Part shown: piece by piece, positions 1 through 64,000 of the stretch
Layout of the letters: each line of letters begins with the position of its first letter
Numbering within the stretch: the stretch's first letter is position 1
Assembly: GCA_964580585.1 (NCBI GenBank)
Contig: CAZOKZ010000003.1
Span: forward strand, 51,468-115,467
Length of the DNA stretch: 64,000 nt
Direction of reading: 5' to 3'
DNA from: an uncultured Candidatus Sumerlaeota bacterium
GTDB lineage: Bacteria; Sumerlaeota; Sumerlaeia; SLMS01; JAHLLQ01
The notes under the pieces: model-generated
Databases searched by the model: none
Seen by the model: only the letters and a program-made list of their open reading frames with translations
Told to the model about the DNA's origin: nothing
Made by a program: the position numbers and the translations under genes

Positions 1-412
1 TGCGGATTTTCGCCCGCATGGGACGTACACGTTTTATGTCAAGGTGCGTGGGGCGTTTCGTGTGTCGCTCGATGGGAAGCCAATCCTTGGGTCGGATGAC
101 CGTGACGCGCCACGTCGGTTGGCCCATGCTTCTGTCGAGATTGCGGAATCGGGACCGAGGTTGCTCGCGGTCGAGTTCGATCCACCCGCGTCGGGCGAGC
201 GGATGCTGAATCTGTACTGGACATGGCCGGGCGAGGGGACGATGCTGCGGCCTGTTGGGGGCGAATATACGCTGCCGCGCGAGCTTTCGCCTCTGGAACG
301 CGCGGCGACATTTGTGTGGCGAAGAAAAATCATTCTGCTCGCGGCGGGATTGGCTTTCGTGTTGCTGTTGATCCCCCTGGACAGCCGAAAACGGGACATT
401 CAGGCTGGTTGA
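1..412 (+). CDS. 3' end of a gene continuing from upstream of the window; hypothetical protein with C-terminal TM anchor (possible PA14-like beta domain)
   Basis: The frame is open from nt 2 to the stop at 410-412. The C-terminal hydrophobic stretch IILLAAGLAFVLLLIPL is followed by basic residues. The PA14-like call is impressionistic. Confidence 0.3.
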   Translation, partial: ADFRPHGTYTFYVKVRGAFRVSLDGKPILGSDDRDAPRRLAHASVEIAESGPRLLAVEFDPPASGERMLNLYWTWPGEGTMLRPVGGEYTLPRELSPLERAATFVWRRKIILLAAGLAFVLLLIPLDSRKRDIQAG

Positions 413-560
413 ACCGCGAGAGCCCGGAGCGCGGACCGCAATTTCACGGTCCGGTGGGGGTAGTGCGCAGGAATTGGCAAGTCTAACTTTTTCAGGCCCA
501 TAGGGTCCTATAATCATCCGGGCGACGGGGCCCGAAACCCGTCAACATCAGGAGCGTATC

Positions 561-2432
561 ATGGCGGACGAACCATTGCCATTTGAGTATGAAGAGGACG
601 ACGAGGAACTCGGGACTGGGCGCCATGTGCATTTGCGTCTGAATGCGTCGCGCTTCAGCGACCTGCTCGAAAAAGGGCTGGTCGATCCCGACGATTTCGA
701 GATGGCGTTGCGCGAGAGCAGCAAGTCTGGCGATCAATTGAACAAAACGCTGATTCGCATGGGGCTGTGCGACGAGGAAGATATGCTCGAAGCCATCTCG
801 GGTTCGATGGGTGTGGAGTTCGTCAAGCTGACCGGGATGCATCTGGATCCGAAGCTGGCAACCAAGGTGCCCGCCAAGGTGGCCGAGCATTATAACCTGG
901 TGCCGGTGGCGATCGAAGACGGCGTGCTGAAGGTCGCGATTTCCGATCCGCTCGACATTCATACGCTCGATGAACTGCGTCGTATTCTGGCAATGGAAGT
1001 CGAACCTGTCGTCTCGACCAGCGAGGAAATCGAGAAGGCGCGTAACCGGTTTTACGGCATCGGTGGCGCGACGATGATGGGTCTCGAAGAAGAGCGCATC
1101 GCGGAAGGGGGCGAGGAAGAATTTGTGGTCGATTCGAATATTGAAATCGACAGCGAATTGGCCGCCGAGGACGCCGGTATTGTCCGGTTCGTGAACCAGC
1201 TCATTCAGGAAGCGTTCCGCGATCGCGCGACGGATATTCACGTCGAGCCGATGGAGAAAGACCTGCGGATTCGTTACCGCATCGACGGTGTGCTTTACGA
1301 GGCGCCGATTCCGCCTGCCATCAAACGCTATCAGCAGGCGATCATCAGCCGTATCAAGATCATGGCGGATTTGAACATTGCCGAGCGCCGCTTGCCGCAA
1401 GACGGCAAGATCATGATCAAGATGAATAACAAGGAGTTCGACCTTCGCGTTTCGACGGTGCCGACGCCCCACGGCGAATCCAGCGCCATCCGTATCCTTT
1501 CGCGCGACAGCGAGTTGTGTACGCTCGACCGGCTGGGTTTTTCGAACTATCACAAGAATATCATGCGCGAGATGATCAACAAGCCTCACGGCATTGTGTT
1601 GATCACGGGGCCGACGGGTTCGGGTAAATCGACCACGCTTTACGCATCGCTTTCGGAAATCAACACCCCCGAACGCAAGATCATCACCATCGAAGACCCG
1701 ATTGAATATCGTATCCCCGGTGTGACGCAAATTCAGGTCAATCCGTCTATTGATTTAACGTTCGCGCGTGTGTTGCGTACGATTCTGCGCCAAGACCCCG
1801 ACGTGATCATGGTGGGTGAAACGCGCGACCCGGAAACGGCCAAGATTACGATCCAGACAGCGCTCACGGGTCACTTGGTGTTCTCGACATTGCACACGAA
1901 CGACGCCTCGGGCGCGGTGACACGTCTCGAAGACATGGGGATCGAGCCGTTCCTGATTTCGTCGTCGGTGGAAGGTATTCTTGCCCAGCGTCTGGTGCGT
2001 GTGCTGTGCCCCGAATGTAAAGCGACGCATCGCCCCGAGGAACGCGTTATTGGCCAGGTGAACGTTGTGAACGAAGAAACGCATGCGATGAAGTTCTTCA
2101 AACCGGTGGGTTGCGAAGTTTGCCGTTACACAGGATTCCGCGGTCGTACGGCGTTGCTCGAAATGCTGAAGATGACCGAGCCGTTGCGCCGTATTATCGT
2201 TCAGGGAGCGTCGGCGAACGAAATTAAACTGAGCGCAATGAAGAGCGGCATGCGTCCGATTCGTTGGGACGGTTGGGACAAGATCAAGACGGGTATGACG
2301 ACGATCGACGAAGTGTTGCGCGTGACGATGGAAGACGAATTCGGTGGCGAAAACGTTAAGAACCTTCTGGCCGACACGCCGGACGCGATGGAACGTCTCG
2401 CCAAGCCGGAAGAAGACGTACCGACGTCCTGA
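561..2432 (+). CDS. gspE: Type II secretion / type IV pilus assembly ATPase (GspE/PilB family)
   Basis: Has an N-terminal T2SE_Nter-like domain, Walker A GPTGSGKST and Asp/His boxes. A tetracysteine motif (CPECK...CEVCRYTG) is present. A RBS-like GGAG precedes the ATG. Confidence 0.9.
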   Translation: MADEPLPFEYEEDDEELGTGRHVHLRLNASRFSDLLEKGLVDPDDFEMALRESSKSGDQLNKTLIRMGLCDEEDMLEAISGSMGVEFVKLTGMHLDPKLATKVPAKVAEHYNLVPVAIEDGVLKVAISDPLDIHTLDELRRILAMEVEPVVSTSEEIEKARNRFYGIGGATMMGLEEERIAEGGEEEFVVDSNIEIDSELAAEDAGIVRFVNQLIQEAFRDRATDIHVEPMEKDLRIRYRIDGVLYEAPIPPAIKRYQQAIISRIKIMADLNIAERRLPQDGKIMIKMNNKEFDLRVSTVPTPHGESSAIRILSRDSELCTLDRLGFSNYHKNIMREMINKPHGIVLITGPTGSGKSTTLYASLSEINTPERKIITIEDPIEYRIPGVTQIQVNPSIDLTFARVLRTILRQDPDVIMVGETRDPETAKITIQTALTGHLVFSTLHTNDASGAVTRLEDMGIEPFLISSSVEGILAQRLVRVLCPECKATHRPEERVIGQVNVVNEETHAMKFFKPVGCEVCRYTGFRGRTALLEMLKMTEPLRRIIVQGASANEIKLSAMKSGMRPIRWDGWDKIKTGMTTIDEVLRVTMEDEFGGENVKNLLADTPDAMERLAKPEEDVPTS

Positions 2433-2472
2433 GAGCGTCGGGGTAAACTTGGAATAGGATAACGACAGGCTG

Positions 2473-3891
2473 ATGCCTCAATTTTCATACAAAGCCAGGG
2501 ACGCAAAAGGTCAGCCGCAGTCGGGCACGATGGAGGCGGAATCGCGCGCGGCGGTGATTGCGCGTCTTCAGCAGTTGGAACTGTTTCCGATTTTGGTGAA
2601 GCAGGGAGATCGGACGTCGGCGAAGGGGGCGTCAAAATCGGCGCCTGTTGCGACGGCCGCCACTCCGCATACGGGAAACACTATCACGCGTATGTTGCCC
2701 AAGTTGGGATTTGGTGGCTCGGCGGAAGAATCGAAAACGGCAAAACGTTCGACGGTGTTGGTGAAAAAGCCAGGGGGAAAACCTTCGGCGAATGTCAAAC
2801 CGAAAGCGAAAGACGCGGCTGCCGAATCGAGCGGGATTTCTTTTCGTTCGCGCCGGATTAAAATGGCGGATGTGGCGTCGTTCAACCGCCAACTCGCGGA
2901 TTTGCTCGGTGCGGGCATTGCTTTGGTCAAGTCGCTGACGATTTTGCAAAAACAAACGCCGAACGCTGCGTTCAAGGCGATCATCAGCGAAATCAACACG
3001 GATGTTCAGGGCGGCGCGACGTTTGCCGATGCGTTGGCCAAGCACCCCGAGCAGTTTTCAAAATTGTACGTGGCGATGGTGCGAAGCGGTGAAGCGGGCG
3101 GTATGTTGGACGAGGTGCTGAATCGGCTCGCGGATTTCAGTGAAGCGGAAGAACAACTGAAGAGCCGTGTGAAATCGGCGTTGGCGTATCCCGTGGTGAT
3201 GATGATCGCGGGCAGCGCAGCGGTTGCGGTAATGTTCACTTATGTGGTGCCGAAAATCGTCAGTACGTTCGAGAACCTGAATCAAACGCTGCCTCCGATG
3301 ACGCAGGTTTTGATTACAATCAGCAAATTTTCACAGCAATATTGGTACGTGGTATTGATCGCACTGGCGGCAATGATCATTGGAGCCTGGCAATTTGTGC
3401 GCAGCGCCGAGGGACGGAAAATCTGGCATCGTATTCAACTCAAGTTGCCGTTGATGGGGGATGTGGTGCGCAAGCGCGAGGTCGCACGTTTTGCGCGCAC
3501 GCTGGGGTCGTTGCTGAAAAACGGCGTTTCCATATTGCAGGCACTCGCCATCACGCGCGAAGTGCTCAACAACGACTTGGTGAAGTATGAAGTCGATAAA
3601 ATCATCGATGAAATCACACAAGGTGCCAGCATTGCCGAACCGTTGCGCAACAGCATCATTTTCCCGGCAGTGACGGTGAACATGATGTCGGTGGGCGAGG
3701 AAACCGGCCAGCTCGAGACGGTGTTGTTGCGTATCAGCGATTCGTACGAGATGGAAGTTGATCGCAAGGTACGCACGCTGACGTCGTTGATCGAGCCATT
3801 GATTATCGTGCTCATGGGTTTTGTCGTGGGTTTCATCGTGATTGCGATGTTATTGCCGATCTTCAGTCTCGATCCGTCGGGAGGCGTCTAA
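2473..3891 (+). CDS. gspF: Type II secretion system platform protein GspF/PilC family, with ~100-aa low-complexity N-terminal insertion
   Basis: Carries two T2SSF-type repeats and three TM segments. A Lys/Ala/Pro-rich insert (aa ~45-140) lies between the first helix and the first F domain. Confidence 0.85.
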   Translation: MPQFSYKARDAKGQPQSGTMEAESRAAVIARLQQLELFPILVKQGDRTSAKGASKSAPVATAATPHTGNTITRMLPKLGFGGSAEESKTAKRSTVLVKKPGGKPSANVKPKAKDAAAESSGISFRSRRIKMADVASFNRQLADLLGAGIALVKSLTILQKQTPNAAFKAIISEINTDVQGGATFADALAKHPEQFSKLYVAMVRSGEAGGMLDEVLNRLADFSEAEEQLKSRVKSALAYPVVMMIAGSAAVAVMFTYVVPKIVSTFENLNQTLPPMTQVLITISKFSQQYWYVVLIALAAMIIGAWQFVRSAEGRKIWHRIQLKLPLMGDVVRKREVARFARTLGSLLKNGVSILQALAITREVLNNDLVKYEVDKIIDEITQGASIAEPLRNSIIFPAVTVNMMSVGEETGQLETVLLRISDSYEMEVDRKVRTLTSLIEPLIIVLMGFVVGFIVIAMLLPIFSLDPSGGV

Positions 3892-3962
3892 TGCGCGACG
3901 CGATTCGTTCCCTCTGCGGTTTTCGTTTTAATACCGCCCGGTTTGTCGGGGGACGGAGAATC

Positions 3963-4754
3963 GTGCGCCGTGGTTTTACGCTGATCGAATTGATGTTTGT
4001 GTTGGTTATACTGGGGATTATTCTGGCGACGACGTTACCGAAGATGCGCGGCTCGAACGAACGTTCGGCATTGCAAACGACGGCGCGCGATCTTGCCCGG
4101 CTATGCAATTATGCGCGCCAAGTTGCCGTTAGCTCGCAGGATTCCGTGACGTTGACAATTGCACGGGAAGATCGTCTGTGGTGGATCGATTTACCGGTGG
4201 ATGAGGACGATCGGTGGAATCGCCGCCATCGCGGTCGCGACCGGGAACCGGCCACGGACGAAGAAATCGAACGTAAATTGCACGACCGATTGAATTTCGC
4301 CGAAATTCTGGTCAATGGACGCGATGCCGAGGACGACGAGGTTATCATTACCTTCTACCCGAATGGAGGTTCGACAGGCGCGACGATTTTAATCGAGAGC
4401 CAGGGCGGTCGCCAGATGACCGTTGAGATCGAGAAGGCCACCGGACGTGCCAGCGCATATTCGGGCGAACCGCGGACGTTTGGAGAGAAGTTAGCCGCCG
4501 CGGGTGTCGATGCCAGCCGATACGGATCGGCGTATTCGCCCGGTGTGGTGGACGATGATGGCAATCCCGTGGCAGGCGCAGGCTTTAGTCGCGTTGCGGG
4601 GAGCGAAGATGAACGCGTGGCTGCCTACACGGATGTCGCGGCACGCATTATGGGCGGTGCGACGCGCAAGTATGATAAGGAACACAGTGGTACGTTCGAC
4701 AACCAGCCCCAGGAATCGTCGCCCGAACGTTACGTGGGGGGGCGTGGCCGATGA
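3963..4754 (+). CDS. Pseudopilin, GspH-like, with prepilin-type N-terminal cleavage/methylation motif (RRG|FTLIELMFVLVILGI)
   Basis: Has a class III signal motif G-F-x-x-x-E. The six-frame ORF begins at 3891, overlapping the gspF stop. A GTG at 3963 would give the canonical short leader MRRG. The C-terminal ~100 aa are disordered and Gly/Asp-rich, and the product is longer than a typical GspH. Confidence 0.55.
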   Translation: MRRGFTLIELMFVLVILGIILATTLPKMRGSNERSALQTTARDLARLCNYARQVAVSSQDSVTLTIAREDRLWWIDLPVDEDDRWNRRHRGRDREPATDEEIERKLHDRLNFAEILVNGRDAEDDEVIITFYPNGGSTGATILIESQGGRQMTVEIEKATGRASAYSGEPRTFGEKLAAAGVDASRYGSAYSPGVVDDDGNPVAGAGFSRVAGSEDERVAAYTDVAARIMGGATRKYDKEHSGTFDNQPQESSPERYVGGRGR

Positions 4755-5239
4755 AACATGCCCGTCCATTGCGTTTTAAACGCGACAGAAGCTTCGTGCT
4801 GCTCGAAGTCACCGTGGCGTTGATCATATTAGCCGTGGCGATGACGGGAATTTTACGTGGTTTCGTCATTGGATTGAATTCCATCCGCATGAATAAAATC
4901 GCCCTTTCGGCAACCTTGCTGGCGGAATCGATGCTCGAAGATTTTGAACTCGAACCGCCCATCGAAGGTCGCGACGAAGGTGAATTCGCCGACGATGATC
5001 GGTTCGGTGAAGATTTTAAAAATTTCAAATGGCGTTATCAGGTGAAGGAAGAAGAAGTCGATTACGACGATATTCCCAAAGACCCGCTTCAGGAGCCGGA
5101 ACCGTTGTACGAATTGGAATTGGATATTATTTATGACGACGGACGTCATCAGCCGTTTGTTCCGGTTTCGGTGACAACGTATTTGTTGGATACGCAACTT
5201 TTCAGCACCGATGCGCTGCAATCCAGCCAGTTGTTTTAA
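4751..5239 (+). CDS. Pseudopilin, GspI-like (prepilin-type N-terminal hydrophobic helix FVLLEVTVALIILAVAM)
   Basis: The N-terminus reads KRDRS-FVLLE with Glu at +5 and has Ser rather than Gly at the -1 position. The C-terminus is acidic. The 4-nt overlap with the upstream gene indicates translational coupling. Confidence 0.5.
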   Translation: MKHARPLRFKRDRSFVLLEVTVALIILAVAMTGILRGFVIGLNSIRMNKIALSATLLAESMLEDFELEPPIEGRDEGEFADDDRFGEDFKNFKWRYQVKEEEVDYDDIPKDPLQEPEPLYELELDIIYDDGRHQPFVPVSVTTYLLDTQLFSTDALQSSQLF

Positions 5240-5267
5240 CGACTCCGTCCCTCGAGGGCGAGAAAGC

Positions 5268-6323
5268 ATGAAGGACCGAATGAAATTAACGCTGCGAAAG
5301 GGATTCACGATCCTCGAGCTATTGCTCGCCGTGACGATCATGTCGTTGATTTCGATCGCGGTTTTTGCCGTGTTTCGCACGGCAACGTCGGCGTATAAAA
5401 GCGGTCATCGCGAGTCGTTACTTTTGCAGCGTGGTCGGTTTGCATTCGATACGTTCGAGCGCGATGTGATGAATATATTTTATCGCGACGAGGACACTTA
5501 TAACGAGCACACACGCGATTTGATCGAGGAGTATCAGGAGGATTTGCTGCGCGCGGAAGAAACCGGCGACTTTGAGGCTTTCAATGAGAAGTACGGTCCG
5601 TCGGATGACGACAGCAGCCCAAATAATACGGGTAACCCGTTTGAAAAAGGCAAGTTGATCGATCTGCAATTCAACGGCGAAGACAACGGGGAAAAGGATC
5701 GCATCACGTTTGCCGTTCGTGTGCCTCTGCGAGAAGGCGCGCCGTACTCAACATGGGGATTGGCACGCATTCATTATGCGCTCGAAGGCGATTTATTAAT
5801 CCGCACCAGCGAAACCGTCGAAGCAAACCCGCGCACCTGGGATGGACAGGTTCTCGAAAAGGAAATTCCGCCCGAATATACCATCGTTGCCGAAGGGGTG
5901 GATGAGTTCGATTTGAGTTATGGTTTCTGGATCGACAGCCAATGGTTCGAGGTGGACGGATGGACATCGAGCGGGCGCCAGATTCGCAATTCCAAATATC
6001 TGCTCGGCGAATACGACGAAGACGACCGGCCGACGGATCGAGGAGAATCGCAACCGGGTTCGACCGAGTTCAACGAAGAATTGAACGACCAGGAAACCGA
6101 ACCCTATGACGCGTTGCCTACCTATGTGCGCATTCGCCTGGTGCTTCAGGACCCGGAAAACGAGAGCAGCAAAACGCACTTAATGCGTGTGTTTCGCGTT
6201 CCGAGTTCTCAGGAGACTTGGGTCTCGAACGAGCAATTGGACGAAGAAGAGCGGGATATGGAATTGGATGTACGCGAATCGAAGTATATCCCCGTGTATC
6301 CTGGGGCGTTGAGGAAGAGTTGA
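5268..6323 (+). CDS. Pseudopilin, GspJ-like (RKG|FTILELLLAVTIMSLISIAV)
   Basis: Has a canonical G-F-T-x-x-E prepilin motif. The six-frame ORF extends to 5211, but MKDRMKLTL at 5268 is the likely start. The product has long acidic insertions. Confidence 0.55.
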   Translation: MKDRMKLTLRKGFTILELLLAVTIMSLISIAVFAVFRTATSAYKSGHRESLLLQRGRFAFDTFERDVMNIFYRDEDTYNEHTRDLIEEYQEDLLRAEETGDFEAFNEKYGPSDDDSSPNNTGNPFEKGKLIDLQFNGEDNGEKDRITFAVRVPLREGAPYSTWGLARIHYALEGDLLIRTSETVEANPRTWDGQVLEKEIPPEYTIVAEGVDEFDLSYGFWIDSQWFEVDGWTSSGRQIRNSKYLLGEYDEDDRPTDRGESQPGSTEFNEELNDQETEPYDALPTYVRIRLVLQDPENESSKTHLMRVFRVPSSQETWVSNEQLDEEERDMELDVRESKYIPVYPGALRKS

Positions 6324-7648
6324 TGCGCAGCGTTATTCGACATTGTTGGGATTGCCTCCGTCCCTCGCGATTGCGCGGGCGTGGCAAACAACTGCGTCCC
6401 CGTCGCCGCGCCGTGATGCTCATTCTCGTGTTGTGGATCGTTGTGATTTTGTCGTTGCTGGCTTACTCGTTGATTTACCAGATGACGTTGGAAACGCGTT
6501 TGACGTCCGCGCGCAAGAAAACCTTTCAAGCGAAGGCGTTGGCGCGTGCGGGGCTCGCAAAAGGCTTTGTCGATTTGCGCAACGATTTGATTGCCGATTT
6601 GTCCGACGAAACCGAGCCGCCTTTCGATGCCGAAGGCGATTATTGGGCCGATCCCGAGGACAAGGAAGAAGTGGAACTCGGCGATGGTGAATACACGGTG
6701 ATTGTCGAGGACGCAGAACGTTACTTCAACCTCAATACGTTCAAACCGTCGAACCGTATTTTGCTGCAGAAAATCATCGAACAAATCGGTTACGAAGAAG
6801 AGGACGCCAAAATCGTGGCATCGGCGATCATCGATTACGCCGACGAAGACGATGCCGCCGCTGTGGATTCGGCGCCGGGAACCGAAGGATTCACCTATGG
6901 GTTTTATCGTGCGGAGGACCTGGGAATGTCCAAACGAGATGAGGACATCGAAGAGGTCGTATTTCCCAACGAGCCGTACCTGACTGTGGATGCGTTGCTC
7001 GATGTGTACGGTGTGACACCGGACTTGTATTTCGGTCCCGGTTCGCCCGAAGCGGAATATTACAATCAAAACATCGAAGGAAAACAATACGGCAAACGTT
7101 TCCAGATTAAAAAGCGTCGCAGTTCGCATGACGATGAAATCGTCGGGCTGCGCGACTTCTTTACCGTCAAGGGTTTGGGCACGATCAACATGAATACCGT
7201 GCCGTTGCATGTCTTGACGGCTTATTTGGACGCCGCCGGTCGTCCGGACGCCGAACGCGTGGCTGACAAGGTTATCCGCGACCGTCGCGGGGGGTCTGCT
7301 CGCCGGATCGACAACGACAGCGCGTTTAAGACAGTTGGCGATTTGCAAAAAAACGGAACCCTGGCGTCGATGCTCGGACCCATGCAGGCCATGCACCCTT
7401 TCGATGTGCGTTCTTCCGTCTTCACATTGACGTCCACGGGTGTGATCGGGCAAGTGCGCTCGACATTGCAAGTAACGGTGACGCGTTCGATGGAAGAATT
7501 GCAACGCGTCGAGGATTTCGATACGAAGGAACGCGCGCGCGAACGGGATGAGCGCTACAAAGAACGTAGCGAACGTTGGAACGATAAGGAAGACGAATTG
7601 CTGGTGCGCATTCCATCGATCCGAATTTTGGAGTGGAACAGCAGATAA
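6323..7648 (+). CDS. GspK-like minor pseudopilin
   Basis: The N-terminus reads RRRAVMLILVLWIVVILSLLAYSL. This is a GspK-type N-terminal helix lacking the Glu+5. The ATG overlaps the TGA of the upstream gene (tgATG). Confidence 0.5.
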   Translation: MRSVIRHCWDCLRPSRLRGRGKQLRPRRRAVMLILVLWIVVILSLLAYSLIYQMTLETRLTSARKKTFQAKALARAGLAKGFVDLRNDLIADLSDETEPPFDAEGDYWADPEDKEEVELGDGEYTVIVEDAERYFNLNTFKPSNRILLQKIIEQIGYEEEDAKIVASAIIDYADEDDAAAVDSAPGTEGFTYGFYRAEDLGMSKRDEDIEEVVFPNEPYLTVDALLDVYGVTPDLYFGPGSPEAEYYNQNIEGKQYGKRFQIKKRRSSHDDEIVGLRDFFTVKGLGTINMNTVPLHVLTAYLDAAGRPDAERVADKVIRDRRGGSARRIDNDSAFKTVGDLQKNGTLASMLGPMQAMHPFDVRSSVFTLTSTGVIGQVRSTLQVTVTRSMEELQRVEDFDTKERARERDERYKERSERWNDKEDELLVRIPSIRILEWNSR

Positions 7649-7777
7649 TGGATGAAAGGGGAGGCACATCGATCACGGATGTTGCGGGTATTTTCGCTCT
7701 CGCGATGTCCTGAGGGAACGAAGAAAACGAAAGCCCTTGGGTTTTCTCATTTGAACAACGTGCCATGAAAACACATT

Positions 7778-9463
7778 ATGCCTAGATCGCTTGCCATAGA
7801 ACTGAACGAAGCCGATGCCAAAGTGGTGCAACTGCACCAGTCGAAGAAGGGCGAACTCGAATTGGAGTCGGCTTTCCAAGTCTCGTTCGAGCACATTCCG
7901 AAAGACGACAACGCCTTGGCGGAAAAAGCACGCCGTTTGCGGGATAAACTGCGCGAATACAAAGTCGCCGTCGCCGAAGACGTCGTGATTATTTTGCCGA
8001 AACAATGCGCCACCGTGCGAAAAGTTACCCTGCCATCCGCCGATGCCGACGAAGTGGCTTCGATGGTGGAATTTGAAGCGGAAAAAATCATCCCATTCAA
8101 CGTCGAGCGCCATATTATCGATTACCAATTGGCGGGCGATTACGATGTGAAGGGAACCGATGTGATCGTCGCCGCCATCGACGCGCCGGTAATGCAAGGA
8201 TGGCTGGATTTGTGCACGGCGGCGGGTATCGAACCGACGATGGCCGACGTTTCATCGCTCGCGCTCAGCTACGGGTTGCTGAAGAATGTCGAGGTGGCGA
8301 CACAAAAGGGCACTTTCATCGCCATCCAGGTGGGACTCCAGCATACAGACATTACGTTGTATCAAGATGGCCAAGTGATTTGGGCGCGCAGTGTTATGCA
8401 TGGAGTTCGGCACCTGGAACGGGCGTTGCGCGACACCATGCATTTAAAACGCGACTTGGATTATCGCGAACTCGATACGTTGAACTTAATGTATCCGCAC
8501 GAATTCACATTGCCAGGCGTCAAAGCGCAACCGGCTCAATTGAAAGAGGACGAGGACACGGACTTTCTGCTCTTTGACGAAGAGGAAAAACGTCAAAAAA
8601 CGGAAACGACCATTTCGGCCATTCGCTCGTGGGTGAAAAAACTCGTTCAGAATATTCAACGCACTTATGAATTCGGCATACGTGAATATTCCATCGGGCC
8701 GATTCAGAAGATTTTCATTTCCGGGGAAGGTTCGATCATTCCCGGTTTCGCCGATATCTTGCAGAAACATTTCGGTGTAAAAGGCGAAGTTTTCAATCCA
8801 ACCGATATGCTGCCTGTTTCGCATATTGCCAAAGTGGAAGAAAACGACCTTCCCGTTTTTGCGTGCAGTTACGGCGCGGCGTTACGTTGCATTCGCGGTG
8901 AACATCGCGAGTCGATCAATTTGCTGCCGCCGGAAATTGTCGCCAAACAAATTCAATCCGAACGCATGGTGCACTACATCGTTACTGGATCGGTCGCGTT
9001 GATCGCTCTGGTTATGTTGTTCATGTTCATTTCATCGCACCTGGAGCATCAACGTATCCTGGGGGACAATTATTCTCAGTACATTTCCGACATGGATGAT
9101 TTGCTACAGGAAGTGGACGACAAAGAAAGTCGAATGGATATTATCCGGACGAAACGCTCGGACAAAGGCGGTGCGCTCGAAATTCTCGAAGGCATCAGTA
9201 ATTATCCCGTGATTGGTCCGTCCCCGCAAGGTTCGGTGACCATGACACGATTCGATTATAAGCTGGGCGAGGTCGTGCGCGTGGATGGCCACGCCATGGA
9301 AATCAGCAACATCAACGAATTCGTTAAGTACTTGAAGACTTTGGAAGCGAAGGGTGAGCCGATATTTCAAAGTGTCGATATTCGCAGCCAGAATCCCACG
9401 AATTTGCCACGGCGCGATCGCAAGATTTATCAGTTCCAAATCGAAGGCATTTTGGGCGAATAA
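7778..9463 (+). CDS. GspL-like / PilM-PilN fusion inner-membrane assembly protein
   Basis: An ~390-aa cytoplasmic actin-like (PilM-type) domain is followed by a single TM (VHYIVTGSVALIALVMLFMFI). It ends in a ~150-aa periplasmic PilN-like domain. Confidence 0.5.
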   Translation: MPRSLAIELNEADAKVVQLHQSKKGELELESAFQVSFEHIPKDDNALAEKARRLRDKLREYKVAVAEDVVIILPKQCATVRKVTLPSADADEVASMVEFEAEKIIPFNVERHIIDYQLAGDYDVKGTDVIVAAIDAPVMQGWLDLCTAAGIEPTMADVSSLALSYGLLKNVEVATQKGTFIAIQVGLQHTDITLYQDGQVIWARSVMHGVRHLERALRDTMHLKRDLDYRELDTLNLMYPHEFTLPGVKAQPAQLKEDEDTDFLLFDEEEKRQKTETTISAIRSWVKKLVQNIQRTYEFGIREYSIGPIQKIFISGEGSIIPGFADILQKHFGVKGEVFNPTDMLPVSHIAKVEENDLPVFACSYGAALRCIRGEHRESINLLPPEIVAKQIQSERMVHYIVTGSVALIALVMLFMFISSHLEHQRILGDNYSQYISDMDDLLQEVDDKESRMDIIRTKRSDKGGALEILEGISNYPVIGPSPQGSVTMTRFDYKLGEVVRVDGHAMEISNINEFVKYLKTLEAKGEPIFQSVDIRSQNPTNLPRRDRKIYQFQIEGILGE

Positions 9464-9481
9464 GGGAGACCAACCGCTATC

Positions 9482-10015
9482 ATGAAGAAGAGTGAAAAAA
9501 TACTGATGGGAATCACCATCGCGGCTGTTGGTTTCTGGTTAATATCAACAGCGATGAGCACGGACGACACGGCTTCGTCCTCGGTGGATGTGGAACGTTT
9601 GCGCGAAGATTACAATCAACGCAAAGAACAAATTGCATTGGCGCCCCAGATTTACCGCAACTTTTACGAACTCGTGGGTCAGGATGTCGTCAGCCGAAGC
9701 ACTCGGCCCGATCTTGATTTCCAGGAAGACGTTGCCGCGTGGTGCAAGCAATACGGATTCAATGCACCGAACATTGAAAAAGATGTCGAAAACATTAAAG
9801 AAGTAGAAGATTACCAGTTGGTGATCGTTCGTGTGACAATTCGCGATGCGGAATATGGGAAAGTCGCCCAGTTACTGAAGGACTTTGAGGGCTATGGGTT
9901 GATTATTCAAGAAGTCGATATGCAAAGCCGTATTGATCGCGACCTGTTGAGCTCTGTAACCATTTCCGTGGCGCGATTGGTTCCGCATTTCATGGACAAA
10001 ACACGCCGTCGTTGA
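9482..10015 (+). CDS. GspM/PilO-like bitopic membrane protein
   Basis: Has an N-terminal TM (ILMGITIAAVGFWLISTAM) and a periplasmic ~140-aa domain. Its position directly after the GspL-like gene supports the call. Confidence 0.35.
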   Translation: MKKSEKILMGITIAAVGFWLISTAMSTDDTASSSVDVERLREDYNQRKEQIALAPQIYRNFYELVGQDVVSRSTRPDLDFQEDVAAWCKQYGFNAPNIEKDVENIKEVEDYQLVIVRVTIRDAEYGKVAQLLKDFEGYGLIIQEVDMQSRIDRDLLSSVTISVARLVPHFMDKTRRR

Positions 10016-10053
10016 GGACTTGCTGTAAACGTTATTAACATTTCGACCATTGG

Positions 10054-10617
10054 ATGAAAGAGACAGTCATGTTGGATCAATATTCAGTTGAACAAAAATT
10101 GTTAGGCGCGAACGTGCTCCTGTTCATCGTTATTACGGTTGCCGGCGTGGCGATGATGGTGCATCGGCCTGAAATTCCTGCCGATCCGCCGCTCGACGAA
10201 TTGCGTGGAATGCTGTCGGACATTTCGCTCGAAGTGCGCACCGACCCGAATCGCAACGCGTCGGACGAATTTACGAAATTTGGAAACGCGCCTATCTTTG
10301 AAACGTTAATATTATTACCAACGCCGTCGCCCACTCCCGAACCAACGCCGGAACCGCCACCGAGCCTGAAAGACGCCATCTTGGCATGGAAAGTCAAAGC
10401 CATTGCGGGAACGTTGGTAATTGTAGAAGACCCGCGTACGCGCGACGAATTCGTCATGGATTTAACGAAAAAAGACGAACCGAAGATTACGCGTTATCGT
10501 AATATTGAAATGCCGATTTACCTGGATTCGATCGATTCGCAAAATTACAAGGCGACGTTCAAATATACCAGCAGTCAAGGCGCACAGACGGTGACGAAAG
10601 GGATGTTTGACGAATAA
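10054..10617 (+). CDS. PilP/GspC-like protein (TM anchor, Pro-rich linker PTPSPTPEPTPEPPP, C-terminal beta domain)
   Basis: Architecture and position are the only evidence; this is the last gene of the cluster. Confidence 0.3.
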   Translation: MKETVMLDQYSVEQKLLGANVLLFIVITVAGVAMMVHRPEIPADPPLDELRGMLSDISLEVRTDPNRNASDEFTKFGNAPIFETLILLPTPSPTPEPTPEPPPSLKDAILAWKVKAIAGTLVIVEDPRTRDEFVMDLTKKDEPKITRYRNIEMPIYLDSIDSQNYKATFKYTSSQGAQTVTKGMFDE

Positions 10618-10622
10618 AGTTA

Positions 10623-11618
10623 TCAGCTGATTATTCGTCGGGCAGCGTCGAACAATCCGGCTTTTCTGCTGATGCGCGTGGCGGCCAGTGTCATCTCCAA
10701 TTGTGGCCCGAAATGACGTTTGAAACGAGCAATGCTTGGGGTGTTGGCGCCCACCCAATCGTAAAGTTGCGGCAAACCTTGCCGGTCGGTTTCTTCCAGC
10801 GCGCCGTAATGTAATAACGTCGGGGCGCCAGAGCCTAATTGCTCGGGATCGGATGCTCCGGCCAGATAATAAACGCGATGGGCATCGTGACCAAACAACC
10901 CCGCTGCGTGCACGTCTCCGTCCCCATTACGTACTTCAACGATGAAACCGGCGTCTTCGGATTTCAGCCAGGGACCCAACGATTCGATAGACGCGGCGAG
11001 CGTGGCATCGAGGCCCTGTCGTTTGGCATTCGTTTTCCAAAGTCGAGCGATGGCGCCCGTTTCCGAAGCGGATAACGTATGGCATTTTAGCCCTTCCTTG
11101 CGAGCTTTACGCGCCTGTCGTTTGACCGACGATCCGAAATCGCTTTCCCACGCACCGGGTGTTTCCCACGCGGTCAGATAATTATAATGCGGACGCACAT
11201 TCCAACCGTGCCACATTAAGCCGCGCGCGTCCGTAACACATGCGGGAAATATTGCATCTACTCGATCAACGGAAGCGGGAATTGCGCGGGCAATGGCTTC
11301 GAGTCCATCGCGCCAGAATCGTTCGGCTTCCGCTCCGTCGAGAGTGCTCGATTCCGCTCGCACGAGCGGTCCGCAGGATGGAGCAAAGTATGGCGATTGC
11401 CAAAACAGCAATCCTTTACGGCGAGCTTCGCAAAACGCGATTGCCATTTCGATTCGGTCGCCCCGCCATGCGCCGGCAAAACGCGCCTGTCGATTTCGCG
11501 CCGCATGCAATGCATAAGCGGGACGTTGCACCAGACTGCGGTTTGCACTGGCGTGCCACAACGATTCAAGCGTTGAGAGATCATTTTCGTCGAGCGTGCG
11601 TGCGGTCCAGTTGGTCAT
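10623..11618 (-). CDS. FemAB-like / GNAT-fold acyltransferase family protein
   Basis: At ~330 aa the size fits. The call rests on overall resemblance to the FemAB/Acetyltransf_6 family. It overlaps the upstream thioredoxin gene by 4 nt, so they form an operon. Confidence 0.4.
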   Translation of the reverse strand: MTNWTARTLDENDLSTLESLWHASANRSLVQRPAYALHAARNRQARFAGAWRGDRIEMAIAFCEARRKGLLFWQSPYFAPSCGPLVRAESSTLDGAEAERFWRDGLEAIARAIPASVDRVDAIFPACVTDARGLMWHGWNVRPHYNYLTAWETPGAWESDFGSSVKRQARKARKEGLKCHTLSASETGAIARLWKTNAKRQGLDATLAASIESLGPWLKSEDAGFIVEVRNGDGDVHAAGLFGHDAHRVYYLAGASDPEQLGSGAPTLLHYGALEETDRQGLPQLYDWVGANTPSIARFKRHFGPQLEMTLAATRISRKAGLFDAARRIIS

Positions 11619-12157
11619 TGAACGGGCTCGCTGCCAGCGATTTCACGCAGGAAAGCAACAGCATCCGCGTTGTCCCATGCCGTGGCGCCGGTGTACTCGA
11701 ATCGCACGCGTTGATCTTTGTCCAACACGATGGTATGCGGAGTGAAATTGATTGAAATCTCGGGTGGCAACGGGGCGGCGAGGACGAAAATTGGCAGAGT
11801 CAATTTTCGACTTTTTGCAAAGGATGCCACGCGTTTCAGATTGTTGTCGGCTGCCAGACAAACCACAACAATGTCTTTATCGTTTTTCAACTGGGTATGC
11901 AAACGTTGCAAACTTGGCATTTCACGAATGCACGGTGGGCAACTGGTGGACCAGATGTTAAGCAGCACGGTTTTCCCGGCAAAATTTTCCTCAAAGGAAA
12001 CCGGCGACCCATCTAAACCCACCATGGCGATGGGAACACTGAGTTTCGGCGCGGAGGCGCTGGCTTCAAATGTCGGGCCCGAGTGCGTGGATGTCACGAA
12101 CAGATAAAAAACTCCGGCGGTCAATAATACAGCGGTGAGTGTCAATGCTTCGTTCAT
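11615..12157 (-). CDS. TlpA/ResA-like periplasmic thiol:disulfide oxidoreductase (thioredoxin fold, WSTSCPPC)
   Basis: Has an N-terminal TM/signal and a CPPC active site in a thioredoxin-like context. Confidence 0.8.
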   Translation of the reverse strand: MNEALTLTAVLLTAGVFYLFVTSTHSGPTFEASASAPKLSVPIAMVGLDGSPVSFEENFAGKTVLLNIWSTSCPPCIREMPSLQRLHTQLKNDKDIVVVCLAADNNLKRVASFAKSRKLTLPIFVLAAPLPPEISINFTPHTIVLDKDQRVRFEYTGATAWDNADAVAFLREIAGSEPVQ

Positions 12158-12779
12158 GAGAAGGGATGGCCGTCGGTGATTTTTTTTTTGATACCGGGAA
12201 GAAAGGAGGTGAGAACGCTCGCCGCATTCTTCCTCAGGTTAGATTGTACTCGCATGCCGAGTCAAAAGGAACCGCAGAGTTGGGAATTCCAAAAAGTGTA
12301 CCATTTTCAGGTTGTTCATGCGTTTCCTTGAAATTTCGAACCGCCATTTCATTGCCTGCACTTGTTTTGGGTCTTACTGGTTGCCGTGTCGATTGGCCTG
12401 AAGGGGGGATGCCGTTCGCAAGGTTCGCGACTCCGGTATGCTTCTTTGCCAACCCGACGGAATCACACACTGGAACAACGAAGGACACGAGTTGGCGGCG
12501 GACTTGTTGCTGCCAGTAGTCGTTGAACAGATGTTGCGCCAATCAGTAAAATATGTGCATCGCCACAGGGTTATTCACCTCGTGTTTCTTGGTATTTTTG
12601 TGCCTTTACGATTGGGTTTTGTAATTTTGAGTGAAGATGAGAATTACGTTGAGTGGAAAAAAATCTGCGCAAAGCACTTGACAAAGATACCCCGGTCCAA
12701 GCACTCGTTAACTGCACATACGGACTTGGTGCGACGCATCGACTCCGGCCCGTTCAATGGCAACGACGAGGAAAAGTAG

Positions 12780-13051
12780 GTTTTCCCGGGCAGAGCATGA
12801 GAGAAGGAACCCACTGGCTGAGAGGTTCCCGCCCCCGGACTACTGAACTGGCCTCCGAGCCGCTGGCGCGAACGCGGACCCGCAAGGGCCGCCAGTAGTT
12901 CCAGCCGAAACGACCTCTCTCGTCAGCAGAGGATACGAAGGGTTCGCGTTCCCCGCATTGGGTTGAGCCGAACCGAAATCGGGGTGGTACCGCGCAAACA
13001 CCGCGCCCCCGGCAAGCCTCCACAGGCAATGCCGGGGGCGCTTTTCATTTT
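12780..13051 (+). ncRNA. Candidate structured ncRNA of unknown class, ending in a strong intrinsic terminator
   Basis: The region is GC-rich and non-coding, with many internal complementary segments. Its 3' end is a perfect 12-bp stem (gcgcccccggca / tgccgggggcgc) with a 15-nt loop. The run ttttcatttt follows at 13003-13051. A TTGACA at 12678 is a possible but weak promoter. The 5' end is undefined. Only spurious antisense ORFs overlap it. Confidence 0.25.
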
Positions 13052-13251
13052 GCGAGGTTCGCCACGATGACGACGACGCAGACAACTTTTTCGATTCGAC
13101 TGTCCCTCCTGGGTCTTCGACTTATCCTGCCATGATGGCCGCCCGACGCGCGGCGATCATGGCCTAAGCCGCTCGTTTCCCCTTTTCCATAGCAATACTT
13201 GCTCGCTTCTGACCCGGCTCGAAGCAGCCGAATCGAAAGGAATTTCCGAAA

Positions 13252-14847
13252 ATGACGAACACAGCGAACAACAACCGCGTTTATATCTTCGACACCACGT
13301 TGCGCGACGGCGAACAAGCCCCGGGCTGTTCGATGAACGCGCGCGAAAAACTGGAAGTCGCCCGCCAGTTGGCGCGCCTGGGCGTCGACATCATCGAGGC
13401 CGGTTTTCCGATCAGCTCGCCGGGCGACTTCGCCAGCGTGCGCGAAATCGCCGAAGTCGTTGGGACACAATCAGGAGCGCCGGTGATCGCGGGTTTAGCC
13501 CGTGCACGCGAAGGCGACATTCAACGCGCCTACGAAGCGGTAAACGCCGCGATGCGTCCGCGCATTCACACGTTCATCGCCACGTCGCCGATTCACATGG
13601 AACACAAGCTGCGCATGACGCCCGACCGCGTCATGGAAACCGCCGTCGAGATGGTGAAATTCGCCCGCTCGCTGGTCGCCGACGTCGAGTTCTCACTGGA
13701 AGACGCAGGACGCACGGACTGGGGTTTCATGGTCGAGATCGTGACCGCCGTGATCGAAGCAGGCGCGACGACGATCAACATTCCCGACACGGTGGGCTAT
13801 TGCCAGCCCGCCGGGTTTGGCGCCCAGATTCGCCACTTGTACCAGAACTGCCGCAACATCAACGACGCGATCATTTCGGTGCACTGTCACAACGATTTGG
13901 GGCTGGCGGTGGCGAATTCGCTGGCCGCCGTCGCCGAAGGCGCCCGCCAGGTCGAGTGTACGATCAATGGCTTGGGCGAACGCGCGGGCAACGCCTCGCT
14001 GGAAGAAGTCGTGATGAATTTCAAAACGCGCCACGATTTCTTTGGTATCGAGACGGGCATCAACACGCAGGAAATTTACCGCACGTCGCGTCTGGTCAGC
14101 GAAATGACCGGCCAGCGCGTGCAATCGAACAAAGCCATCGTGGGCGCGAACGCGTTTGCGCACGAATCCGGCATCCACCAGGACGGTATGCTGAAGCACG
14201 CACAGACGTATGAAATCATGACGCCCGAATCGGTCGGCTGGACCGGCGAAGGTTTGGTGCTGGGCAAGCACTCGGGGCGTCACGCGTTCAATACGCGCGT
14301 CGCCGCGTTGGGTTACACGTTGGACAAAGAAGAATTGGAAGCAGCGTTCGAACGTTTCAAAGAAGTGTGCGACAAGAAAAAGGAAGTGTACGAAGACGAC
14401 TTGATCGCGTTGGTGGACGAAGTCATGTTCAAAGGCGCGGCGACGTGGGAATTGGCCACGTACGAGTACGCATGCGGCCCGGACCGTCGTCCCAGCGCCA
14501 CGGTTTGCCTGTTTGTCGATGGCGAGAAAAAATGCGCCACCGGCACCGGCGACGGACCCGTCGATGCGGCGTTCAAAGCGGTCGATAGCTTGACCGACGC
14601 AAACGTTTCTCTGTCCGGGTTTACGTTGGACGCCATCACCGAGGGCGAAGATGCATTGGGCCGTGTGACGGTTTCCATCGAACGCGCGGGCGGTCGTCGT
14701 GTCAAAGGCCGCGCCGTGAGCACGGACATCATTCAGGCCGCGATCAAAGCGTACATCAACGCGCTCAACAGCCTGCACGTTCAGGAAACGTTGGCTGCCA
14801 GTCGCGCCTCGGCGGAGGCCGTTGCGGTGCCGTCGCACTTGGTGTAA
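13252..14847 (+). CDS. leuA: 2-isopropylmalate synthase
   Basis: Shows the HMGL-like TIM barrel signatures (TTLRDGEQ, HCHNDLGLAVANSLAAV). A C-terminal LeuA dimerisation/allosteric domain is present. Confidence 0.95.
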   Translation: MTNTANNNRVYIFDTTLRDGEQAPGCSMNAREKLEVARQLARLGVDIIEAGFPISSPGDFASVREIAEVVGTQSGAPVIAGLARAREGDIQRAYEAVNAAMRPRIHTFIATSPIHMEHKLRMTPDRVMETAVEMVKFARSLVADVEFSLEDAGRTDWGFMVEIVTAVIEAGATTINIPDTVGYCQPAGFGAQIRHLYQNCRNINDAIISVHCHNDLGLAVANSLAAVAEGARQVECTINGLGERAGNASLEEVVMNFKTRHDFFGIETGINTQEIYRTSRLVSEMTGQRVQSNKAIVGANAFAHESGIHQDGMLKHAQTYEIMTPESVGWTGEGLVLGKHSGRHAFNTRVAALGYTLDKEELEAAFERFKEVCDKKKEVYEDDLIALVDEVMFKGAATWELATYEYACGPDRRPSATVCLFVDGEKKCATGTGDGPVDAAFKAVDSLTDANVSLSGFTLDAITEGEDALGRVTVSIERAGGRRVKGRAVSTDIIQAAIKAYINALNSLHVQETLAASRASAEAVAVPSHLV

Positions 14848-14856
14848 GAATACAAC

Positions 14857-14898
14857 GCGGGCGAGGGACGGAGAAGTCTCTCGCCCGCATTTTATTTG
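14857..14898 (+). terminator. Rho-independent terminator after leuA
   Basis: The stem gcgggcgag / ctcgcccgc (9 bp) has loop ggacggagaagtct. The tract ttttattt follows. Confidence 0.6.
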
Positions 14899-14911
14899 AG
14901 AGAGATGACTC

Positions 14912-15235
14912 ATGCCGAAACCACCGATTCGTCGCCATCCGCAAAACGCCAAAGGCGACTTTTATTTCGCCGAGGGAATTTGCGTGAATTGCGATGGCCC
15001 GTCTGTGCGCGCGCCGGAATTTTTCGGCACCGTGGAAAGCGCGAATGGTGGCACGCAATGCATTGTTCGTCACCAACCGCAAACACCGGAAGAAATCAAT
15101 CGCGTGATCCAGGCCATGGAATCGTCGTGCTGCGGCGCGATGCGTTACGGAGGCAACGACATTCGAATCATCGCACGCTTGGAAGCTTCGGGGAACGGGA
15201 ATTTGTGCGACTGGCGGGAAGTAGATAAAGAATAA
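14912..15235 (+). CDS. Small ferredoxin-like protein (single Fe-S cluster type)
   Basis: DFYFAEGICVNCDGPSVRAPEFF resembles the mono-cluster ferredoxin motif C-x2-C-x3-P...APE-F. Further Cys residues lie downstream. The stop codon abuts the long hairpin element. Confidence 0.35.
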   Translation: MPKPPIRRHPQNAKGDFYFAEGICVNCDGPSVRAPEFFGTVESANGGTQCIVRHQPQTPEEINRVIQAMESSCCGAMRYGGNDIRIIARLEASGNGNLCDWREVDKE

Positions 15236-15381
15236 ACCACAGAGGCACAGAGACACGGAGGACGCACGGAGAAGAGTTTTATTAAAAAGACGTAGAGATT
15301 TTTTGAGGAAGTGAAATTATATTTCCTTCCTCTTTTTTATTTTTCTCCGTGATCCCTCCGTGTCTCTGTGCCTCTGTGGTT
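15236..15381. repeat. Long inverted-repeat (hairpin) element between convergent genes
   Basis: Arm 15236-15273 (ccacagaggcacagagacacggaggacgcacggag) is the reverse complement of 15344-15381. The 27-bp core is perfect. The ~70-nt loop is AT-rich. Arm 2 overlaps the last ~45 nt of the minus-strand TIGR02757-like CDS. Confidence 0.6.
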
Positions 15382-16233
15382 ATTTTTTTCTCCCCAGACC
15401 TCCCGAAGTCTCATGATGCCCGGTCGCGTCATCGAAAAATCGTAACGCGTCGGATCGTCAGGCGCGATGGCGCGTAGGGCATCGGTGATTTCCACTGCCG
15501 TGCGCAGGTCCGCCGTTTTGCGCGTTGTCAGTTTCAGCAACTCCGCCACGGCGAGCACGTGTGTATCGACGGGCATGATCAGGCGGCTGGGGGCGACATT
15601 CCACAGCCCTAAATCGATGCCGTCGTTTGGCCGACAAACCCAGCGCAAAAACAAATTCATGCGTTTGCAGCCGCTTTTTTTCGCGGGCGGCGTGAGCAAC
15701 AAATGCGCGCCCGACGGCAATGGGGACGGAGGCGCATCGCGCCGCGCCAGTGTGCGTTTTCGCGTGCGAAGGCCGGTGATTTTCTGCTCTGTCAATGCTT
15801 CGATCCAGCGTTGCAGCGTCGGCAAAATCGTCGATTCGTTTGGTTCGTCCAGCGATTGCCACATCGCGCCGAGCGATCCGTGCGTGCGCAATGCGCCGCC
15901 GATCCACGCCAGGTACAGACGTAAATCTTCGGCGCGAACCCAACGGTAAACGAACCCGCGATATAGACGCGCCCAGTCTTTCGGTTCGCGGGCGGCGAGC
16001 GCTCTGGCGGGATGGGGACGGAGGGGACGCAGAACGGTGTCCACGGCTCCTTGGATGGCTTTCACGTTGCCGAACGCGAACGACGCGGCGATCAGCGCGA
16101 CGACTTCGCGGTCGGCGGGGTCGTCGAATGTGTGCACGACGCCAAGCGGATCGGTGCCGAGCAGCGCTGGGTCGTGGTACTCGGCGTAGAGGTCGTCGAG
16201 CAGCGCGCGGAGAGCTTTCTGGCGGGCGTTCAT
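15337..16233 (-). CDS. TIGR02757-family (DUF2400) conserved hypothetical protein
   Basis: The C-terminal region has the characteristic LFLRWxxRP-DG-DLGLW and PVDTH motifs. The start overlaps the stop of the downstream DUF2339-like gene (operon). Confidence 0.55.
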   Translation of the reverse strand: MNARQKALRALLDDLYAEYHDPALLGTDPLGVVHTFDDPADREVVALIAASFAFGNVKAIQGAVDTVLRPLRPHPARALAAREPKDWARLYRGFVYRWVRAEDLRLYLAWIGGALRTHGSLGAMWQSLDEPNESTILPTLQRWIEALTEQKITGLRTRKRTLARRDAPPSPLPSGAHLLLTPPAKKSGCKRMNLFLRWVCRPNDGIDLGLWNVAPSRLIMPVDTHVLAVAELLKLTTRKTADLRTAVEITDALRAIAPDDPTRYDFSMTRPGIMRLREVWGEKNNHRGTETRRDHGEK

Positions 16234-19200
16234 GGAGTGCTGGAGCCTTCATCGTTGGGGGACGGAGGCACGGATGGTTCGGAATCGGGTTTTTCTTGCG
16301 GCAACAATCGGCGTTGCAAAAACACGTACGCCAATCCACCGAAAATCGTGAACAACCCGACGGCGAAGAATGCCACACCTTTGGTGCGAAGCGGAGACGA
16401 AACCAGATCGTGCGCGAAAATACGGGCGATCGTGAAAATTAACGTTGAGATACCCGCGTATCGAAAAGCTCTGTCCGCCATGAGTAAACCCGAGACGATT
16501 AACGCGATAAACACAACGCCCCACGAGGCGGTAATCAACACGTCGGTGACTAACGCGCCGCTTGCAAGAAAGACCAAGCCTGTTAGGGTGCCCGCAAATA
16601 CGAGCCAGTAGTTCATTGCCGGTGAAAAGAAAGCTTGCCAGAATTTCGATAGCTGTTCGACGTCGAATCTTTGTTTCGCGATTAGAAGAAGTCGGTGCGC
16701 AACGAGTGCCAACAACGCCACGCCAAGCCCGCAGAGCGCGTCGAAACGTGGTACGGAATTAAGGGTAACGAACGCCGCGATGCAGAAGGAGGGAATCAGC
16801 ATGAGCCAGGGGACGGAGACGGCAAGAAGGGCAAATCGACGTCGTGCAATTCCCAGGACGTAGAAAATGCCGACCGAAATCATTGCGCCGAAAATAAAAG
16901 GGATTTCTCCGTCCCCGAATACAAATAACGCGCCGTTCCAAACGACGGTAACTGCAAGCAGTATGAGCGTTTGCGCCACGAAATTCGATTTCATCCGACG
17001 CGCGGTCATGAACCATGCGCCGATTCCGGCAATAGAGAGAACTCCTGCCGAAACCAGGTTTGTTTTTGCGTCCACCATCACGGCGAGCAACAATGCAAGT
17101 CCCGCCAACGCCAAACCGCCAAAGTATCCCGGTCGAAAAATTTCCCAAGTCGTGTCGAAGGAGTTGTGGCGAAATTTTTCGTAGGGATCGACATCGGGTT
17201 GGCGAACCAGAACTGGCAATTCGGGCAGGCGGTTGCCCAACAATGCAATGAATGCCGCGGCGCCAGCCATTAAAGCGGCAAGGATGCCGCTGAACGGATC
17301 GTGATGTTCGAGCCGTACGCCTGCATAAAGAATGAGGCATAACGCGATGCAAAGTTGAACAAGAATGTTCAAAATTCGCGCGGGTAAATGCAGCGTTTTG
17401 CGCGCACAATCGCCCCACAAGTAGAGCATCGCGCCCCACCAGACGAATTGCAGGGGCACGTAACGCGCGGTGCTGCCGGCATTATCCATCATGAAAAAAA
17501 ACGCGCCCAGACAGAATATAACCGTACCAAGAAACCAGGCACGAGCACGCAATACTGCCATGCCAAGCACCAGGAGCGAGGATGCGATGCCCACACTGAG
17601 AATGATACCCAGATCGTTGTTGTTAAAATATTCTCCCATGGCCCAAATAATCGAAACGACTGCGACCAAAGACCGAAATTGTCCCGCACCCAGTTCAATC
17701 CACATCAACGGCCCGTGTGTGAATGATTCGACTTTGCGTACCCAGATGCGCTCCCATGGCAAGGCAGACGCGAGCAGGAAAATTCCCGGTAACATGGCCG
17801 CTACGAAATCGAATGGTGTCGTCAATGCGACCGATTTGAAATACGGCAACACGGTGAGAAATGCGCAAACGGCCGTCAGGGGACGGAGCCAGCGCATTCC
17901 GCGCGAGCGCGTCGCGGCAATTGCCACGACCAGCGCCATTGCCGCCATCACGGCGCTTTCCGCCATGCCGCTGAACGCCGCGACAATGCCCGATGCCGCC
18001 AGGACAAACACCATCAACGCGTGAAAGCCCAGCAGCGTGCCACGCCGTAACATCGGGACGAACAACCGCGCGGCTTCAAGTCCCGCCAGCGCAAACAGCA
18101 GCACATGCACACGATCCCAAAAGACGCTGGTGCTCCAAACCAGATAAACCGAAAGGGCGCTGAACAGCAGCGAATTCAGCAACGCGCCTCCCGTGGAAAA
18201 TGGGCTGGATTCCAGAACGATTTCCGGTGCGGCGTCGTGGCGGACGGCTTCCTCGGCGGCGCGTTCTCGCGCCAGCCAGATTCGTCCCCATTTCAAAAAC
18301 GCGGCACTGAAAACAAGGTGGTAAAATAATAACGCGCCGAGATGAGTCATCACGGGGAGGGGTGAATGGTCGATAGGCGAAATGATCCACAGCCCTAATG
18401 TGGCAAGGTACGTTCCCACCAGCGCTAACGAGGTCAGACGTTTCCACTCGTGGCGCACGAGCAATACTCCGGCAGCAAGCGCAAGGACCGAGAGGTTGAT
18501 CAACGCGAAACCCGCGCTGGTGTTGGCGCTGATTAATGCCGCCAGCACCCCGAGACCGAAGCCCATTCCCGCGACGCCTTCCGAACGCCATCTTTCCGCC
18601 AGCCCGACGATTCCGCCTGCGAATCCCACCATCAACAGCAGGGCGAACATCCGTGGGAAAATCGCCATCGCGTCGATAAACCCGCCTCCGAAAGACACAA
18701 AGTAGGCGAGCGCCAACGAAATAGCGATGGTGACGTGTCCGGCAGTTTCCGACCGCCGTTTTGCCCAGAATCCCGCTAGGCCGAGCATCCCGGCCACACC
18801 GTATCCGATGCCGACCTTCAGCCATGGGCTATCGAACAACGCGGCGATGATGGCCGCGCCAATCAGCGCGAACACACCGCCAATACGAGGCAACCATGTT
18901 GTCATCAAGCGCACTTCCCAGCCCTCGTCGCGCTTTGCGGGGGACGGAGCCGGTGGTGTCGCTTTCGCAATCTTGCCGTGGAACTCTTCTTCGCTCATGA
19001 ACTGCGCGGGAGCTGGGGATGGAGCAGAGTATGGCGGTTGTTGAACCGCAGGTGTAACGGGAATGGGTGGAGACACTTGAGGGGGTGTGTGTTCAACCGG
19101 GGTTGCTGGTGGTGGTGTCGGTGTTTCGGCCAGATGATCGAACGCCGGAGGGGCTGGCGGGGCGATCTCGACGGGTGGGTGTGTTTCCTGGGCCGCAACG

Positions 19201-19472
19201 GGTAGCGCCACGGGTTCTTCGGTTTCTTCCGGGATGGAAACCGGTTTCGGGATTTCTATCGGTTCGGAAGGCGCTGGTTCGGCAGCGGGAGTTTCGAGCG
19301 AAGCCGCAACCGAAGCAGCCGGAGTTTCATATTCAGGAGCATGCGTCAGGTCTTGATTTTCGACAGCCGACTCCCGAGCTTCCATCTCGCGCACGCGGGC
19401 TTCGAGAGCCTCCAGACGGCGCGATTGCTCGGTAATCAGTTGACGTAACTGTTCGATGTCGGATTCGGCCAT
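16230..19472 (-). CDS. Large polytopic membrane protein, DUF2339-like
   Basis: Has an N-terminal coiled coil (LEALEARVREMEARE) and a Pro-rich linker (~150 aa). More than 20 predicted TM helices follow. Confidence 0.5.
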   Translation of the reverse strand: MAESDIEQLRQLITEQSRRLEALEARVREMEARESAVENQDLTHAPEYETPAASVAASLETPAAEPAPSEPIEIPKPVSIPEETEEPVALPVAAQETHPPVEIAPPAPPAFDHLAETPTPPPATPVEHTPPQVSPPIPVTPAVQQPPYSAPSPAPAQFMSEEEFHGKIAKATPPAPSPAKRDEGWEVRLMTTWLPRIGGVFALIGAAIIAALFDSPWLKVGIGYGVAGMLGLAGFWAKRRSETAGHVTIAISLALAYFVSFGGGFIDAMAIFPRMFALLLMVGFAGGIVGLAERWRSEGVAGMGFGLGVLAALISANTSAGFALINLSVLALAAGVLLVRHEWKRLTSLALVGTYLATLGLWIISPIDHSPLPVMTHLGALLFYHLVFSAAFLKWGRIWLARERAAEEAVRHDAAPEIVLESSPFSTGGALLNSLLFSALSVYLVWSTSVFWDRVHVLLFALAGLEAARLFVPMLRRGTLLGFHALMVFVLAASGIVAAFSGMAESAVMAAMALVVAIAATRSRGMRWLRPLTAVCAFLTVLPYFKSVALTTPFDFVAAMLPGIFLLASALPWERIWVRKVESFTHGPLMWIELGAGQFRSLVAVVSIIWAMGEYFNNNDLGIILSVGIASSLLVLGMAVLRARAWFLGTVIFCLGAFFFMMDNAGSTARYVPLQFVWWGAMLYLWGDCARKTLHLPARILNILVQLCIALCLILYAGVRLEHHDPFSGILAALMAGAAAFIALLGNRLPELPVLVRQPDVDPYEKFRHNSFDTTWEIFRPGYFGGLALAGLALLLAVMVDAKTNLVSAGVLSIAGIGAWFMTARRMKSNFVAQTLILLAVTVVWNGALFVFGDGEIPFIFGAMISVGIFYVLGIARRRFALLAVSVPWLMLIPSFCIAAFVTLNSVPRFDALCGLGVALLALVAHRLLLIAKQRFDVEQLSKFWQAFFSPAMNYWLVFAGTLTGLVFLASGALVTDVLITASWGVVFIALIVSGLLMADRAFRYAGISTLIFTIARIFAHDLVSSPLRTKGVAFFAVGLFTIFGGLAYVFLQRRLLPQEKPDSEPSVPPSPNDEGSSTP

Positions 19473-19659
19473 GACGAACGACTTTCGCAGAAAGCAGGAT
19501 AAGAGGTTTCGATGACGCGATGGTGGGGGGAGAAGCGGGGGATTGTCAATAGCAAACGATCATTTACTAAAAATCGATTCTCCGAATCGGCGCGCGGTGT
19601 ATTTGATTCGCAGGCAGGGATCGGATGAAGGCGCCCTTTGGATCAGGCCTGCTCGCAAA

Positions 19660-19690
19660 CCGGATTGACAAAACCAGCCTTGCTCCCATT
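19660..19690 (+). promoter_or_regulatory. Possible sigma70-type promoter for the GH2 gene
   Basis: TTGACA is followed by an 18-nt spacer and a TTTTATTT-type -10 element. It lies in the divergent intergenic region. Confidence 0.2.
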
Positions 19691-19809
19691 TTATTTATTC
19701 TCCATGGTGTGTTGTAACTGAGCCGAAGTGTTGCCAGGAGCCGGTGCTGCTTCTGGGTGGCTGTTGCAACCCAGTGGCTGGGGCGATCAAGACAACGAGA
19801 AGCGATTTT

Positions 19810-22503
19810 ATGGGCGATTTGGGATTTTCGTTGGACAAAAACTGGAAGGTTCGCGAGGTCGAACCTTACGAGGTGGCGGATTTCGCCCAACGACTTCTGC
19901 CCCCGGCAGTTTCTCAGGGCGCGTGGCTCAGTGCGCGTGTTCCCGGCAGCGTTCATCTGGACCTGATCGCGGGTCATCGGATGCCCAATCCGTTTAAGGG
20001 CGACAACGTCCGCACCAGCACCTGGGTCGAAAAACAGGACTTTGTTTACAAAACGAGTTTTCTCTTTCCCGTCGAGTGGGAAAAGCGGCTTTCGCAGTCG
20101 GACCAATGTGTCGAATTGACGTTTGACGGTCTCGATACGTTCGCGACCATTTATTTGAATGGCGAATATTTGGGTGAATCCTCGAACCAGTTTTTGCCGC
20201 TGACTCTTGACATTACCCGACGCGTGCGACCGGGTGAAAATGTGCTGATCGTGCATTTCGATTCCACGGTGAAACGTTGCACCCAGCGCGAAATCGAATA
20301 CGGTAAACTGGCCGCCGAGCACGATCGTTCACGCGTGTATGCGCGGCGCGAGCAGTTCCTGACCGGCTGGTCCATGACACCGCGTCTCTCCGGTTGCGGG
20401 ATGACGGGCAACGTGACCGTTCGCCGCGTCAATTTACTGCGGTTGCAGTCGGTCAGCTTCCCGATTTCCATGCTGTCGGGTAACCAGGCGCGGTTTTCTC
20501 TCGAAACAAACATCGAATCGCTGACCGATCGCACGATTGATTTGGAGTACACCATCGATCGTCTCGATCCGGTTGGTTCGGGAAGCAAATACAACGCGGT
20601 AACGGTGGCTCAGGACTCGAAACGTCTCGGTTTGCGCATGGGGAATTTTAAATTTGCGCCCAGCGTGAAGCTCGATGACCCGGCGCTCTGGTGGCCCTTG
20701 GGTTACGGGCAGGGTCGTCGCCAGTTGTACCGGTTGCGAATGGTAGCGCGTCTGGATGGTGAAATTCTCGATGAATTAGAAACACATTTTGGCCTGCGGA
20801 AAGTCGAATTGATCACCGCCAACGAACAAGGCGGGTTTCATTTTGAAATAAATGGCCAACCCGTTTATGCGCGTGGAGCTATTTGGGTGCCGCCGGATAT
20901 TTTCCACGGTCGCGCGTCCGATTCACACGTGCGACGATTGCTCGATCAAGCCGCCGCCGCCAACATCAATATGTTACGTGTGTGGGGCGGAGGACGTTAC
21001 GAATCCGAGGCCTTTTACCGCCGATGCGATGAACTGGGTATCATGGTGTGGCAGGACTTTATGTTTACGCGCGGCGAATACCCCGATTATCAGGCTTTCT
21101 GGCAGAACGTGCAACGCGAGGCGACTCACCAGATCAAGCGACTGCGCAATCATCCGTCGCTGGTTGTGTGGTGCGGAAACGATGCCAAGGAATGGAGCGA
21201 TTACGAACGTCGCGGAAATTGGGATCGCCAAAAAGGCTCACGGATTTTTTCCCGCATGTTGGGACAACTGTGCAGCAAATACGATTCCACGCGCCCATAT
21301 TGGCAATCCAGTCCGTTTGGCGGCGAAAACCCCAACAGTCCTGACCAAGGCGATCATCACGCCGAAGTTTGGAATAATTGGGATGCGCCTGCCAAATACC
21401 GCGACGTGCGTGCGCGATTTATTTCGTCCTTTGGATTCCAGGCGCTGCCCAGCGAAGAATGCATTCAGTCGTTTACGAGCGAAGTCGATCATACGTTGAA
21501 CCATCCGGACTTCGATTTACATCAATTGCAATCCGACGGGAACGCGCGACTCTTCCGATACATTGTGGCGCATCTCCGTCCCCCGGAATCGTTTGAAGAG
21601 CTCGTGTATTTCAGCCAGTGGGTTCAGGCCAACGCGCTTTCGTCGGCCATCGATGCGTGGCGCGCAGCCAAACCGCAAACGATGGGGTCGCTTGTGTGGC
21701 ACTTCAACGATTGCTGGCCGGGAATCACATGGTCGCTCGTCGATTATTTGCGCAACCCGAAGCTCGCATACTGGGCCGTGCGCCAGGCATACATGCCGAT
21801 TTCTTTGATCATGATGAATGCGGAAGACGGCTTGCATGTCGTCATCGTGCACGATGGCCCGCGCAACGAAGGTTTGCAAAAACTCGTGTGTCGGTTGAAG
21901 GCTTATCAACTTACCGGCGAGCTGATCGATTGGCGCGACACCGAGGTGGAGTTGGCCGCAGGTGGTAAAGTGGACGTCGGATTGTTTTCGTACGAATCGC
22001 TCAGCATCCAAGATCCGCGTCGCACCGTAATCGTTGGCGAGCTGTGCGCGGGACGCACCGTCCTGGCGTCGAAATTATTCTCGCCCGTCGAACCGAAAAA
22101 AGCGCCCTATCCCGAACCCGAATTAACGTGCCAACTCGACTGTGTACTGGCCGGAGCGCGCGGTGTGTTCATGGTGCGCGCGAAAAACGTCGTACGTTGT
22201 GTGGAATTGCGATTCAAAGACATGCCCGAAGCGCGAATTCGCTTTGAAAACGGGTTCGATATCTGGCCCAGCCGCGAAGTATGGATTACCGCCGATTTGC
22301 CGCTCAATACACCGCGTGAAAAAATTATGGAGAGCATGCAATTTCGTTGCCTGAACGATTCGGTGTTCGAGCGCAATATTATCTGGCACGACCTGCCCGT
22401 TCGCGAAGGGGGCGAAAGCCGCGCCGACGACACGATGCTCGACGCGCCCGTCATCGCCGCGCGCCTGCGCACCTCCGACGTGGTGCCGAAGTTGAAGGAT
22501 TAA
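19810..22503 (+). CDS. Glycoside hydrolase family 2, beta-mannosidase-like
   Basis: Shows GH2 sugar-binding, Ig-like and TIM-barrel signatures (WCGND..E, FMFTRGEYPD). MGDLGFS at 19810 is the likely start within the longer ORF. No obvious signal peptide is present. Confidence 0.75.
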   Translation: MGDLGFSLDKNWKVREVEPYEVADFAQRLLPPAVSQGAWLSARVPGSVHLDLIAGHRMPNPFKGDNVRTSTWVEKQDFVYKTSFLFPVEWEKRLSQSDQCVELTFDGLDTFATIYLNGEYLGESSNQFLPLTLDITRRVRPGENVLIVHFDSTVKRCTQREIEYGKLAAEHDRSRVYARREQFLTGWSMTPRLSGCGMTGNVTVRRVNLLRLQSVSFPISMLSGNQARFSLETNIESLTDRTIDLEYTIDRLDPVGSGSKYNAVTVAQDSKRLGLRMGNFKFAPSVKLDDPALWWPLGYGQGRRQLYRLRMVARLDGEILDELETHFGLRKVELITANEQGGFHFEINGQPVYARGAIWVPPDIFHGRASDSHVRRLLDQAAAANINMLRVWGGGRYESEAFYRRCDELGIMVWQDFMFTRGEYPDYQAFWQNVQREATHQIKRLRNHPSLVVWCGNDAKEWSDYERRGNWDRQKGSRIFSRMLGQLCSKYDSTRPYWQSSPFGGENPNSPDQGDHHAEVWNNWDAPAKYRDVRARFISSFGFQALPSEECIQSFTSEVDHTLNHPDFDLHQLQSDGNARLFRYIVAHLRPPESFEELVYFSQWVQANALSSAIDAWRAAKPQTMGSLVWHFNDCWPGITWSLVDYLRNPKLAYWAVRQAYMPISLIMMNAEDGLHVVIVHDGPRNEGLQKLVCRLKAYQLTGELIDWRDTEVELAAGGKVDVGLFSYESLSIQDPRRTVIVGELCAGRTVLASKLFSPVEPKKAPYPEPELTCQLDCVLAGARGVFMVRAKNVVRCVELRFKDMPEARIRFENGFDIWPSREVWITADLPLNTPREKIMESMQFRCLNDSVFERNIIWHDLPVREGGESRADDTMLDAPVIAARLRTSDVVPKLKD

Positions 22504-22662
22504 GCGGGCGAGGGCAAACCTCGGGGACGGAGCGCGGGTTATGTATATTAATCTGCCACAGAGGATTCAGAGAACACCGAGAATTTCAGAATAGAGAAAT
22601 TAGCCCTGATATTCGTCAGGTAACGGGGATGGCTTGTACATCAGAATTATGAAATTGATACA

Positions 22663-23010
22663 TTGGATCTGAGAGTTTCGGACATGGAAGAAAAATCGCG
22701 AATTGGTGCCGGCTGGGAATTGGTGGGGTTGTGCTTTATTTTAGGGGGAACCTATTTCGTGTTGAGTGCTTTCAATAGCGGTATTGGTGTGCTTCCCATT
22801 GCGTTTTTTGTATTCTTTCTTGCTGGTGTTTGCTATGCGTTTGCTCGAATTCTTCGTGAACTTAATAAAATTCAAGAGCAAACCAAAGAGAACGGACGAT
22901 TGCTAAAACTCTTAGCCCAGGAAAACGATCATAAAAAAACCAGAGAGGTTTCGACGAAGACGGGCACCTCAACTGAAGTGCCTAAAATCGCAACTGGTCA
23001 CCCATTTTGA
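22663..23010 (+). CDS. Small membrane protein (2 TM), hypothetical
   Basis: The region is lower-GC (~43%). The gene overlaps the next gene by 4 nt. Confidence 0.35.
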   Translation: MDLRVSDMEEKSRIGAGWELVGLCFILGGTYFVLSAFNSGIGVLPIAFFVFFLAGVCYAFARILRELNKIQEQTKENGRLLKLLAQENDHKKTREVSTKTGTSTEVPKIATGHPF

Positions 23011-23576
23011 AACGCCTGCACCAGATTGTATTAATCGCTTCTCTTGCTGGGATTTGCTGGCTTGGAATGCAGGCAATTCATGAACTTGGGCATGTTCTCG
23101 GAGCAGTAATTACGGGAGGTTCCATCTCCAAAGTTGTTTTGCATCCATTGGAAATTTCCCGGACCGATCTGGCAAACAATCCCCATCCACTCGTTGTCGT
23201 TTGGCTGGGACCGATAGTGGGCGTTCTGGTTCCATTGCTCGTTTGGTTTGTTGTTTGGAAATGGAAATTTCCCGGCGAATATATTTATCGAAGCGTTGCG
23301 GGATTTTGCCTGGTTGCCAACGGAGGTTACATTGCCAGCGACGCGTTTTTTCGTGTGGGGGACGGAGGCGATATGATTCGCCACGGGTCTAGTGTATGGC
23401 AATTGCTTGCGTTTGGCTTGTTGACGTTTCCGTGTGGAATCGCACTTTGGCATGGCCTTGGTCCAAAGTTCGGATTCGGTGAATCTCACGAAAAAGTGGA
23501 TCGACAAACCACACTTGTTTTGCTCGTCTTATTAGTAGTGTTATCCGGTATTGAATTCTTGATCGATAGCCGATGA
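23007..23576 (+). CDS. Peptidase M50B-like small membrane metalloprotease (HELGH in TM helix)
   Basis: Has IHELGHVLGAVITGG and about 5 TM helices over ~190 aa, matching site-2-protease-like M50B proteins. Confidence 0.45.
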   Translation: MKRLHQIVLIASLAGICWLGMQAIHELGHVLGAVITGGSISKVVLHPLEISRTDLANNPHPLVVVWLGPIVGVLVPLLVWFVVWKWKFPGEYIYRSVAGFCLVANGGYIASDAFFRVGDGGDMIRHGSSVWQLLAFGLLTFPCGIALWHGLGPKFGFGESHEKVDRQTTLVLLVLLVVLSGIEFLIDSR

Positions 23577-23629
23577 AGAATGTAAAAATTGGAAGCGGTG
23601 AACTATAAACTATTAACTAAGAACTCCTC

Positions 23630-25024
23630 ATGACTCGCTTACTTATCATCGAAGACGACGCTGTATTTGCCAATCGCCTTGCGCGGAATTTGGGACTCGA
23701 TGGATTCGATGCGCAAGTTGCCGAAGGCCCCGAGGCGGGGTTGCAACTTCTTGCCGCCTCGCGATTCGACGCGGTGATTTGCGATATTAAAATGCCGGGC
23801 ATGAGCGGCCTTGAACTTCTCAGTCGCGTGCGCGAAGGTCGCGAAGCTGCCATCGATCCTGACATTCCCATCTTGATGCTCACGTCGGTGAACAGCGTCG
23901 AAACAGCGGTCGATGCCATGCAACGCGGGGCGAGCGATTACCTGACGAAAGAAGCCGGGCGCCAGGAAGTCGCCGTGCGGTTGCGCAAAGCGCTCGACCA
24001 GCGCGCCGTGGCCGAGGAAAACCGTCGCCTGCGCGCGACCATCGAACGGGTCGATGAATTCAGTCAACTGGTGGGCGCCTCTTCCGGCATCGAAAAAATC
24101 AAAGAAGAAATCGCGCAAGTCGCTGAAACAAACGCTACCGTGATGTTGCTTGGCGAAACGGGCGTGGGTAAAGAACTCGTCGCGCGTGCCATTCACCGCG
24201 CGTCGGGTCGTACGGGCGACTTTGTCGATATTAACGGCGCGTTGCTGCCCGATGATACGATGTTACAGAGCGAACTTTTCGGTCATGAACGCGGATCGTT
24301 TACCGATGCGAAGGCGCAGAAAAAAGGCAAGTTCGAGTTGGCCGACGGCGGAACGTTATTCATCGACGAAGTGGGTGAAATTTCGCGCGAAGTGCAGGCG
24401 AAACTGTTGCGCGCGCTTGAAACCATGAACTTCACACGCGTGGGCGGCACGCGTTCGATCACCGTTGATGTGCGTATCATCGTGGCGACGAATCGCGACC
24501 TTGGCGAAAGCGTGCGTGAGGGCACGTTTCGAGACGATCTCTACTATCGATTGAACGTTTTTCCGATTCAAATTCCTCCACTTCGTCAACGCCGCGAAGA
24601 CATCACACCGCTGGTGCAATTTTTCCTCGCACGCGCGGCGGCGCGTTACTCACGACCAAGACCGGAAATTCAACCGGAGGGCATGGCGCTTCTGCGAGCG
24701 TACGATTGGCCCGGGAATATTCGCGAACTGCGCAATATCTGCGAGCGCTTGCTGATTCGTGCGCGTGGCGGGTCGATATTAACGGCCGACGATGTGCACA
24801 CGTGCGGAATCGGACCCCGCGATTCAACCGCCAGCGTAGTCGATATTCCCGACGACGGTCTCAACCTCGATGAATTGGAGCAAAAGCTCGTGCTCGAAGC
24901 CCTGCGCCGCACCGATTGGAACCAAACCGAGGCGGCAAAACTGCTCGGCATTTCCGTCGATCGCATGAACAATCGCGTGCGTAAATTCGGCTTCACGCAT
25001 CCGCGTTGGCGGGTGAATAAATAG
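23630..25024 (+). CDS. Sigma-54-dependent response regulator (NtrC family: REC + AAA+ sigma54 activation domain + Fis-type HTH)
   Basis: Shows the REC Asp pocket (EDD...D) and Walker A GETGVGKE. The sequence ELFGHERGSFTDA replaces the usual GAFTGA loop. The C-terminal HTH reads QTEAAKLLGIS. Confidence 0.9.
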   Translation: MTRLLIIEDDAVFANRLARNLGLDGFDAQVAEGPEAGLQLLAASRFDAVICDIKMPGMSGLELLSRVREGREAAIDPDIPILMLTSVNSVETAVDAMQRGASDYLTKEAGRQEVAVRLRKALDQRAVAEENRRLRATIERVDEFSQLVGASSGIEKIKEEIAQVAETNATVMLLGETGVGKELVARAIHRASGRTGDFVDINGALLPDDTMLQSELFGHERGSFTDAKAQKKGKFELADGGTLFIDEVGEISREVQAKLLRALETMNFTRVGGTRSITVDVRIIVATNRDLGESVREGTFRDDLYYRLNVFPIQIPPLRQRREDITPLVQFFLARAAARYSRPRPEIQPEGMALLRAYDWPGNIRELRNICERLLIRARGGSILTADDVHTCGIGPRDSTASVVDIPDDGLNLDELEQKLVLEALRRTDWNQTEAAKLLGISVDRMNNRVRKFGFTHPRWRVNK

Positions 25025-25036
25025 GGAGGCTCGATC

Positions 25037-26098
25037 ATGTTCAGCGGTCATTCGATGGAATGCAACAAGGCGCTTTTTCTTGTATTATCCTTTGCATGGT
25101 TAATAAACGTTGCGTGGGCCGAACCCATTCACAATCCAACTTTGGATACGGTCGAATGGACGTTGGAAGTTAAAAATTCAAGCGTCGAAGTTTTAGACGC
25201 CGTTGAATTTCAAATTCGGCTTCATAATCCCTCACAGACCGAAACCGTAATCGTTGATCGCCGATTATGGGACCCCAGTTTGCTCTCGAATTTTCCTGGT
25301 CTGAAGGCCACCTTGATTGGCAGCGACAAGAGCATAAAATTTTCGCCTGGCATGTTGGTTTGCGATCTGAGTCCTGGACGATCTTGGGATACAGTCAGCG
25401 ATTTTCCAGCAAGCAGGCGTTACGATATTCCGCCGGGTGAAACGATACTCATACCGGTGACAATCCAATCGTACCTGGATACCGCCCCGCCGACACGATT
25501 CTGCATACCCGGAACTTACCGTGTAACTTATCAACCAACAATTGAAGATGCCATCGAACAATCGATCGAAATCGAAATTCGCGCCCCCAATGTTTCCGAT
25601 CGCGTGAATTATAATAGCCTGGATCGCGCGCAGATTTTCAAACGTTGCATTGGCGGAGACCCACATTTCATCGAAGCTCTCGAATCGATGAAAATGGGGG
25701 ACCCCCAGCGTTTATGGATGATTCAAGGGTTTCCTTACCACACCGCCTACCAAACGGAAAGCAAGCGTGTGTATGTTTCGCTCCTAAAACGAGAATTGTC
25801 GATGGAGGAGTTTCGAGAAATCGCTCAAGCCGTGCGGATCACGAAAGACAAAGACTACTGCCCGCTCTTGATCGCCAAGATGGAACGCTATCCCGATTTG
25901 CACGCATTGATCGCTTATTCCTTATACGATCTCGACCCCGCGACCAGCTTGCCATACCTCATGGAACAATTTCATCGTGATGTCGAAAACCCGAAACCGT
26001 ACACATCCTCCGCGCATCTACCGATTTTGGAACAAAGGATCGAAGCGGCGAAAGAAGCCGCCGCGAAAGAATCTGAAATCCAATCGAGTGAACCGTGA
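25037..26098 (+). CDS. Secreted hypothetical protein (signal peptide ...LINVAWA|EP)
   Basis: Coding potential is moderate and GC is lower than the flanks. It starts 13 nt after the sigma-54 regulator stop. Confidence 0.4.
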   Translation: MFSGHSMECNKALFLVLSFAWLINVAWAEPIHNPTLDTVEWTLEVKNSSVEVLDAVEFQIRLHNPSQTETVIVDRRLWDPSLLSNFPGLKATLIGSDKSIKFSPGMLVCDLSPGRSWDTVSDFPASRRYDIPPGETILIPVTIQSYLDTAPPTRFCIPGTYRVTYQPTIEDAIEQSIEIEIRAPNVSDRVNYNSLDRAQIFKRCIGGDPHFIEALESMKMGDPQRLWMIQGFPYHTAYQTESKRVYVSLLKRELSMEEFREIAQAVRITKDKDYCPLLIAKMERYPDLHALIAYSLYDLDPATSLPYLMEQFHRDVENPKPYTSSAHLPILEQRIEAAKEAAAKESEIQSSEP

Positions 26099-26393
26099 GC
26101 AGGGTAGTCGATTTGATTTAAAAACCGAAAACTATGAACAAAAAACTATCAAGCTTCATACTTATCCCCAACATTGCGAGAAAACAAAAATAACACTTGA
26201 CGTCCTGGCGTTTTTCGGAGAATTCATGCCCAACGCTGAGAAAGGAGGTGGTCTATATATGTGTGACTGTACCAGCGAGGTGGCTGAGTCCTAGCCCCAC
26301 GTAGAGTCGGTCAAGGCTGGTTGGCCTTTGTCCGATTGCGTCGGCCAGGAAGACCCCCTTGGTCACCGCAGATGTAACAGCAACTCATGATGA

Positions 26394-26441
26394 GCCGCCG
26401 CCTCCACATCAGCGTGAATCGCGGCGGCTTGTTTTTTTTCC
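26394..26441 (+). terminator. Rho-independent terminator
   Basis: The stem gccgccgcc / ggcggcggc (loop tccacatcagcgtgaatcgc) is followed by ttgttttttttc. Confidence 0.6.
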
Positions 26442-26647
26442 TCCCCTCATCTAAAAAAAAGATTTACCTCCTGGTAAAAATTCTCTAAAAATCAGGACAA
26501 TGCTACCCGAGAAGGTAGTGGAGTCCCCCAATTGATTGGCACGTTTATGATATTGCTTTTCGTAAATCGATAATTGTCTTATCTTAGGCTAAAAAAATAT
26601 CTGTTCAGTTCAGACTGGGGATTTCCGCCGAAAAATAAAATGTTGGA

Positions 26648-28159
26648 GTGATCCATCCAAAAATGCGACCTGTTTTCTCTTTTCACGCTTGGCGTGTTTT
26701 TTCCGCCCTTTTTGTTCTGGTGGCATGGGCTTCGTTGGGGCATGCCGGCCCATTCGATTCTTATGTCGCACGATTACCGCGTACTTCGGACGGTGGGATT
26801 CTGTTTTCCGTCAAAGCGCCCGGCGCCCGAGCAGCCTATCTGGTCGGCGATTTTAATGGGTGGGGCGGTATCAAGTCGGGCTCGATTCCCAAAGCGCGTA
26901 CCGCCATGGAAGGACCCGATGATAACGGTGTTTTTACCAAGACATTGAAACTGACGCCAGGATCCTATGGTTTTCGTTATGTGATTCACGATCATTGGGA
27001 CCTGGAGCTTCCCGTTGGGGTTGATCTGATCCCTTTTACCCCGGACGGGAACAATGTTTTGCAAGTGAACGTGAAAGGCGAAGCCGAGCCGGGAGGAACC
27101 CCCTACGTTTATCCGCCTCGTCCAACCGAAAATGGAATGGAGTTCCGCGTTTTCGCCCCCAGCTATTCCAAAGCGTATCTGGTGGGGACATTCAACAGTT
27201 GGGGAAATCAGAAACAAGGTATTGTTACCGACGAAAGCTGCGCCATGCAGTCCGTGGACTATAGCGAATTCGTGAAAACGATATCGCTGTCTCCGGGCAA
27301 ATACGAGTACATGGTCAATTTGGATAATCGAGCCGACCGCTGGATGCACGGTTCGGATCAACTTCCAATGGGTCCTTCGGGACGGCGTTTTTTTATGGTC
27401 GAATTCAACCCGCTGGGAAAACCCAAGGACACCCTGTTCGCCTTCCCACCACGTGTCGTAAATGGGGGAGTCGAATTTTGTATTTTTGCGCCCGATTCGA
27501 CCAAGGTCAGTATCGCGGGAACCTTTAACGGATGGGGAAACCATAAAGATGGTCAAATCAATTCGGAAGAAGCGCAAATGGCAGCGGCAGGCAATGGTTT
27601 CTTCTTTAAGAAATTTGACCTGATACCCGAGACCTATTCCTTCCAATACGTTGTCGAAGGCAACTTTGGTGGATGGCACAAAGTGGACGAAAAATACCTG
27701 CCGCGCGATCATGACAGCAATAGCATGTTTACCCTTTCGGGCGATCAAATTACCGAGATGAAGGGGAAGCGCGATCCACGCATGGATTACGCGGAGTTGC
27801 TCGATCTCAATCCATCGCGACTTTCACACTACTCATCCCGATTCAGCCAAAGCTCGATCCAACAACCCATCATTTATCTGTTCTATCAACCGGGGAACGA
27901 CGATACATGGGAAGTCATTCGCTGGCTTCATTCCGACGAAGGAAAAGAGTACTGCTCCGCAACGCAAATTCACCTGTTCGATTGCTCAAAATATCCGGTA
28001 ACGCCAAAAGAATACAACGTCTCTGCATATCCCACCGCCGTGTGGGTAAATGAAATCGGCGAAGAACTCGGACGCACGGAATTTGACAGTTCCATGCCGC
28101 TGTTTATGGAAAAATTCAGATTCCTCGGTGGAACGGAACGCCTGACAGCCAGCAATTGA
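26648..28159 (+). CDS. Secreted protein with three tandem CBM48/AMPK-beta glycogen-binding-like (E-set) domains and a C-terminal thioredoxin-like (no CxxC) region
   Basis: The motif xFxxxAPxxxxxxLxGxFNxWG is repeated three times: FSVKAPGARAAYLVGDFNGWG, FRVFAPSYSKAYLVGTFNSWG and FCIFAPDSTKVSIAGTFNGWG. A signal peptide is present. Confidence 0.5.
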   Translation: MIHPKMRPVFSFHAWRVFSALFVLVAWASLGHAGPFDSYVARLPRTSDGGILFSVKAPGARAAYLVGDFNGWGGIKSGSIPKARTAMEGPDDNGVFTKTLKLTPGSYGFRYVIHDHWDLELPVGVDLIPFTPDGNNVLQVNVKGEAEPGGTPYVYPPRPTENGMEFRVFAPSYSKAYLVGTFNSWGNQKQGIVTDESCAMQSVDYSEFVKTISLSPGKYEYMVNLDNRADRWMHGSDQLPMGPSGRRFFMVEFNPLGKPKDTLFAFPPRVVNGGVEFCIFAPDSTKVSIAGTFNGWGNHKDGQINSEEAQMAAAGNGFFFKKFDLIPETYSFQYVVEGNFGGWHKVDEKYLPRDHDSNSMFTLSGDQITEMKGKRDPRMDYAELLDLNPSRLSHYSSRFSQSSIQQPIIYLFYQPGNDDTWEVIRWLHSDEGKEYCSATQIHLFDCSKYPVTPKEYNVSAYPTAVWVNEIGEELGRTEFDSSMPLFMEKFRFLGGTERLTASN

Positions 28160-28169
28160 CCAATCGACA

Positions 28170-28601
28170 CTACGCCGCCGGGGCTATCGGGGGCAGATCG
28201 CCGTCATTATTGTCGTCCGGTGAAATCCAATCTTCCGGCTTCAGAGGTGGCAGACCGAATCGCGCGCGAGCCTGATCGCAGCGTTCGTTTTGCACGCCAT
28301 TGACCCATGAAGCATCGAACGCCCGGCAAACGCTCGGCCGGTTCGGGTGGATCGAGCAAAACACCTGCTTGCAGAGTTCGCCTTCCAGCGCCACACACCG
28401 AGGATTCGAGCCGCCGGTTCCCTTCATCATCAACCGGTGCGGACCGAGACGATCGGTCATTTCGACCGGCACGCCGCCCGGCGTGGTCAGGTTCGATTCC
28501 CCCCAATAAAAACTGACGCGAAACATCGTGCAGCACACGCCGCAGCTCAAACAGGGATTCGGGGGATTGGCCATGAGACACTCGATCGGTGGATAGTTCA
28601 T
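28170..28601 (-). CDS. YkgJ-family (UPF0153) Zn/Fe-S cysteine-cluster protein
   Basis: The motif CLSCGVCC matches CxxCxxCC. The size of ~140 aa fits. Confidence 0.65.
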   Translation of the reverse strand: MNYPPIECLMANPPNPCLSCGVCCTMFRVSFYWGESNLTTPGGVPVEMTDRLGPHRLMMKGTGGSNPRCVALEGELCKQVFCSIHPNRPSVCRAFDASWVNGVQNERCDQARARFGLPPLKPEDWISPDDNNDGDLPPIAPAA

Positions 28602-28852
28602 TCAGCCCGGAGGGCGAGCCAGAATCAACTATCCACTTTTGTTCGGAAATCAAGCGGAACCCGCACAGAATGAACCCACCCTAACTCCGGGATTAATGAT
28701 TGTTAATAATTCGGAATTTCTTTGCAAAGTTCGACTGGGTTGATAAAGTGCAACCGTCTTGGGGCTGCGTTGTTCAAACCCAAAGCGTGTGATTTTAAAT
28801 CTCCGATGTGCGAAGATTCCGAACGGCATGTTTTGAAGGAAAGAAGGATACC

Positions 28853-31723
28853 ATGAAAAGTCATCTAAATATTACTCCTTATACGCTTGCTATGCTGACG
28901 GTGTGGATGGGGTCGTCGGCCATGGCTCAGATTTCGATCGATTCGCTCGTTCCTAATAGCGCCAACCCGGGTGACAACAACGTGAGTGTGACCGCGACGT
29001 TGAGCGGGACGCTCCCGCCCGCCCAGGTTCAGCCCACGGCGTTTGAAATCGGAACGCTCAGCGGCTTTGCCGTGTCGCGCCCCAACTCTACCGAAGTTAC
29101 CGCCACGTTCAGTTTCCCGGCCAACATGCCCGAAAGCGTCTATAACGTGACGATTACGTTTCCTTCGCCTAACGGCGATTTGCCCGTGATGTTAGCGAAT
29201 GGGTTTACCTTGGGGAACGCGGCGCCTCCCGCAACGAACGGTTTGGTTTCCAGAACGGGATACAGCTACCCGGGCTATACGCTCTTTGCGCCCATCCAAC
29301 AAACGACGACGTACCTGATCGATCAAAACGGCAACGTGGCTCATACGTGGGAGAGCAGTTATTCTGTCAATCTGTCGGCTTATTTGATGGACGACGGATC
29401 GATTCTGCGCGCGGCGAGCGATGCGGGGACGGGGTTGGTCGAACGCATCGACATAGACAACAACGTTGTCTGGAGCTGGACGCCGAGCGTTGACTCGAAC
29501 TTGAAATTGCACCACGACATCGAGCCGCTGCCCAACGGCAACGTCTTGATGATTGCGTACGATGTGATTACCGCAGCCGAGGCCATTTCTGCGGGGCGCG
29601 ATCCCTCCTTGTTGAGCACCGATGAGCTTTGGTCCGAAAGTATCATCGAGGTCGAACCCAATGGCGCCAACGGTGGGACGATTGTCTGGCGATGGAATGC
29701 TTGGGATCACCTGGTCCAGGATTATCTTAATGTCAAATCGACGAACGGAAAATCGACCAATGGTGCCCCGGGCGCTCATCCCGAGCTGATCGATCTGAAT
29801 TATGTGCTGAACACAGATGAAGACTGGCTGCATTTCAACGGAATCGACTACAATGCCGAATTGGATCAGATTGTCGTCTCGTCGCGTTCGTTGAGTGAAA
29901 TCTGGATCATCGATCACAGTTCGAGCACCGCCGAAGCGGGCAGTCATTCTGGCGGAAATGGAGGCCGAGGTGGCGATTTGCTCTATCGGTGGGGGAATCC
30001 CCAGGTTTACGACGCGGGCGATGCAAACGATCAGACTTTTTTTGGTCAGCACAATCCCCAGTGGATCGATAGCAGTTATCCCGGCGGAGGCAACATCCTG
30101 GTCTTCAACAACGGCCAAGGACGAACAGGCGGCGATTATTCTTCGGTCGATGAAATTGTTCCCCCGCTCAATGGTTACAATTACACCCTGACGCCAGGTT
30201 CGGCCTGGGGACCGTCCTCAGCGACTTGGACATATGTCGCTCCGAATCCAACGGACTTTTACGCCGATCATATTTCCGGCACGCAACGTTTGCCGGATGG
30301 CAATACGCTGATTTGCCATGGAACCGCGGGAGAAATTTTTGAAGTCACCCCGAGCGGAGACATCGTCTGGGACTATATTAATCCGTATATCGCCAGCACG
30401 CCACAAGGCGACAGCAACCAACTGTTCCGCGCGACCCGGTATGATCTGGACGCCGATCCGATCATCGCATTGGGGCTCAATAAAACCGGATCGAACCAAT
30501 ATTCTTACCCGATTGTCGATTCGGCCCAGGTGTTATGCTACAATAACACGTCGGAAATTATCGCTCCCGCCTCGGGCGAGGCTTTCTATGGTCAGGACGC
30601 CCAGTATTTTGGTTACCAACCCAGTTACACGATCAGCGCCGATGGCTTGACGGTAAGGGACAACATCACGCGCCTGGTGTGGGTGAAAGACCCCGATCTG
30701 AATGGTGACGGCGTAATCGACGTGAACGACAAACTGTCGGCTGACGATGCGGAACTTTATCCCGCGACGCTCAATGCGATTAATTACGGCGGTTACAACG
30801 ATTGGCGTTTGCCATCGGTCAAAGAGCAATACTCGCTGATGGATTTTTCAGGCGCCACAGGCATGGATGCGGCCAGTTCCAAACCGTATCTCGATACCGC
30901 GTATTTCGATTTCGCTTTTGGCGACGAATCGGCGGGCGAACGTTACATTGATTCTCAATGGGCCACGACCACACGTTATGTCAGCACGGTCTTCGGCGGC
31001 AGCGAAGCAATGTTTGGGAATAATTTCGCCGATGGGCGTATCAAAGGTTACGGTCTGAGCGATCCTGGTACCGGTGGGGAAAAACTCTTCTACGTACGTT
31101 GCGTGCGCGGCAATCCGGACTACGGTATCAACGACTTTGTCGATAACGGCGACGACACGGTAACCGATCTCGCCACGGGTTTGATGTGGCAGCAGGACGA
31201 CAGCGGCACGGGTAAAAACTGGGAAGAAGCGCTTGCGTACGTCGAGCAAATGAACGCGGCGAACTACCTGGGGCACAGCGATTGGCGATTACCGAATATC
31301 AAAGAGCTGCAAAGTCTCACCGATTACACACGTTCGCCGGATACCACGAATTCCGCCGCCATTGACCCGATTTTCAACGTGACGCCGATCACCGACGAAG
31401 GCGGCTCGACCAATTATCCATTCTACTGGAGTGGCACGACACACGTCGAAAACGAAGTTGGAACTTATGCATCCTACGTGTGCTTTGGCGAAGCCCTCGG
31501 ATTCATGGAGGACCCGATGAATCCCGGCACATACAACTTGCAGGACGTACACGGCGCCGGTGCGCAACGTAGTGACCCGAAGGAAGGAAACCCCGCCGAT
31601 TATCCCAACGGCCATGGACCTCAGGGCGATGTCATCCGCATTTACAATTTCGTGCGTTTAGTGCGCGACGCGGACATTGCACCCACACCGACGGTAACAA
31701 GCGATCAGTGGGCGATATTCTAA
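28853..31723 (+). CDS. Large secreted protein: N-terminal Ig/IPT-like region, arylsulfotransferase (ASST)-like beta-propeller-like region, two C-terminal DUF1566 (Lcl C-terminal) domains
   Basis: The N-terminus has a signal peptide. An ASST-like stretch follows (HHDIEPLPNGNVLMIAYD, HFNGIDYNAELDQIVVSSRSLSEIWIID), but this assignment is tentative. Two DUF1566 signatures are present: DNITRLVWVKD...YNDWRLPSVKEQYSL and DLATGLMWQQDD...HSDWRLPNIKELQSL. Start chosen at MKSH with RBS aaggaaagaagga. Confidence 0.5.
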   Translation: MKSHLNITPYTLAMLTVWMGSSAMAQISIDSLVPNSANPGDNNVSVTATLSGTLPPAQVQPTAFEIGTLSGFAVSRPNSTEVTATFSFPANMPESVYNVTITFPSPNGDLPVMLANGFTLGNAAPPATNGLVSRTGYSYPGYTLFAPIQQTTTYLIDQNGNVAHTWESSYSVNLSAYLMDDGSILRAASDAGTGLVERIDIDNNVVWSWTPSVDSNLKLHHDIEPLPNGNVLMIAYDVITAAEAISAGRDPSLLSTDELWSESIIEVEPNGANGGTIVWRWNAWDHLVQDYLNVKSTNGKSTNGAPGAHPELIDLNYVLNTDEDWLHFNGIDYNAELDQIVVSSRSLSEIWIIDHSSSTAEAGSHSGGNGGRGGDLLYRWGNPQVYDAGDANDQTFFGQHNPQWIDSSYPGGGNILVFNNGQGRTGGDYSSVDEIVPPLNGYNYTLTPGSAWGPSSATWTYVAPNPTDFYADHISGTQRLPDGNTLICHGTAGEIFEVTPSGDIVWDYINPYIASTPQGDSNQLFRATRYDLDADPIIALGLNKTGSNQYSYPIVDSAQVLCYNNTSEIIAPASGEAFYGQDAQYFGYQPSYTISADGLTVRDNITRLVWVKDPDLNGDGVIDVNDKLSADDAELYPATLNAINYGGYNDWRLPSVKEQYSLMDFSGATGMDAASSKPYLDTAYFDFAFGDESAGERYIDSQWATTTRYVSTVFGGSEAMFGNNFADGRIKGYGLSDPGTGGEKLFYVRCVRGNPDYGINDFVDNGDDTVTDLATGLMWQQDDSGTGKNWEEALAYVEQMNAANYLGHSDWRLPNIKELQSLTDYTRSPDTTNSAAIDPIFNVTPITDEGGSTNYPFYWSGTTHVENEVGTYASYVCFGEALGFMEDPMNPGTYNLQDVHGAGAQRSDPKEGNPADYPNGHGPQGDVIRIYNFVRLVRDADIAPTPTVTSDQWAIF

Positions 31724-31763
31724 CGGGAGCACGGCGGGATAAATCACGAAGCTCGATTCAAGC

Positions 31764-31802
31764 ATGAGTCCTATGCGACCTCTATGTCACATAGGACTCA
31801 TG
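31764..31802. terminator. Perfect 11-bp palindrome (atgagtcctat...ataggactcat) between convergent genes; possible bidirectional terminator or protein-binding site
   Basis: Seen directly in the sequence. The downstream U-tract is weak on both strands. Confidence 0.35.
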
Positions 31803-31827
31803 ATTATATAGATGCCTAGGGGACGCT

Positions 31828-33180
31828 CTATCCCCACCGTGCCAGGATATGCATGCTGATATGCACATAGATGAACAACCCGGCAACGTCGATCAGGGTG
31901 CTGATAAACGGACCCGACATCAACGCGGGGTCGAGTCCCATTTTTTCCAGCACCAACGGTAGCAATGTGCCGATTAAATTCGACATGGTGACAATCGTTG
32001 CCAGTCCGATCCCGATGCATACACCGAGAACGACACTGCTTTCCAGATAAAGAACGATGTTAAACGCGAGCAGGCCCAAAATGGTGGCGAGCAAAAAGCT
32101 GACACCAATTTCGCGCATTAGGATCTTCAGCGTGTCGGATAATTCCACTTCACCCGTGGCGAGTGCGCGAATGACCAGCGCTGCCGATTGCGTTCCCGTG
32201 TTACCACCGGTGGCAACCATGATTGGGATGAACAATGCCAACACGATGGTGGTATTGAGAAAATCCTGTGCGCCTTTCAGCAAAAACACCCCAACCGTTT
32301 CCGCCAGAAGCAACGCCACCAGCCACACAACGCGGCTCTTGGCCAGGTCCAGCACACGCGCGGTCAGATACGAGTCCTCGACGGGAATGATGGCCGCCTG
32401 CATCTGCGCGTCCTCGGTGTACTCGGCCTCGATAATATCCATCATATCGTCGAATGTGATGATACCGAGCAATTTACTGTCCGAATCGACGACCGGCAGC
32501 GCGATCAAGTCGTAGTGACGCAACATCTCGGCGGCTTCTTCCTGGTCGGCAGTCGCCTCGATCTTGATCACGTTTTCTTCCATCATATCTTCAATGACGA
32601 GATCGAGCGGAGCGGACACCAACTTGCGCAATGAAACGGTGCCGAGAAGTTTTTGATGCTTATCGACGACATAGAGCGCGTACACCGTTTCGCGATCGAT
32701 ACCCAGACGACGGATTTTTGCCAGTGCGTCCTCGATCGTCATTTGCGGGCGCAGATAAATGAAGTCCGGCGTCATCAAACGCCCGACGCTTTCCTCCGGG
32801 TAATTCAGCAGTGTCTGGGCAATCTGTCGCTCTTCGGGCGACAGCATCGTCATCAGGCGGCTGGCGGCGATCGCAGGCAAATCTTCGAGCAGCGCCGTGC
32901 GATCGTCGGGCGACATCTCTTCGAGGATGTGGCGGATCGTTTCGCTCTTCAGCTTTTCGAGCAGCGCGGCCTGCTGAGGAAACTCCAGGTACTCGAACAC
33001 CTCGGTCGCCACGTCTTTCGACAGCAGACGAAACACCACCACGAGGTCGCTTTCCTCGAGGTCCGAAATCATTTCGGCCAAATCCACGGCAGGCAGTTCC
33101 GCCAGGACTTCCTTCAGGTTGCGGAAGTCCTTGCGGGCAACGAGTTCTTCGATTTCGGGAAGGAGCAGTCTGCCGAGCAT
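31828..33180 (-). CDS. mgtE: Magnesium transporter MgtE
   Basis: Has an MgtE N domain, tandem CBS domains and a C-terminal 5-TM MgtE channel domain. Confidence 0.9.
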   Translation of the reverse strand: MLGRLLLPEIEELVARKDFRNLKEVLAELPAVDLAEMISDLEESDLVVVFRLLSKDVATEVFEYLEFPQQAALLEKLKSETIRHILEEMSPDDRTALLEDLPAIAASRLMTMLSPEERQIAQTLLNYPEESVGRLMTPDFIYLRPQMTIEDALAKIRRLGIDRETVYALYVVDKHQKLLGTVSLRKLVSAPLDLVIEDMMEENVIKIEATADQEEAAEMLRHYDLIALPVVDSDSKLLGIITFDDMMDIIEAEYTEDAQMQAAIIPVEDSYLTARVLDLAKSRVVWLVALLLAETVGVFLLKGAQDFLNTTIVLALFIPIMVATGGNTGTQSAALVIRALATGEVELSDTLKILMREIGVSFLLATILGLLAFNIVLYLESSVVLGVCIGIGLATIVTMSNLIGTLLPLVLEKMGLDPALMSGPFISTLIDVAGLFIYVHISMHILARWG

Positions 33181-33407
33181 CGAAGGGCCTTTGACGCAGG
33201 AATGGGAAAGTTCAAGCAGGACTGAAACGGTATCTCAAACCGAGTGGCGATTCCGGTCAATGGAAGGTTGGCGGCGAGAGGGAACCGATTTTGGAAACCG
33301 GTTGCTTGAAAGCAGGGAAAGTTGGCTTTTCGGGGAAAAATAACGGGTTACCGTGCGCAATCTTTCGGTAACCCGTGTCCGATCTCAGGAAAGTCTGCCG
33401 GGTACGC

Positions 33408-35135
33408 TCAGTAGGCCCCGACAGCGGCATTGCGACGAGCGTCCGCGCCGCCTTCCAGCGCGTCTCCCAGACGATCGATCCATACGCCTTGCACCCCGCC
33501 GAAGAACTCGTCTCGCGATTCGTATTTTTCGAGCGAAATCGCCCGGTCGGACGGGAAAAATGCCGCCGTTTTTTGCATCGTTTCGTCGCTGATCGGGCTT
33601 TCGAAAGACAACACACGCGTCCTGGTATTGAAGAACACACGCGGGGCCTGGATGGCTTCATTCATGGATTTGCCGAAATCGATTTTCTGAATCAACGTCT
33701 GCACCACCGCGCTCGGAATGCGCGGGCCGCCGGGCGACCCCAACGTTCCCACCGGCTTGCCGTCTTTGAACACGAGCACCGGCGCGATGCTCGAACGTGG
33801 GATTTTGCCCGCCGCCGGAGCGTTTGGGTGGTCGGCTTCGAACGTGAAATCCGCCATGTGGTTGTTCAGCACAATGCCCATTTCGGGCACCACGATTCCC
33901 GATCCGAACCAGCCATTGATCGACTGGGTCAACGCCACCACGTTGCCTTCTTTATCCGCGACGGATAGGTGGGTCGTGTTCCCTTCGATCCCCGGAAGAT
34001 CGAAGTTCACGTTGATTGCGCCAGGAACGGTCTTCACCGCATTCGCATCCAACGTGGAAGGCATCACCATCTCGGCGCGAGCGGCATTGGTCCAATCCGG
34101 CGAGAGCATCCACGCCACGGGCACGGGATAGGTCGCTGGATCGGCGACCTTCTCGCCGCAAATCTTGTACGCATTGTCGAGCGCGCCGATCAGCAGCGTG
34201 TAAAACTCGGGCGAGTCGGGACCGAGCGCTGCGAGGTCGAATTTCTCCAGTTGATTCAGCGTTTCAAGCACGATCAGTCCGCCCTGGCTGGGCGGTCCGG
34301 TCGTCACAATTTCATACCCGCGATAGGATGTGCGGATTTTCGGCGTTTGGCGCGGTTCGTACCGCATGATGTCTTTGGCGGAAACTACCCCGCCGACATC
34401 CTGAATCGAGCGGGCGATTTTCGCCGCGGCGATGTCGCCGTAAATGGCGCTTGGTCCCTGGCTCTTGATCTTCTTCAGCGTCATCGCCAAGTCCGTCTGG
34501 ATCAGTTGCGTTCCCACGTCCCAGGGATGGCGTCCATCCTTCAGAAAAATCTGTGCTGCCGAGGGATTCTTCGCCAGCAAATCCGCTCGCGCGACCATCT
34601 TGGCATGCAACCGCTTGTCGATCTCGAAACCATCCTCGGCAAGCCGGATTGCCGGATCCAGACAGTCGGAAAATTCCAGCCATCCGTTGTTGAACTGCAA
34701 CTCCCAGAGGGCGCGCGCCATGCCTGGAACGCCGACAGAGAGCGGACCGGTTTGCATTTTCTCGCCGGTAATTTCTCCGCTGCCGTTTGTGTAATGCTCG
34801 GCCTTCAACCCTGACGGAGCCGTCTCCCGAAAATCCATGACCTCGGTGCGCAAGCTGTTGGGGCTGTGCGTTACCATGAACCCGCCGCCACCAAGGCCGC
34901 TCGCATGGGGTTCGAGCACGCTGAGGGCAAATGCTGCCGCAGTGACCGCGTCAAACGCGTTGCCGCCCTTTTCCAGCATTTCGATGCCTGCCTGAACCGC
35001 CAGAGGATGACCCGCCGCGATCATCACCGTCGCCGTGCTGGATCTGTCGGAGGCGTGAACCTGAGCCGAAGCCGCGCAGGGGGTGATTGCTGCCAGTAAA
35101 GTGAAAAAAAATGTCCAAGGAATCAATCGAGCCAT
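33408..35135 (-). CDS. ggt: Gamma-glutamyltranspeptidase
   Basis: The signal peptide reads MARLIPWTFFFTLLAAITPCAASA. The Thr nucleophile context is GNTTHLSVADKEGNVVALTQSINGWFGSG. The ORF extends to 35330, but the start with RBS gggaga at 35135 is preferred. Confidence 0.9.
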   Translation of the reverse strand: MARLIPWTFFFTLLAAITPCAASAQVHASDRSSTATVMIAAGHPLAVQAGIEMLEKGGNAFDAVTAAAFALSVLEPHASGLGGGGFMVTHSPNSLRTEVMDFRETAPSGLKAEHYTNGSGEITGEKMQTGPLSVGVPGMARALWELQFNNGWLEFSDCLDPAIRLAEDGFEIDKRLHAKMVARADLLAKNPSAAQIFLKDGRHPWDVGTQLIQTDLAMTLKKIKSQGPSAIYGDIAAAKIARSIQDVGGVVSAKDIMRYEPRQTPKIRTSYRGYEIVTTGPPSQGGLIVLETLNQLEKFDLAALGPDSPEFYTLLIGALDNAYKICGEKVADPATYPVPVAWMLSPDWTNAARAEMVMPSTLDANAVKTVPGAINVNFDLPGIEGNTTHLSVADKEGNVVALTQSINGWFGSGIVVPEMGIVLNNHMADFTFEADHPNAPAAGKIPRSSIAPVLVFKDGKPVGTLGSPGGPRIPSAVVQTLIQKIDFGKSMNEAIQAPRVFFNTRTRVLSFESPISDETMQKTAAFFPSDRAISLEKYESRDEFFGGVQGVWIDRLGDALEGGADARRNAAVGAY

Positions 35136-35251
35136 CTTATCTCCCATATTAATCGAACGAATGCACGCCCGATGAGTGCTGTATGTGGAAATTGTGGTAT
35201 TTAACGGGGCGATCAGGCAACGCGAAAACTCACCCGGCGTCCAGGTTGGGA

Positions 35252-35917
35252 TCAACCTTGCAACACTTTGGCCAATTCGTCGAGCACTCCAGCGGCGGCG
35301 GGGTGGGCGCTGCTGGCGGCGAGTTCCCACGTGGTGAATTCACCTCCGTACAGCGAAGCTGTGGCGTTTGGATCGGCTCCAGCGTCGATCAACAGTTGGG
35401 CGATTTTCGCCGCATTGGCGGGGGTTGTTTGACGTCGAATTTCCACTCCGTTTGCGGCAACATAATGCAGCAACATGGCGCGATGACCGAATCTCGAGCG
35501 GGCGGAGACAAGACGCGGTTCTTGAACGAGCAGCATTTGCAGCGTCGCGATATCTCCGCATACCACGGCATCGACCGCGCGTTCAAATTCGGCATCTGGT
35601 GTCAGATCGCCCAAAGTTTCAACGGCGTTCCAATCGGGAAATCCATGTTCGCGGGCAATCGTTTCGCGGGCATCGTCCAGTGAAATGTCAGCGGCTAAAG
35701 CAGCCTGCTCTGTCATGCCGACAAGTCGTGGTAAATAATTGCAAAATTCGATATCGGCGCCTTTGCGATTTTCTCGATGCGCCTCGAACAGAATTTGCGC
35801 TTGATGACCGAGCACCACGCGGATGGGCAATCTTACCCAATCCGATTCGTATATCGCGGGATATAACCGCTGAACCAAATCCACATGTGGATGGATGTAT
35901 AGAGGGCTGGATTCCAT
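35252..35917 (-). CDS. Ankyrin-repeat protein
   Basis: The C-terminal half contains ANK repeats (AMLLHYVAANGVE..., AKIAQLLIDAGADPNA). Confidence 0.5.
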   Translation of the reverse strand: MESSPLYIHPHVDLVQRLYPAIYESDWVRLPIRVVLGHQAQILFEAHRENRKGADIEFCNYLPRLVGMTEQAALAADISLDDARETIAREHGFPDWNAVETLGDLTPDAEFERAVDAVVCGDIATLQMLLVQEPRLVSARSRFGHRAMLLHYVAANGVEIRRQTTPANAAKIAQLLIDAGADPNATASLYGGEFTTWELAASSAHPAAAGVLDELAKVLQG

Positions 35918-35952
35918 GAGGAATGCTCGAATCGAATGAGTGAAATTTGGGG

Positions 35953-37314
35953 TTATCGTTCCAGACGCGCTTTACGAATCGCGTTGCGCAAATCTTCGAT
36001 GGATAAATCCACTTTGCAAATGCGCCCTGCTTTATCCACCAGGAACAAGCGGGGAACTTCCTTGATATTGAGCGCTTTCGCGATGGGTGAATTGTAACTC
36101 TCGCCGTCACAAAGCTGGACCCAGTGAATTCCGGCTTCCTGCTGGAACTCCTTCAGCGTGTCGATGGACTTGTCCAGGCTTATTCCGACAATGACCACCC
36201 CTTGGCGTTCCTGGAGATAGTTGAACAAGTCGGCGTTGGTTTTGATCATCGTCCGCGATTCCATATCCCAGGTGGCCCATGCCACCACCAGTACCACGTC
36301 GGAAGCATAATCGCGCATATCGAAGGTGCGATTGTAGATATCCGGGGCGATTATTGGGGGGAAAAATTTCCGCTGCTCAGTGGGGATCAGTTCAAATTCC
36401 GGGTTGTCGTCGGCACGCTCAAAAAGCGTGAGTGCGTAAACTCGACGCATCTCGTACAATCGGTCCTTGAGCAAGTCGGAACTGGGATGGGCGATGATAT
36501 TGGCCATTTCACTTTCGGTCAGAGGGCGGAAACGCTCAATCGCCAAGGGGGGCTGATCGATATTGGTCAGTGGGACATTGGGCAAGGGGGTTTGAATCGA
36601 AGCACGTTCACGAGGCGGTAATTTGGTTTCCTGCATTCCCCATGCAATCAACGTCAGCGCATTCTGCAACTGACCGCTGGATTGACGATCAACCTCCAAC
36701 GTGCCGCCAATAACCAGCATGCCGTTGCCAATGCGGCGCGAAGCCATCACCGGGGCATTTGATTTTGCCCAGCGGTAGTGAACATACCAGTCATTGTGAT
36801 CGAGCTTTAACGTGCGCGCTCCCTTGTTGCACAGCCACACGTTGCCACCCAAAGGACCCTTGCCGACTAACTCGGGAATAATTTCACCCGCAGCGTTGTC
36901 CTTAGCACTGTACTCAAAGTCGAAACGCGTCCCCAGATAGTTAAAGCTCTTGATCGTGTTCTCCGGCGAATCGGGCCCCGCCAACAAAATCAAAACCCCT
37001 CCATCGTAGATCATTTTATGGAAGGCTTCCATATCGTCGCGGAAAAATTCCGCGCCATCAGGCATTTGATTGATGTAGAAAACCGGGGAAGTTCGGATCA
37101 CTCGCCGGTCGGCCGGTGTAATGGGAAACGTTGCAATGTCCAGGTAGTACGCAACATCGCCCAGGTCCACGCGCTTGGGTTTTTCGTTCGGCTTACTATC
37201 ATAGTAGCCGATCATCACATTCACACGATCGATGGCTTGCACCGTTGCCGGAACAAGGGCGATCCAACCGAGTATCCCCAGCAGCATGGTGAGGCGTGTG
37301 AAAGTTCTAACCAT
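35953..37314 (-). CDS. Secreted protein with C-terminal thioredoxin-like (redoxin) domain lacking the CxxC motif
   Basis: Has a signal peptide. The C-terminal ~130 aa align in spacing to TlpA/AhpC-type redoxins, with WATWD in place of W-C-x-x-C. Confidence 0.4.
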   Translation of the reverse strand: MVRTFTRLTMLLGILGWIALVPATVQAIDRVNVMIGYYDSKPNEKPKRVDLGDVAYYLDIATFPITPADRRVIRTSPVFYINQMPDGAEFFRDDMEAFHKMIYDGGVLILLAGPDSPENTIKSFNYLGTRFDFEYSAKDNAAGEIIPELVGKGPLGGNVWLCNKGARTLKLDHNDWYVHYRWAKSNAPVMASRRIGNGMLVIGGTLEVDRQSSGQLQNALTLIAWGMQETKLPPRERASIQTPLPNVPLTNIDQPPLAIERFRPLTESEMANIIAHPSSDLLKDRLYEMRRVYALTLFERADDNPEFELIPTEQRKFFPPIIAPDIYNRTFDMRDYASDVVLVVAWATWDMESRTMIKTNADLFNYLQERQGVVIVGISLDKSIDTLKEFQQEAGIHWVQLCDGESYNSPIAKALNIKEVPRLFLVDKAGRICKVDLSIEDLRNAIRKARLER

Positions 37315-37361
37315 GAGAATAATTCGCTAATCCCAGAAGAAAAAACGCGAGGCTTTACCGA

Positions 37362-38462
37362 TCAGCCCATCGACTTGATCCACAACCCTACCAAAATTCC
37401 TACCAAAAGCATGGCAAATGCCACCAACCCAACGATGATAAGCAGATTTTTGTCGATTTTCGATGGAGAAGCGGTTGGCACGGCAGCGGACGGTTCCGTG
37501 GGCTCGGTCGAGGGTTTAGCGGACGGCTTGGTATCCATGCTCGAAGGTTCCGAATCGCGCAAATCCCGGTTCTTCATCCAGGCTTCAAGCGCATCGTGCA
37601 CTTCCTTGGCGCTCGAATAACGATCCTCGGGATTTTTCTCCAGCATCTTCTTGATGATCCGCGTCAGGGATTTTGAAATCCCCGGGTCCAGATCGCGCAG
37701 GTCGGCGGGCTGATTTTGCACGATATTGCGCATCGTTTTCAAATCGTCAGCGCCGATAAACGGATGCGTTGCCGTGATCATTTCGTAAAACACCGTGCCG
37801 AGCGAAAAAATGTCCGCGCGTCCATCGGGCCGGATATTGAACTGATCGGAAATTTGTTCGGGCGCCATATAAGCAGGCGTTCCTACCGCGAACCCGCTGG
37901 CCGTCAAGGTTTCGTCCTTGCGCCCTTTGGCCAAGCCGAAATCCGTCAGCACCACGCGATTGGTGCCTTTCTCGATCAGGATATTACCGGGCTTGATATC
38001 GCGGTGCAAAATGCCCTTGCTGTGTGTGTACTCGAGCGCGCCCGCCACGGTCATAATGACGCGAGCGGCTTCTTCCTGGGGCCATTTTTTCCCCCGGCGG
38101 CGCTCGCTTTCCAAATCGTAACCGTCGATATATTCCAACGCCAGGTACTGGAGCGGCCCGGCGTCCTCGAATTCGTACAGCGTCGCGATATGTGGATGGC
38201 GAATCTGGGCGAAGGTGCGAGCTTCGCGCTCGAAACGGCGCAGGCTGTTTTCACGCGAGGCACGTTCGGGCGAGAGCGTCTTGAGCGCGACTTTGCGGTC
38301 GAGTTTTGTGTCCTTGGCCAGATAAACGATTCCCATACCGCCCCGGCCCAACTCGCCCAGCAGTTCGTAATTACGCTTGGCGAAGAGCGCCGATAATCGA
38401 TCGGACGTCGAAGACGACCCGCCGGGGGAGGGCGATCTGCGTTGCTGCTTCTGGGAATCCAT
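37362..38462 (-). CDS. Serine/threonine protein kinase (Hanks-type) with C-terminal TM anchor
   Basis: Shows LGRGGMGIVYLAKD, VALK, HRDIKPGNILI, DFGLAK and APE motifs. Confidence 0.85.
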   Translation of the reverse strand: MDSQKQQRRSPSPGGSSSTSDRLSALFAKRNYELLGELGRGGMGIVYLAKDTKLDRKVALKTLSPERASRENSLRRFEREARTFAQIRHPHIATLYEFEDAGPLQYLALEYIDGYDLESERRRGKKWPQEEAARVIMTVAGALEYTHSKGILHRDIKPGNILIEKGTNRVVLTDFGLAKGRKDETLTASGFAVGTPAYMAPEQISDQFNIRPDGRADIFSLGTVFYEMITATHPFIGADDLKTMRNIVQNQPADLRDLDPGISKSLTRIIKKMLEKNPEDRYSSAKEVHDALEAWMKNRDLRDSEPSSMDTKPSAKPSTEPTEPSAAVPTASPSKIDKNLLIIVGLVAFAMLLVGILVGLWIKSMG

Positions 38463-38918
38463 TCAAAACCACCTCGCCGTAAATCTGAAACCAGTGCGCA
38501 CCAAACCCACAATCCGAGTCTTTTGCGGGGTTGCCTTCTCAGAATACTTACCCGACACCATTTTGGGTCAATTCGGATTTGATACGTTCTCGACGAAAGC
38601 CAAAAAAGAAACTCGAACCCGAATGCAAGCGATTACCCTAGCATTCTGCGAGGGTGTGCTCAGCAGGCGCAACGGAGAAACGCGCCCAACGTGGGCAAAA
38701 TCAACACTCAGCCCGCGCCCGGGTGCCGAAAAAGCCAATGAAACAGGAAAAAATTTCCGAAATTTCAGGCATTAACTCTCGATAACTTCGCTAACCGCTT
38801 CTCATAGCCCGCAAACCTTGCGACCCTGGCCGGGATTTTCCTCGCAACCATCCATCTCTAATGCATACCCTTCGGATTACTCGGGAAATAAATCCGCCGA
38901 AGGACGCTGTTTGCTCTC

Positions 38919-39800
38919 ATGTCATGCGAAGACCCTGAATGCGAATGCCTGCCCTATCAGATGGAGGTGTATTTCGAGGCGTTTCCCGCGTTGGATACCG
39001 AGCGTCTGGCGGCGTTCATCAATGCCACGGAACCCGGCGATGAACCCTGCATGGTGGGGTCCGCTACCGAGCAAAACGCCGACGGCGTGCGTCTGACTGG
39101 ATTTCTCGTTTCACAGGGAGCCTACCACGCGGGGGTACTGGTTCACGCTGCTGCCGCTCCCGCGCCTGAAATCATCGCTGCTTCACGACTCGTTGCACCG
39201 CTCAAAGAACAACTGCTTGCGCATCAATCCTTCGCGCTCATCACCCTGGCGTCGGGCGACGAAGAGGCCCCCGCGTACGAAAACCTGATCTTTTTGCTCA
39301 AAATCGCCATGGGTCTTTGCGACCAGGGGGGCATTGGCGCCTCGAACCCGCACACAGGGCTGTGTTACCCGGGAGATTTGCTGCTCGATTTGGCGAGTTT
39401 TTCGCCCGACGATTGGATCTCGGAAGAGGAAGGAGGCGAAGACGCGCCGCAAACCCTCTGGGATTCGATCCGCCGCGAAGGCACCCCGATGGAGTTGCTT
39501 GCCGACATCGTATGTTTTGAAATGAACGACACCGTGTGGATGGCCACGCGAGGATTTGCGTTCTGCGGATTCCCGGATTTCGTTTACCGTCTGGAAAACC
39601 CGGACGAAGACATCACCGACATTGCCCATTTTTTCCAGAACGCGTTTGTTTACCTGATGGCGAACGGCGCCATCATCGAAGCGGGACACACCATGGGCTA
39701 TGACGAAAACATCGCGTATCGTTTTTCGAAAGTGCCGGAAGATGTGGAACTGCCGTTTGAAGAATACGAGTTGCTGCTGGTGGAACGAGAACGAGCTTAA
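38919..39800 (+). CDS. Hypothetical cytoplasmic protein
   Basis: The 293-aa ORF has good codon usage and an acidic C-terminus. No recognisable motif was found. Confidence 0.4.
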   Translation: MSCEDPECECLPYQMEVYFEAFPALDTERLAAFINATEPGDEPCMVGSATEQNADGVRLTGFLVSQGAYHAGVLVHAAAAPAPEIIAASRLVAPLKEQLLAHQSFALITLASGDEEAPAYENLIFLLKIAMGLCDQGGIGASNPHTGLCYPGDLLLDLASFSPDDWISEEEGGEDAPQTLWDSIRREGTPMELLADIVCFEMNDTVWMATRGFAFCGFPDFVYRLENPDEDITDIAHFFQNAFVYLMANGAIIEAGHTMGYDENIAYRFSKVPEDVELPFEEYELLLVERERA

Positions 39801-39833
39801 GATGCCATTTATTTTCTTAAGGAATAATTTGCA

Positions 39834-40292
39834 TTAAATTCGAATTATTAGGTAAGTCAAAATACAAATCAACCCAATAGGAATCACGTAAGTTACCCAT
39901 TTTTCTAAATGGAACCTCGTGTTTTTCTGAGAACTCAAGCATTCTATCGAGTGTTTGTAACATCGAATAAGGTTTTCCCATTCGGATTCTTCTGAATCGA
40001 AAATGGGAAGTTGTTCTGCTATTTTTCGAGGAACTATAGGTTTAATAAATCGAATATCGGAGTCCAGCAAGTTCAAGGCTAATGACAACCAAGAAATTTT
40101 CCAATTGTTGTCACGAATATGTTTCGCAATCCAAAGTAAACGAAGAAAAACACTTCCCCAAAGTAAATAGCACAGTATTGCAACGAACGCATTGGAGATA
40201 GTAAACGGTTTTGGCAAAATTAGTAATAATCCAACAGAATTCAGAATGAATGAAACGAAAACGATAGGTGTTTTTATGAACATGCTTTGCAT
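39834..40292 (-). CDS. Hypothetical membrane protein (3-4 TM) encoded in a ~35% GC islet
   Basis: The ORF spans the AT-rich island 39800-40370 in an otherwise ~60% GC context. Its Ile/Leu/Lys/Asn-rich codon usage is foreign to the flanks. Confidence 0.35.
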   Translation of the reverse strand: MQSMFIKTPIVFVSFILNSVGLLLILPKPFTISNAFVAILCYLLWGSVFLRLLWIAKHIRDNNWKISWLSLALNLLDSDIRFIKPIVPRKIAEQLPIFDSEESEWENLIRCYKHSIECLSSQKNTRFHLEKWVTYVIPIGLICILTYLIIRI

Positions 40293-40368
40293 CGATGATA
40301 TTTCTCAATCTAACATATTTAGCATCATTCTCTTGAATAAGAAACCTTTCAATCCAATATTGAGAATC

Positions 40369-40797
40369 TCACTCCACATCCGGCTTCCCGCGCATTTTCT
40401 TAATTCCCGCGCGGTGGGATTTTTTCTTCAAGCGTTTTTCCTGCACTGCGCGCGGCATGGCGGTGGGAATGCGGCGAGCGCGGCGACGATTCAGTTTCGC
40501 GACTTTTTCGCGCAAACGAATCAGACAAAGCTGCTTGTTCTGATGCTGGCTGCGTTCCTGCTGACACGTCACAACCAACCCCGAGGGACGGTGGCGCAAC
40601 CGCACGGCGGATTCGGTTTTATTGACGTGCTGGCCGCCCTTGCCGCCCGAGCGAAACGTATCCACATCGCATTCGGCGAGCAACTTCTCGTCCGTACTGG
40701 GTAAAATTATTCGATCTGTCATCGGGTTTATTTTCCTCTGGCCCACCGGCCTTGTTGCCTCATGCTCAAGTCTTATCCTGGTTTGCCTTGTCGGCAA
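40369..40797 (-). CDS. arfB: Alternative ribosome-rescue factor ArfB (peptidyl-tRNA hydrolase, GGQ motif, basic C-tail)
   Basis: The GGQ motif sits in [17 protein letters not shown]. The product is ~140 aa with a Lys/Arg-rich C-terminal tail. Confidence 0.75.
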
Positions 40798-40823
40798 GGG
40801 GGAACGCGATTATAAGCGAAAAT

Positions 40824-42281
40824 ATGAATGAACAAAAACGGATTGAAGCAATGAGCGACGATAAAAAAATAGGATTGGTGGCGGGTTTTCTGGCGGGCGA
40901 CGCGTTGGGGGCTCCTTTCTACGCGGTGAAAGCCGCGCATATTCAGCAATTGGTTGGCGGATGGGTGGACGATTATCTTGCCGATCCGATTTTATTTCCC
41001 GATAAACCGAATAAAAACGTTCTGCCCGGCCTGCATTCGATCCATGGCCAGGAATTCCTTGCCGTGTTGGCCGCACGCAACGACCAGGACACGGGCCAGC
41101 ATCCGATTGCGCGGGCGGCGATGCTGCTGCGCGAATTAGCAGGCGACGATTTCGATAATCCCCACCCGGCACTCGGGGCGTTGCGCGCTCCCGGCAAACC
41201 GCTTCGCCGCGCGTTGCATTGCTGGAGTACCGAGTACCCATGGGAACCCGAGGACCATTTCGCGTTGACGGAAACCAGCGAAGGCGCCTCGACCGCCGCG
41301 CGAGCGTTGGCCACGGTCATCAGCGAAACGGAATTCGATCCGATTGGCCTGGCGCGCCTGACACATTTGAAGGAACCTGCCTTGATGGCAGCGTGGACCA
41401 TTGCATGGGTGGCGCGTCGTTTGATCGAAATCGAAAACCCGAAAAAAATCGACGCGGATGAATTACTGTCCGAGTTGATTGCAGATGCGCGCACCATCGA
41501 AGATGCCCTGCGCGATGGACCTGTTGGCGAACATTGGCGCGAAACCGGGCTTGGCTATCCGCCCGCACGATTCAGCGAATGCCTCAGTCCGCTCGCCAGC
41601 CTGTTGCACACGGGTGACGATGCGTTGGCGGAAAAAACGCTCGTCGCACAAGCGCGCGAATTCGCGCCGCTGCATTCTGTGGCGCATACACAACATGGCT
41701 TTGCGCCTGTGCTCGTGCCATGGGTGTTGTACCGCGCGTTGGGGCCGATGGCGCCCGCGCACGCGGTCGAAGACGCCGTCAATCGTGGGGGGGAAGCATC
41801 CCTGGCCGCCGGGTTGATCGGTGGATTGATCGGCGCGCGTTATGGGTTCGAACATTTACCCGAATCATGGATGGCCGGATGCCTGGCGTGGGATATTGCG
41901 CGTCGGCTTACACTGCAACCGAACGCTGCAACCGAAGACGATTGGCTGGCCGCCGAACGGGGCTGGACCGCGCGCGAAGAAGAGTTGCGCGCGCCGTTGC
42001 GCAAAGCCGTCGATGCCGAAAAAGCCGCCATGGTGCAGTCGGCAAAGAAGAAAAAAAAGACCGCCGAAAAAAATGCCAAAGCCTCGATTCAAAACACCCC
42101 CCAGGGCGAATTGCCGTTCGCTCCGCCACCGCAAGTATGGCTCGAAGAAAAAGGCAATGAATTGGCACCGTGGGAAAAACAACGGCTGAAATCCGAACGC
42201 GGGCGTAAACGCATCGAATGGAAAGAGGAACGCCGCCGCCGACGTTCCTCGCGTGCGGATACGGAAATCAGCGAGGATTGA
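40824..42281 (+). CDS. ADP-ribosylglycohydrolase family protein with Lys-rich C-terminal extension
   Basis: The motif GLVAGFLAGDALGAPF is a DraG/ARH-type N-terminal signature. The C-terminal ~90 aa are basic and low-complexity. Confidence 0.55.
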   Translation: MNEQKRIEAMSDDKKIGLVAGFLAGDALGAPFYAVKAAHIQQLVGGWVDDYLADPILFPDKPNKNVLPGLHSIHGQEFLAVLAARNDQDTGQHPIARAAMLLRELAGDDFDNPHPALGALRAPGKPLRRALHCWSTEYPWEPEDHFALTETSEGASTAARALATVISETEFDPIGLARLTHLKEPALMAAWTIAWVARRLIEIENPKKIDADELLSELIADARTIEDALRDGPVGEHWRETGLGYPPARFSECLSPLASLLHTGDDALAEKTLVAQAREFAPLHSVAHTQHGFAPVLVPWVLYRALGPMAPAHAVEDAVNRGGEASLAAGLIGGLIGARYGFEHLPESWMAGCLAWDIARRLTLQPNAATEDDWLAAERGWTAREEELRAPLRKAVDAEKAAMVQSAKKKKKTAEKNAKASIQNTPQGELPFAPPPQVWLEEKGNELAPWEKQRLKSERGRKRIEWKEERRRRRSSRADTEISED

Positions 42282-42291
42282 TCGCAGCACC

Positions 42292-42792
42292 TTAAAGTAT
42301 ATTAACAACAGGTTTATTCACATGGCGAAGCGCTAACGTTAATAACCGTTCCTGCTCTTTCCACATGCGTTTTTCTTTGGCTTTTGTGTCGTGGTCCCAG
42401 CCAAGTAGATGCAGCATCCCATGCACGAGTAAAAGCGCGATCTCGTCTTCGACCTTGCGCTTCGTTTCATGTGCGTGGCGTGCCGTGTACGTGAGCGAAA
42501 TGGCTAAATCGCCGAGGTAAACGTCTCCGTCCCCACGGAGCGATTCCGGATCGTCGGCAGCGGGGAAACTCAGAATATCCGTCGGCTCGTCCAGGTCGCG
42601 AAACTCGCGATTCAAACGTTGGATTTCTTTGTCCGAACAAAATAGAATCGAAATTCCCGCACCCGTCCAGCCAAGTTCCCTCAAGGTATGGTCGATAATC
42701 GAGCGCGTGAATGTTGTCAGCTCACCGCGTCCTTTTTTTAAGCCCGAACGATCGAACCGAATATCGATGTTTGAATCCATTATTGCATCCAT
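42292..42792 (-). CDS. ybeY: Endoribonuclease YbeY (rRNA maturation factor)
   Basis: The motif HGMLHLLGWDHD matches HxxxHxxGxxH. The start was chosen at MDAIMD; the ORF extends to 42867. Confidence 0.85.
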   Translation of the reverse strand: MDAIMDSNIDIRFDRSGLKKGRGELTTFTRSIIDHTLRELGWTGAGISILFCSDKEIQRLNREFRDLDEPTDILSFPAADDPESLRGDGDVYLGDLAISLTYTARHAHETKRKVEDEIALLLVHGMLHLLGWDHDTKAKEKRMWKEQERLLTLALRHVNKPVVNIL

Positions 42793-43238
42793 TCGTGAGC
42801 GATGCGATCGACGGCTTCCATAATTTGTTCCATCAAACCGGCATCGCGCTCCAGACAGAATTTCCACTCGGGTTTATCGAACGGCGCCAACCAAATGGGT
42901 TTCGTGCGAAACTCCTCAGGCTCATCGGCACGGCGCGGAATCACATGCGCATGCAATGCCGGTTCCAGATTTCCCAGCATTTCATAATTAATTCGCGTTG
43001 CACCCGTCACATGCAACACCGCATCGCCCAGCAGCGCCATGTCCTGCAAAAACTGAACGCGCTCTTTACCTTCCAACGCGTTCAAATGCGGTACCACCGG
43101 GTCGGGTAACAACAACGAATACCCCGGATAATATTGATAATCGCCCATCACAGCCCAGCCGGATTTCATCCGGCAGATCACCTGGGGATTTTCGCCCAAA
43201 TTGGCGGCGTGGACTTTATGATGAATGGCTGTTGGCAT
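42780..43238 (-). CDS. HIT-family hydrolase-like protein
   Basis: The histidine-triad-like motif is LHAHVIPR. The size is ~150 aa. Confidence 0.5.
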   Translation of the reverse strand: MPTAIHHKVHAANLGENPQVICRMKSGWAVMGDYQYYPGYSLLLPDPVVPHLNALEGKERVQFLQDMALLGDAVLHVTGATRINYEMLGNLEPALHAHVIPRRADEPEEFRTKPIWLAPFDKPEWKFCLERDAGLMEQIMEAVDRIAHEWMQ

Positions 43239-43250
43239 TTGATTATCCTT

Positions 43251-44003
43251 TCAAGTTGGCTGAACCCGATACCAATGAGAGTAAAGTATATTGAACCCGA
43301 GCCGTTTGTACATTTCAATCGCTACGGCGTTGTTTTGCATGACTTGCAGGTACACCGTGCGCGCGCCTTGCTCGCGTCCCCACGCCAGCAAATGCTCCAT
43401 CAATCGTGTTGCGTATCCACGACGACGATAATCCGCATGCGTGGCAACGCCAAACACGCCCATGAATTCTTCTTCGACCACCGCCATGCCGCACGCCACG
43501 GTGCGGCCCCCATCGATCAGGCTTGCCATCAATCGTGGCATCGACATTCCCGCAAACATGTTGCGCACAATCGGTTCGCGCTCCGTGGGCAGTGCGAACA
43601 ACTCGATGTAGGCCTGTAACCATTCGCTCGACGCTTCGTGCCAAAGCCGCACGGCATCGCCGCCGGGAGCGAGGTCCGCGCTGCCACAAATTTCGCGCGT
43701 CATCACATACGCGCCTGCCTCGTTCGTGTAGCCGCGCGCTTCAAGTTGCGCATCCAGATCGCCGGGTTGCGCTGCATCGGTCAGTTTGAAAGTCGTTGGC
43801 AACCGGCGTGCGGCATACGCGCGTTCGCATGCGATGATTTTTTCGTCCAACGTTCGCGTGCCCGCATAAAAGGGATGCACCGAGTTCGCTCGACGCGTGA
43901 ATCCGCCATTAAAACGCAACACCCACCCGTCGAGCACCATTTGATGTGTCGATGGCCACGCGTTCATCGCGGCTTCTTCGATGCGAAGGATGGAGGAAGT
44001 CAT
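43251..44003 (-). CDS. GNAT family N-acetyltransferase
   Basis: The acetyl-CoA binding signature is RRRGYATRLMEHLLAWGREQGARTVYLQV. Confidence 0.7.
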   Translation of the reverse strand: MTSSILRIEEAAMNAWPSTHQMVLDGWVLRFNGGFTRRANSVHPFYAGTRTLDEKIIACERAYAARRLPTTFKLTDAAQPGDLDAQLEARGYTNEAGAYVMTREICGSADLAPGGDAVRLWHEASSEWLQAYIELFALPTEREPIVRNMFAGMSMPRLMASLIDGGRTVACGMAVVEEEFMGVFGVATHADYRRRGYATRLMEHLLAWGREQGARTVYLQVMQNNAVAIEMYKRLGFNILYSHWYRVQPT

Positions 44004-44020
44004 AACAATACCGAAGTATA

Positions 44021-44157
44021 GTTCACAGTTTACAGTTCACAGTTTTTAGTCCACCGGAACGTCACTTCGTGGACAACACGATTCGCATGGGTTCTTGAAT
44101 GAACTTCTAGAAATCAATTTTACTACAAGCTGTGAACTGATTACTGTAAACTAAAAA
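44021..44157. promoter_or_regulatory. Heptad-repeat (iteron-like) arrays in opposite orientation flanking a ~75-bp spacer
   Basis: Positions 44021-44049 read gTTCACAG-TTTACAG-TTCACAG-TTTTTAG. Positions 44130-44157 carry the complementary heptads CTGTGAA-CTGATTA-CTGTAAA-CTAAAAA. The element lies between the GNAT start and the cbpA-like stop. Confidence 0.35.
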
Positions 44158-44162
44158 TGCGT

Positions 44163-45128
44163 TCAATCCCGCGGATTGAACCTGGACGTTTCGGCCCATT
44201 GTTTCAGGAGGTCTTTTTCTTTTTCCGTCGGCGCGGAAGGTACGCAGATCATCACCTGAACGTAAAGGTCGCCCTTTGCGCCGTTGTCGTTGGGAAGACC
44301 CTGTCCGCGAATGCGCAGGCGACGACCCGAGCTGCTGCCCGACGGAATCGTCAGCGCGATTTTGCCCCCGGGCGTTTCGACGGGCACCTTGGCGCCGAGC
44401 GCCGCTTCCCACGGTGCCACGCGCGCTTCGGCAATCAGATCGTTGCCTTCGACTTTGTACGGGCCATCCTTCGCGTACTTGATTTTCAAAAACAAATCGC
44501 CGCCCCCGCGTCCCTGGCCCGACAACCGGATTTTTCGGCCCTCGGCGATGCCTTGCGGAATGCGAATGTCGTAAGAATGGGGCGCTTCGCCGGGCACCGC
44601 CACACGCACGGTCATCTGGCCGCCAGTGATGATTTTCTCGATGGGAACTTCGATTTCGGACTCCACGTCGCCCTGAAACGCGCCCGGCCCGGCTTCAAAA
44701 CCGGAGAAGTCCTGAAACCCGGAAAACCCTGTCGGTCCCGTGCGAGGCCGATGAACGCGCGGTCCGCCGCCCATTCCACCTGCCGCGCCGAACAATGCCT
44801 CGAAGAAATCCGAAAAACCGCCACCGCCGCCGCCGCCCGGTCCGCCGAAGTTGAACGAAAACGACTCAAACCCCGGAGGCGGACGAAAATCCTGCCCCGC
44901 CTTCCAATTCGCACCCAATTGATCGTAGCGTTTGCGTTTTTCGGGGTCCTTGAGAACCTCGTAAGCTTCGTTGATGTGCTTAAATTTTTCCTCGGCGGAC
45001 GAATCGTTGGGATTCACGTCCGGGTGGTGCTTGCGCGCCAACGTGCGATACGCCTTGCGAATTTGCTCGGGCGTCGCGTCACGGGAAACTCCCAGGGTTT
45101 CGTAATAGTCCTGAAATTTCACGGCCAC
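44163..45128 (-). CDS. cbpA: DnaJ-family co-chaperone without zinc finger (CbpA-like curved-DNA-binding protein)
   Basis: The J domain carries HPD (ARKHHPDVN). A Gly-rich linker is followed by DnaJ C-terminal domains. No CxxCxGxG repeats are present. Confidence 0.75.
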   Translation of the reverse strand: MAVKFQDYYETLGVSRDATPEQIRKAYRTLARKHHPDVNPNDSSAEEKFKHINEAYEVLKDPEKRKRYDQLGANWKAGQDFRPPPGFESFSFNFGGPGGGGGGGFSDFFEALFGAAGGMGGGPRVHRPRTGPTGFSGFQDFSGFEAGPGAFQGDVESEIEVPIEKIITGGQMTVRVAVPGEAPHSYDIRIPQGIAEGRKIRLSGQGRGGGDLFLKIKYAKDGPYKVEGNDLIAEARVAPWEAALGAKVPVETPGGKIALTIPSGSSSGRRLRIRGQGLPNDNGAKGDLYVQVMICVPSAPTEKEKDLLKQWAETSRFNPRD

Positions 45129-45422
45129 CTCGGCTTTGTCCTCCGGTAAAATGATAGTCCACCACCGAAAAGAGCAAAACGACGGCCAACCCGGATAGCC
45201 AGACGATAAACGAACCGCGAAGGCGCGAAGACACCAAGAATCGCGAAGAGTTCACATGGAACGCTTTGGATGGTCTTTTCTCCGTGGAGCTTGAAAACCA
45301 GCGTAGATACTCAGGCGCGAAATGATGCGCTAAACTCAAAAAATAGAGAGAGTGAAGAAGCGGTTGAAATGATTTTTCGACCTGTTTTCTTTGCGTTCCC
45401 TAGCGTCTTCGCGCCTTTACGG

Positions 45423-45617
45423 TTATTGTTTCTTCTGTGCGGCGGCGTTGATTTGCGCTGTGGCATTCGCCAGCTTCGCGCAACTGCCGCTTTTGCCTGC
45501 CGGGCAACTGCACGTGGTTTTTTGCTTAAAAACCGCCAAGTAAAAAGAGCGAATCACGTAAAATGCGGCGCCTGTCACGATCAAAACCACGAGGCTGGTT
45601 TCAAAAATCTGGTTCAT
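45423..45617 (-). CDS. FeoB-associated Cys-rich small membrane protein
   Basis: The sequence MNQIFETSLVVLIVTGAAFYVIRSFY...CSCPAGKSGSC shows a TM helix followed by a Cys cluster. It lies immediately downstream of feoB. Confidence 0.5.
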   Translation of the reverse strand: MNQIFETSLVVLIVTGAAFYVIRSFYLAVFKQKTTCSCPAGKSGSCAKLANATAQINAAAQKKQ

Positions 45618-45643
45618 TTTGCGCCTCCGGACAAAAAATCGGG

Positions 45644-48022
45644 TCAACTCAACACGGCGGTGAATAGATGGTACGTAATCATCGCTCCGATGTATGCAAG
45701 GCCGGTCATGTACGCGAAGGCAAACACCGGCCAGCGCCAGGAGTTCGTTTCACGCTTCATCACGGCCAACGTCGCGGCACATTGCGCACACAATGCAAAG
45801 AATATCATGACCGACAACGCCACGGGAAGCGTAAAAATCGGCTGACCATCGGGCCAGGTGGCTTCGTACAGCTTTGACCGCAGATCCATGCTTTCCTCGT
45901 CCGCGTCGCCCACGTCGTAAATCACGCCAAGGGTCGAAACGATCACCTCGCGTGCGGGGAAACTGGCAATCGCCGCCATTCCGAGACGCCAATCCCAACC
46001 CAAGGGCTTAACCACGGGGGCAACCCATTGACCCATGCGCCCCAAAATCGACTGGCGAATGTAAGCGCCAGCGACGGCGTTTTCTTGTTCAGACTCCAAT
46101 GCGCGAAGCGCTTCCGTGGCTTCCACCGCGCGTTGCATCTCCGGCATCATTTTCTGCGGTACATTTTCTGTGTCCAACCATGCATCGATGGTCGCTTGTG
46201 TTTTTTCGGGATCGTCGCCCGCCAACGCCAACGATTCCGTCCATTCCGCCTTGGCGGCTTCAATCTGGGTTGCATACGTCGCCATAACCGATTGTTCGAC
46301 ACTTGCCGGGCGTGGATAGTACAGCAGCGCCCACACCACCACGGAGACGGCAAAAATGATCGTGCCCGCGCGTTTCAAAAATTCGCTGCCACGTTCCATC
46401 ATGCGGTGGAAAATCGTCTTCCAAGACGGTTGCTTATATGGCGGCAACTCCATGATAAACGTCGGCGTTTTGCCTTTCAGCAGTGTCTTCTTCAAAATCA
46501 AGGCTACCGGAATCGCGACCACCAGCCCGACAAGATACATGCAAAACAGGGTCAAACCCTGGAGGCCAAACACGCCGCCCAGCACGCTTTTATTCGGCAC
46601 AAACGCCGCGATAAAAAGCGTGTAAACCGGCAACCGCGCCGAGCAGCTCATCAGCGGAGCGACGAGAATCGTGGCAAATCGGTCGCGCCGGTCTTCGATT
46701 GTGCGAGTGGCCATGATGCCGGGAATCGCGCAGGCGAACGAACTGAGCATCGGGATGAAACTGCGCCCCGAGAGGCCGCATCGACTCAGCAGACGATCCA
46801 TCAGGAACGCCGCGCGAGCCATATAACCGCAGTCCTCCAGCAGTCCGATGAAGAAAAACAGGAACAGAATCTGGGGCAGGAAAATCACCACGCCGCCAAC
46901 GCCTGCAATCACGCCATCGACGATCAGGCTTTGCAGCGGTCCTTCGGCCATCGTGCCGCCCACCCATCCGCCAAGCGCACCGAAAACACCATCGATGAGG
47001 TCCATAAATGGCGCTGACCATGTGTAAATCGCCTGGAATACGATCAGCATTAACGTGGCGAAAATCAGCGTTCCCCAAACCTTGTGCACCAGGACGGCGT
47101 CCAGGCGATCCGTCAAGCTTTTTGTCTTGACCTCTTCGCGCGAAACGACCCCTTCCAGGATTTTCGTAATCCATCCGTAGCGGCACCGCGCTTCCAGGCT
47201 GACAAGGCGAATTTTATGCTCTTCCTGGAGGCGGGCTTTGGCGGAACGAATCGCTTCTGCGGCTTTTTCCCCGCCGGATTTCACGAACCGTTGCTCGGCC
47301 ATGCCGCTCGATTCGAGCAACACGCGTCGGGCAAGAAAAGGTTCGACGTTTTTTTCGGGACAGCCTGCCGCAATCAGGGCCTTCTGTAATTCCTCGGCGG
47401 CTTGAACGAATTCATCGGGGAACAACTCCGGCATTTGCGGCGCAGAAGTGCATCTTCCATTCAGCAGCGCGCTTCCAACTTCCGCGAGGCCTTGCTCCCG
47501 GGCGGCAACCGTGGAAATTACCGGCACGCCCAGACGTTCCGATAACAACTGGGCATCGACCGTAACGCCATTTCCCGCTGCCACATCCGTCATGTTCAAA
47601 ATGACGATGGAGGGGATACCAAGCTCGAGAATCTGCGTTGCCAGGAACAGGTTGCGTTCGAGGTTCGAGGCATCGACGACGATCAGGACCTTCTCGGGAG
47701 CCTGCTCGTCCTCGCGGCGACCCAAAAAAACGTCCACCGCCACCATTTCGTCCATCGAGCGCGCGGCGATGCTATACGTTCCGGGCAGATCGATGATCTC
47801 CACGGCGCCGGACGAACCTTTGAGTGGGCCGATTTTGCGCTCGACCGTCACGCCAGCGTAATTGCCGACGCGGGCTTTGAAGCCCGTCAGGTGATTGAAA
47901 AGCGTCGTTTTACCTGTGTTTGGATTACCAATAATCGCCACACGGGTGGTCTGGGTTTGGGTCGCGGTCATTGCTGCTCCAGCCGGGGGAATTTCTTGAT
48001 AAAGGGAAAATCGTTCAGGCAA
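45644..48022 (-). CDS. feoB: Ferrous iron transporter FeoB
   Basis: The N-terminal G domain has GNPNTGKTTLFN and DLPGTYS. A gate motif and a polytopic C-terminal permease follow. The true start may be the downstream MTATQT. Confidence 0.95.
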   Translation of the reverse strand: MPERFSLYQEIPPAGAAMTATQTQTTRVAIIGNPNTGKTTLFNHLTGFKARVGNYAGVTVERKIGPLKGSSGAVEIIDLPGTYSIAARSMDEMVAVDVFLGRREDEQAPEKVLIVVDASNLERNLFLATQILELGIPSIVILNMTDVAAGNGVTVDAQLLSERLGVPVISTVAAREQGLAEVGSALLNGRCTSAPQMPELFPDEFVQAAEELQKALIAAGCPEKNVEPFLARRVLLESSGMAEQRFVKSGGEKAAEAIRSAKARLQEEHKIRLVSLEARCRYGWITKILEGVVSREEVKTKSLTDRLDAVLVHKVWGTLIFATLMLIVFQAIYTWSAPFMDLIDGVFGALGGWVGGTMAEGPLQSLIVDGVIAGVGGVVIFLPQILFLFFFIGLLEDCGYMARAAFLMDRLLSRCGLSGRSFIPMLSSFACAIPGIMATRTIEDRRDRFATILVAPLMSCSARLPVYTLFIAAFVPNKSVLGGVFGLQGLTLFCMYLVGLVVAIPVALILKKTLLKGKTPTFIMELPPYKQPSWKTIFHRMMERGSEFLKRAGTIIFAVSVVVWALLYYPRPASVEQSVMATYATQIEAAKAEWTESLALAGDDPEKTQATIDAWLDTENVPQKMMPEMQRAVEATEALRALESEQENAVAGAYIRQSILGRMGQWVAPVVKPLGWDWRLGMAAIASFPAREVIVSTLGVIYDVGDADEESMDLRSKLYEATWPDGQPIFTLPVALSVMIFFALCAQCAATLAVMKRETNSWRWPVFAFAYMTGLAYIGAMITYHLFTAVLS

Positions 48023-48046
48023 CCTGTCGGGTGAGAGATGCCGGGG

Positions 48047-48286
48047 TTACAGGAGGGTGACAAGCACGCAGGCTGCTTCCGACTTGCGAAGCGACAGGTT
48101 GTAGCCGCGCAGGCGGAACTCCAGCGGATCGCCCATGGGCGCCTTGCGCAGGTATTCCACCGTGACGCCTTCGGTCAGTCCCATCTCGAGCAAGCGCTGG
48201 ATCAGGGATTCGTCGCCGGTGAAGTCTTCGACGCGCGCTTGCTGTCCCTGGGTAAGATCAGCCAGTGTCATGATGGAAACTTTCAT
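48047..48286 (-). CDS. feoA: FeoA (SH3-like) protein, copy 2
   Basis: The sequence MKVSIMTLADLTQGQQARVEDF...GVTVEYLRKAPMGDPLEFRLRGYNLSLRKSEA is a typical FeoA. Confidence 0.7.
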   Translation of the reverse strand: MKVSIMTLADLTQGQQARVEDFTGDESLIQRLLEMGLTEGVTVEYLRKAPMGDPLEFRLRGYNLSLRKSEAACVLVTLL

Positions 48287-48309
48287 GTAAGAGGAGGAAT
48301 TGCAACGAT

Positions 48310-48528
48310 TTACAGGGGCGAGACGTGTACCATCTCGGTGTTTTCGCCGCGCAGCATGACGCGGGCGTCCTGGACCTGAACGAGACAAGGGCAACCGGGC
48401 TGAATCATGCGGACCAACGCGCCAGCGAAGAAACCCAGCGATGCTAATTGCTGGCAGGCGCAATTTTCACCGCATAAATCTTCAATGACGGCCTGCTGGC
48501 CTTTGCATAAGTCTTTGAGTGTTGCCAT
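48310..48528 (-). CDS. feoA: FeoA (SH3-like) protein, copy 1
   Basis: The sequence MATLKDLCKGQQAVIEDLCGE...VQVQDARVMLRGENTEMV matches FeoA. It is Cys-rich (CGENCAC, PGCPC). Confidence 0.65.
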   Translation of the reverse strand: MATLKDLCKGQQAVIEDLCGENCACQQLASLGFFAGALVRMIQPGCPCLVQVQDARVMLRGENTEMVHVSPL

Positions 48529-48817
48529 GGTGCTTTCCTCGTTTTGCGGGAGAAATCCCCGATTGCCTCGCCAACGATGGCTCATTAGTACCCACACAAT
48601 GTTTGGCATGTCAAACAGGATATTTGGTCGGCCAGTAAAAATATTGCATTGGCGATAAAAGTTAAAGGACGAGTTGGGAAAAAACGGCGACCTGGGCTTG
48701 CTTTCCGTCTTGCCTTGTTGCCACTCTGTTAGTCTTGTTACCATAATACGGGGTAAGAACCGGAGGACGTGTCGGCATAATCCGTCGCGGCAAGTTGGCA
48801 GGGAGCCATTCAGTAAG

Positions 48818-51370
48818 ATGAGAAGAATTCTCAGCCAGTCGATTTTCTGGCTTTCATTACTCGTCACATTCGTGTCGGGCGGCGCGGTGGCCTACTATTG
48901 GGCCAGCAGCGATTTCCAGTATTCGTTGATCGAAGCGGGCGGTGGCGAACAAACTTTCTATTACATTGCCGTGGGTCAGGCGATTGCCATCATGTTGGCG
49001 TATTTCCTCAGTCTGGACTCCCACGCGACACGTCGTCCCTGGATCGCCATGATTGCCGGGGCTTTCAGTCCGGGTGCGACGGCTGGATTGACCGGAATTG
49101 CTTTCACATACGAACAAGTCGATTTGGTTGCTGTGGGCGGAGCGCTGGGCGGTGGCGTGGCCAGCGCCGCGGCGATTTTGATCTTCGAGTTTTTCAATCG
49201 CTGGTTGTGGCACTTCATTCTTTGCAAACTGGACAAAAAACATCTGGGCGGACCGGCGTTGATGGCGAGCCGTTTGGCTCTTTTATGGAAACCGGGCCAG
49301 GAAGAACTGCTCGGATCGGTCAGCATCGAAATGTTCCGCCGTGGTCGGCGCGGCGAAGTGGGCGAGCAGTTGCGCCGCATGTACCAGCAAGGCATTCGCG
49401 AACCCGAATTGCTCGAGTTGCTTTGCCAGCTTGCTGCCGAAGAGAAAAAACCAGACGAGTTCATTTGTTACCTGGGCGAATTGTTCAATCAATTCCCCGA
49501 AGATCAGCAATTGCGCGACGCTTACCTGGACGAATTGCTGGAACTGGGAAAAAACAAGGAGGCGCTGGCGCACATCGATGCGCACGGTCTGCGCCAGGAC
49601 GAAGACCTGCTGGAAAAACACGCCATCCTATTGCTCGAAGCCAAACGTTTGCTCGAAGCCGTGAAAGTGGCGCAACGCCTGGGCGATCTCGAAGGCGTAC
49701 CCATGCGTCGCAGCGATGCCATCCTGCGCAAAGTGCTCTCCGTTGATGACAAGTTTGTGCCCGCGATGAACGTGCTGGCCGATCAGGCCGATCGCCAAGG
49801 GCGCAAAGACCAGCAAATCCGCTGGCTCGACCGTTCGGTGACGCTTGATCGCACGCAGACCGATCGCATGAAAAAACTGGCCGATCTGCTCGAAGGCGCC
49901 GATATGCACCGACGTCTCGAGGAATTGCTGTTCGACATGTTGATCGATCGACCGCACGACATGGACTTGGGTCTGCGTCATGCCAGCCTCGTTTATTCAA
50001 ACGGTAAAATCGGCGATGCCATCGAAGCGCTCGATAAACTCGAAACGCGCGGTTGCAACAAAGCGGAAATGTATTTGATGATGGCTAAGGCGAATTTCGA
50101 GTTGGACAAACTCGATGAAGCCAAAAACGCCGCGGAAAAAGCGCTGACGAAACAACTGACCGAAGAACAATCCGCGTCGATGAACGCGTTGGTGCGCCGT
50201 ATCGAACGCGCCGTGTTTTCCGCCGAACTGGCGCAAAAACTCGAAGATTGCGAAGCTCAACCGGAAAACCTGGAATTGCAGTTGGAAACGTTGTCGAAAC
50301 TTTGCTCGACCGGGCACTTCGACCGCGCCATCGGGCACGCGGATTTGTTGCTGCGCCATCATCAGCGCGCGCGTGGCAAAGTCATCGCGATTATCGAACA
50401 CACGTTCATCAACTTGAAAGACGGCGGCTTCACGTTGCTCAACTACCTGGCCGACTTGCAGGTTGCCGAAGGTCGTTTCGACGACGCGCTCGAAACCGTA
50501 AAGATGATGGCCAAGCGCTCGCTTTCGCCTGCCAAGGCGATCAAGGACGGAGCGCAAAAAATCCTGCGCCGCAGCCCACACCACCTGAACACATTGCGGG
50601 TGATGGGCGAAATGTACGAGGAAATCGGTCAATTCACGGAAATGATTCACTCGTACTCGCTGTATCTGGCCAACGGCGGCGAAGAAAACGTCGTCATCGA
50701 TCAATCGCTCGCGAAAGCCTACATGGCGATCAACGATTTCCCCAGCGCGCGCCGATTCGTCAATTCGCTGCTCGATGCCCAGGACGCCGACCCCGAAGAA
50801 AACGCCAGGCTGCTGCACCAGATCATTCCGTTGGCGTTGGAATCGAACAATGCCATGGAAGCCGCCGAATACATCAAGCGGTTGGAGCTGATTCTTCCGG
50901 AAGATCGCGAAACGCGTGTGCTGCGTGGGCGTGTGGATGCCTCGCTGGGCGAGCAACGGTTCTCGTTCCTCCAGCGCGAACTCGAAGCGGGCAAGGGCGA
51001 CGCGAATACCCTGGAAGAGCTTGGCGATTTGAGCCTGGAGCGCGAAGACTACCATCAGGCGATTACGTATTACCAGCGTGCCTCGCGCCAGAAAGGCGCC
51101 ACGCGTGTTCCAGCGGCCAAGCTGGCGTATTGCTTTGCCAAAAAACGCATGTTCGATCTCGCCGGTGAAACGTTGATGGAAATCAAATTGAGTTTGAGCG
51201 ACGATTCCGAAGAACTCGACGTCTTGATGCGGTGGATCTACAAGACAGCCGAGGCACTCGAAGGCGCGCACATGTTCGAGAAAGCGTCGCGGCTTTTCAA
51301 ACAACTCATGAAAATCGATGCCGGTTACCGGGATGTGCTTCAACGCGTTGAAAAGCTGAACAAGATGTGA
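48818..51370 (+). CDS. TPR-repeat protein with N-terminal multi-TM domain
   Basis: About 5 TM helices span aa 1-180. Long arrays of TPR-like helical repeats follow. The start was chosen at MRRIL with a gggag RBS. Confidence 0.55.
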   Translation: MRRILSQSIFWLSLLVTFVSGGAVAYYWASSDFQYSLIEAGGGEQTFYYIAVGQAIAIMLAYFLSLDSHATRRPWIAMIAGAFSPGATAGLTGIAFTYEQVDLVAVGGALGGGVASAAAILIFEFFNRWLWHFILCKLDKKHLGGPALMASRLALLWKPGQEELLGSVSIEMFRRGRRGEVGEQLRRMYQQGIREPELLELLCQLAAEEKKPDEFICYLGELFNQFPEDQQLRDAYLDELLELGKNKEALAHIDAHGLRQDEDLLEKHAILLLEAKRLLEAVKVAQRLGDLEGVPMRRSDAILRKVLSVDDKFVPAMNVLADQADRQGRKDQQIRWLDRSVTLDRTQTDRMKKLADLLEGADMHRRLEELLFDMLIDRPHDMDLGLRHASLVYSNGKIGDAIEALDKLETRGCNKAEMYLMMAKANFELDKLDEAKNAAEKALTKQLTEEQSASMNALVRRIERAVFSAELAQKLEDCEAQPENLELQLETLSKLCSTGHFDRAIGHADLLLRHHQRARGKVIAIIEHTFINLKDGGFTLLNYLADLQVAEGRFDDALETVKMMAKRSLSPAKAIKDGAQKILRRSPHHLNTLRVMGEMYEEIGQFTEMIHSYSLYLANGGEENVVIDQSLAKAYMAINDFPSARRFVNSLLDAQDADPEENARLLHQIIPLALESNNAMEAAEYIKRLELILPEDRETRVLRGRVDASLGEQRFSFLQRELEAGKGDANTLEELGDLSLEREDYHQAITYYQRASRQKGATRVPAAKLAYCFAKKRMFDLAGETLMEIKLSLSDDSEELDVLMRWIYKTAEALEGAHMFEKASRLFKQLMKIDAGYRDVLQRVEKLNKM

Positions 51371-51379
51371 CGCGTTTCT

Positions 51380-52192
51380 CTACGTCAAAAGAAAATCAAT
51401 CAATCCAAGCAGTTTCGCGCTGCTGACCAGGATCATGACGACCAGAATCACCATGATCCATTTTTCGCCTTTTTCAATGGCGACCCAACTACCAATGACA
51501 GCGCCGATTATTTGTCCCACGCCCAATAAAATCCCCGCCAACCATGCCATTTGCACGCCGCTGAGCAAAAACGTGACGATCGAAATCGCCGTGACGCCCA
51601 GGATAACAAGCAACTTGACGTAATTGCCGCGCACGAGGTCGAGACGCATCAGGTACCCGAGCGTTGTCAGGATCATAATACCGACTCCGGCCTGTAAAAA
51701 ACCTCCATACGCACCGAGGAAAAAAAACGCGGTTAGCACGCTGGCTTTCTGCTTGAAACCGAGCGGTTCCCAGGCGTCCTCGGGCGTTTCGCCGGGTCCG
51801 AGCAGACGCGGTTTGGGTTTCTTCAAAATCAAAACCAGCAGTCCAAGCATCAAGACCCCGAGGATTTTTTCAAATCGGTCGTCGGGTAAATACGCAGCCA
51901 GCAACGTACCGGCAATCGAACCGATAATCGCCACGATAGCCACGCGCCAGGACAGGTGGTTTTCGCTGACGCCGCCGCGCCGGAATTGGCGCAACGCCAT
52001 GATGTTCTGTCCCACGACGCCGATGCGGTTCGTGGCGTTGGCGATGCTGCCGGGCAAGCCGACAAAAATCAAAACCGGGAGCGTAATGACGCTGCCCCCT
52101 CCTGCGACGGTGTTGATCACGCCCGAGGCCAATCCTGCGAGCAGTAGCACGACGTAATGCAACAAAGTTAGGTCCGGAAGGGCATCGGGCAT
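51380..52192 (-). CDS. Sulfite exporter TauE/SafE (TSUP) family membrane protein
   Basis: The sequence LLLAGLASGVINTVAGGGSVITLPVLIFVGLP has a 4+4 TM repeat architecture. The start was chosen at MPDAL. Confidence 0.8.
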   Translation of the reverse strand: MPDALPDLTLLHYVVLLLAGLASGVINTVAGGGSVITLPVLIFVGLPGSIANATNRIGVVGQNIMALRQFRRGGVSENHLSWRVAIVAIIGSIAGTLLAAYLPDDRFEKILGVLMLGLLVLILKKPKPRLLGPGETPEDAWEPLGFKQKASVLTAFFFLGAYGGFLQAGVGIMILTTLGYLMRLDLVRGNYVKLLVILGVTAISIVTFLLSGVQMAWLAGILLGVGQIIGAVIGSWVAIEKGEKWIMVILVVMILVSSAKLLGLIDFLLT

Positions 52193-52596
52193 GGAAAGGG
52201 ACGGAGTGCTTTTCGGGTGGATTTTAGAGTTGAACTGCGCAAGGCGGTTGCTTTGCCACCCGGGGGACGGAAATTCAAGCGAGGAAATTGTCACCGAACG
52301 GTAAGGGAAGATAGCGAGTTTTTTGTGAGATTCAAAAGACGGAGCGAATGTTCAAATAACACATAATCCCTGGGAAAATCGGACATTTGATCTTCGTCTT
52401 AGGGGTGCAACTCCACCGAAATCAGTGGGCGATTCCCTCTCCACCAGCTATCGCTATTCAAGTCGGGACGGCGGGTCTAGGAAATTTTTCGCTTGCCGGG
52501 GAAGGGGGTTTTGAAGAAATTATTCCTCGCAGCGCATGACTGGGCGTTCGGGAAATGAGTCGGCGCTACTTTGGGGGTAGGTTGCCATAACCACGC

Positions 52597-53313
52597 ATGA
52601 AAATTATCGCGACCTTACCGACCTATAACGAATCGGGGAATATCGAATCATTGATCGATGCCTTGCTCAAGGTTTCTAAAAACCTCGAGGTTCTGGTTAT
52701 CGACGACAATTCGCCGGATGGCACATGGCGGCTGGTCGCAGAGATCGCGGGAAAAAATCCGCGCGTTCACCTGCTCCACCGCACAAACGCCAAAGGTCGG
52801 GGTTCAGCAGGAATCGCGGGTTTTCAAAAGGCATTGTCCATGGGGGCAGATTTGATCGTGGAAATGGATGCGGACTGGTCACATCATCCGCGTTTTCTTC
52901 GCAAGATGATACGCGCCTCGCGAAGGGCGGACGTGGTGATCGGGTCGCGGTTGGTCCCCGGGGGGGGAGAAGTCGGACGACACGCCATTCGAAAAATGAT
53001 TACACTGGCTGCTAATCTCTATATTCGCGTCATGTTGCGTCTTCCTATACAGGATTGCACAACAGGGTATCGCGTGTTTCGACGCCAGGTACTTGAACAA
53101 ATCGAATGGGAACGTGTGCAATCCAATGGTCCGGCCATTGTCCAGGAAATCCTGGTCGCTGCGCGTGCGCTTGGAGCTCGTTTTGCCGAAGTACCCATCC
53201 TCTTCGAGGAGAGGCGTGCGGGGTCCTCGACGTTCAATTCCAAAATCCTGCTGGCCGGGTTGGTCGCCCAATGGCGACTGGCTTGGCAACAGCCACCGGT
53301 GCGAGTCTTATGA
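52597..53313 (+). CDS. GT2 polyprenol-phosphate mannosyltransferase (Dpm1/Ppm1-like)
   Basis: Shows TYNESGNI and VIDDNSPDGT. A DAD motif lies in MDADWSHHP. The ~240-aa size is typical of DPM synthase catalytic subunits. Confidence 0.8.
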   Translation: MKIIATLPTYNESGNIESLIDALLKVSKNLEVLVIDDNSPDGTWRLVAEIAGKNPRVHLLHRTNAKGRGSAGIAGFQKALSMGADLIVEMDADWSHHPRFLRKMIRASRRADVVIGSRLVPGGGEVGRHAIRKMITLAANLYIRVMLRLPIQDCTTGYRVFRRQVLEQIEWERVQSNGPAIVQEILVAARALGARFAEVPILFEERRAGSSTFNSKILLAGLVAQWRLAWQQPPVRVL

Positions 53314-54065
53314 CGGAACTACAATCTGTACTAGCGGAAGTCGTAGAACCATACCTGGAGGGTATCAACGGGCGTCGGGAGGAAATGCTCGACAAATTTG
53401 AAGTTTTTCTCGAAATGCTGCGCAATCGCGGTCGCGATAATAACCTGACCGGATTCCGCGATTCCAATGAACTGGCCATTCAAGTTGTTTGCGACGCCTT
53501 GGCGCCTTTGATGAACGCGCCCGAACCGATTTGCGACGAAGGCCCCGAAGAACTGCTCGACGTTGGCTCCGGCGCGGGCCTGCCCGGTATCATTTACGCC
53601 CTTTACTGGCCAAACTGCGAAGTTTACCTGCTCGAATCCAATAAAAAGCGCCTCGAATTTTTGCGCGAAGCCATCGACGCCTTAGGCCTGGACAACTGCC
53701 AGATCCTCGAAGGCCGCGCCGAAACCCACGCGCACGAACTCGTCTGGCGCGAACGGTTCGACATGGTCACCTCGCGCGCTCTCGCGCCGCTTCCCATCGC
53801 GCTGGAACTTTGCCTGCCCTACCTCGCGCTCGACGGCTACATGCTCACCTTCAAGAGCGCCAATCCCGCCGAAGAAGTTCGTGACGCCGAATTCGCGCTC
53901 AATAAACTTGGCGCCGGCAAAGTCGAAGTTAAACCTTACGTTCCCGGTCCGGACCAATCCAAGCGCACCGCGCTCTGGATTCCGAAAACCGGCCTCACCC
54001 CCGACCGTTATCCGCGCCGCGAAGGCATTCCTGCCAAGCGTCCCCTGCGTGGAAGCCGCAGCTAA
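53311..54065 (+). CDS. rsmG: 16S rRNA (guanine527-N7)-methyltransferase RsmG (GidB)
   Basis: The SAM-binding site reads LDVGSGAGLPGI. A GidB-type C-terminal region is present. The ATG overlaps the upstream TGA (ATGA). Confidence 0.85.
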
Positions 54066-54107
54066 CCCGCCTTTCCTCTCCTGCTACAGGTCATACAATA
54101 CGACAAA

Positions 54108-54143
54108 GGGACGGAGCCAATCGACTCCGTCCCTTTTTCATTT
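54108..54143 (+). terminator. Rho-independent terminator after rsmG
   Basis: The stem gggacggag / ctccgtccc (loop ccaatcga) is followed by tttttcattt. Confidence 0.6.
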
Positions 54144-54286
54144 AACAACTCCGTCCCCGTAAAAAAATCACTGAAAGAACGAAGCAGAAGCTGGGATCGC
54201 CAATCTCCCGATTGGCGAAAATGCCATCCGCCGATCAGGAGATCGGCGTTCCCAGGAATAGGCGCTTTGTAAAACGCGCCTACGAA

Positions 54287-55231
54287 TCAAAACTTCGCTT
54301 CCGGATGCCTCGGCTGCAAATCCGAAAGCCGCACGGTGTCGTCGGGAAAGCCCAGTTTAATCTTTGTCGATTTCCACCAAAATCGCAGGCCGCTCATCAG
54401 GTGTTCTAGTGTTAGGCGGTTGATACCGCGAGCGCTTTGGCGGCGGACCTTGTGGATGATACGCGCGCGCGGGTTGAAGGCGATTTTCCAACCGCGACGC
54501 TTGGCTCGCCAGCACCAATCCACGTCCTCGAATCCGAAATAGTAACGGTCGTCAAACAGGCCAATTTGTTCGATGGCCGCGCGCCGCATGCAAAAACAAG
54601 CTCCCGCCACCCAGTCGCCCATATATGGGCGGCTCGGGTCGCGATCGAGCATCAGGTGCCGCCGGTTCCACGGGTTGTTTTGCCACGCTTCGCCGAGCGG
54701 CAGCCGCCGCGCGACGATTGTCATCAGCGTGTAGAACCGCTTCACGTTGCGCTCGATCTCGCCATCGAGCCGTGTCGTGTGTCCGCCGCACGCTCCGATT
54801 TTGGGAAACCGGTCCATGAAATGAACCAACGCGTCGAAACAGCCGTCGAAAACCTCGGTGTCCGAATCCAGCATCAGGCAATACCGCCCGCGTGCCGCCG
54901 CGATGCCCGCGTTACGCATCTCGGCAATTCCGAACACATGGTGGGTAATCAGGCGCACCCATGGGTTTTCCCGGCAGAGCTGCTCGGTGCCGTCGCCGCT
55001 CGGTTTGTTGACGATAATGACCTCGACAATCGAACGGCACCGATGCTGCCGGATCATCGGCAGCAAGGCGCGCAACTCGCCGCACAAGCGCCAGTTTATC
55101 AGCACCACCGAAAGGTCGGGGATTTCGTCGGGCGCAATGGGAGCCGACACCACGCGCGTGGCGGATGATTTTTGCGGTACGCTGGACTTCGGCCCAGGCT
55201 TTGCTTTTCGTTTGGACGTTTGAGGATTCAC
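54287..55231 (-). CDS. Glycosyltransferase family 2 protein
   Basis: A GT-A fold is indicated by SVVLINWR, DSD (LMLDSDTEV) and a C-terminal QxxRW-like segment. Confidence 0.7.
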   Translation of the reverse strand: MNPQTSKRKAKPGPKSSVPQKSSATRVVSAPIAPDEIPDLSVVLINWRLCGELRALLPMIRQHRCRSIVEVIIVNKPSGDGTEQLCRENPWVRLITHHVFGIAEMRNAGIAAARGRYCLMLDSDTEVFDGCFDALVHFMDRFPKIGACGGHTTRLDGEIERNVKRFYTLMTIVARRLPLGEAWQNNPWNRRHLMLDRDPSRPYMGDWVAGACFCMRRAAIEQIGLFDDRYYFGFEDVDWCWRAKRRGWKIAFNPRARIIHKVRRQSARGINRLTLEHLMSGLRFWWKSTKIKLGFPDDTVRLSDLQPRHPEAKF

Positions 55232-55303
55232 AGGGACAAATGTCTCGATTATGAAAACCCGCCGCGTTCACAACGCGGCTTCAATTTTTCCGAGGAGCTC
55301 GGT

Positions 55304-55954
55304 ATGACGACAGTAGTAAGACCATGGGAAGGTGCTGAAACAACGGAAAAGGCGCAACGGGCATTGGACCGTTTGCGGGAAACATTTTCCGTATCGGAAA
55401 TCCCGGCGGGCGTGGCGGAATTGGCTGGCTCGGAATCCGGCGTGCACGATCTCTACATGAATCTCAAGCGCCAGCTCGACGGTGGCAAGGTGTCGAAAGA
55501 GGTCAAGCTGCTGATTGGCGTGGCGGTGGCATCGGCGGCGGGTTCCACCGAGGGTGTGCGATTCCTTGGAGCCGCGGCACGCGAAGCGGGAGCTTCGGCC
55601 CAGGCCGTACTCGACGCCGTTTCGGTTGCCACCGTTTGCACGATCTTCAACGGCTACTATCATTTCCGCGATCTCGCGCCTAATGGTGAATTCGACGCCT
55701 TCCGCGCGCCGTTCAACGCCAATACGCTGGCGCAAACGACGCTCACCGTTCAACAAACCGAGTTGATCTGTATCGTGGTTTCCGCGTGGAACAACTGCCA
55801 TACCTGCGTCCAAGGCCACATGGCCAAGGCCCAGTCGGTCGGAATCTCCAACGATCAGATTGACGAGGCGATCAAAGCGGGTACCGTGGCGCGAGCGCTG
55901 GCAAACGTGGCCGCATCGCTCGACGCCGAGCCTGAAGCTGTTGGCGCGATGTAA
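55304..55954 (+). CDS. Carboxymuconolactone decarboxylase family protein, AhpD-like (CxxCxxxH: CHTCVQGH)
   Basis: An AhpD-core motif is present and the RBS is gaggag. It is positioned directly upstream of the peroxiredoxin. Confidence 0.6.
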   Translation: MTTVVRPWEGAETTEKAQRALDRLRETFSVSEIPAGVAELAGSESGVHDLYMNLKRQLDGGKVSKEVKLLIGVAVASAAGSTEGVRFLGAAAREAGASAQAVLDAVSVATVCTIFNGYYHFRDLAPNGEFDAFRAPFNANTLAQTTLTVQQTELICIVVSAWNNCHTCVQGHMAKAQSVGISNDQIDEAIKAGTVARALANVAASLDAEPEAVGAM

Positions 55955-55962
55955 AAAAAACC

Positions 55963-56084
55963 AACCACGGAATACACAGAAGGCACGGAATTCAGGGATT
56001 TTGAATCATGGGCATTCAGTAAGCACGATGCTCAACAAGATGTTCCATCTTGTACTTTCCGTGTACTCCGTGTATTCTGTGGTT
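55963..56084. repeat. Long imperfect inverted-repeat (hairpin) element between ahpD-like and ahpC
   Basis: Arm 55963-55993 (aaccacggaatacacagaaggcacggaattc) pairs with arm 56057-56084 (ttccgtgtactccgtgtattctgtggtt). The loop is ~65 nt. The arms resemble those of the 15236-15381 element. Confidence 0.5.
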
Positions 56085-56129
56085 AAAATAAAAACAAACC
56101 TTTCATTAACACCATAGGAGACCCTTTCG

Positions 56130-56654
56130 ATGATTACCGTTGGACAACAAGCCCCGGATTTTACCTGCAAAGCTTTGGTCGGGACGGAATTCCAGGACAT
56201 TACGCTGAGCAATTATAAAGGCAAATGGGTGTGCCTTTACTTCTACCCGCTCGATTTCACATTCGTCTGCCCGACGGAAATCAAAGCGTTCAGCGACAAT
56301 GTGCCGGAGTTCGAAGACCGCGATTGCATGGTGATCGGTGGTAGCTGTGACAGCGAATATAGCCACCTGGGCTGGGTGAACGCCAAAAGCGAACTGAAGG
56401 ACCTCAAGCACCCGCTGATTTCCGACTACACCAAGTCGATTTCCGCCGCGTATGGCATTCTGGACCACGAAAAGGGTGTGTCGAGACGCGCCACATTCCT
56501 GATCGACCCGCACGGTGTCGTGCGTTTCGTGTACGTGACCGACCTGAATGTTGGCCGTAACCCGGAAGAAGTCATTCGTGTGCTCGACGCGTTGCAAACC
56601 GACGAGCTTTGCCCCTGCAACTGGAAGAAGGGCGAAGAGACCATCCAGGTCTGA
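56130..56654 (+). CDS. ahpC: Peroxiredoxin (AhpC/Prx1 subfamily)
   Basis: The peroxidatic Cys lies in FTFVCPTE. A C-terminal resolving Cys region (CPCNW) is present. Confidence 0.9.
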   Translation: MITVGQQAPDFTCKALVGTEFQDITLSNYKGKWVCLYFYPLDFTFVCPTEIKAFSDNVPEFEDRDCMVIGGSCDSEYSHLGWVNAKSELKDLKHPLISDYTKSISAAYGILDHEKGVSRRATFLIDPHGVVRFVYVTDLNVGRNPEEVIRVLDALQTDELCPCNWKKGEETIQV

Positions 56655-56733
56655 TCGCGTCTGTTGATAAAAAACGTGCGGGCCGCCTCTCTGAATTGAA
56701 AGGCGGCCCGTTTTTTTGCCGAAATCGGACCTG

Positions 56734-57168
56734 CTATTGTCCCGAATTCTGCCGTGTGCGAAGTTTCGGCGTGACCTGTAAAATTCCCGCCGAGCGGCAG
56801 ATGTCGGTCGCATCGATGATTTGCTGGAACGGAATTTCCGCGTCGCTGGTGATCAGGGCTTCGCTCACGTTTTCCGTTTCAACCGCACGCTTGAGTTCGC
56901 GCTCGAGTAAATCCGTGCTCATTTCCTTGCCGTTCAGGTACATCTTGCCTTCGCGCGAGATGGCGATTTCCGGCACGCGCTTTTCGATGGTGCGTTCCTC
57001 GCCGCTGGTCGAAGCTGGCAGCGTGATGTCCAGATAACGCTCGCGATCCCGAATGTTCGTCGCCAGCACGAAGAAAAAGATCAGGTTGAAGATAATGTCG
57101 AGCAATGGCGTCAGGTTCAGCCCCGACTCCATGCCGTACATTTTGCGTTTTGCCCGTTTGCGTGCCAT
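56734..57168 (-). CDS. exbD: Biopolymer transport protein ExbD/TolR
   Basis: The N-terminus reads LNLTPLLDIIFNLIFFFVL, followed by a periplasmic domain. Confidence 0.85.
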   Translation of the reverse strand: MARKRAKRKMYGMESGLNLTPLLDIIFNLIFFFVLATNIRDRERYLDITLPASTSGEERTIEKRVPEIAISREGKMYLNGKEMSTDLLERELKRAVETENVSEALITSDAEIPFQQIIDATDICRSAGILQVTPKLRTRQNSGQ

Positions 57169-57951
57169 TTAGCCGTTCCCTTGGGGCGTTTGCTGAGGGG
57201 CAGGAGGTTGTTGCTGCGGGGGAGCGGCGACCGGCTGGGGTTGTTGGGGACGTTGGTGGGTGGCGGATGGACGGACTGTCGTTTGGGCCGACGAGGCGCG
57301 TTGTTTGAATCCCACGGCGCTCAGCACGGGTTCCAGTGACAGGTGTCCCTCTTCGGGCAGGATCACCTGCTCGTATGTGTTGATGCGACGAGTGAAAAAA
57401 TACAGGAAAATGAATGCTGGAATCGCGATCGAAAGGCCCCAGGCTGTCGTGATCAGCGCCACATTGATACCTGCGCTGAGTTCTTTAACCGAGGGATCGG
57501 TGGATTGAGCGAAATTATTGAACGTTTCGATCATGCCGAAAACGGTACCGAGCAACCCCATCAACGGCGCGACGGTGTAAACCACGGCCAGTTGGCTGTT
57601 GCGCTGCTGGAGAGATGTGCACTCTTCCTCTATCGTTTCGCTGAGGATTTCGGCGGGGTCGGCGTCGGGTTTGAACTCCAAATGGACCAGTACGCGGCGT
57701 AAAATCAGCGCCAGACTGTGGCCTTCGCGTTCGAGAGCGGCTTCGACTTCGCGGCGCGAACGGCATTGGGCGAGAATCTGGGGCAGGCGTTGGCGGAAAT
57801 TCGCAGGTGCTACCCGGGTTCGGCGCAGATTGATCGCCGCCTGGACCGTGAACGCTACCAACAGCAGCGCCATCGGCACCAGAAAGATCATCATCCAGCC
57901 GCCGTCGATCACATATCGCTGGAGTAGAGTGACTTCTTCGGTCGAATTCAT
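57169..57951 (-). CDS. exbB: MotA/TolQ/ExbB proton-channel protein with C-terminal Pro/Gln-rich tail
   Basis: Three TM helices carry the conserved TAWGL / GLLGTVFGMI-type motifs. The tail reads QRPQQPQPVAAPPQQQPPAPQQTPQ. The start was chosen at MNSTEEV. Confidence 0.8.
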   Translation of the reverse strand: MNSTEEVTLLQRYVIDGGWMMIFLVPMALLLVAFTVQAAINLRRTRVAPANFRQRLPQILAQCRSRREVEAALEREGHSLALILRRVLVHLEFKPDADPAEILSETIEEECTSLQQRNSQLAVVYTVAPLMGLLGTVFGMIETFNNFAQSTDPSVKELSAGINVALITTAWGLSIAIPAFIFLYFFTRRINTYEQVILPEEGHLSLEPVLSAVGFKQRASSAQTTVRPSATHQRPQQPQPVAAPPQQQPPAPQQTPQGNG

Positions 57952-58056
57952 TTCGCTTTTCTCTCCCGAGTTTCCATTTGCCCTTGATACCCCCCGGGAA
58001 TTGAGGCGCCATAGTCCCAGGGTGAGTTTATAATCGAATCGGTAGAATACTTTCGC

Positions 58057-59214
58057 ATGGCCGAACGCAAGAAACATATCCTTGTAGTCGATGACAACGA
58101 GTATAATCGCGAACTTCTTTTGCAGTGCCTGGAGGATCGCGGTTTCAGCGTTGACACGGCTTCTGACGGACCCGAGGCGCTGGAGTCTATCGATAAAACC
58201 ATCCCCGACATGGTTTTACTCGATGTGATGATGCCGGGTTTGAGCGGAATCGAGGTCTGCCAGCGGTTGCGGCAAAGCGATCGCACGCGCGATTTGCCCG
58301 TTATCATGGTGACGGCGAAAGCCGATTCCCGCGATGTGGTCCAGGGATTGCACGCGGGGGCCAACGATTATGTTACCAAGCCCATCGACATGGAAGTGTT
58401 GTTGGCACGGATGGAAACACATCTGAGCCTGAAGGAATTACAGGAAGAAGTCAACATCACCAGCGCGCGATTGATCCGCGAGCTGGCCGCCGCCCGCAGC
58501 GTGCAGGAAAGCCTGCTGCCGAGCGAAGAACGCATGGCCGAAATGCCCGAATCCTACGGCATCGAAGTCGGTTCGCTCTGGCGCCCGAGCGATACGCTGG
58601 GCGGGGATTTCTGGGATTTGATATCATTGGCGGATGGTTCGCTGGGCATTTTGCTCATCGATTTTGCCGGCAGCGGCGTGGTGCCCTCTCTCAACACGTT
58701 CCGCATTAAGACATTTGTTCAGGGTCAATGCGCGGGGCTTTATAACGCGGCGCTGACTCTCTCGCGTATTAACGCGTACTTGATTTCCGTGCTGCCGGAC
58801 TTTGAAATCGCCACGAGTATGTACGTTCGATATAATCCGGACAAACGCGAATTCAGCGTCGCTTCAGCCGGATTGCCGTATCCGCTGATTTACCGGGCTA
58901 AAACCGGCGCGGTCGAGCGCCTGCTGGTGTCCGGCTTGCCCGTCGGCGCCTTTCCCGATGCCAGCTACCGCGAAACCGTGATCACCCTCGGCATGGGCGA
59001 CAAAATTGTTTTCTTTACCGACGGCTTGTTCAAATACGGTTCGCGCGAAAAGGGTCTCTATTCCGAAAAACGTCTGGGCGAATTACTCGTGCGCCAGGGA
59101 GCCGTTTCGGGCGAGGAATTCGTGCAATTCCTCGAACAAGACATCCTGAGTTATGGCCCATCGGACCTCTACCAGGACGATGTCACGGCTGTCGTGTGCG
59201 AAGTGGTGAGCTGA
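58057..59214 (+). CDS. Response regulator receiver fused to PP2C-type (SpoIIE/RsbU-like) serine phosphatase
   Basis: The REC domain shows LVVDDNE...D. A PPM-type domain is indicated by GGDFWD and the C-terminal DD. Confidence 0.85.
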   Translation: MAERKKHILVVDDNEYNRELLLQCLEDRGFSVDTASDGPEALESIDKTIPDMVLLDVMMPGLSGIEVCQRLRQSDRTRDLPVIMVTAKADSRDVVQGLHAGANDYVTKPIDMEVLLARMETHLSLKELQEEVNITSARLIRELAAARSVQESLLPSEERMAEMPESYGIEVGSLWRPSDTLGGDFWDLISLADGSLGILLIDFAGSGVVPSLNTFRIKTFVQGQCAGLYNAALTLSRINAYLISVLPDFEIATSMYVRYNPDKREFSVASAGLPYPLIYRAKTGAVERLLVSGLPVGAFPDASYRETVITLGMGDKIVFFTDGLFKYGSREKGLYSEKRLGELLVRQGAVSGEEFVQFLEQDILSYGPSDLYQDDVTAVVCEVVS

Positions 59215-59268
59215 TTCCCGTATTTCCAGAGTCCCGAAACAACTCCTCCTCTTGCCGAGGCTCCGCCC

Positions 59269-60162
59269 ATGACGCTTCCGAATTTTCTGATCATTGGCGC
59301 GCAAAAGTCCGGCACCACATCGCTCTATCATTACCTCGACGAACACCCCGAGGTATTCATGAGCCGAAAAAAGGAACCGCACTTTTTCAGCTTCGAGGGA
59401 CGTGAACCGAAATTCAAAGAACGTTCGGACAAAAAAAAGAACATCATCAATACCATCGAAGCGTACGAGCAACTCTTTGACGGTGTGACGAACGAAAAAG
59501 CGATTGGCGAAGCGTCGCCGAGTTACCTTTACGAAGAGCAAGCTGCCGAGCGTATCCACACGCGCATTCCCGATGCGAAACTGATCGCCATTTTGCGCGA
59601 CCCGGTTGATCGGGCGTATTCTCATTTTCTGCACGCGGTACGCAGCGGTCGCGAGCCGATGGACGGGTTCGTTCAAGCGCTCGACGATGAAGAAAAACGT
59701 CGCGCCGAAGGATGGGGGAACCCGTACGACTATCAACGCAAAGGGTTTTACGGCGCGCAGCTCACACGGTTTCTGGAATATTTTCCGCGCGAGCAATTAT
59801 TGGTATTTTTGTTCGAGGATTTATCGGACGATCCGCGCAAACTCGTGCGTCAAATGTACGATTTTATCGGAGTCGATGCGGATTTCACGCCGGACCTTTC
59901 GGCCAAGTACAACGTGACGGAAGCGCCCGAAGGATCGAAATCCGAACGCCAACGCGGAATATTCGCCAAACTGTTTGGTGGCAAAAAAGCCCGAAAAATC
60001 GAAAAAACAAGCGCTGCGACCGTGGTCGAAAAACCGCCCTTCCCGCTCGAAATTCGCGAACGCCTCTATAACGTTTATCGCGAAGACATGCTGGTGCTTC
60101 AGGGCTTGATCGACCGCGATTTATCCGCGTGGCTGAAACCGCCGTCCAAAAACGTTATCTAA
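59269..60162 (+). CDS. Sulfotransferase family protein (PAPS-dependent)
   Basis: A 5'-PSB loop (IIGAQKSGTTSL) and a 3'-PB region (RDPVDRAYSHF) are present. Confidence 0.8.
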   Translation: MTLPNFLIIGAQKSGTTSLYHYLDEHPEVFMSRKKEPHFFSFEGREPKFKERSDKKKNIINTIEAYEQLFDGVTNEKAIGEASPSYLYEEQAAERIHTRIPDAKLIAILRDPVDRAYSHFLHAVRSGREPMDGFVQALDDEEKRRAEGWGNPYDYQRKGFYGAQLTRFLEYFPREQLLVFLFEDLSDDPRKLVRQMYDFIGVDADFTPDLSAKYNVTEAPEGSKSERQRGIFAKLFGGKKARKIEKTSAATVVEKPPFPLEIRERLYNVYREDMLVLQGLIDRDLSAWLKPPSKNVI

Positions 60163-60174
60163 TAACTCGTGTGT

Positions 60175-60870
60175 TCAGGCTTTCTTCAATTTTCCGCAAG
60201 CAACCGAAGCTCTAACCATTAAATACAATCCGATGATGTGGATGAGAATCATCCCAAGCCCGCCACTTGTTTGAGCCGTTAACAATCCAACACCGCCAGT
60301 ATCGACCAGATAAACGGTAGTAGCCAACCAGATCGGCCATTTTTGTTGGTGTTCAGCGGCATACCCCGCCCAGATCAGCAAAGCGCACATGGCAAAACCG
60401 ACGGCAAGCGATACGATTGGCCCAACGTTTCCAGTTTCGGGTAGCGATAAGCCGATGAGGGCTGGAATAGAAAACCCAATTAAAGAGATAAACATTCCCG
60501 CGCCTGCGGCTCCCAGAATCGATCCTGGGATACCCAGCCCACCGATCCACCAAAAAGCCTTTTTTGCGTTTTCGATGTCATCCAAATAGTCGTCTGATTC
60601 AAAGGAATCGACGAAAGGAATTTCAAGGTTTTCGGGGGGAAGTGTCTTTGTTGCGTTTTCTCCTAAAGGGTTTTGAGAATTCGAGTTAGTCGTGTCAGCA
60701 CGTTCTTTTTTTGAATAGACGCGTTGCCAGTCCGGTATGTCTTTCGCCGAAGGTGAAGGGTTGTTGGATGGCGAATCCTGGGATGGTGGTACGGCTTGGC
60801 TAGGGGGCGCCGCTGGTTCTACCGGTTGAGATGGCTTTGGCCACGGAAAGGAAGAGCCGGACTCACTCAT
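60175..60870 (-). CDS. Hypothetical membrane protein with Pro/Ser-rich N-terminal region
   Basis: The N-terminal ~120 aa are low-complexity. Four predicted TM helices lie in the C-terminal half. Confidence 0.4.
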   Translation of the reverse strand: MSESGSSFPWPKPSQPVEPAAPPSQAVPPSQDSPSNNPSPSAKDIPDWQRVYSKKERADTTNSNSQNPLGENATKTLPPENLEIPFVDSFESDDYLDDIENAKKAFWWIGGLGIPGSILGAAGAGMFISLIGFSIPALIGLSLPETGNVGPIVSLAVGFAMCALLIWAGYAAEHQQKWPIWLATTVYLVDTGGVGLLTAQTSGGLGMILIHIIGLYLMVRASVACGKLKKA

Positions 60871-60942
60871 CGTTGCAACCTCCCAATAATTCTGTTAAGA
60901 TACAGAATTTGTTCGTACTCGAACGGCTATGGGCAACTGGAT

Positions 60943-62958
60943 TCAGTTTTCTAAGCCAGGCGTGCTGCCGCGCAAATGTTTCCAGAGCAATCGCGCGCCT
61001 GCTGTCGATTCCACGAGGCATGCTTCCGTTCCGATGCAAAGCCATGGCACCATGCTGACCATATATTGCGGCCATTTCGTGTTCCAAACGAACAAAAACA
61101 GCATCGTGACCACGCCGACGATCAGCACGCGGGGCTCGCGTTTCCACCAAATCGCCAGGCCCAGAAAACCGAGTATCGTGGCGGACTTGTCCAACCAGGC
61201 CCATCCGACGAGGGGATCGAAATCCAGGTAAATCCAAGGCCAGAGAATCGGCTGATACCAGGGAAAGTCTGCCCGTTCGACCAACTCGCTGCTCGAAAAA
61301 TTCTGGTGAAATGTCAAACGATCGTGAAGACGCGTGAGCGCGTCCGGCGACCATAGGTACCAGTCGCTGGCGAACATGAACAGAAATGAAAATGCCACAT
61401 AGGCCGCGAAAACCAAGGCGATGATCTTCCATCCGCGTCCGCGGTTCTGGAAAAGCCATAGTCCAAACGCGACGGTGACGGCCAACGGCGCCACGGCGGC
61501 GAGGTACTTGCAAGACATGGCGATGCCCGCGCATGCGGCGGAAGCGGCGAGCCAGAACCACGGGAGCTTTTTCCACGATGGCGGGCCTTCGGTCTCCGTC
61601 CCCGGCGCGAGGGACGGAGCCCTGCGCATGGCCGCGTCGAACGCTAAAACACAAGAGGTGCCAAATAAAACCATGGCGCTGTCGAGATAGGCGATCGACG
61701 TGTAGTGCCATCCGAGTCCGAACAATGCCCAAACGATACCCGCAATCGGGAATCGAATCGCCAGGATTGCCGCCAGTAATCCGGCGCAAATGGCTACCAC
61801 CATCCGCGCGGCCATCACGCCGTCGTTTTCGGATTCCGCGTGCGTGATATTCATCACAATCGCGAACAATGCCATGGAAAAACGCGGGTGTTCGTACACC
61901 GCGTCGAAATCGATAACGCCCTGCCAGTTTCCTTCGCGCATCATGTGGGCAAAAGCCATCGATATCGGGACATAATCGTATTCATCCACTTCCATGCCCG
62001 TCGAGCGACCATGATCGAATCGCATGGCGAAGGCGAACAATCCGATCCATACGACCAACACGATTCGAACAGCACAGGGCAGCGGTTTCTCCGTCCCCCA
62101 GAACCGCCAGAGCAACCAGCCAACGCCCAACGCCAATCCCATCAACAAACACGCAGTCGTCGGCCAACTCCGTCCCCCGCGGCGTGGAGCAGCGCCACCG
62201 TCTCCTGCTCCGTCCCCCTTGTAATTGATCACCAAATCCGCGGCGCGACGTACATGATGGTGATAATCAATGCCTTCGCCGCCATTATTGTCCCAACGTA
62301 CTTCGGGCGCAGTGATGTGGAAGACGAAATCGAGCATCTGATTGGAAGGTACTTGGACTTCCAGACGAAAACGTCCCGGTTCGACTTCCGGCATGGGCGA
62401 TCCCCAGGCGTCGCCGATTTCAAACGAATTTTCGGGAATCGGTCCCGACCGATCCGTCGGACGATTAAAACCGTTGATGCCCCAAATCAAATCCACGGCG
62501 CTATCGTTGGGGGAAAGGTACTCGATGCAAACGGGTACGAAGTTTTCTCCGTCCCCGGTCGGCGCTGCAGTGCTTGGGTCGCCTAACTGAAGGAACGAAT
62601 TTTCCTCCATGCCATCCACGCGCGTGTTCGGATTACCCGGATCCAACACCCACTCGCGATCATTGACGACAAACTTATATTCATGCTCGCTCGGCTCGAT
62701 AAACTGCATCGTCAACTCGAACGTGCCGTCGCCGTCATCGTCCTGCATGTAGTTTTTGCGCAAATCCCAGATGTTGAAGCTGCCCGCCAGACTGACGCGA
62801 TTGGCTGGCTCCTCAGGCGTGTAGCGAAACGTCACCGTTCGCATGCCATCGTCGAGCTCGCCGATTTCCACCTCGGCGCGCGCGGCGTTCGTGCCCGTGA
62901 ATAGATACACATTCACCAACACCATACATGCAAAAACTACCCGCCAAAGCTTTGGCAT
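60943..62958 (-). CDS. GT-C-like (PMT/ArnT-like) polytopic membrane glycosyltransferase candidate with N-terminal periplasmic CBM48/AMPK-beta-like domain(s)
   Basis: A signal/TM segment precedes the N-terminal domain. VTFRYTPEEPANRVSLAGSFNIWD...EHEYKFVVNDREWVLDPGNP matches the AMPK1_CBM pattern. About 11 TM helices follow, with a DE motif (MEVDEYDY) in the first loop. Confidence 0.4.
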   Translation of the reverse strand: MPKLWRVVFACMVLVNVYLFTGTNAARAEVEIGELDDGMRTVTFRYTPEEPANRVSLAGSFNIWDLRKNYMQDDDGDGTFELTMQFIEPSEHEYKFVVNDREWVLDPGNPNTRVDGMEENSFLQLGDPSTAAPTGDGENFVPVCIEYLSPNDSAVDLIWGINGFNRPTDRSGPIPENSFEIGDAWGSPMPEVEPGRFRLEVQVPSNQMLDFVFHITAPEVRWDNNGGEGIDYHHHVRRAADLVINYKGDGAGDGGAAPRRGGRSWPTTACLLMGLALGVGWLLWRFWGTEKPLPCAVRIVLVVWIGLFAFAMRFDHGRSTGMEVDEYDYVPISMAFAHMMREGNWQGVIDFDAVYEHPRFSMALFAIVMNITHAESENDGVMAARMVVAICAGLLAAILAIRFPIAGIVWALFGLGWHYTSIAYLDSAMVLFGTSCVLAFDAAMRRAPSLAPGTETEGPPSWKKLPWFWLAASAACAGIAMSCKYLAAVAPLAVTVAFGLWLFQNRGRGWKIIALVFAAYVAFSFLFMFASDWYLWSPDALTRLHDRLTFHQNFSSSELVERADFPWYQPILWPWIYLDFDPLVGWAWLDKSATILGFLGLAIWWKREPRVLIVGVVTMLFLFVWNTKWPQYMVSMVPWLCIGTEACLVESTAGARLLWKHLRGSTPGLEN

Positions 62959-63131
62959 GGGCCCTCACCTCACGATAAAGTTTTCTGGAAAATACAACAA
63001 ATGCCCCGAATACCCCCAATTTCGAGAGCTTTTATCCGAGAAGTTTGCGAAGTGCAACCCCGGAGTGGGCATCATGCAACGATTTTAAAGAGCTGTTGGT
63101 TTTGCAGTTCGATATAAGTGCGAAATAAAGT

Positions 63132-63464
63132 TTATGATTTCCATAGACCTGTCGATGCATGTAAAATTCCATAAGTTTTTGGATGTAAAATAAAACAATA
63201 TTGTGTTCCAAAACCGGAGAGTGGTTCTGGTTTTCTCTCCGCTGTAAAAAAAGTAATTAGAAAAGCATGTTTTTCGCCCTTTAACTTTCGAGTAATTTCA
63301 TGACAATCTTTGGCGTCTATTTTCATTTTACCGATATCGGTTCGATTCCAAATAAACATCTCTGACACACAATATTGATGCCCCTTTGCCTCAAGGTAGA
63401 GTGGATGACTTGAAATGCTGACAAGAGCTTGCTCTTGTTGTTCAGTCGAAAAATGGGAATTCAA
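63132..63464 (-). CDS. Hypothetical protein in an AT-rich islet
   Basis: It is the only ORF in the ~40% GC segment 63080-63560. It has no recognisable motif. Confidence 0.2.
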   Translation of the reverse strand: MNSHFSTEQQEQALVSISSHPLYLEAKGHQYCVSEMFIWNRTDIGKMKIDAKDCHEITRKLKGEKHAFLITFFTAERKPEPLSGFGTQYCFILHPKTYGILHASTGLWKS

Positions 63465-63630
63465 AATTCACCTCAGTTTTTTCACCTAACGATTATGACT
63501 TTATTTTTTCTCACCAATTGGCTAACCAGTCAAGCGAGTAGGGTGAATGTACATGTTTTCCACCGTCTTCGCTTGAATACCCCCGCTGGTCGGGCGTATA
63601 GATAAACAACCTTCCGGGAGGAGACCCCTC

Positions 63631-64000
63631 ATGCCTAGCCGTATTGCTCGCGCGAACATGATTTTCGTCTGCCTGATGATTCTCGCCGCCGCATTGCTTG
63701 CCGCGATTGTCCTGATCGACCGCAAAGCGGGCTTGAATTATACCTATACGTTCGACGATGCCAAAGACCTTGCCATTGGCGCGCCCGTGAAAATGCGGGG
63801 CACGCAAATCGGCGAAGTCACCGGCGTGCGACTTGCAGACCAACGCGATGCGGGCGTTCAAATCGACGTGCGCGTGTACGCCGAACATCGCAACCGCATC
63901 AACGCCGCCCCCGATTCCACCGCGCGGATCAAAAAAGACTCGATGGTGCTCGGAAACGCCTATGTCGATGTGATCAATCGCGGCGACGGCAGCAGCGGCG
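63631..64000 (+). CDS. MlaD/MCE-family protein, 5' part (runs off window end)
   Basis: An N-terminal TM helix (MIFVCLMILAAALLAAIVLI) precedes an MCE-domain beginning (GAPVKMRGTQIGEVTGV). The RBS is ggaggag. Confidence 0.5.
   Translation, partial: MPSRIARANMIFVCLMILAAALLAAIVLIDRKAGLNYTYTFDDAKDLAIGAPVKMRGTQIGEVTGVRLADQRDAGVQIDVRVYAEHRNRINAAPDSTARIKKDSMVLGNAYVDVINRGDGSSG

What the first reader, a model, noticed from the sequence alone, without database searches (positions are those of the whole stretch)
561..10617. Secretin-less, GspG-less T2SS / type IVa pilus hybrid operon with elongated minor pseudopilins
Nine co-directional, mostly overlapping genes encode a GspE ATPase and a GspF platform with a ~100-aa Lys/Ala-rich insert. 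Four minor-pseudopilin-like proteins follow (H/I/J/K-like), all much longer than canonical and carrying acidic or disordered tails. A PilM-PilN fusion (GspL-like), a PilO/GspM-like gene and a PilP/GspC-like gene close the cluster. No major pseudopilin (GspG/PilA), secretin (GspD/PilQ) or prepilin peptidase is in or next to the cluster. The GspI-like protein has Ser rather than Gly at the predicted cleavage -1 position. This may be a lineage-specific fibre or secretion apparatus rather than a classical T2SS.
Basis: partly seen in the sequence, partly recalled or inferred. Interest (0 to 1): 0.6.

Follow-up and report, generated by a model that had tools for sequence, protein, structure and literature searches.

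The report
Sumerlaeota type II secretion core operon
This is the core operon of a type II secretion-like machine that is conserved across the uncultivated phylum Sumerlaeota; its outer-membrane channel gene follows the operon in deeper-branching relatives but is not next to it in this genome's clade, so the find is a rearranged variant of a known machine rather than a new kind of apparatus.

Summary
The nine co-directional genes at 561-10617 are real and their identities hold. They are GspE, GspF, GspH/I/J/K-like pseudopilins, a PilM-TM-periplasmic fusion (GspL-equivalent), a GspM/PilO-fold protein and a GspC/PilP HR-domain protein; the last two were shown only by structure prediction.

No major pseudopilin, secretin or prepilin peptidase lies in the 64-kb window or in the 2.1 kb recovered upstream.

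The source is a Sumerlaeota (BRC1) genome. The order E-F-H-I-J-K-L-M-C is kept in every one of 22 Sumerlaeota loci long enough to show it. In the deeper-branching lineages, and in an unassigned outgroup, a true secretin gene follows directly. That gives E-F-H-I-J-K-L-M-C-D, the Xanthomonas Xps order minus gspG.

The window belongs to one monophyletic subclade in which the secretin is no longer adjacent. Published KEGG counts for 16 Sumerlaeota MAGs list gspD, pilQ, many gspG-like genes and one prepilin peptidase in nearly all of them.

So "secretin-less, GspG-less" describes the operon, not the system. Whether this genome keeps the orthologous secretin could not be tested. I rate it a new variant of a known kind, of modest interest.

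The parts
1..412 (+). 3' end of g0, a 659-aa polytopic membrane protein with a weak PA14-like stretch. It is conserved just upstream of gspE only in the secretin-unlinked clade. Whether it belongs to the system is uncertain.
   Evidence: Full gene on L001 523-2502. No Pfam or NCBIfam hit. PA14-type 'antifreeze protein' region at E 0.003, residues 508-578. Orthologues lie upstream of gspE in L007, L008, L011, L012, L014, L016 and L021.
561..2432 (+). g1: GspE/PilB-family assembly ATPase with an MshEN-type N-terminal domain.
   Evidence: T2SSE 452 bits and MshEN 75 bits. GspE 608 bits against PilB 587. Best PDB matches are PilF 6f8l (3e-159) and PilB, then GspE 4pht (3e-124).
2473..3891 (+). g2: GspF inner-membrane platform with a clade-specific low-complexity linker of about 70-77 aa (roughly residues 45-121).
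   Evidence: TIGR02120 427.8 bits, above the 424 cutoff. The linker is present only in the window clade; GspF is 404-429 aa in the other clades. Composition A13 K11 G9 S9 T8 P6 of 77 residues.
3891..4754 (+). g3: GspH-like minor pseudopilin (G28|F29, E at +5) with a C-terminal low-complexity tail of about 100 aa.
   Evidence: Pfam GspH 34.1 bits and N_methyl 30.5 bits. TIGR01708 E 2e-14. Length is 262-287 aa in the window clade against 202-226 aa elsewhere.
4751..5239 (+). g4: GspI/XpsI-like minor pseudopilin (S14|F15, E at +5).
   Evidence: XpsI E 8.4e-9 over residues 13-134, and GspI E 2.7e-4. The -1 residue is S, A or G among 18 orthologues.
5268..6323 (+). g5: GspJ-position minor pseudopilin (G12|F13, E at +5), 351 aa and acidic (pI 4.5).
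   Evidence: TIGR01711 GspJ E 1.9e-5, N-terminal 70 residues only. Conserved at this position in all loci. The start is confirmed by a gene call on record.
6323..7648 (+). g6: GspK-like minor pseudopilin with no Glu at +5, 441 aa.
   Evidence: NF037980 GspK 84 bits, plus T2SSK_1st and T2SSK. The family profile hits XcpX 5vtm_X at E 2e-11. Start ATG at 6323.
7778..9463 (+). g7: full-length PilM-like actin-fold domain, one TM segment (397-423) and a periplasmic domain of about 140 aa. This is a GspL-equivalent PilM-PilN-type fusion.
   Evidence: PilM_2 88 bits, T2SSL 30.7 bits, TIGR01175 102.6 bits. The profile hits PilM 3jc8_Ma at 1e-26 and no GspL chain. Pfam PilN matches only 3 of 14 members weakly. 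TM segment.
9482..10015 (+). g8: GspM/PilO-type bitopic protein (TM helix, coiled coil, ferredoxin-like domain).
10069..10617 (+). g9: GspC/PilP-type protein. It has a TM anchor, a disordered Pro/Thr-rich linker and a C-terminal beta HR domain, with no PDZ domain and no lipobox.

Best explanation
The cluster is the core operon of a T2SS-type member of the type IV filament superfamily, conserved across the phylum Sumerlaeota.

It encodes these parts:
- the cytoplasmic motor (GspE);
- the inner-membrane platform (GspF);
- the four pseudopilins that form the tip and priming complex (H, I, J, K);
- the assembly sub-complex that links motor to periplasm: g7 (a PilM-TM-periplasmic fusion, the equivalent of GspL), g8 (GspM/PilO fold) and g9 (GspC/PilP HR-domain protein).

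Inferred working, by analogy with Gsp/Xps systems:
1. An unlinked prepilin peptidase cleaves H, I, J and K after a small -1 residue (G, S, G, A).
2. I-J-K, capped by the large K, nucleate a short pseudopilus built from one of the many unlinked GspG-like subunits.
3. GspE, held by the PilM-like domain of g7, drives assembly through GspF.
4. The HR domain of g9 docks the platform onto a secretin in the outer membrane, through which folded exoproteins are expelled. In this polysaccharide-degrading phylum these are probably glycoside hydrolases.

Evolution: the ancestral locus ended with that secretin (E-F-H-I-J-K-L-M-C-D). In the subclade that holds this genome the secretin gene has left the locus, most likely to another place in the genome.

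Shown: gene identities, folds of g8 and g9, conserved order, secretin linkage in other lineages. Inferred: substrate, partner pseudopilin, and the present location of the secretin.
For: Family assignments come, and the folds of g8 and g9.

The same order is found in every locus long enough to show it, among 22 genome loci of which 19 are titled Sumerlaeota/Sumerlaeia/BRC1. g7 identity falls as low as 25%, and no pilin gene ever lies between F and H.

A secretin lies directly downstream of g9 on the same strand in L017, L018, L019, L020, L026, L027 and L028, and in the outgroup L029/L030. These genes carry Pfam Secretin plus Secretin_N. All metagenome relatives of that secretin that have upstream DNA carry the cluster.

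The secretin-unlinked loci form one clade in a neighbour-joining tree of F+K+L.

All nine ORFs are intact and conserved within that clade (29-76% identity), including the HR domain of g9.

PMC8092238, data set S1e, gives for Sumerlaeota MAGs: gspD 1-7 copies in 15 of 16, pilQ in 14 of 16, gspG 1-26 copies, pilD in 15 of 16, and lpxA-D/lpxK present.

The Xps cluster order is E F G H I J K L M C D, with gspO outside it and an XpsC that has an HR domain but no PDZ (PMC11981180).

gspD and gspO are treated as 'loner' genes in the curated T2SS model (PMC6668835).
Against: - No major pseudopilin is linked in any of the roughly 40 loci examined, which is unusual for T2SS loci.
- The ATPase scores almost as well as PilB, and its closest solved relatives are T4aP ATPases.
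- g7 matches PilM far better than GspL.
- The linked secretins score equally as GspD and PilQ.
- GspE, H, I, J and K all fall below NCBIfam equivalog cutoffs.
- The presence of an orthologous secretin in this genome, or in any genome of its subclade, was not shown. The KEGG counts do not say which secretin serves which machine.
- No secretion substrate is known and the phylum is uncultivated.
Confidence: 0.6

Rival explanations
1. It is a type IVa-like pilus machine that builds a surface fibre for adhesion, twitching or DNA uptake, and not a secretion system. The H-I-J-K proteins would be the pilus tip complex, and the major pilin would be one of the many unlinked pilin genes.
For: - The closest solved ATPases are PilF and PilB, and the PilB equivalog score of 587 is close to the GspE score of 608.
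- g7 carries a full PilM domain.
- g1 has an MshEN domain, which is typical of pilus ATPases.
- g9 has only an HR domain, like PilP.
- The linked secretin scores 185 bits as PilQ against 188 as GspD.
- PMC8092238 reports 'type IV pilus-dependent twitching' genes in all Sumerlaeota MAGs.
Against: - GspF passes the GspF equivalog cutoff but is far below the PilC cutoffs (355 against 700).
- The H-I-J-K order with a GspK-type cap, and the overall E...L-M-C-D order, match Xps T2SS.
- g9 is TM-anchored like GspC, not a lipoprotein like PilP.
- There is no PilT, PilY1 or PilA in the window or in any locus.
- The MAGs have separate pilB/pilC/pilM/pilO/pilQ copies that could make the real T4aP.
Confidence: 0.25
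2. In this subclade the machine has truly lost its dedicated secretin and has been repurposed. It would either borrow the PilQ of another system or work without an outer-membrane channel, as a periplasmic or envelope-spanning pseudopilus with a new partner such as the upstream g0 membrane protein.
For: - Loss of linkage coincides in one clade with three other changes: gain of g0 upstream, a disordered GspF linker, and a GspH tail of about 60-80 aa.
- No secretin lies within 54 kb downstream in the window, or within 3-10 kb in seven related loci.
- The metagenome scan recovered no unlinked orthologue.
Against: - The HR domain of g9 is retained and conserved in the clade.
- gspD and pilQ are counted in subgroup 1 and subgroup B MAGs.
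- The scan patterns were derived from the linked secretins, so they were biased against divergent unlinked copies.
- g0 sits next to an ABC permease gene and may simply be a syntenic neighbour.
Confidence: 0.1
3. The cluster is a decaying remnant left after the secretin was lost.
For: Only the absence of D, G and O in cis.
Against: - All nine ORFs are intact and have class III signal motifs where expected.
- Three junctions are overlapping start/stop junctions.
- Orthologues are intact in at least 10 genomes of the clade at 29-76% identity.
Confidence: 0.03

Closest known systems
Xps-type T2SS of Xanthomonas (xpsE-F-G-H-I-J-K-L-M-C-D, with gspO elsewhere; PMC11981180)
   Same: - The gene order is the same as the ancestral Sumerlaeota locus (E F H I J K L M C D).
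- The prepilin peptidase is unlinked.
- The GspC homologue has a TM anchor and an HR domain but no PDZ.
- An L-M-C assembly trio is present.
   Different: - No gspG is in the locus in any Sumerlaeota genome.
- The L-equivalent keeps a complete PilM-type domain (561 aa, against about 370-400 aa).
- J (about 350 aa) and K (about 440 aa) are much longer.
- In the window's subclade gspD is also unlinked.
- Sequence scores are below equivalog cutoffs for E, H, I, J and K.
Type IVa pilus machinery (PilB, PilC, PilMNOPQ; Myxococcus, Pseudomonas, Thermus)
   Same: - The ATPase and the PilM domain are closest to T4aP proteins in the PDB.
- PilO-like and PilP-like folds are present.
- T4aP genes are usually spread over several loci (PMC6668835).
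   Different: - PilM and the PilN-equivalent are fused.
- The platform protein is GspF-like.
- The minor subunits are of GspH/I/J/K type and order.
- There is no PilT/PilU, PilY1 or PilA.
- The PilP-equivalent is not a lipoprotein.
Dispersed T2SS loci in which gspD and gspO are 'loner' genes in the TXSScan/MacSyFinder model (PMC6668835)
   Same: The secretin and the peptidase are encoded away from the main locus.
   Different: Here the major pseudopilin is also unlinked, and the lineage carries many GspG-like paralogues (6-26 in 15 of the 16 MAGs, one in the other).
Akkermansia Amuc_1098-1102 pilus-like cluster (Amuc_1101 PilM-like family)
   Same: g7 gives a partial hit to the Amuc_1101 family (98.7 bits over residues 18-209). 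A weak g7 relative, P0017, sits in an Amuc_1100/1102-type locus.
   Different: The score is far below the family cutoff of 650. That cluster has no GspE, GspF or H-K genes. It is a distinct system.

Membership tests
Type IV filament (TFF) superfamily | A GspE/PilB-family hexameric assembly ATPase and a GspF/PilC polytopic platform encoded together | tested here: met
   T2SSE 452 bits and T2SSF 209 bits with two stretches. The genes are adjacent, with a 40-nt gap.
Type IV filament (TFF) superfamily | Subunits with class III signal peptides (small residue at -1, hydrophobic helix, Glu at +5) | tested here: met
   g3 G|FTLIE, g4 S|FVLLE, g5 G|FTILE. g6 A|VMLIL lacks E5, as GspK does. N_methyl or TIGR02532 hits.
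Type II secretion system (Gsp/Xps) | GspF-type platform | tested here: met
   TIGR02120 427.8 bits, at or above the 424 cutoff. PilC models score 343-355 against a cutoff of 700.
Type II secretion system (Gsp/Xps) | GspE-type ATPase | tested here: inconclusive
   TIGR02533 608.4 bits, below the 630.25 cutoff, with PilB at 587.4. PDB matches favour PilF and PilB. No phylogeny with reference sets was run.
Type II secretion system (Gsp/Xps) | Minor pseudopilins GspH, I, J, K in that order | tested here: met
   H is above the Pfam cutoff. K profile against XcpX gives E 2e-11. I (XpsI 8e-9) and J (2e-5) are weak but in the right positions. The order is kept in 22 loci. No structures were predicted for H-K.
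Type II secretion system (Gsp/Xps) | GspL-GspM assembly pair | tested here: met
   g7 scores 30.7 bits for T2SSL (cutoff 25.5), although PilM is the better match. The g8 model matches EpsM, PulM and PilO. The periplasmic domain of g7 compared with g8 by hhalign gives only 19% probability.
Type II secretion system (Gsp/Xps) | GspC with an HR domain that binds the secretin | tested here: met
Type II secretion system (Gsp/Xps) | Secretin GspD | tested here: not met
   None in the 64-kb window, in the 2.1 kb upstream, or in the window-clade loci. It is present directly downstream in the other Sumerlaeota lineages.
Type II secretion system (Gsp/Xps) | Major pseudopilin GspG | tested here: not met
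   No further class III signal protein lies in the window or in the clusters of any locus. One unlinked major-pilin-like gene (N-terminal matches to both PilA and GspG models) lies in L021, 5 kb away. KEGG lists 1-26 gspG per MAG.
Type II secretion system (Gsp/Xps) | Prepilin peptidase GspO/PilD | tested here: not met
   No Peptidase_A24 hit among the window ORFs scanned. K02654 is present in 15 of 16 MAGs. It is accepted as a 'loner' gene in T2SS models.
Type II secretion system (Gsp/Xps) | Secretes folded periplasmic proteins across the outer membrane | not testable with these tools
   Uncultivated phylum; no substrate data.
Type IVa pilus | Retraction ATPase PilT and major pilin PilA belonging to the system | tested here: not met
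   There is no second T2SSE-family ORF and no PilA-like ORF in the window. These are often unlinked in T4aP, so this test is not decisive.
Type IVa pilus | Separate PilM, PilN, PilO, PilP (a lipoprotein) and PilQ | tested here: not met
   PilM is fused to the TM and periplasmic part. g9 has a TM helix and no lipobox Cys. PilQ is absent from the window.
Verru_Chthon cassette (TIGR02596-TIGR02600) | Full-length matches to cassette proteins A-D | tested here: not met
   Only N-terminal matches: 34.7 bits (cutoff 70) for g3 and 16 bits (cutoff 256) for g5.

The most novel reading that the evidence does not exclude
In one Sumerlaeota subclade a T2SS-type machine has lost its dedicated secretin gene, not merely moved it. 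In the same clade it gained a PA14-bearing polytopic membrane protein upstream, a disordered GspF linker and an extended GspH. It would now work with a borrowed PilQ-type channel or a different envelope partner. That would be a natural case of a secretin swap or of secretin independence in a cell with two membranes.
Probability: 0.12. Interest if true: 0.55.

Novelty: new variant of a known kind. Interest (0 to 1): 0.3.

Why it matters
T2SS biology rests almost entirely on Proteobacteria. This locus documents a phylum-wide, non-proteobacterial T2SS-type system with three notable traits:
- it keeps the Xps gene order but never carries its major pseudopilin in cis;
- its GspL-equivalent is still a complete PilM-PilN-type fusion, a plausible intermediate between T4aP PilM/PilN and GspL;
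- its J and K pseudopilins are unusually large.

The clean split between secretin-linked and secretin-unlinked clades gives a natural comparison for asking how tightly the platform and the secretin co-evolve.

For genome annotation, it gives names to two families now labelled 'hypothetical': g8 as GspM/PilO-like and g9 as GspC/PilP-like. For Sumerlaeota ecology, it points to the likely export route for their polysaccharide-degrading enzymes.

It is not a new class of machine.

Tried and rejected
- A single-sequence scan of genome contigs with g7 found nothing. A profile was needed.
- A single-sequence word-indexed search with g9 found only itself. The alignment query worked.
- Attempts to reach further upstream on the 125-kb NCBI contig failed. 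Only short Logan contigs carry g1 and g7, and g2 is not on record.
- A metagenome scan with the secretin profile recovered only cluster-linked secretins. It therefore could not show an unlinked orthologue for the window's clade.
- hhalign of the periplasmic domain of g7 against the g8 family was inconclusive (19% probability). Pfam PilN matched only 3 of 14 g7-family members weakly.
- Promoter and terminator scans were at or below chance.
- There were no Rfam hits, so no riboswitch lies upstream of gspE. There were also no tandem repeats or tRNAs.
- Rejected: g3 as the major subunit, because it matches GspH over its full length and GspG only in the N-terminal helix.
- Rejected: membership of the Verru_Chthon cassette or the Amuc_1101 cluster, because the scores are far below cutoff.
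- Rejected: Ser at -1 as a processing defect, because orthologues vary between G, A and S.

Full report
**1. The observation**

The region 561-10617 holds nine + strand genes. With refined starts (g5 at 5268, g6 at 6323, g9 at 10069), all nine products match gene calls already on record from a 125,364-bp NCBI contig and from Logan assemblies of run SRR13617028. Each is a singleton at 90% identity and none carries a name.

Three junctions overlap: g2/g3 by 1 nt, g3/g4 by 4 nt and g5/g6 by 1 nt. The others have gaps of 18-129 nt. "Mostly overlapping" is therefore a slight overstatement.

HMM searches give the following:
- g1: GspE/PilB ATPase. T2SSE 452 bits, MshEN 75 bits; TIGR02533 GspE 608 bits (cutoff 630); PilB 587 bits.
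- g2: GspF. TIGR02120 427.8 bits, above the 424 cutoff.
- g3: GspH. Pfam 34.1 bits, above the cutoff of 21.
- g4: XpsI/GspI-like. E 8e-9 and 3e-4, both below cutoffs.
- g5: GspJ-like in its N-terminal 70 residues only (E 2e-5).
- g6: GspK-like. NF037980 84 bits. A profile of 18 orthologues hits P. aeruginosa XcpX (5vtm_X) at E 2e-11.
- g7: PilM_2 88 bits, TIGR01175 103 bits, T2SSL 30.7 bits (above 25.5). It has a single TM segment at 397-423 followed by about 140 periplasmic residues.
- g8 and g9: no hit in Pfam or NCBIfam, nor by family profile against PDB sequences.

**2. The two unnamed proteins**

**3. What is not there**

- Pfam scans of all larger ORFs of the window found no Secretin, T2SSG or Peptidase_A24 domain, and no second T2SSE ATPase.
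- A class III signal-motif scan found only g3 and g5. g4 is found with a looser motif.
- phmmer, and an HMM built from eight related secretins, found no secretin in any ORF of the window.
- A Logan contig (L001) extends 2.09 kb upstream. It holds the end of an ABC permease gene and a 659-aa polytopic membrane protein (g0) that matches no family.

The refuting scenario named in the finding, a G/D/O set immediately upstream, is excluded for those 2.1 kb. Further upstream could not be reached.

**4. Lineage and conservation**

Relatives of g7 are few and are labelled Sumerlaeia or Poribacteria. A profile scan of GTDB species genomes returned 22 loci, of which 19 are titled Sumerlaeota, Sumerlaeia or BRC1.

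BLAST of the window proteins against all ORFs of these loci shows the order E-F-H-I-J-K-g7-g8-g9 in every locus long enough to show it. g7 identity falls to 25%. No pilin gene ever lies between F and H.

The g8 family has only 75 clusters at 50% identity among 1.84 billion representatives. The g9 family comprises 24 proteins, all named 'hypothetical', and every one that carries an organism name is from Sumerlaeota.

Long J (327-462 aa) and long K (428-518 aa) are general to the family. The long GspH (262-287 aa, against 202-226) and the GspF linker are specific to the window's subclade.

The GspF insert is a hypervariable low-complexity linker between the small N-terminal domain and the first T2SSF repeat. 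It is about 70-77 aa here (A13 K11 G9 S9 T8 P6). GspF is 404-429 aa in the other clades.

**5. The secretin**

The nearest relative of g7 outside the family, at 26% identity (P0016), lies in a locus that reads E, F, GspH, I, J, K, PilM/PilN, 219 aa, 209 aa, Secretin.

Using that secretin as a query, a secretin gene was found directly after g9, on the same strand, in L017 (BRC1 ADurb.Bin183), L018, L019, L020, L026, L027 and L028 (DG2.163). These genes carry Pfam Secretin and Secretin_N above cutoff. They score equally as GspD (188 bits) and PilQ (185 bits).

Sixteen metagenome contigs encode relatives of this secretin. Every one that has upstream DNA carries the cluster upstream.

No secretin is present in the window (54 kb downstream of g7) or in L007, L008, L009, L011, L014, L016 and L021 (3-10 kb downstream).

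In a neighbour-joining tree of concatenated F+K+L, the unlinked loci form one clade. All other lineages with enough downstream DNA, and the outgroup, are linked.

The simplest reading is an ancestral E-F-H-I-J-K-L-M-C-D locus and a single loss of linkage in the ancestor of the window's subclade. The genes after g9 differ even among close relatives: a GNAT gene here, Cupin_5 in L003, GH20 in L005. This fits a rearrangement breakpoint at that spot.

**6. Comparison with known systems**

The ancestral order equals that of the Xanthomonas Xps T2SS (E, F, G, H, I, J, K, L, M, C, D) minus G. In Xps the prepilin peptidase is also unlinked, and XpsC also has an HR domain without a PDZ domain (PMC11981180).

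The curated TFF models of Denise et al. set gspO and gspD as 'loner' genes. The same paper notes T2SS in non-proteobacterial phyla that have little or no experimental support (PMC6668835).

On the T4aP side:
- The ATPase is closest in the PDB to PilF and PilB.
- g7 matches PilM (3jc8_Ma, E 1e-26) and no GspL chain.
- Its periplasmic part matches Pfam PilN only weakly, in 3 of 14 members.

"Hybrid" is thus a fair description of the sequence affinities. The architecture, however, is T2SS-like.

**7. Are G, D and O in the genomes?**

Fang et al. (PMC8092238) tabulate KEGG orthologues for 16 Sumerlaeota MAGs:
- gspD: 1-7 copies in 15 of 16.
- pilQ: in 14 of 16.
- gspG: 1-26 copies, and 6-26 in 15 of the 16.
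- pilD: 1-2 copies in 15 of 16.
- pilB: up to 8 copies. pilC: up to 7.
- The lpxA-D/lpxK/waaA set is present, so the cells have an LPS outer membrane.

Subgroup B MAGs (CSSed165cm_369 and _452, which are my L012 and L015 inside the window's clade) are listed with gspD 1-2 and pilQ 1-2.

One unlinked pilin with a major-pilin-type N-terminus lies 5 kb from the cluster in L021. It scores 62 bits against a Myxococcus PilA model and 51 bits against GspG, both over the N-terminal segment only.

These data make "elsewhere in the genome" the likely answer. They do not show which secretin or pseudopilin serves this machine, and the window's own genome could not be searched.

**8. Ser at -1**

g4 reads RDRS|FVLLE. 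Among 18 orthologues the -1 residue is S (6), A (7) or G (5). From general knowledge of prepilin peptidases, small residues at -1 are tolerated, if less well than Gly. The variation among orthologues argues that this is normal for the family.

**9. Mechanism (inferred)**

1. An unlinked PilD-type peptidase processes H, I, J and K.
2. I-J-K, with the large K as cap, prime a pseudopilus of an unlinked GspG-like subunit.
3. GspE is held at the membrane by the PilM-like domain of g7 and powers assembly through GspF.
4. g7, g8 and g9 form the L-M-C sub-complex.
5. The HR domain of g9 docks on the N0 domain of a secretin.

The substrates are probably secreted glycoside hydrolases, given the chitin- and polysaccharide-degrading gene sets reported for the phylum. 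This last point is speculation.

The main rival is a T4aP-like fibre machine (confidence 0.25). A real loss of the secretin with repurposing is not excluded (about 0.1).

**10. Verdict**

The cluster is a lineage-typical, rearranged T2SS-type core operon: a new variant of a known kind, of modest interest (0.3).

Noticed in passing
window 1-412 (full gene on L001 523-2502): A 659-aa polytopic membrane protein lies directly upstream of gspE. It matches no Pfam or NCBIfam family and has a weak PA14-like stretch (residues 508-578, E 0.003 to the PA14 region of an ice-binding adhesin). It is conserved in that position only in the secretin-unlinked clade, always after an ABC permease gene. It could be a pilin- or envelope-modifying enzyme, or just a syntenic neighbour.
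   Followed up: partly
window 663-800 (g1 residues 35-80): The N-terminus of GspE matches the MshE-type c-di-GMP-binding motif model NF053729 at 34 bits, just under its 38-bit cutoff. This suggests possible c-di-GMP control of the ATPase.
   Followed up: no
L027 17780-18892; L046 7739-8851; L047 3109-4221: In one Sumerlaeota lineage a second, shorter secretin-like ORF of about 370 aa lies about 0.5 kb downstream of the cluster-linked secretin.
   Followed up: no
L034 4679-5191 and 5225-5779: One metagenome locus carries two tandem copies of the g9 (GspC/PilP-like) gene between g8 and the secretin.
   Followed up: no
L029 13816-15748 (- strand): In the outgroup locus, TMEM260-like (GT-C fold) genes lie about 1.6 kb downstream of the secretin. 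Together with g0 in the window clade, this hints at a recurrent large membrane-protein neighbour of these clusters.
   Followed up: no
window 16230-19472 (- strand): A 1080-aa protein has an N-terminal coiled coil, a Pro/Ala-rich segment of about 130 aa and about 20 predicted TM helices. It gives only a sub-threshold DUF2339 match. It accounts for the strong AT skew (0.22) at 16-18 kb.
   Followed up: partly
window 28808-31723 (+): A 971-aa protein combines an arylsulfotransferase (ASST) beta-propeller with two Lcl_C domains. It could be a candidate secreted or surface enzyme.
   Followed up: no
window 56734-58077 (- strand): An ExbB/ExbD (MotA/TolQ-type) pair. This fits a two-membrane envelope with energised outer-membrane transport.
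   Followed up: no
L031 1845-6404: A weak g7 relative (P0017, 23% identity) sits in an Akkermansia-like Amuc_1102 / PilM-like / Amuc_1100 cluster. This shows that PilM-like fusion proteins are used in another, GspE-less pilus-like locus.
   Followed up: no

Follow-up and report, generated by a model that had tools for sequence, protein, structure and literature searches.

A T-box leader upstream of leuA in Sumerlaeota, followed by a leucine-rich open reading frame with its stop codon in a hairpin

The window, which is the whole 64-kb stretch of DNA analyzed here, contains the leucine biosynthesis gene leuA. An initial annotation had flagged the segment in front of it (12678-13051) as a candidate structured non-coding RNA lacking a credible coding sequence and ending in a strong intrinsic terminator about 200 nt before leuA. 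The segment indeed has 60-64% G+C, the ORFs overlapping it gave no Pfam match, a hairpin with a 12-bp stem at 13003-13041 precedes a U-tract at 13042-13051, and leuA starts at 13252. It is conserved, structured, and non-coding, as had been proposed, but it is not a free-standing gene, since it forms the cis-acting 5' leader of leuA and contains a T-box; nor is it RNase P, tmRNA, SRP, or 6S RNA, to which it had not been matched by eye. The 5' leader that regulates leuA spans 12678-13251, and the T-box is a tRNA-sensing type of leuA attenuator. The outline of the locus is as follows.

12678-12683, + strand: TTGACA, a -35-like candidate promoter element, conserved in all Sumerlaeota relatives about 75 nt ahead of Stem I
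12716-12747, + strand: ACAT(A)CGG motif, which recurs in relatives, and a predicted small 5' hairpin (12721-12747)
12754-13013, + strand: T-box leader, match to Rfam RF00230 covering model positions 1-219 of 219
13236-13242, + strand: Shine-Dalgarno (SD) sequence AAAGGAA of leuA
13252-14847, + strand: leuA coding sequence, 2-isopropylmalate synthase, 531 amino acids (Pfam HMGL-like, HCS_D2, and LeuA_dimer)

Databases likewise name the relatives of this protein 2-isopropylmalate synthase. The TTGACA element may belong to the promoter of the leader; a consensus promoter scan found no consensus -10 element or sigma-70 promoter at this site. ACAT(A)CGG follows TTGACA after about 35 nt in the relatives and could mark the region in which transcription starts.

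Scans of genomes and metagenomes contained no close relatives of leuA (best identity, 63%). Relatives were obtained by a protein search and look-up of their contigs, resulting in a Sumerlaeota set of 13 leaders, the window and 12 relatives. All 13 leaders lie directly upstream of leuA on the same strand, and the other neighboring genes differ in each genome. A T-box was present upstream of leuA in all 12 relatives; the Rfam scan covered the window and 10 of them, and two relatives fetched later were judged by the T-box motifs, which both carry. An Rfam scan had been suggested as a check of the segment, and at default thresholds it returned nothing for the whole window. Below the curated cut-off we found the match to RF00230 in the window with 70.4 bits (E = 4.9e-15 in a 1-kb scan and 3.1e-13 in the whole window), and all 10 relatives scanned gave full-length alignments in front of leuA, with E values from 2e-17 to 1e-5. 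The gathering score of RF00230, 93 bits, is a curation threshold and not a biological feature, and all 11 scanned leaders missed it (70.4 bits in the window, 40.6-86.3 bits in the relatives). The Sumerlaeota T-boxes have been overlooked by standard annotation because their scores fall below this threshold. No further T-box was found in the 64-kb window.

The extensive secondary structure expected from internal complementarity, and its conservation in related genomes, were borne out by an alignment of 11 homologous leaders. Paired bases occupied 93.8% of the cells in the covariation test, and 24 of 47 pairs had changed on both sides. None of 500 shuffles reached this level, and registers that were slid along the alignment were 35-55% paired. 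RNAalifold independently yielded Stem I, Stem II, Stem IIA/B, and the terminator. The full-length Rfam match and the covariation decided that the structure goes beyond chance, not single-sequence folding, in which the segment was only moderately better than shuffled sequences (z = -2.0). The T-box parts are the following.

12759-12861, + strand: Stem I, with GA/K-turn, specifier loop, AG bulge, and distal loop (Rfam alignment)
12768-12778, + strand: GA/K-turn motif GAGGAAAAGUA (Rfam alignment)
12800-12804, + strand: AG bulge AGAGA (Rfam alignment)
12816-12825, + strand: distal loop of Stem I, GGCUGAGAGG (Rfam alignment)
12848-12851, + strand: specifier codon CUG (Leu, 12848-12850) and the conserved 3' purine, G12851
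12862-12905, + strand: Stem II with the AGUA S-turn region (covariation)
12914-12932, + strand: Stem IIA/B pseudoknot region (RNAalifold and covariation)
12941-12974, + strand: Stem III, flanked by GAAGG (RRRxG) and AA (GAAGG-Stem III-AAAUC)
12981-13010, + strand: antiterminator, with helix A1 GGGG/CCCC, the bulge UGGUACC, and helix A2 GCGC/GCGC
12985-12991, + strand: T-box bulge UGGUACC, 7 nt, with UGGN at its 5' edge beside helix A1
13003-13051, + strand: intrinsic terminator, 12-bp stem (13003-13041) and U-tract (13042-13051), conserved in all relatives

These parts follow the rules described for T-boxes, namely a specifier followed by a purine, UGGN at the edge of the bulge, and RRRxG and AA flanks of Stem III (PMC7583486). 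RNAalifold recovered the helices of Stem I with compensatory changes, and in Stem II all 5 basal and all 4 upper pairs had changed on both sides. The specifier is CUG in 11 and CUC in 2 of the 13 leaders, in each case followed by a purine and then by the helix nucleotides CC, and an additional A in one relative, L170 (GAA-A-CUG-G), fixes the register. We rejected the alternative specifier ACU (Thr), which would put a pyrimidine at the position of the conserved purine in L001 and L161 and whose register is broken by the additional A of L170. CUG is an unusual Leu specifier, and this counts against the T-box reading; CUC accounts for 74% of the Leu T-boxes in TBDB (PMC7778990). A Stem III hairpin, differing in sequence, occupies the same position in 11 of the 13 leaders; only L163 and L165 lack it.

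The canonical antiterminator fold has -10 to -11.7 kcal/mol and can form in 13 of 13 leaders; helix A2 covaries (GCGU/ACGC, GCGCA/UGCGC, GCGCC/GGCGC, and others), and two relatives (L001 and L173) have UGGC in place of UGGU, which, like the sub-threshold Rfam scores, speaks against the T-box reading. The stem of the terminator has the arms GCGCCCCCGGCA/UGCCGGGGGCGC, followed by UUUUCAUUUU at 13042-13051. The terminator has -35 to -40 kcal/mol, and the discriminator region in its terminator form -40.3 kcal/mol. Nucleotides 13003-13010 are used twice, as the 5' arm of the terminator and the 3' strand of the antiterminator, which makes the two folds mutually exclusive. A consensus promoter/terminator scan missed this terminator because its loop is longer than 8 nt. 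Taken together, a T-box mechanism upstream of leuA is well supported, and the leader presumably binds tRNA. The 64-kb window contains no tRNA gene and hence provides neither the anticodon nor the discriminator base of a tRNA-Leu.

Firmicutes hold more than 95% of T-boxes, and Geobacter and Pelobacter are known to have T-boxes in front of leuA (PMC2494555). The Sumerlaeota leaders share the complete architecture of class I transcriptional T-boxes, such as those of Bacillus subtilis ilv-leu and of Geobacter and Pelobacter leuA, from Stem I to the competing terminator with U-tract, and likewise place a Leu specifier before a leucine biosynthesis gene. They differ from the known Leu T-boxes in belonging to a candidate phylum, in their sub-threshold scores, in being G+C-rich, and in the specifier, which is CUG in 11 of 13 and in most leaders is followed by G instead of the usual A.

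The initial annotation had considered the terminator too far upstream for a classical attenuator of leuA. This argument failed, as the distance between terminator and leuA ranges from about 45 to 320 nt among the relatives and the roughly 200 nt in the window carry a second conserved module, a Leu-rich upstream open reading frame (uORF) with a hairpin at its stop codon.

13054-13057, + strand: GAGG, the SD sequence of the uORF, 9 nt ahead of the start codon, by direct reading of the sequence
13067-13135, + strand: leader uORF of 22 codons and UGA, MTTTQTTFSIRLSLLGLRLILP*, with six Leu codons and the invariant CGA-CUU at 13118-13123
13129-13163, + strand: stop-codon hairpin GCCAUGAUGGCCGCC...GGCGAUCAUGGC, present in all leaders
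13164-13235, + strand: C-rich, G-poor spacer without a U-tract terminator, a candidate Rho loading region

An SD sequence and an AUG follow immediately after the terminator in 10 of the 13 Sumerlaeota leaders, and each relative's uORF has a comparable SD sequence. Three relatives (L001, L165, and L171) lack the uORF, which is therefore dispensable. Leu makes up 22% of the uORF codons, compared with about 10% expected and 6% in LeuA; this enrichment is specific to the reading frame, which has 52 Leu codons compared with 16 and 9 in the two alternative frames, and several members have LLL runs. The uORF is presumably translated. Its stop codon lies 116 nt before the leuA AUG (88-197 nt in the relatives), and the UGA (13133-13135) is located within the 5' arm of the hairpin, which was more stable than shuffled sequences (mean z of -3.0 for 51 unique sequences). 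In the minimum free energy (MFE) folds of 46 of these 51 sequences the stop codon was fully paired. A synonymous change of the Pro codon from CCG to CCA is mirrored by a change from C to U in the 3' arm. A weaker extension of the hairpin spans 13118-13171. An extension by pairing of the CGACUU sequence (13118-13123) just past the hairpin was not significant (mean z of -0.25) and was discarded. The spacer after the hairpin contained 25 C and 14 G in the 71 nt measured. All 9 Sumerlaeota leaders measured had more C than G, and 8 of these ranked within the top 0.1-8% of background windows. A role of Rho in the spacer is our favored but unproven guess, for which base composition is the only indication.

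The end of the uORF recurs outside Sumerlaeota. In about 45 further loci, which are proteobacterial and lack a T-box, leuA is preceded by a uORF that ends L-R-L-x-x-P-UGA and has its stop paired in a hairpin; chance would account for about 3 hits in 2.07 Mb. When we scanned for the peptide irrespective of codons, Arg was encoded by CGA in 37 of 37 cases, the following Leu by CUU in 36 of 37, and the stop was UGA in 37 of 37; CGA accounts for 12% of the Arg codons among the genes of the window. The first Leu of the signature varied (CUG in 18, CUU in 14, CUA in 4, and CUC in 1 of 37). A programmed frameshift on CUU-CGA was also set aside, since CUU is not the conserved codon in front of CGA. 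None of the roughly 55 Sumerlaeota and proteobacterial members has an intrinsic terminator of hairpin and U-tract after the uORF, nor is one conserved in the spacer. The uORF module matches no Rfam family, and our literature search found no description of an LRLxxP leuA uORF in Alphaproteobacteria or of a Sumerlaeota riboswitch. Vitreschak et al. reportedly published a comparative study of proteobacterial attenuators in 2004, which may cover leuA in Alphaproteobacteria. Overall, the uORF, whose ending is conserved across phyla, is probably a second leucine sensor.

Both modules, conserved and covarying in the anatomy described above, could be combined in one mechanism. We consider it reasonably likely that the leuA leader consists of two leucine sensors in series, the T-box and then the uORF, with Rho-dependent termination as the most probable output. 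The CUG specifier would recognize the tRNA-Leu(CAG) anticodon by base pairing. When this tRNA is uncharged, its free 3'-ACCA end would pair with UGGU at the 5' bulge edge and thereby stabilize the weak antiterminator (about -10 kcal/mol) in its competition with the far stronger terminator (about -40 kcal/mol), so that the polymerase should read through only when uncharged tRNA-Leu accumulates. The read-through RNA would then expose the translated, Leu-rich 22-codon uORF ending L-R(CGA)-L(CUU)-I-L-P-UGA, whose last codons and stop provide the 5' arm of a stable hairpin. The progress of the ribosome over the Leu codons, especially with CGA in the P site and CUU in the A site, 15 nt before the stop, would set the state of this hairpin: folded when the ribosome is stalled upstream, and melted when it resides at the slow Pro-UGA stop. 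The hairpin state might in turn determine whether the transcript or translation reaches leuA, most probably by Rho-dependent termination in the C-rich spacer. We infer the direction of this second switch, and it counts against the Rho step that the anatomy of the leader does not explain why stalling should prevent the action of Rho.

The segment 12678-13051 might instead be the gene of a free-standing small RNA that has a separate promoter, invariably stops at the terminator, acts in trans, and is unrelated to leuA. The conserved TTGACA and the strong terminator would fit such a gene, and terminated attenuator RNAs can act in trans, an example being rnTrpL of Sinorhizobium (PMC6614838). We nevertheless regard this as very improbable, given the end-to-end match to the T-box model, the Leu specifier, the competing antiterminator, and the same-strand position upstream of leuA in 13 of 13 Sumerlaeota genomes despite their differing other neighbors. 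The terminated leader RNA may have a side role in trans. It is also improbable, in our view, that the T-box is the sole regulator, with the small ORF and hairpin being a chance ORF, spacer structure, or a ribosome-loading ORF that protects the leader. L001, L165, and L171 manage with a T-box and a short spacer, and modeling of SD accessibility and SD pairing brought up no output mechanism for the uORF; yet the recurrence of the uORF ending and stop-codon hairpin across phyla far exceeds the number of chance hits, the Leu enrichment is confined to one frame, and synonymous variation of the first Leu, Gly, and Pro codons beside the conserved CGA-CUU and UGA suggests a selected, translated, leucine-related element.

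Two further readings accept the uORF as regulatory and assign it another mode of action. The L-R-L-x-x-P chain could be an arrest peptide in the manner of TnaC, SpeFL, or CruR, which holds the ribosome at Pro-UGA in response to free leucine or a pathway intermediate, so that the parked ribosome opens the hairpin and shields or exposes a Rho site. This would agree with conservation that is centered on the last 6 residues at fixed spacing, with an invariant penultimate Pro and UGA, and with TnaC, which also ends in Pro-UGA and blocks RF2 (PMC8450073), and CruR, which has a C-terminal RAPP motif and gates Rho (PMC12360218). We consider it unlikely, though, as most members also have runs of Leu codons (LLL, LLLLL), as predicted for sensing of decoding speed, and conservation extends to the codons CGA and CUU rather than to amino acids only. 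Translational attenuation is, in our view, as improbable as the T-box acting alone. Here part of the uORF would base-pair with the SD sequence of leuA, and stalling of the ribosome at the Leu codons would keep this part occupied and allow translation of leuA, similar to ermC or to the actinobacterial LEU element, which is a precedent (PMC1262725). A possible partner in the window, according to MFE and centroid folds, is

13086-13101, + strand: uORF codons 7-12, UUUUUCGAUUCGACUG, long-range partner of 13226-13241

and this pairing overlaps the leuA SD sequence but is not conserved in the relatives. Pairing of the LRL segment with the SD region was better than with shuffled SD regions in 52 leaders (mean z of -0.75, P = 6e-4), but the control with own versus foreign SD regions was not significant (P = 0.17), with Sumerlaeota ranks of 0.36-0.82, and the SD sequence had its best partner in the Leu run in just 2 of 9 leaders. 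Moreover, the modeled accessibility of the leuA ribosome binding site was independent of the position of the ribosome in 9 Sumerlaeota and 45 proteobacterial leaders.

Several known systems share features with the leuA leader. In E. coli leuL and the Leu-rich attenuator of Staphylococcus aureus ilvD (PMC5794164), Leu codons are likewise clustered in a short translated ORF before a leucine biosynthesis gene, with the location of the stop codon tied to a downstream RNA structure; the leuA uORF differs in lacking an intrinsic terminator and in its conserved C-terminal motif (CGA-CUU, Pro-UGA). The actinobacterial LEU element upstream of leuA, whose Leu codons have been proposed to pair with the leuA SD sequence (Seliverstov et al. 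2005, PMC1262725), resembles the Sumerlaeota module, as far as its description goes, in having a Leu-codon uORF, structured RNA, and no terminator, whereas SD pairing is unsupported for the Sumerlaeota leaders. Gating of Rho-dependent attenuation by a uORF is known (PMC12360218), and the leuA module shares with TnaC, SpeFL, and CruR a conserved C-terminal motif of Pro and a stop codon, which is UGA both here and in TnaC, together with a C-rich spacer that is not translated, located before the regulated gene, and the lack of an intrinsic terminator. These systems respond to free ligands and act mostly as inducers of catabolic or transport genes; leuA is biosynthetic and its uORF is rich in Leu codons with the stop inside a hairpin, and the invariant Pro-UGA and the C-rich spacer are circumstantial features.

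The leader of the B. subtilis anti-TRAP operon combines a Trp T-box with the leader peptide rtpLP (Chen & Yanofsky 2003, 2004; the former cited in PMC10327191). The rtpA/yczA-ycbK leader likewise has a T-box attenuator followed by a short ORF rich in codons for the same amino acid, and therefore senses uncharged tRNA and decoding speed in series. The leuA leader differs in sensing Leu instead of Trp, and its uORF module also occurs without a T-box in Proteobacteria. The rtpLP reading frame has 10 codons and ends beside the rtpA SD sequence, which it blocks sterically. The stop of the leuA uORF, by comparison, is 116 nt away from leuA within a hairpin, and SD blocking was not seen in the modeling.

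More tentatively, and with somewhat less than even confidence in the combination as a whole, we propose that the uORF defines a new class of leuA leaders across phyla, in Alphaproteobacteria and relatives and in Sumerlaeota, that gates Rho or another downstream event. Its members would have a variable N-terminus, the ending L-R(CGA)-L(CUU)-x-x-P-UGA, and a stop codon enclosed in a hairpin, would lack an intrinsic terminator, and would work either by a poorly decoded CGA in the P site that sensitizes CUU in the A site or by arrest at Pro-UGA. Behind the T-box in Sumerlaeota, this element would complete a gate with two inputs, uncharged tRNA-Leu(CAG) and slow decoding of Leu codons.

Our analysis adds Sumerlaeota, a little-studied candidate phylum, to the groups with T-box riboswitches and reveals a lineage of bona fide T-boxes that lie below the Rfam cut-off and are invisible to routine annotation. 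We know of only one other leader that combines a T-box and a leader peptide in series, both for the same amino acid. If the leuA leader acts in this way, it would have a design with two checkpoints, uncharged tRNA and then decoding speed, which possibly read different tRNA-Leu isoacceptors, as the T-box has CUG and the uORF mostly CUU and CUC. The seemingly empty 200 nt led to an element, a uORF with its stop-codon hairpin, that is conserved in front of leuA in dozens of proteobacterial genomes. If new, this element could provide a tractable system for codon-pair or termination-dependent sensing that can be tested in cultivable Alphaproteobacteria.

The segment 12678-13051, which the initial annotation had proposed as a structured ncRNA upstream of leuA, lies between a divergent redoxin-like gene (11615-12157, -) and leuA (13252-14847, +). 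As that annotation described, it is GC-rich (60-64% G+C) without a credible CDS, and it ends in a strong terminator, whose end at 13051 is 200 nt from the leuA AUG. None of the overlapping ORFs has a Pfam match. Its start coincides with a TTGACA (12678-12683) that has a conserved equivalent in all relatives. The Rfam scan proposed as a check gave no match in the whole window at default settings; a permissive scan returned a single strong match, to the T-box leader family RF00230 at 12754-13013 (+), which spans model positions 1-219 of 219 and scores 70.4 bits versus a gathering score of 93 (E = 4.9e-15, or 3.1e-13 when the whole window was searched). The following elements were recognized.

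T-box features (read from sequence; terminator from sequence and fold)
12768-12778, +, GA motif GAGGAAAAGUA
12800-12804, +, AG bulge AGAGA
12816-12825, +, distal loop GGCUGAGAGG
12845-12851, +, specifier loop GAA-CUG-G
+, Stem II with AGUA
+, Stem III with flanks GAAGG and AA
12981-12995, +, T-box core GGGG-UGGUACC-GCGC
13003-13041, +, terminator hairpin with 12-bp stem GCGCCCCCGGCA/UGCCGGGGGCGC
13042-13051, +, U-tract UUUUCAUUUU, directly 3' of the terminator hairpin

All 13 leaders analyzed, those of the window and 12 Sumerlaeota relatives, can adopt the canonical antiterminator (GGGG, 7-nt bulge UGGNACC, helix A2, CCCC), and A2 co-varies. Positions 13003-13010 are used by both the antiterminator and the terminator fold, with calculated energies in the window of about -10 to -12 kcal/mol and about -40 kcal/mol, respectively; on these models, a weak antiterminator would need tRNA to win, which is the T-box design. 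Every structural criterion tested identifies the element as a bona fide T-box; it misses only the Rfam curation threshold. It is almost certainly the Leu T-box leader of leuA.

The specifier, the triplet matching the tRNA anticodon, precedes a conserved purine and the helix CC. It reads CUG in 11 leaders; the other 2 have CUC, and either triplet encodes Leu. In the relative L170, one additional A separates GAA from CUG; this sets the register and rules out ACU as an alternative specifier. The bulge UGGU would pair with a tRNA 3' end ACCA, and A73 is the usual discriminator base of tRNA-Leu. In two relatives, L001 (about 518-524) and L173, the acceptor-binding bulge is UGGC, which would predict another discriminator base or a tolerated mismatch. 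No tRNA genes were found within the window. CUG is an atypical specifier because in TBDB CUC has a share of 74% among those for Leu (PMC7778990). Outside Firmicutes, Geobacter and Pelobacter are reported to have T-boxes upstream of leuA (PMC2494555), and our literature search on riboswitches in Sumerlaeota found no paper.

The window LeuA matches an NCBI MAG protein exactly, and its closest relatives (62-77% identity) carry Sumerlaeia or Sumerlaeota labels; species-representative genomes and JGI metagenomes contained no LeuA closer than 63% identity. We analyzed contigs of ten among eleven LeuA relatives (P0008 left out) and the only Sumerlaeota locus from GTDB, L001. The Rfam scan of ten relatives placed a full-length T-box match upstream of leuA in each (40.6-86.3 bits, E 1e-5 to 2e-17), and two fetched later have the same motifs. 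The structural conservation that the initial annotation had called for was evident as covariation in a MAFFT alignment of 11 leaders, in which RNAalifold independently found Stem I (base, K-turn, upper and distal helices), Stem II, Stem IIA/B and the terminator. Across its 47 pairs, 93.8% of cells were standard pairs and 24 pairs had changed on both sides; no observed measure was attained in any of 500 column shuffles, and pairing fell to 35-55% when the 3' partners were slid by 1-3 columns. Stem III is a hairpin in 11/13 leaders, with a different sequence in each genome. The monocistronic leuA has different neighbours in every Sumerlaeota genome (L161-L173 and the window), while promoter, T-box, uORF (a short ORF in the leader) and leuA remain together; promoter, leader and leuA therefore act as one conserved unit.

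Around this unit, about 520 nt (12158-12677) between the redoxin-like gene and the leader promoter lack a supported CDS and include a T10 run (12180-12189). A 113-aa ORF (12438-12779) without a Pfam match loosely resembles a GDSL hydrolase C-terminus and may, from its sequence, be a gene remnant. Downstream, a 50-nt inverted repeat (15224-15273/15343-15392; 86% complementary, arms 69 nt apart) sits between two convergent genes, one ferredoxin-like (14912-15235, +) and the other a DUF2400 gene (15337-16233, -). It may terminate transcription in both directions or represent a repeat element; its sub-threshold matches to plant miRNA-precursor models on both strands arise only because it is a long hairpin.

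The gap between the terminator and leuA holds a second module.

Features of the 200-nt gap
13054-13057, +, Shine-Dalgarno (SD) sequence GAGG of the uORF, directly after the U-tract
13067-13135, +, uORF of 22 codons, MTTTQTTFSIRLSLLGLRLILP-stop, AUG 9 nt after GAGG
13129-13163, +, stop-codon hairpin, 5' arm formed by the last uORF codons and UGA
From this hairpin to the leuA SD (13236-13242), +, C-rich spacer

Ten of the 13 Sumerlaeota leaders contain an equivalent uORF preceded by an SD. Six uORFs end in L-R-L-x-x-P-UGA (for example LLLGGLRLGRP, ILLLPGLRLRRP and RLLLGLRLRKP, each before the stop), that of L161 ends in R-L-S-W-P-UGA, and those of L163, L167 and L173 follow the pattern more loosely; in L001, L165 and L171 there is a short spacer only. 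Leu makes up 52 of 232 uORF codons (22%) versus ~10% expected from composition and 6% in LeuA, and this enrichment is frame-specific (52 in frame versus 16 and 9 in the other two frames). CUU represents 33% of these Leu codons versus 11% in the window's genes, and UUG is depleted. The T-box specifier CUG corresponds to tRNA-Leu CAG, but CUU and CUC are the codons enriched in the uORFs; judged from codon content, the two sensors may monitor different tRNA-Leu isoacceptors. The spacer after the hairpin has more C than G in 9/9 leaders, 8/9 of them within the top 0.1-8% of background windows. Variant leaders occur at 1781-1912 of L163/L164, where the L163 uORF has 43 codons, 10 of them Leu, with CGA-CUU 24 nt before the stop, and at ~1795-1987 of L173, with an L-R-R-L...R-P motif and a hairpin. 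The L173 frame lacks an in-frame stop and runs on to 14 nt before leuA; contig coverage is low (3.5x), and the missing stop may be an assembly error.

When all fetched loci (2.07 Mb, both strands) were searched for CGACUY-N6-CCN-stop, 45 unique loci from outside Sumerlaeota had the motif ~70-130 nt before leuA. These loci (L010, L016, L021, L022, L026, L028 and further ones to L152, ~45 in all) are from MAGs of Alphaproteobacteria for the most part (Rhodospirillales, Stellaceae and others) and of related groups. About 3 matches were expected by chance, and only one lay elsewhere than upstream of leuA. These uORFs have 35-50 codons, a variable N-terminus, frequent Leu runs and the ending [G/D/E]-x-L-R-L-[S/R/T/I]-x-P-UGA, with the stop enclosed by a hairpin CCCCUGARCG...CGYUCAGGGG. 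After this hairpin their leaders lack a U-tract; they contain no T-box, and Rfam gave no match for them at E <= 0.01.

Codon usage at the uORF end (peptide-level rescan, any codon allowed, 37 members)
First Leu of L-R-L: CUG 18, CUU 14, CUA 4, CUC 1
Arg: CGA 37/37
Leu after Arg: CUU 36/37
Pro: CCC 33/37
Stop: UGA 37/37

The uORF end is thus conserved in part as codons; among Arg codons of the window's genes, CGA has a share of only 12%. The 70 nt from the Pro codon on fold with a mean z of -3.0 versus shuffles (below -2 in 41/51 unique leaders), all three stop-codon bases are paired in the MFE fold of 46/51, and where the Pro codon has changed synonymously from CCG to CCA, the 3' arm shows the matching C>U. 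The uORF with its stop-codon hairpin is very probably a genuine element, conserved and under selection. Outside Sumerlaeota, the closest LeuA relatives come from Zeta- and Alphaproteobacteria (55-61% identity), a hint at joint acquisition of leuA and its uORF.

How the module might act was considered from its geometry. The CGA-to-stop distance is 15 nt in nearly all members, and the usual ribosome footprint sets the position of the leading edge relative to the P and A sites; when CGA occupies the P site and CUU the A site, the leading edge of the ribosome would thus lie at the hairpin base. If halted further upstream on the Leu run, the ribosome would leave the hairpin intact; at the Pro-UGA stop it would melt this structure. 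Accessibility of the leuA SD and start showed no consistent change with ribosome position in models of 9 Sumerlaeota leaders or in 45 proteobacterial leaders (P = 0.3-0.6), and the Leu run was the best SD partner in only 2/9. The LRL segment and the SD region paired more than in shuffled controls (mean z -0.75, P = 6e-4); this pairing showed no significant excess for own versus foreign SD regions (P = 0.17) and was absent in Sumerlaeota leaders. In the window, a 10-11-bp pairing of 13086-13101 with 13226-13241 overlaps the leuA SD and is not conserved. No intrinsic terminator was found 3' of the stop-codon hairpin. Because the obvious outputs were eliminated and the spacer is C-rich and G-poor, we tentatively favour uORF-gated Rho-dependent attenuation, a possible mechanism about which we retain considerable doubt; its regulatory logic does not follow from the anatomy alone. 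Its precedents are tnaC, speFL, cruR, mgtL and corL (PMC12360218). By analogy, the ribosome could instead arrest at Pro-UGA, for which TnaC offers a precedent (PMC8450073).

The closest likeness to the two-module arrangement is the B. subtilis anti-TRAP operon, in which, as cited in PMC10327191, a leader peptide with Trp codons comes after a Trp T-box (Chen & Yanofsky 2003); its geometry is different, and steric SD-blocking is excluded in the Sumerlaeota leader. A similar uORF is known from E. coli leuL and S. aureus ilvD (PMC5794164), both classical Leu attenuators, but the uORF described here lacks their terminator. By description, the actinobacterial LEU element (PMC1262725) resembles the uORF; there, pairing of Leu codons with the leuA SD is a proposed mechanism.

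Overall, the flagged element is real. The Leu T-box alone is an addition to a known family, in an unusual phylum, and what our analysis adds is the second module. T-box and uORF in series are a new form of a rare design, and the uORF with its stop-codon hairpin may be an undescribed, widespread regulator of leuA.

Follow-up and report, generated by a model that had tools for sequence, protein, structure and literature searches.

The most AT-rich stretch of the window, by which we mean the whole 64 kb of DNA that was analysed, is an islet between two convergent genes that holds one open reading frame (ORF) only. This ORF, here called the ORFan, is best explained as a horizontally acquired and lineage-restricted gene for an accessory membrane protein that would be transcribed with or just after the neighbouring ArfB-like gene. 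We put the probability of this reading at about 0.45 and infer both the foreign origin and the expression. In this reading, foreign AT-rich DNA with one gene only would have become fixed in the spacer that separates two convergent housekeeping genes, a site at which an insertion would do no damage, and every trace of the vehicle that delivered it would since have been lost. The islet would then encode a real, lineage-restricted membrane protein of 152 aa that is built from an N-terminal two-helix hairpin, a charged stretch of about 75 residues and a C-terminal membrane anchor. Transcription could run on into the ORFan from the ArfB-like gene, 76 nt upstream of it, or begin at the ORFan's own promoter in the AT-rich leader. 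By analogy with short AT-rich ORFans, its likeliest role would be an accessory and dispensable membrane function of mobile-element origin. The features of the locus are listed in Table 1.

Table 1. Position and description of the islet, its parts and the flanking genes (coordinates of the window)
Feature	Position	Strand	Description
DUF4261-like gene, left flank	38919..39800	+	293 aa, full-length; PF14080 24.3 bits, just under cut-off
AT-rich islet	39801..40368	no strand	568 bp, GC 0.335; whole spacer between two complete convergent genes
Left end spacer	39801..39833	no strand	33 nt, GC 0.27; separates the convergent stops of the DUF4261-like gene and the ORFan
ORFan gene	39834..40292	-	152 aa + stop; predicted three-helix membrane protein
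Right end spacer	40293..40368	-	76 nt, GC 0.29; precedes the ORFan and follows the ArfB-like stop codon
ArfB-like gene, right flank	40369..40722	-	117 aa, full-length; RF-1 domain 95.5 bits, GGQ present

Composition and surroundings of the islet

The GC content of the segment 39800-40370 was compared with that of 570-bp windows taken over the full 64 kb. The segment has a GC content of 0.335, whereas the 570-bp windows have a mean of 0.545 ± 0.041 (sd), which places the islet about 5 sd under the mean. The lowest of all 570-bp windows (GC 0.335) begins at 39791. When 200-bp windows were used, the GC content fell from 0.51-0.60 to 0.33-0.38 over approximately 39700-40400 and then returned to 0.58. 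The original prediction had described a sharp compositional discontinuity against flanks of about 60% GC. The discontinuity is confirmed by these values; the flanks are slightly lower than was stated, with about 55-60% GC.

On both sides the islet borders directly on a stop codon, that of the DUF4261-like gene (+ strand) on the left and that of the ArfB-like gene (- strand) on the right. Its non-coding ends are AT-rich like the ORF itself, which has a GC content of 0.346. Spacers in the window are mostly 100-500 bp long with 45-55% GC, and none of the remaining 22 spacers of at least 100 nt, which range from GC 0.37 to 0.60, is as AT-rich as the islet.

Both flanking genes are complete and have a native composition. 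The DUF4261-like gene has a GC content of 0.567 and a GC3 of 0.65. Its homologues are 280-306 aa long and 41-49% identical, covering 95-100% of the query, and one homologue with 41% identity is named Candidatus Sumerlaeia. The ArfB-like gene (GC 0.571) lies on the same strand as the ORFan. The closest relatives of its product are proteins of about 115 aa annotated as 'peptide chain release factor-like', with 60-68% identity. The C-terminus aligns with the family end KRLRSKPSxDE and the basic tail is present. With the NCBIfam ArfB model NF006718, the 117-aa protein reached 70.3 bits at a cut-off of 100 bits; because the score falls below this curated cut-off, 'ArfB-like' is the safer name. The ORFan had originally been placed between a hypothetical gene and arfB. 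The position is correct, and the two neighbours are now described as DUF4261-like and, with 70.3 of the 100 bits asked for by the model, ArfB-like.

Farther away, the neighbouring genes encode MgtE, a gamma-glutamyltranspeptidase (GGT), a thioredoxin-like protein and a Ser/Thr kinase. FeoAB, YbeY, a GNAT acetyltransferase and an ADP-ribosylglycohydrolase are also encoded in the vicinity. The surrounding genes include no integrase, transposase or phage gene, and no tRNA was found in the 64-kb window. Defence, toxin or bacteriocin genes were likewise not found among the neighbours of the islet, and the context is housekeeping.

The ORFan and its predicted protein

The ORFan fills 81% of the islet. 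Its codon usage was analysed with a CAI-like index, which was 0.509 for the ORFan and 0.725 ± 0.040 (minimum 0.654) for the 25 long ORFs of the window. The ORFan is therefore below the range of the long ORFs. This bears out the atypical usage that had been claimed for a single 152-aa ORF with foreign codons, and GC content and codon adaptation both deviate from the window.

The open frame is longer than expected by chance. When the sequence was shuffled by mononucleotides, 0 of 5000 shuffles contained 152 or more codons in a row without a stop (mean longest run 61, maximum 151). In dinucleotide-preserving shuffles, where the mean longest run was 70, such a run was obtained in 5 of 5000 (p ~0.001). 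The coding strand of the ORFan contains 18 stop triplets in total. None of them is internal to the reading frame of the ORFan, 16 are in the second frame and 2 in the third, which is a strongly frame-specific pattern.

In a long-evolved gene from an AT-rich donor, GC3 is normally well under GC1. The GC1, GC2 and GC3 values of the ORFan are flat at 0.37, 0.33 and 0.35, and no codon-position periodicity was observed in its base composition (chi-square 6.0, p = 0.43). The same test gave p = 0.005 for the ArfB-like gene and p = 1e-13 for the DUF4261-like gene. A flat GC content over the codon positions fits a young ORF in an AT-rich spacer and a decaying remnant equally well.

The sequences around the ORFan were then analysed for expression signals. 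No Shine-Dalgarno-like 4-mer was found upstream of the ATG; in the window, such a 4-mer precedes 16 of the 34 ORFs at a background of 12%. Upstream of the ORFan there is one sigma-70-like match, TTGAAA-17-AATGAT, from 40352 to 40324 with 9 of 12 hexamer matches, and the number of promoter-like sites in the leader was no higher than in shuffles. The right end spacer did not fold better than its shuffles (z = -0.35). In the left end spacer no terminator-like hairpin was observed, with fold z-scores of +0.96 and +0.20. No stable RNA fold was detected in the islet when compared with shuffles, and the Rfam scan of the window gave no family at the gathering score. A match to CRISPR-DR45 in the islet was rejected as chance level (E = 0.52, 21 bits at a threshold of 37 bits). 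Taken together, the ORFan is probably coding, an estimate in which the foreign-gene and the de novo readings are added up.

Relatives of the ORFan protein were searched for in several ways. A word-indexed search of 5.8 billion clusters and an exhaustive phmmer search of 1.84 billion representatives each recovered the ORFan protein itself and nothing else. No family was matched in Pfam or NCBIfam. With PHROGs no match was obtained at E up to 1, and with the same limit no PADLOC family was matched by the ORFan or by its neighbours. The PDB sequences, searched at E up to 10, contained no homologue. No relative was seen in viral contigs or JGI metagenomes, where the scans were confirmed by tblastn, and tblastn against the 64-kb window itself showed no paralogue. 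The DNA of the islet had no match in phage and plasmid records by blastn. By these sequence searches the 152-aa protein is a strict ORFan, and the word 'orphan' of the original prediction holds in its strictest sense, with self-matches only from the BLAST and HMM searches. There was no homologue in about 15 billion proteins, and every sampled relative in the lineage would therefore lack the gene.

The Kyte-Doolittle analysis showed three clear hydrophobic segments in the ORFan protein at residues ~8-27, 33-56 and 132-151; the 3-4 membrane segments proposed before are acceptable, and three of them are solid. The stretch 57-131 is charged, with K57, R60 and K65 at its start. Since these three residues follow helix 2, the charged stretch would be located in the cytoplasm according to the positive-inside rule. 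This suggests a topology with the N-terminus inside, a short outside loop, a cytoplasmic middle part and a C-terminal anchor. A single-sequence AF2 model of the ORFan was all-helical and unusable at its low confidence (pLDDT 59). When this model was compared with the PDB by Foldseek, the best E-value was 5.7 and no match was below E = 5. The coding strand consists of 36% T and 31% A. In yeast, T-rich non-genic sequence gives rise to emerging proteins that contain transmembrane (TM) segments (PMC7005711). Since a T-rich strand alone yields hydrophobic helices, the TM prediction is a weak sign of function for the ORFan (PMC7005711).

These properties have to be weighed against the possibility that a larger foreign insertion or an old spacer has decayed to what is now the islet, and that the 152-codon ORF is untranslated or non-functional and has still not been broken by mutation. 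A remnant would account for the flat GC1-3 values and the absent codon-position periodicity (p = 0.43), for the lack of a Shine-Dalgarno-like motif and for promoter and terminator signals that do not rise above chance. It would also agree with the lack of a homologue among the 5.8 billion clusters and the 1.84 billion representatives and with the low pLDDT of 59, and AT- and T-rich sequence gives hydrophobic, helix-like translations through composition alone (PMC7005711). However, an open frame of 152 codons is rare in DNA of 33% GC, as both types of shuffles showed (0 of 5000 and 5 of 5000), the 18 internal stop triplets wholly avoid frame 0 (0, 16 and 2), and the ORF takes up 81% of the islet. 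We consider a non-functional remnant unlikely, although less so than the other rivals.

Origin of the islet

The boundaries of the islet were inspected for traces of an insertion. No terminal inverted repeats were found. The sole direct repeat near the boundaries is the 10-mer ATTTTCTTAA, which occurs at 39811 and at 40394. We rejected it as a target-site duplication, since the right copy is located in conserved codons of the ArfB-like gene, 25 GC-rich coding bases lie between this copy and the islet, and a repeated 10-mer was found in 46% of the composition-matched shuffles. Flanking direct repeats, which the original prediction had named as a possible sign of acquisition, are thus represented by a chance-level 10-mer only. 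Searches of phages, plasmids, viral contigs and JGI metagenomes yielded no sequence that resembles a donor.

The neighbouring genes were then used to look for related loci. When a genome collection was scanned with the DUF4261-like protein, one match only was obtained, with 24% identity, and a metagenome scan with the ADP-ribosylglycohydrolase neighbour gave nothing. In the nearest sampled relatives, the DUF4261-like protein is 49% identical and the ArfB-like protein 68%. For three DUF4261-like and three ArfB-like homologues the gene contexts were compared with this locus; synteny was not shared, and no downstream partner was conserved. In no sampled genome was the same low-GC gene seen at this locus; the best homologues of the neighbouring genes' products are 49% and 68% identical and lack synteny. 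The original prediction had read the locus as a recent horizontal acquisition. This is plausible and in line with the sharp composition break, but mobility genes, a tRNA, repeats and a donor were not found. Short length, AT-richness and atypical composition are hallmarks of bacterial ORFans and are commonly ascribed to an origin from phages or integrative elements (PMC12315717, PMC3514957, PMC2718499).

The gene could also have been born within the lineage. An AT- and T-rich spacer would have gained an open frame, and the T-rich strand would have given it TM helices, so that the protein would be young and native. The complete absence of homologues, the GC content that is flat over the codon positions without periodicity, the coding strand with 36% T and 31% A, and the lack of a Shine-Dalgarno motif and of any mobility or donor signature are all what would be expected of such a gene. 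TM-containing emerging proteins from T-rich non-genic sequence are known in yeast (PMC7005711), and birth from non-coding DNA is a candidate source of bacterial ORFans (PMC12315717). However, a birth at this place needs a prior spacer of 568 bp with 33% GC between convergent genes, and no spacer of the window is as AT-rich. Foreign DNA would in turn be the simplest source of a spacer of this kind. We regard a de novo birth as improbable. About the same low probability is given to a broader proposal, in which the ORFan is either a recently born gene from an AT- and T-rich spacer, possibly decayed foreign DNA, that is caught before it has acquired periodicity, a Shine-Dalgarno motif or relatives, or the first representative of a so far unsampled protein family, with small membrane proteins carried by unknown mobile elements.

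As a subset of the foreign-gene reading, the ORFan might be a small membrane protein for defence, immunity or abortive infection, and the original prediction had offered immunity or abortive infection as an example. This would be suggested by analogy only, in that a membrane protein is encoded by the one gene of a small AT-rich islet. However, PADLOC and PHROGs gave no match at E up to 1 and there was no Pfam or NCBIfam family, which leaves the guess without a counterpart in any of the four collections. In addition, the neighbours (MgtE, GGT, the Ser/Thr kinase, YbeY, GNAT and FeoAB) do not include defence, toxin or bacteriocin genes, and no fold match was obtained in the PDB. A defence role is therefore held to be very unlikely.

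The junctions of the islet are genuine. The ORFan protein is known from one NCBI contig of 125 kb and from two short Logan contigs of the runs SRR13617029 and SRR13617028. The Logan contigs match the window at 39572-40914 and 39593-40927 with 0 mismatches; both span both junctions and pass unbranched through the two edges of the islet. An exact look-up of the ArfB-like protein returned the same two contigs with the islet present, and no islet-free variant was found; these further copies belong to the same strain. An assembly or binning artefact, with foreign reads joined chimerically, might be suspected in a genome that is apparently metagenome-assembled and for a protein that is limited to one NCBI contig and the assemblies of two SRA runs, but the two independent Logan assemblies reproduce both junctions at 100% identity, and a chimera is thereby effectively refuted.

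Relation to known ORFans and small membrane proteins

Short AT-rich ORFans are common in high-GC genomes, and their origin is a general problem that has long been debated (PMC12315717). The locus, where a new ORFan occupies an AT-rich islet, is an ordinary example of what is already known, and no sign of a new system or mechanism was seen at the locus. Like the bacterial ORFans described in atypical islets (Daubin & Ochman 2004; Cortez et al. 2009, PMC2718499; Yu & Stoltzfus 2012, PMC3514957; reviewed in PMC12315717), the gene is short with 152 aa, is markedly AT-richer than its host, has an atypical codon usage and no homologue, and is located in an otherwise housekeeping neighbourhood. In contrast to these, it is solitary and lies outside any cluster of atypical genes or any recognisable integrative element. 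Here, an integrase, an att-like repeat and a tRNA are lacking, and GC3 is not depressed in comparison with GC1 and GC2.

The de novo emerging membrane proteins of yeast (Vakirlis et al. 2020, PMC7005711) share with the ORFan the T-rich coding strand, TM helices that are possibly compositional, the lack of a homologue and the lack of codon-position periodicity. The locus described here differs in that it is bacterial, that the extreme AT content of the spacer is unexplained by the native composition, and that an emergence would be read from the present sequence alone (compare PMC7005711). A third group for comparison are the small membrane proteins of phages and mobile elements, such as holins, superinfection-exclusion proteins and Abi membrane effectors. 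They are alike in their size range, in their several TM helices and in being AT-rich compared with the host, whereas the ORFan has no PHROG or PADLOC match, no prophage context and no partner genes.

The locus is a clean and minimal case, since one gene fills one spacer and the boundaries are exactly at two stop codons. It joins a statistically maintained ORF with an absent codon-position periodicity. The lineage is poorly sampled; if closer relatives were sequenced, the locus could provide a simple test between a foreign and a de novo origin.

Apart from the islet, the GC content of the window falls below 0.42 at one other place only, at about 62800-63100. A second AT-rich islet lies at 62959-63510 with a GC content of 0.38, and the genome thus has several such islets. 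The second islet contains another ORF without a family, and the GC3 of this ORF is 0.26.

The ArfB-like gene and its surroundings

Features of the window outside the 152-aa ORFan
Feature	Position	Strand	Size	GC
Stretch without ORF of at least 100 aa	12520-13251		732 nt	normal
Lower-GC pair of neighbouring ORFs	22663-23576	+	115 aa + 189 aa	0.43 and 0.48
ArfB-like gene	40369-40722	-		
Terminator-like hairpin + T-run	40405-40429	+		
ADP-ribosylglycohydrolase-domain protein gene	40827-42281	+		
Stretch without ORF of at least 100 aa	52295-53105		811 nt	normal
Second AT-rich islet	62959-63510			0.38
ORF of second islet	63132-63464	-	110 aa	

The gene on the right flank of the AT-rich 568-bp islet had been named arfB in the original prediction. 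Its product belongs to a group of about 115-aa 'peptide chain release factor-like' proteins and has 2371 relatives at E <= 1e-20. The NCBIfam ArfB model gave only 70.3 bits against a cut-off of 100 bits, and we therefore keep the label only as ArfB-like. The genomic neighbourhood of the gene was different in each lineage examined.

A terminator-like hairpin with a T-run (TCCCGCGCGGTGGGA TTTTTTCTTC) lies within the ArfB-like gene, in antisense orientation at its 3' end. It could be a relic terminator of the convergent DUF4261-like gene on the left flank. In the region, sites of this type were no more numerous than expected by chance.

Divergently transcribed from the ArfB-like gene is the gene for the ADP-ribosylglycohydrolase-domain protein, which carries a C-terminal extension of about 110 residues that is strongly charged and rich in Lys, Arg and Glu (KKKKKTAEKNAK...EERRRRRSSRADTEISED). 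When JGI metagenome contigs were scanned with peptide patterns, no relative was found.

Ends of the Logan contigs

The two Logan contigs that span the islet junctions cover window positions 39572-40914 (L001, run SRR13617029) and 39593-40927 (L002, run SRR13617028). Their ends differ by no more than about 20 nt on each side, and the breakpoints lie well beyond the islet edges. A possible cause of the breaks is variation between strains, or low coverage, in the genes on either side and not at the islet.

ORF-free stretches and other low-GC segments

The two ORF-free stretches were defined on a crude gene map with an ORF threshold of 100 aa. Rfam, applied at the gathering score to the entire 64-kb window, returned zero families.

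The lower-GC ORF pair has a GH2 glycosidase on one side and a sigma-54 response regulator on the other. Both products are membrane-type proteins, and the sole match of the second was a weak, Peptidase_M50B-like one under the cut-off (E = 0.008).

On one side of the second AT-rich islet is a membrane protein of 671 aa that contains a CBM48, and on the other an ORF of 125 aa. The islet's own ORF starts with TTG, preceded by GAGGTG, and has a GC3 of 0.26 and a CAI-like index of 0.49. The product looks soluble. It had no match in Pfam, PHROGs, PADLOC or NCBIfam and no relative on viral contigs. In this ORF, GC follows a gradient across the codon positions in the manner of a real AT-rich gene; the 152-aa ORFan, which encodes the predicted membrane protein and fills most of the first islet, lacks such a gradient.
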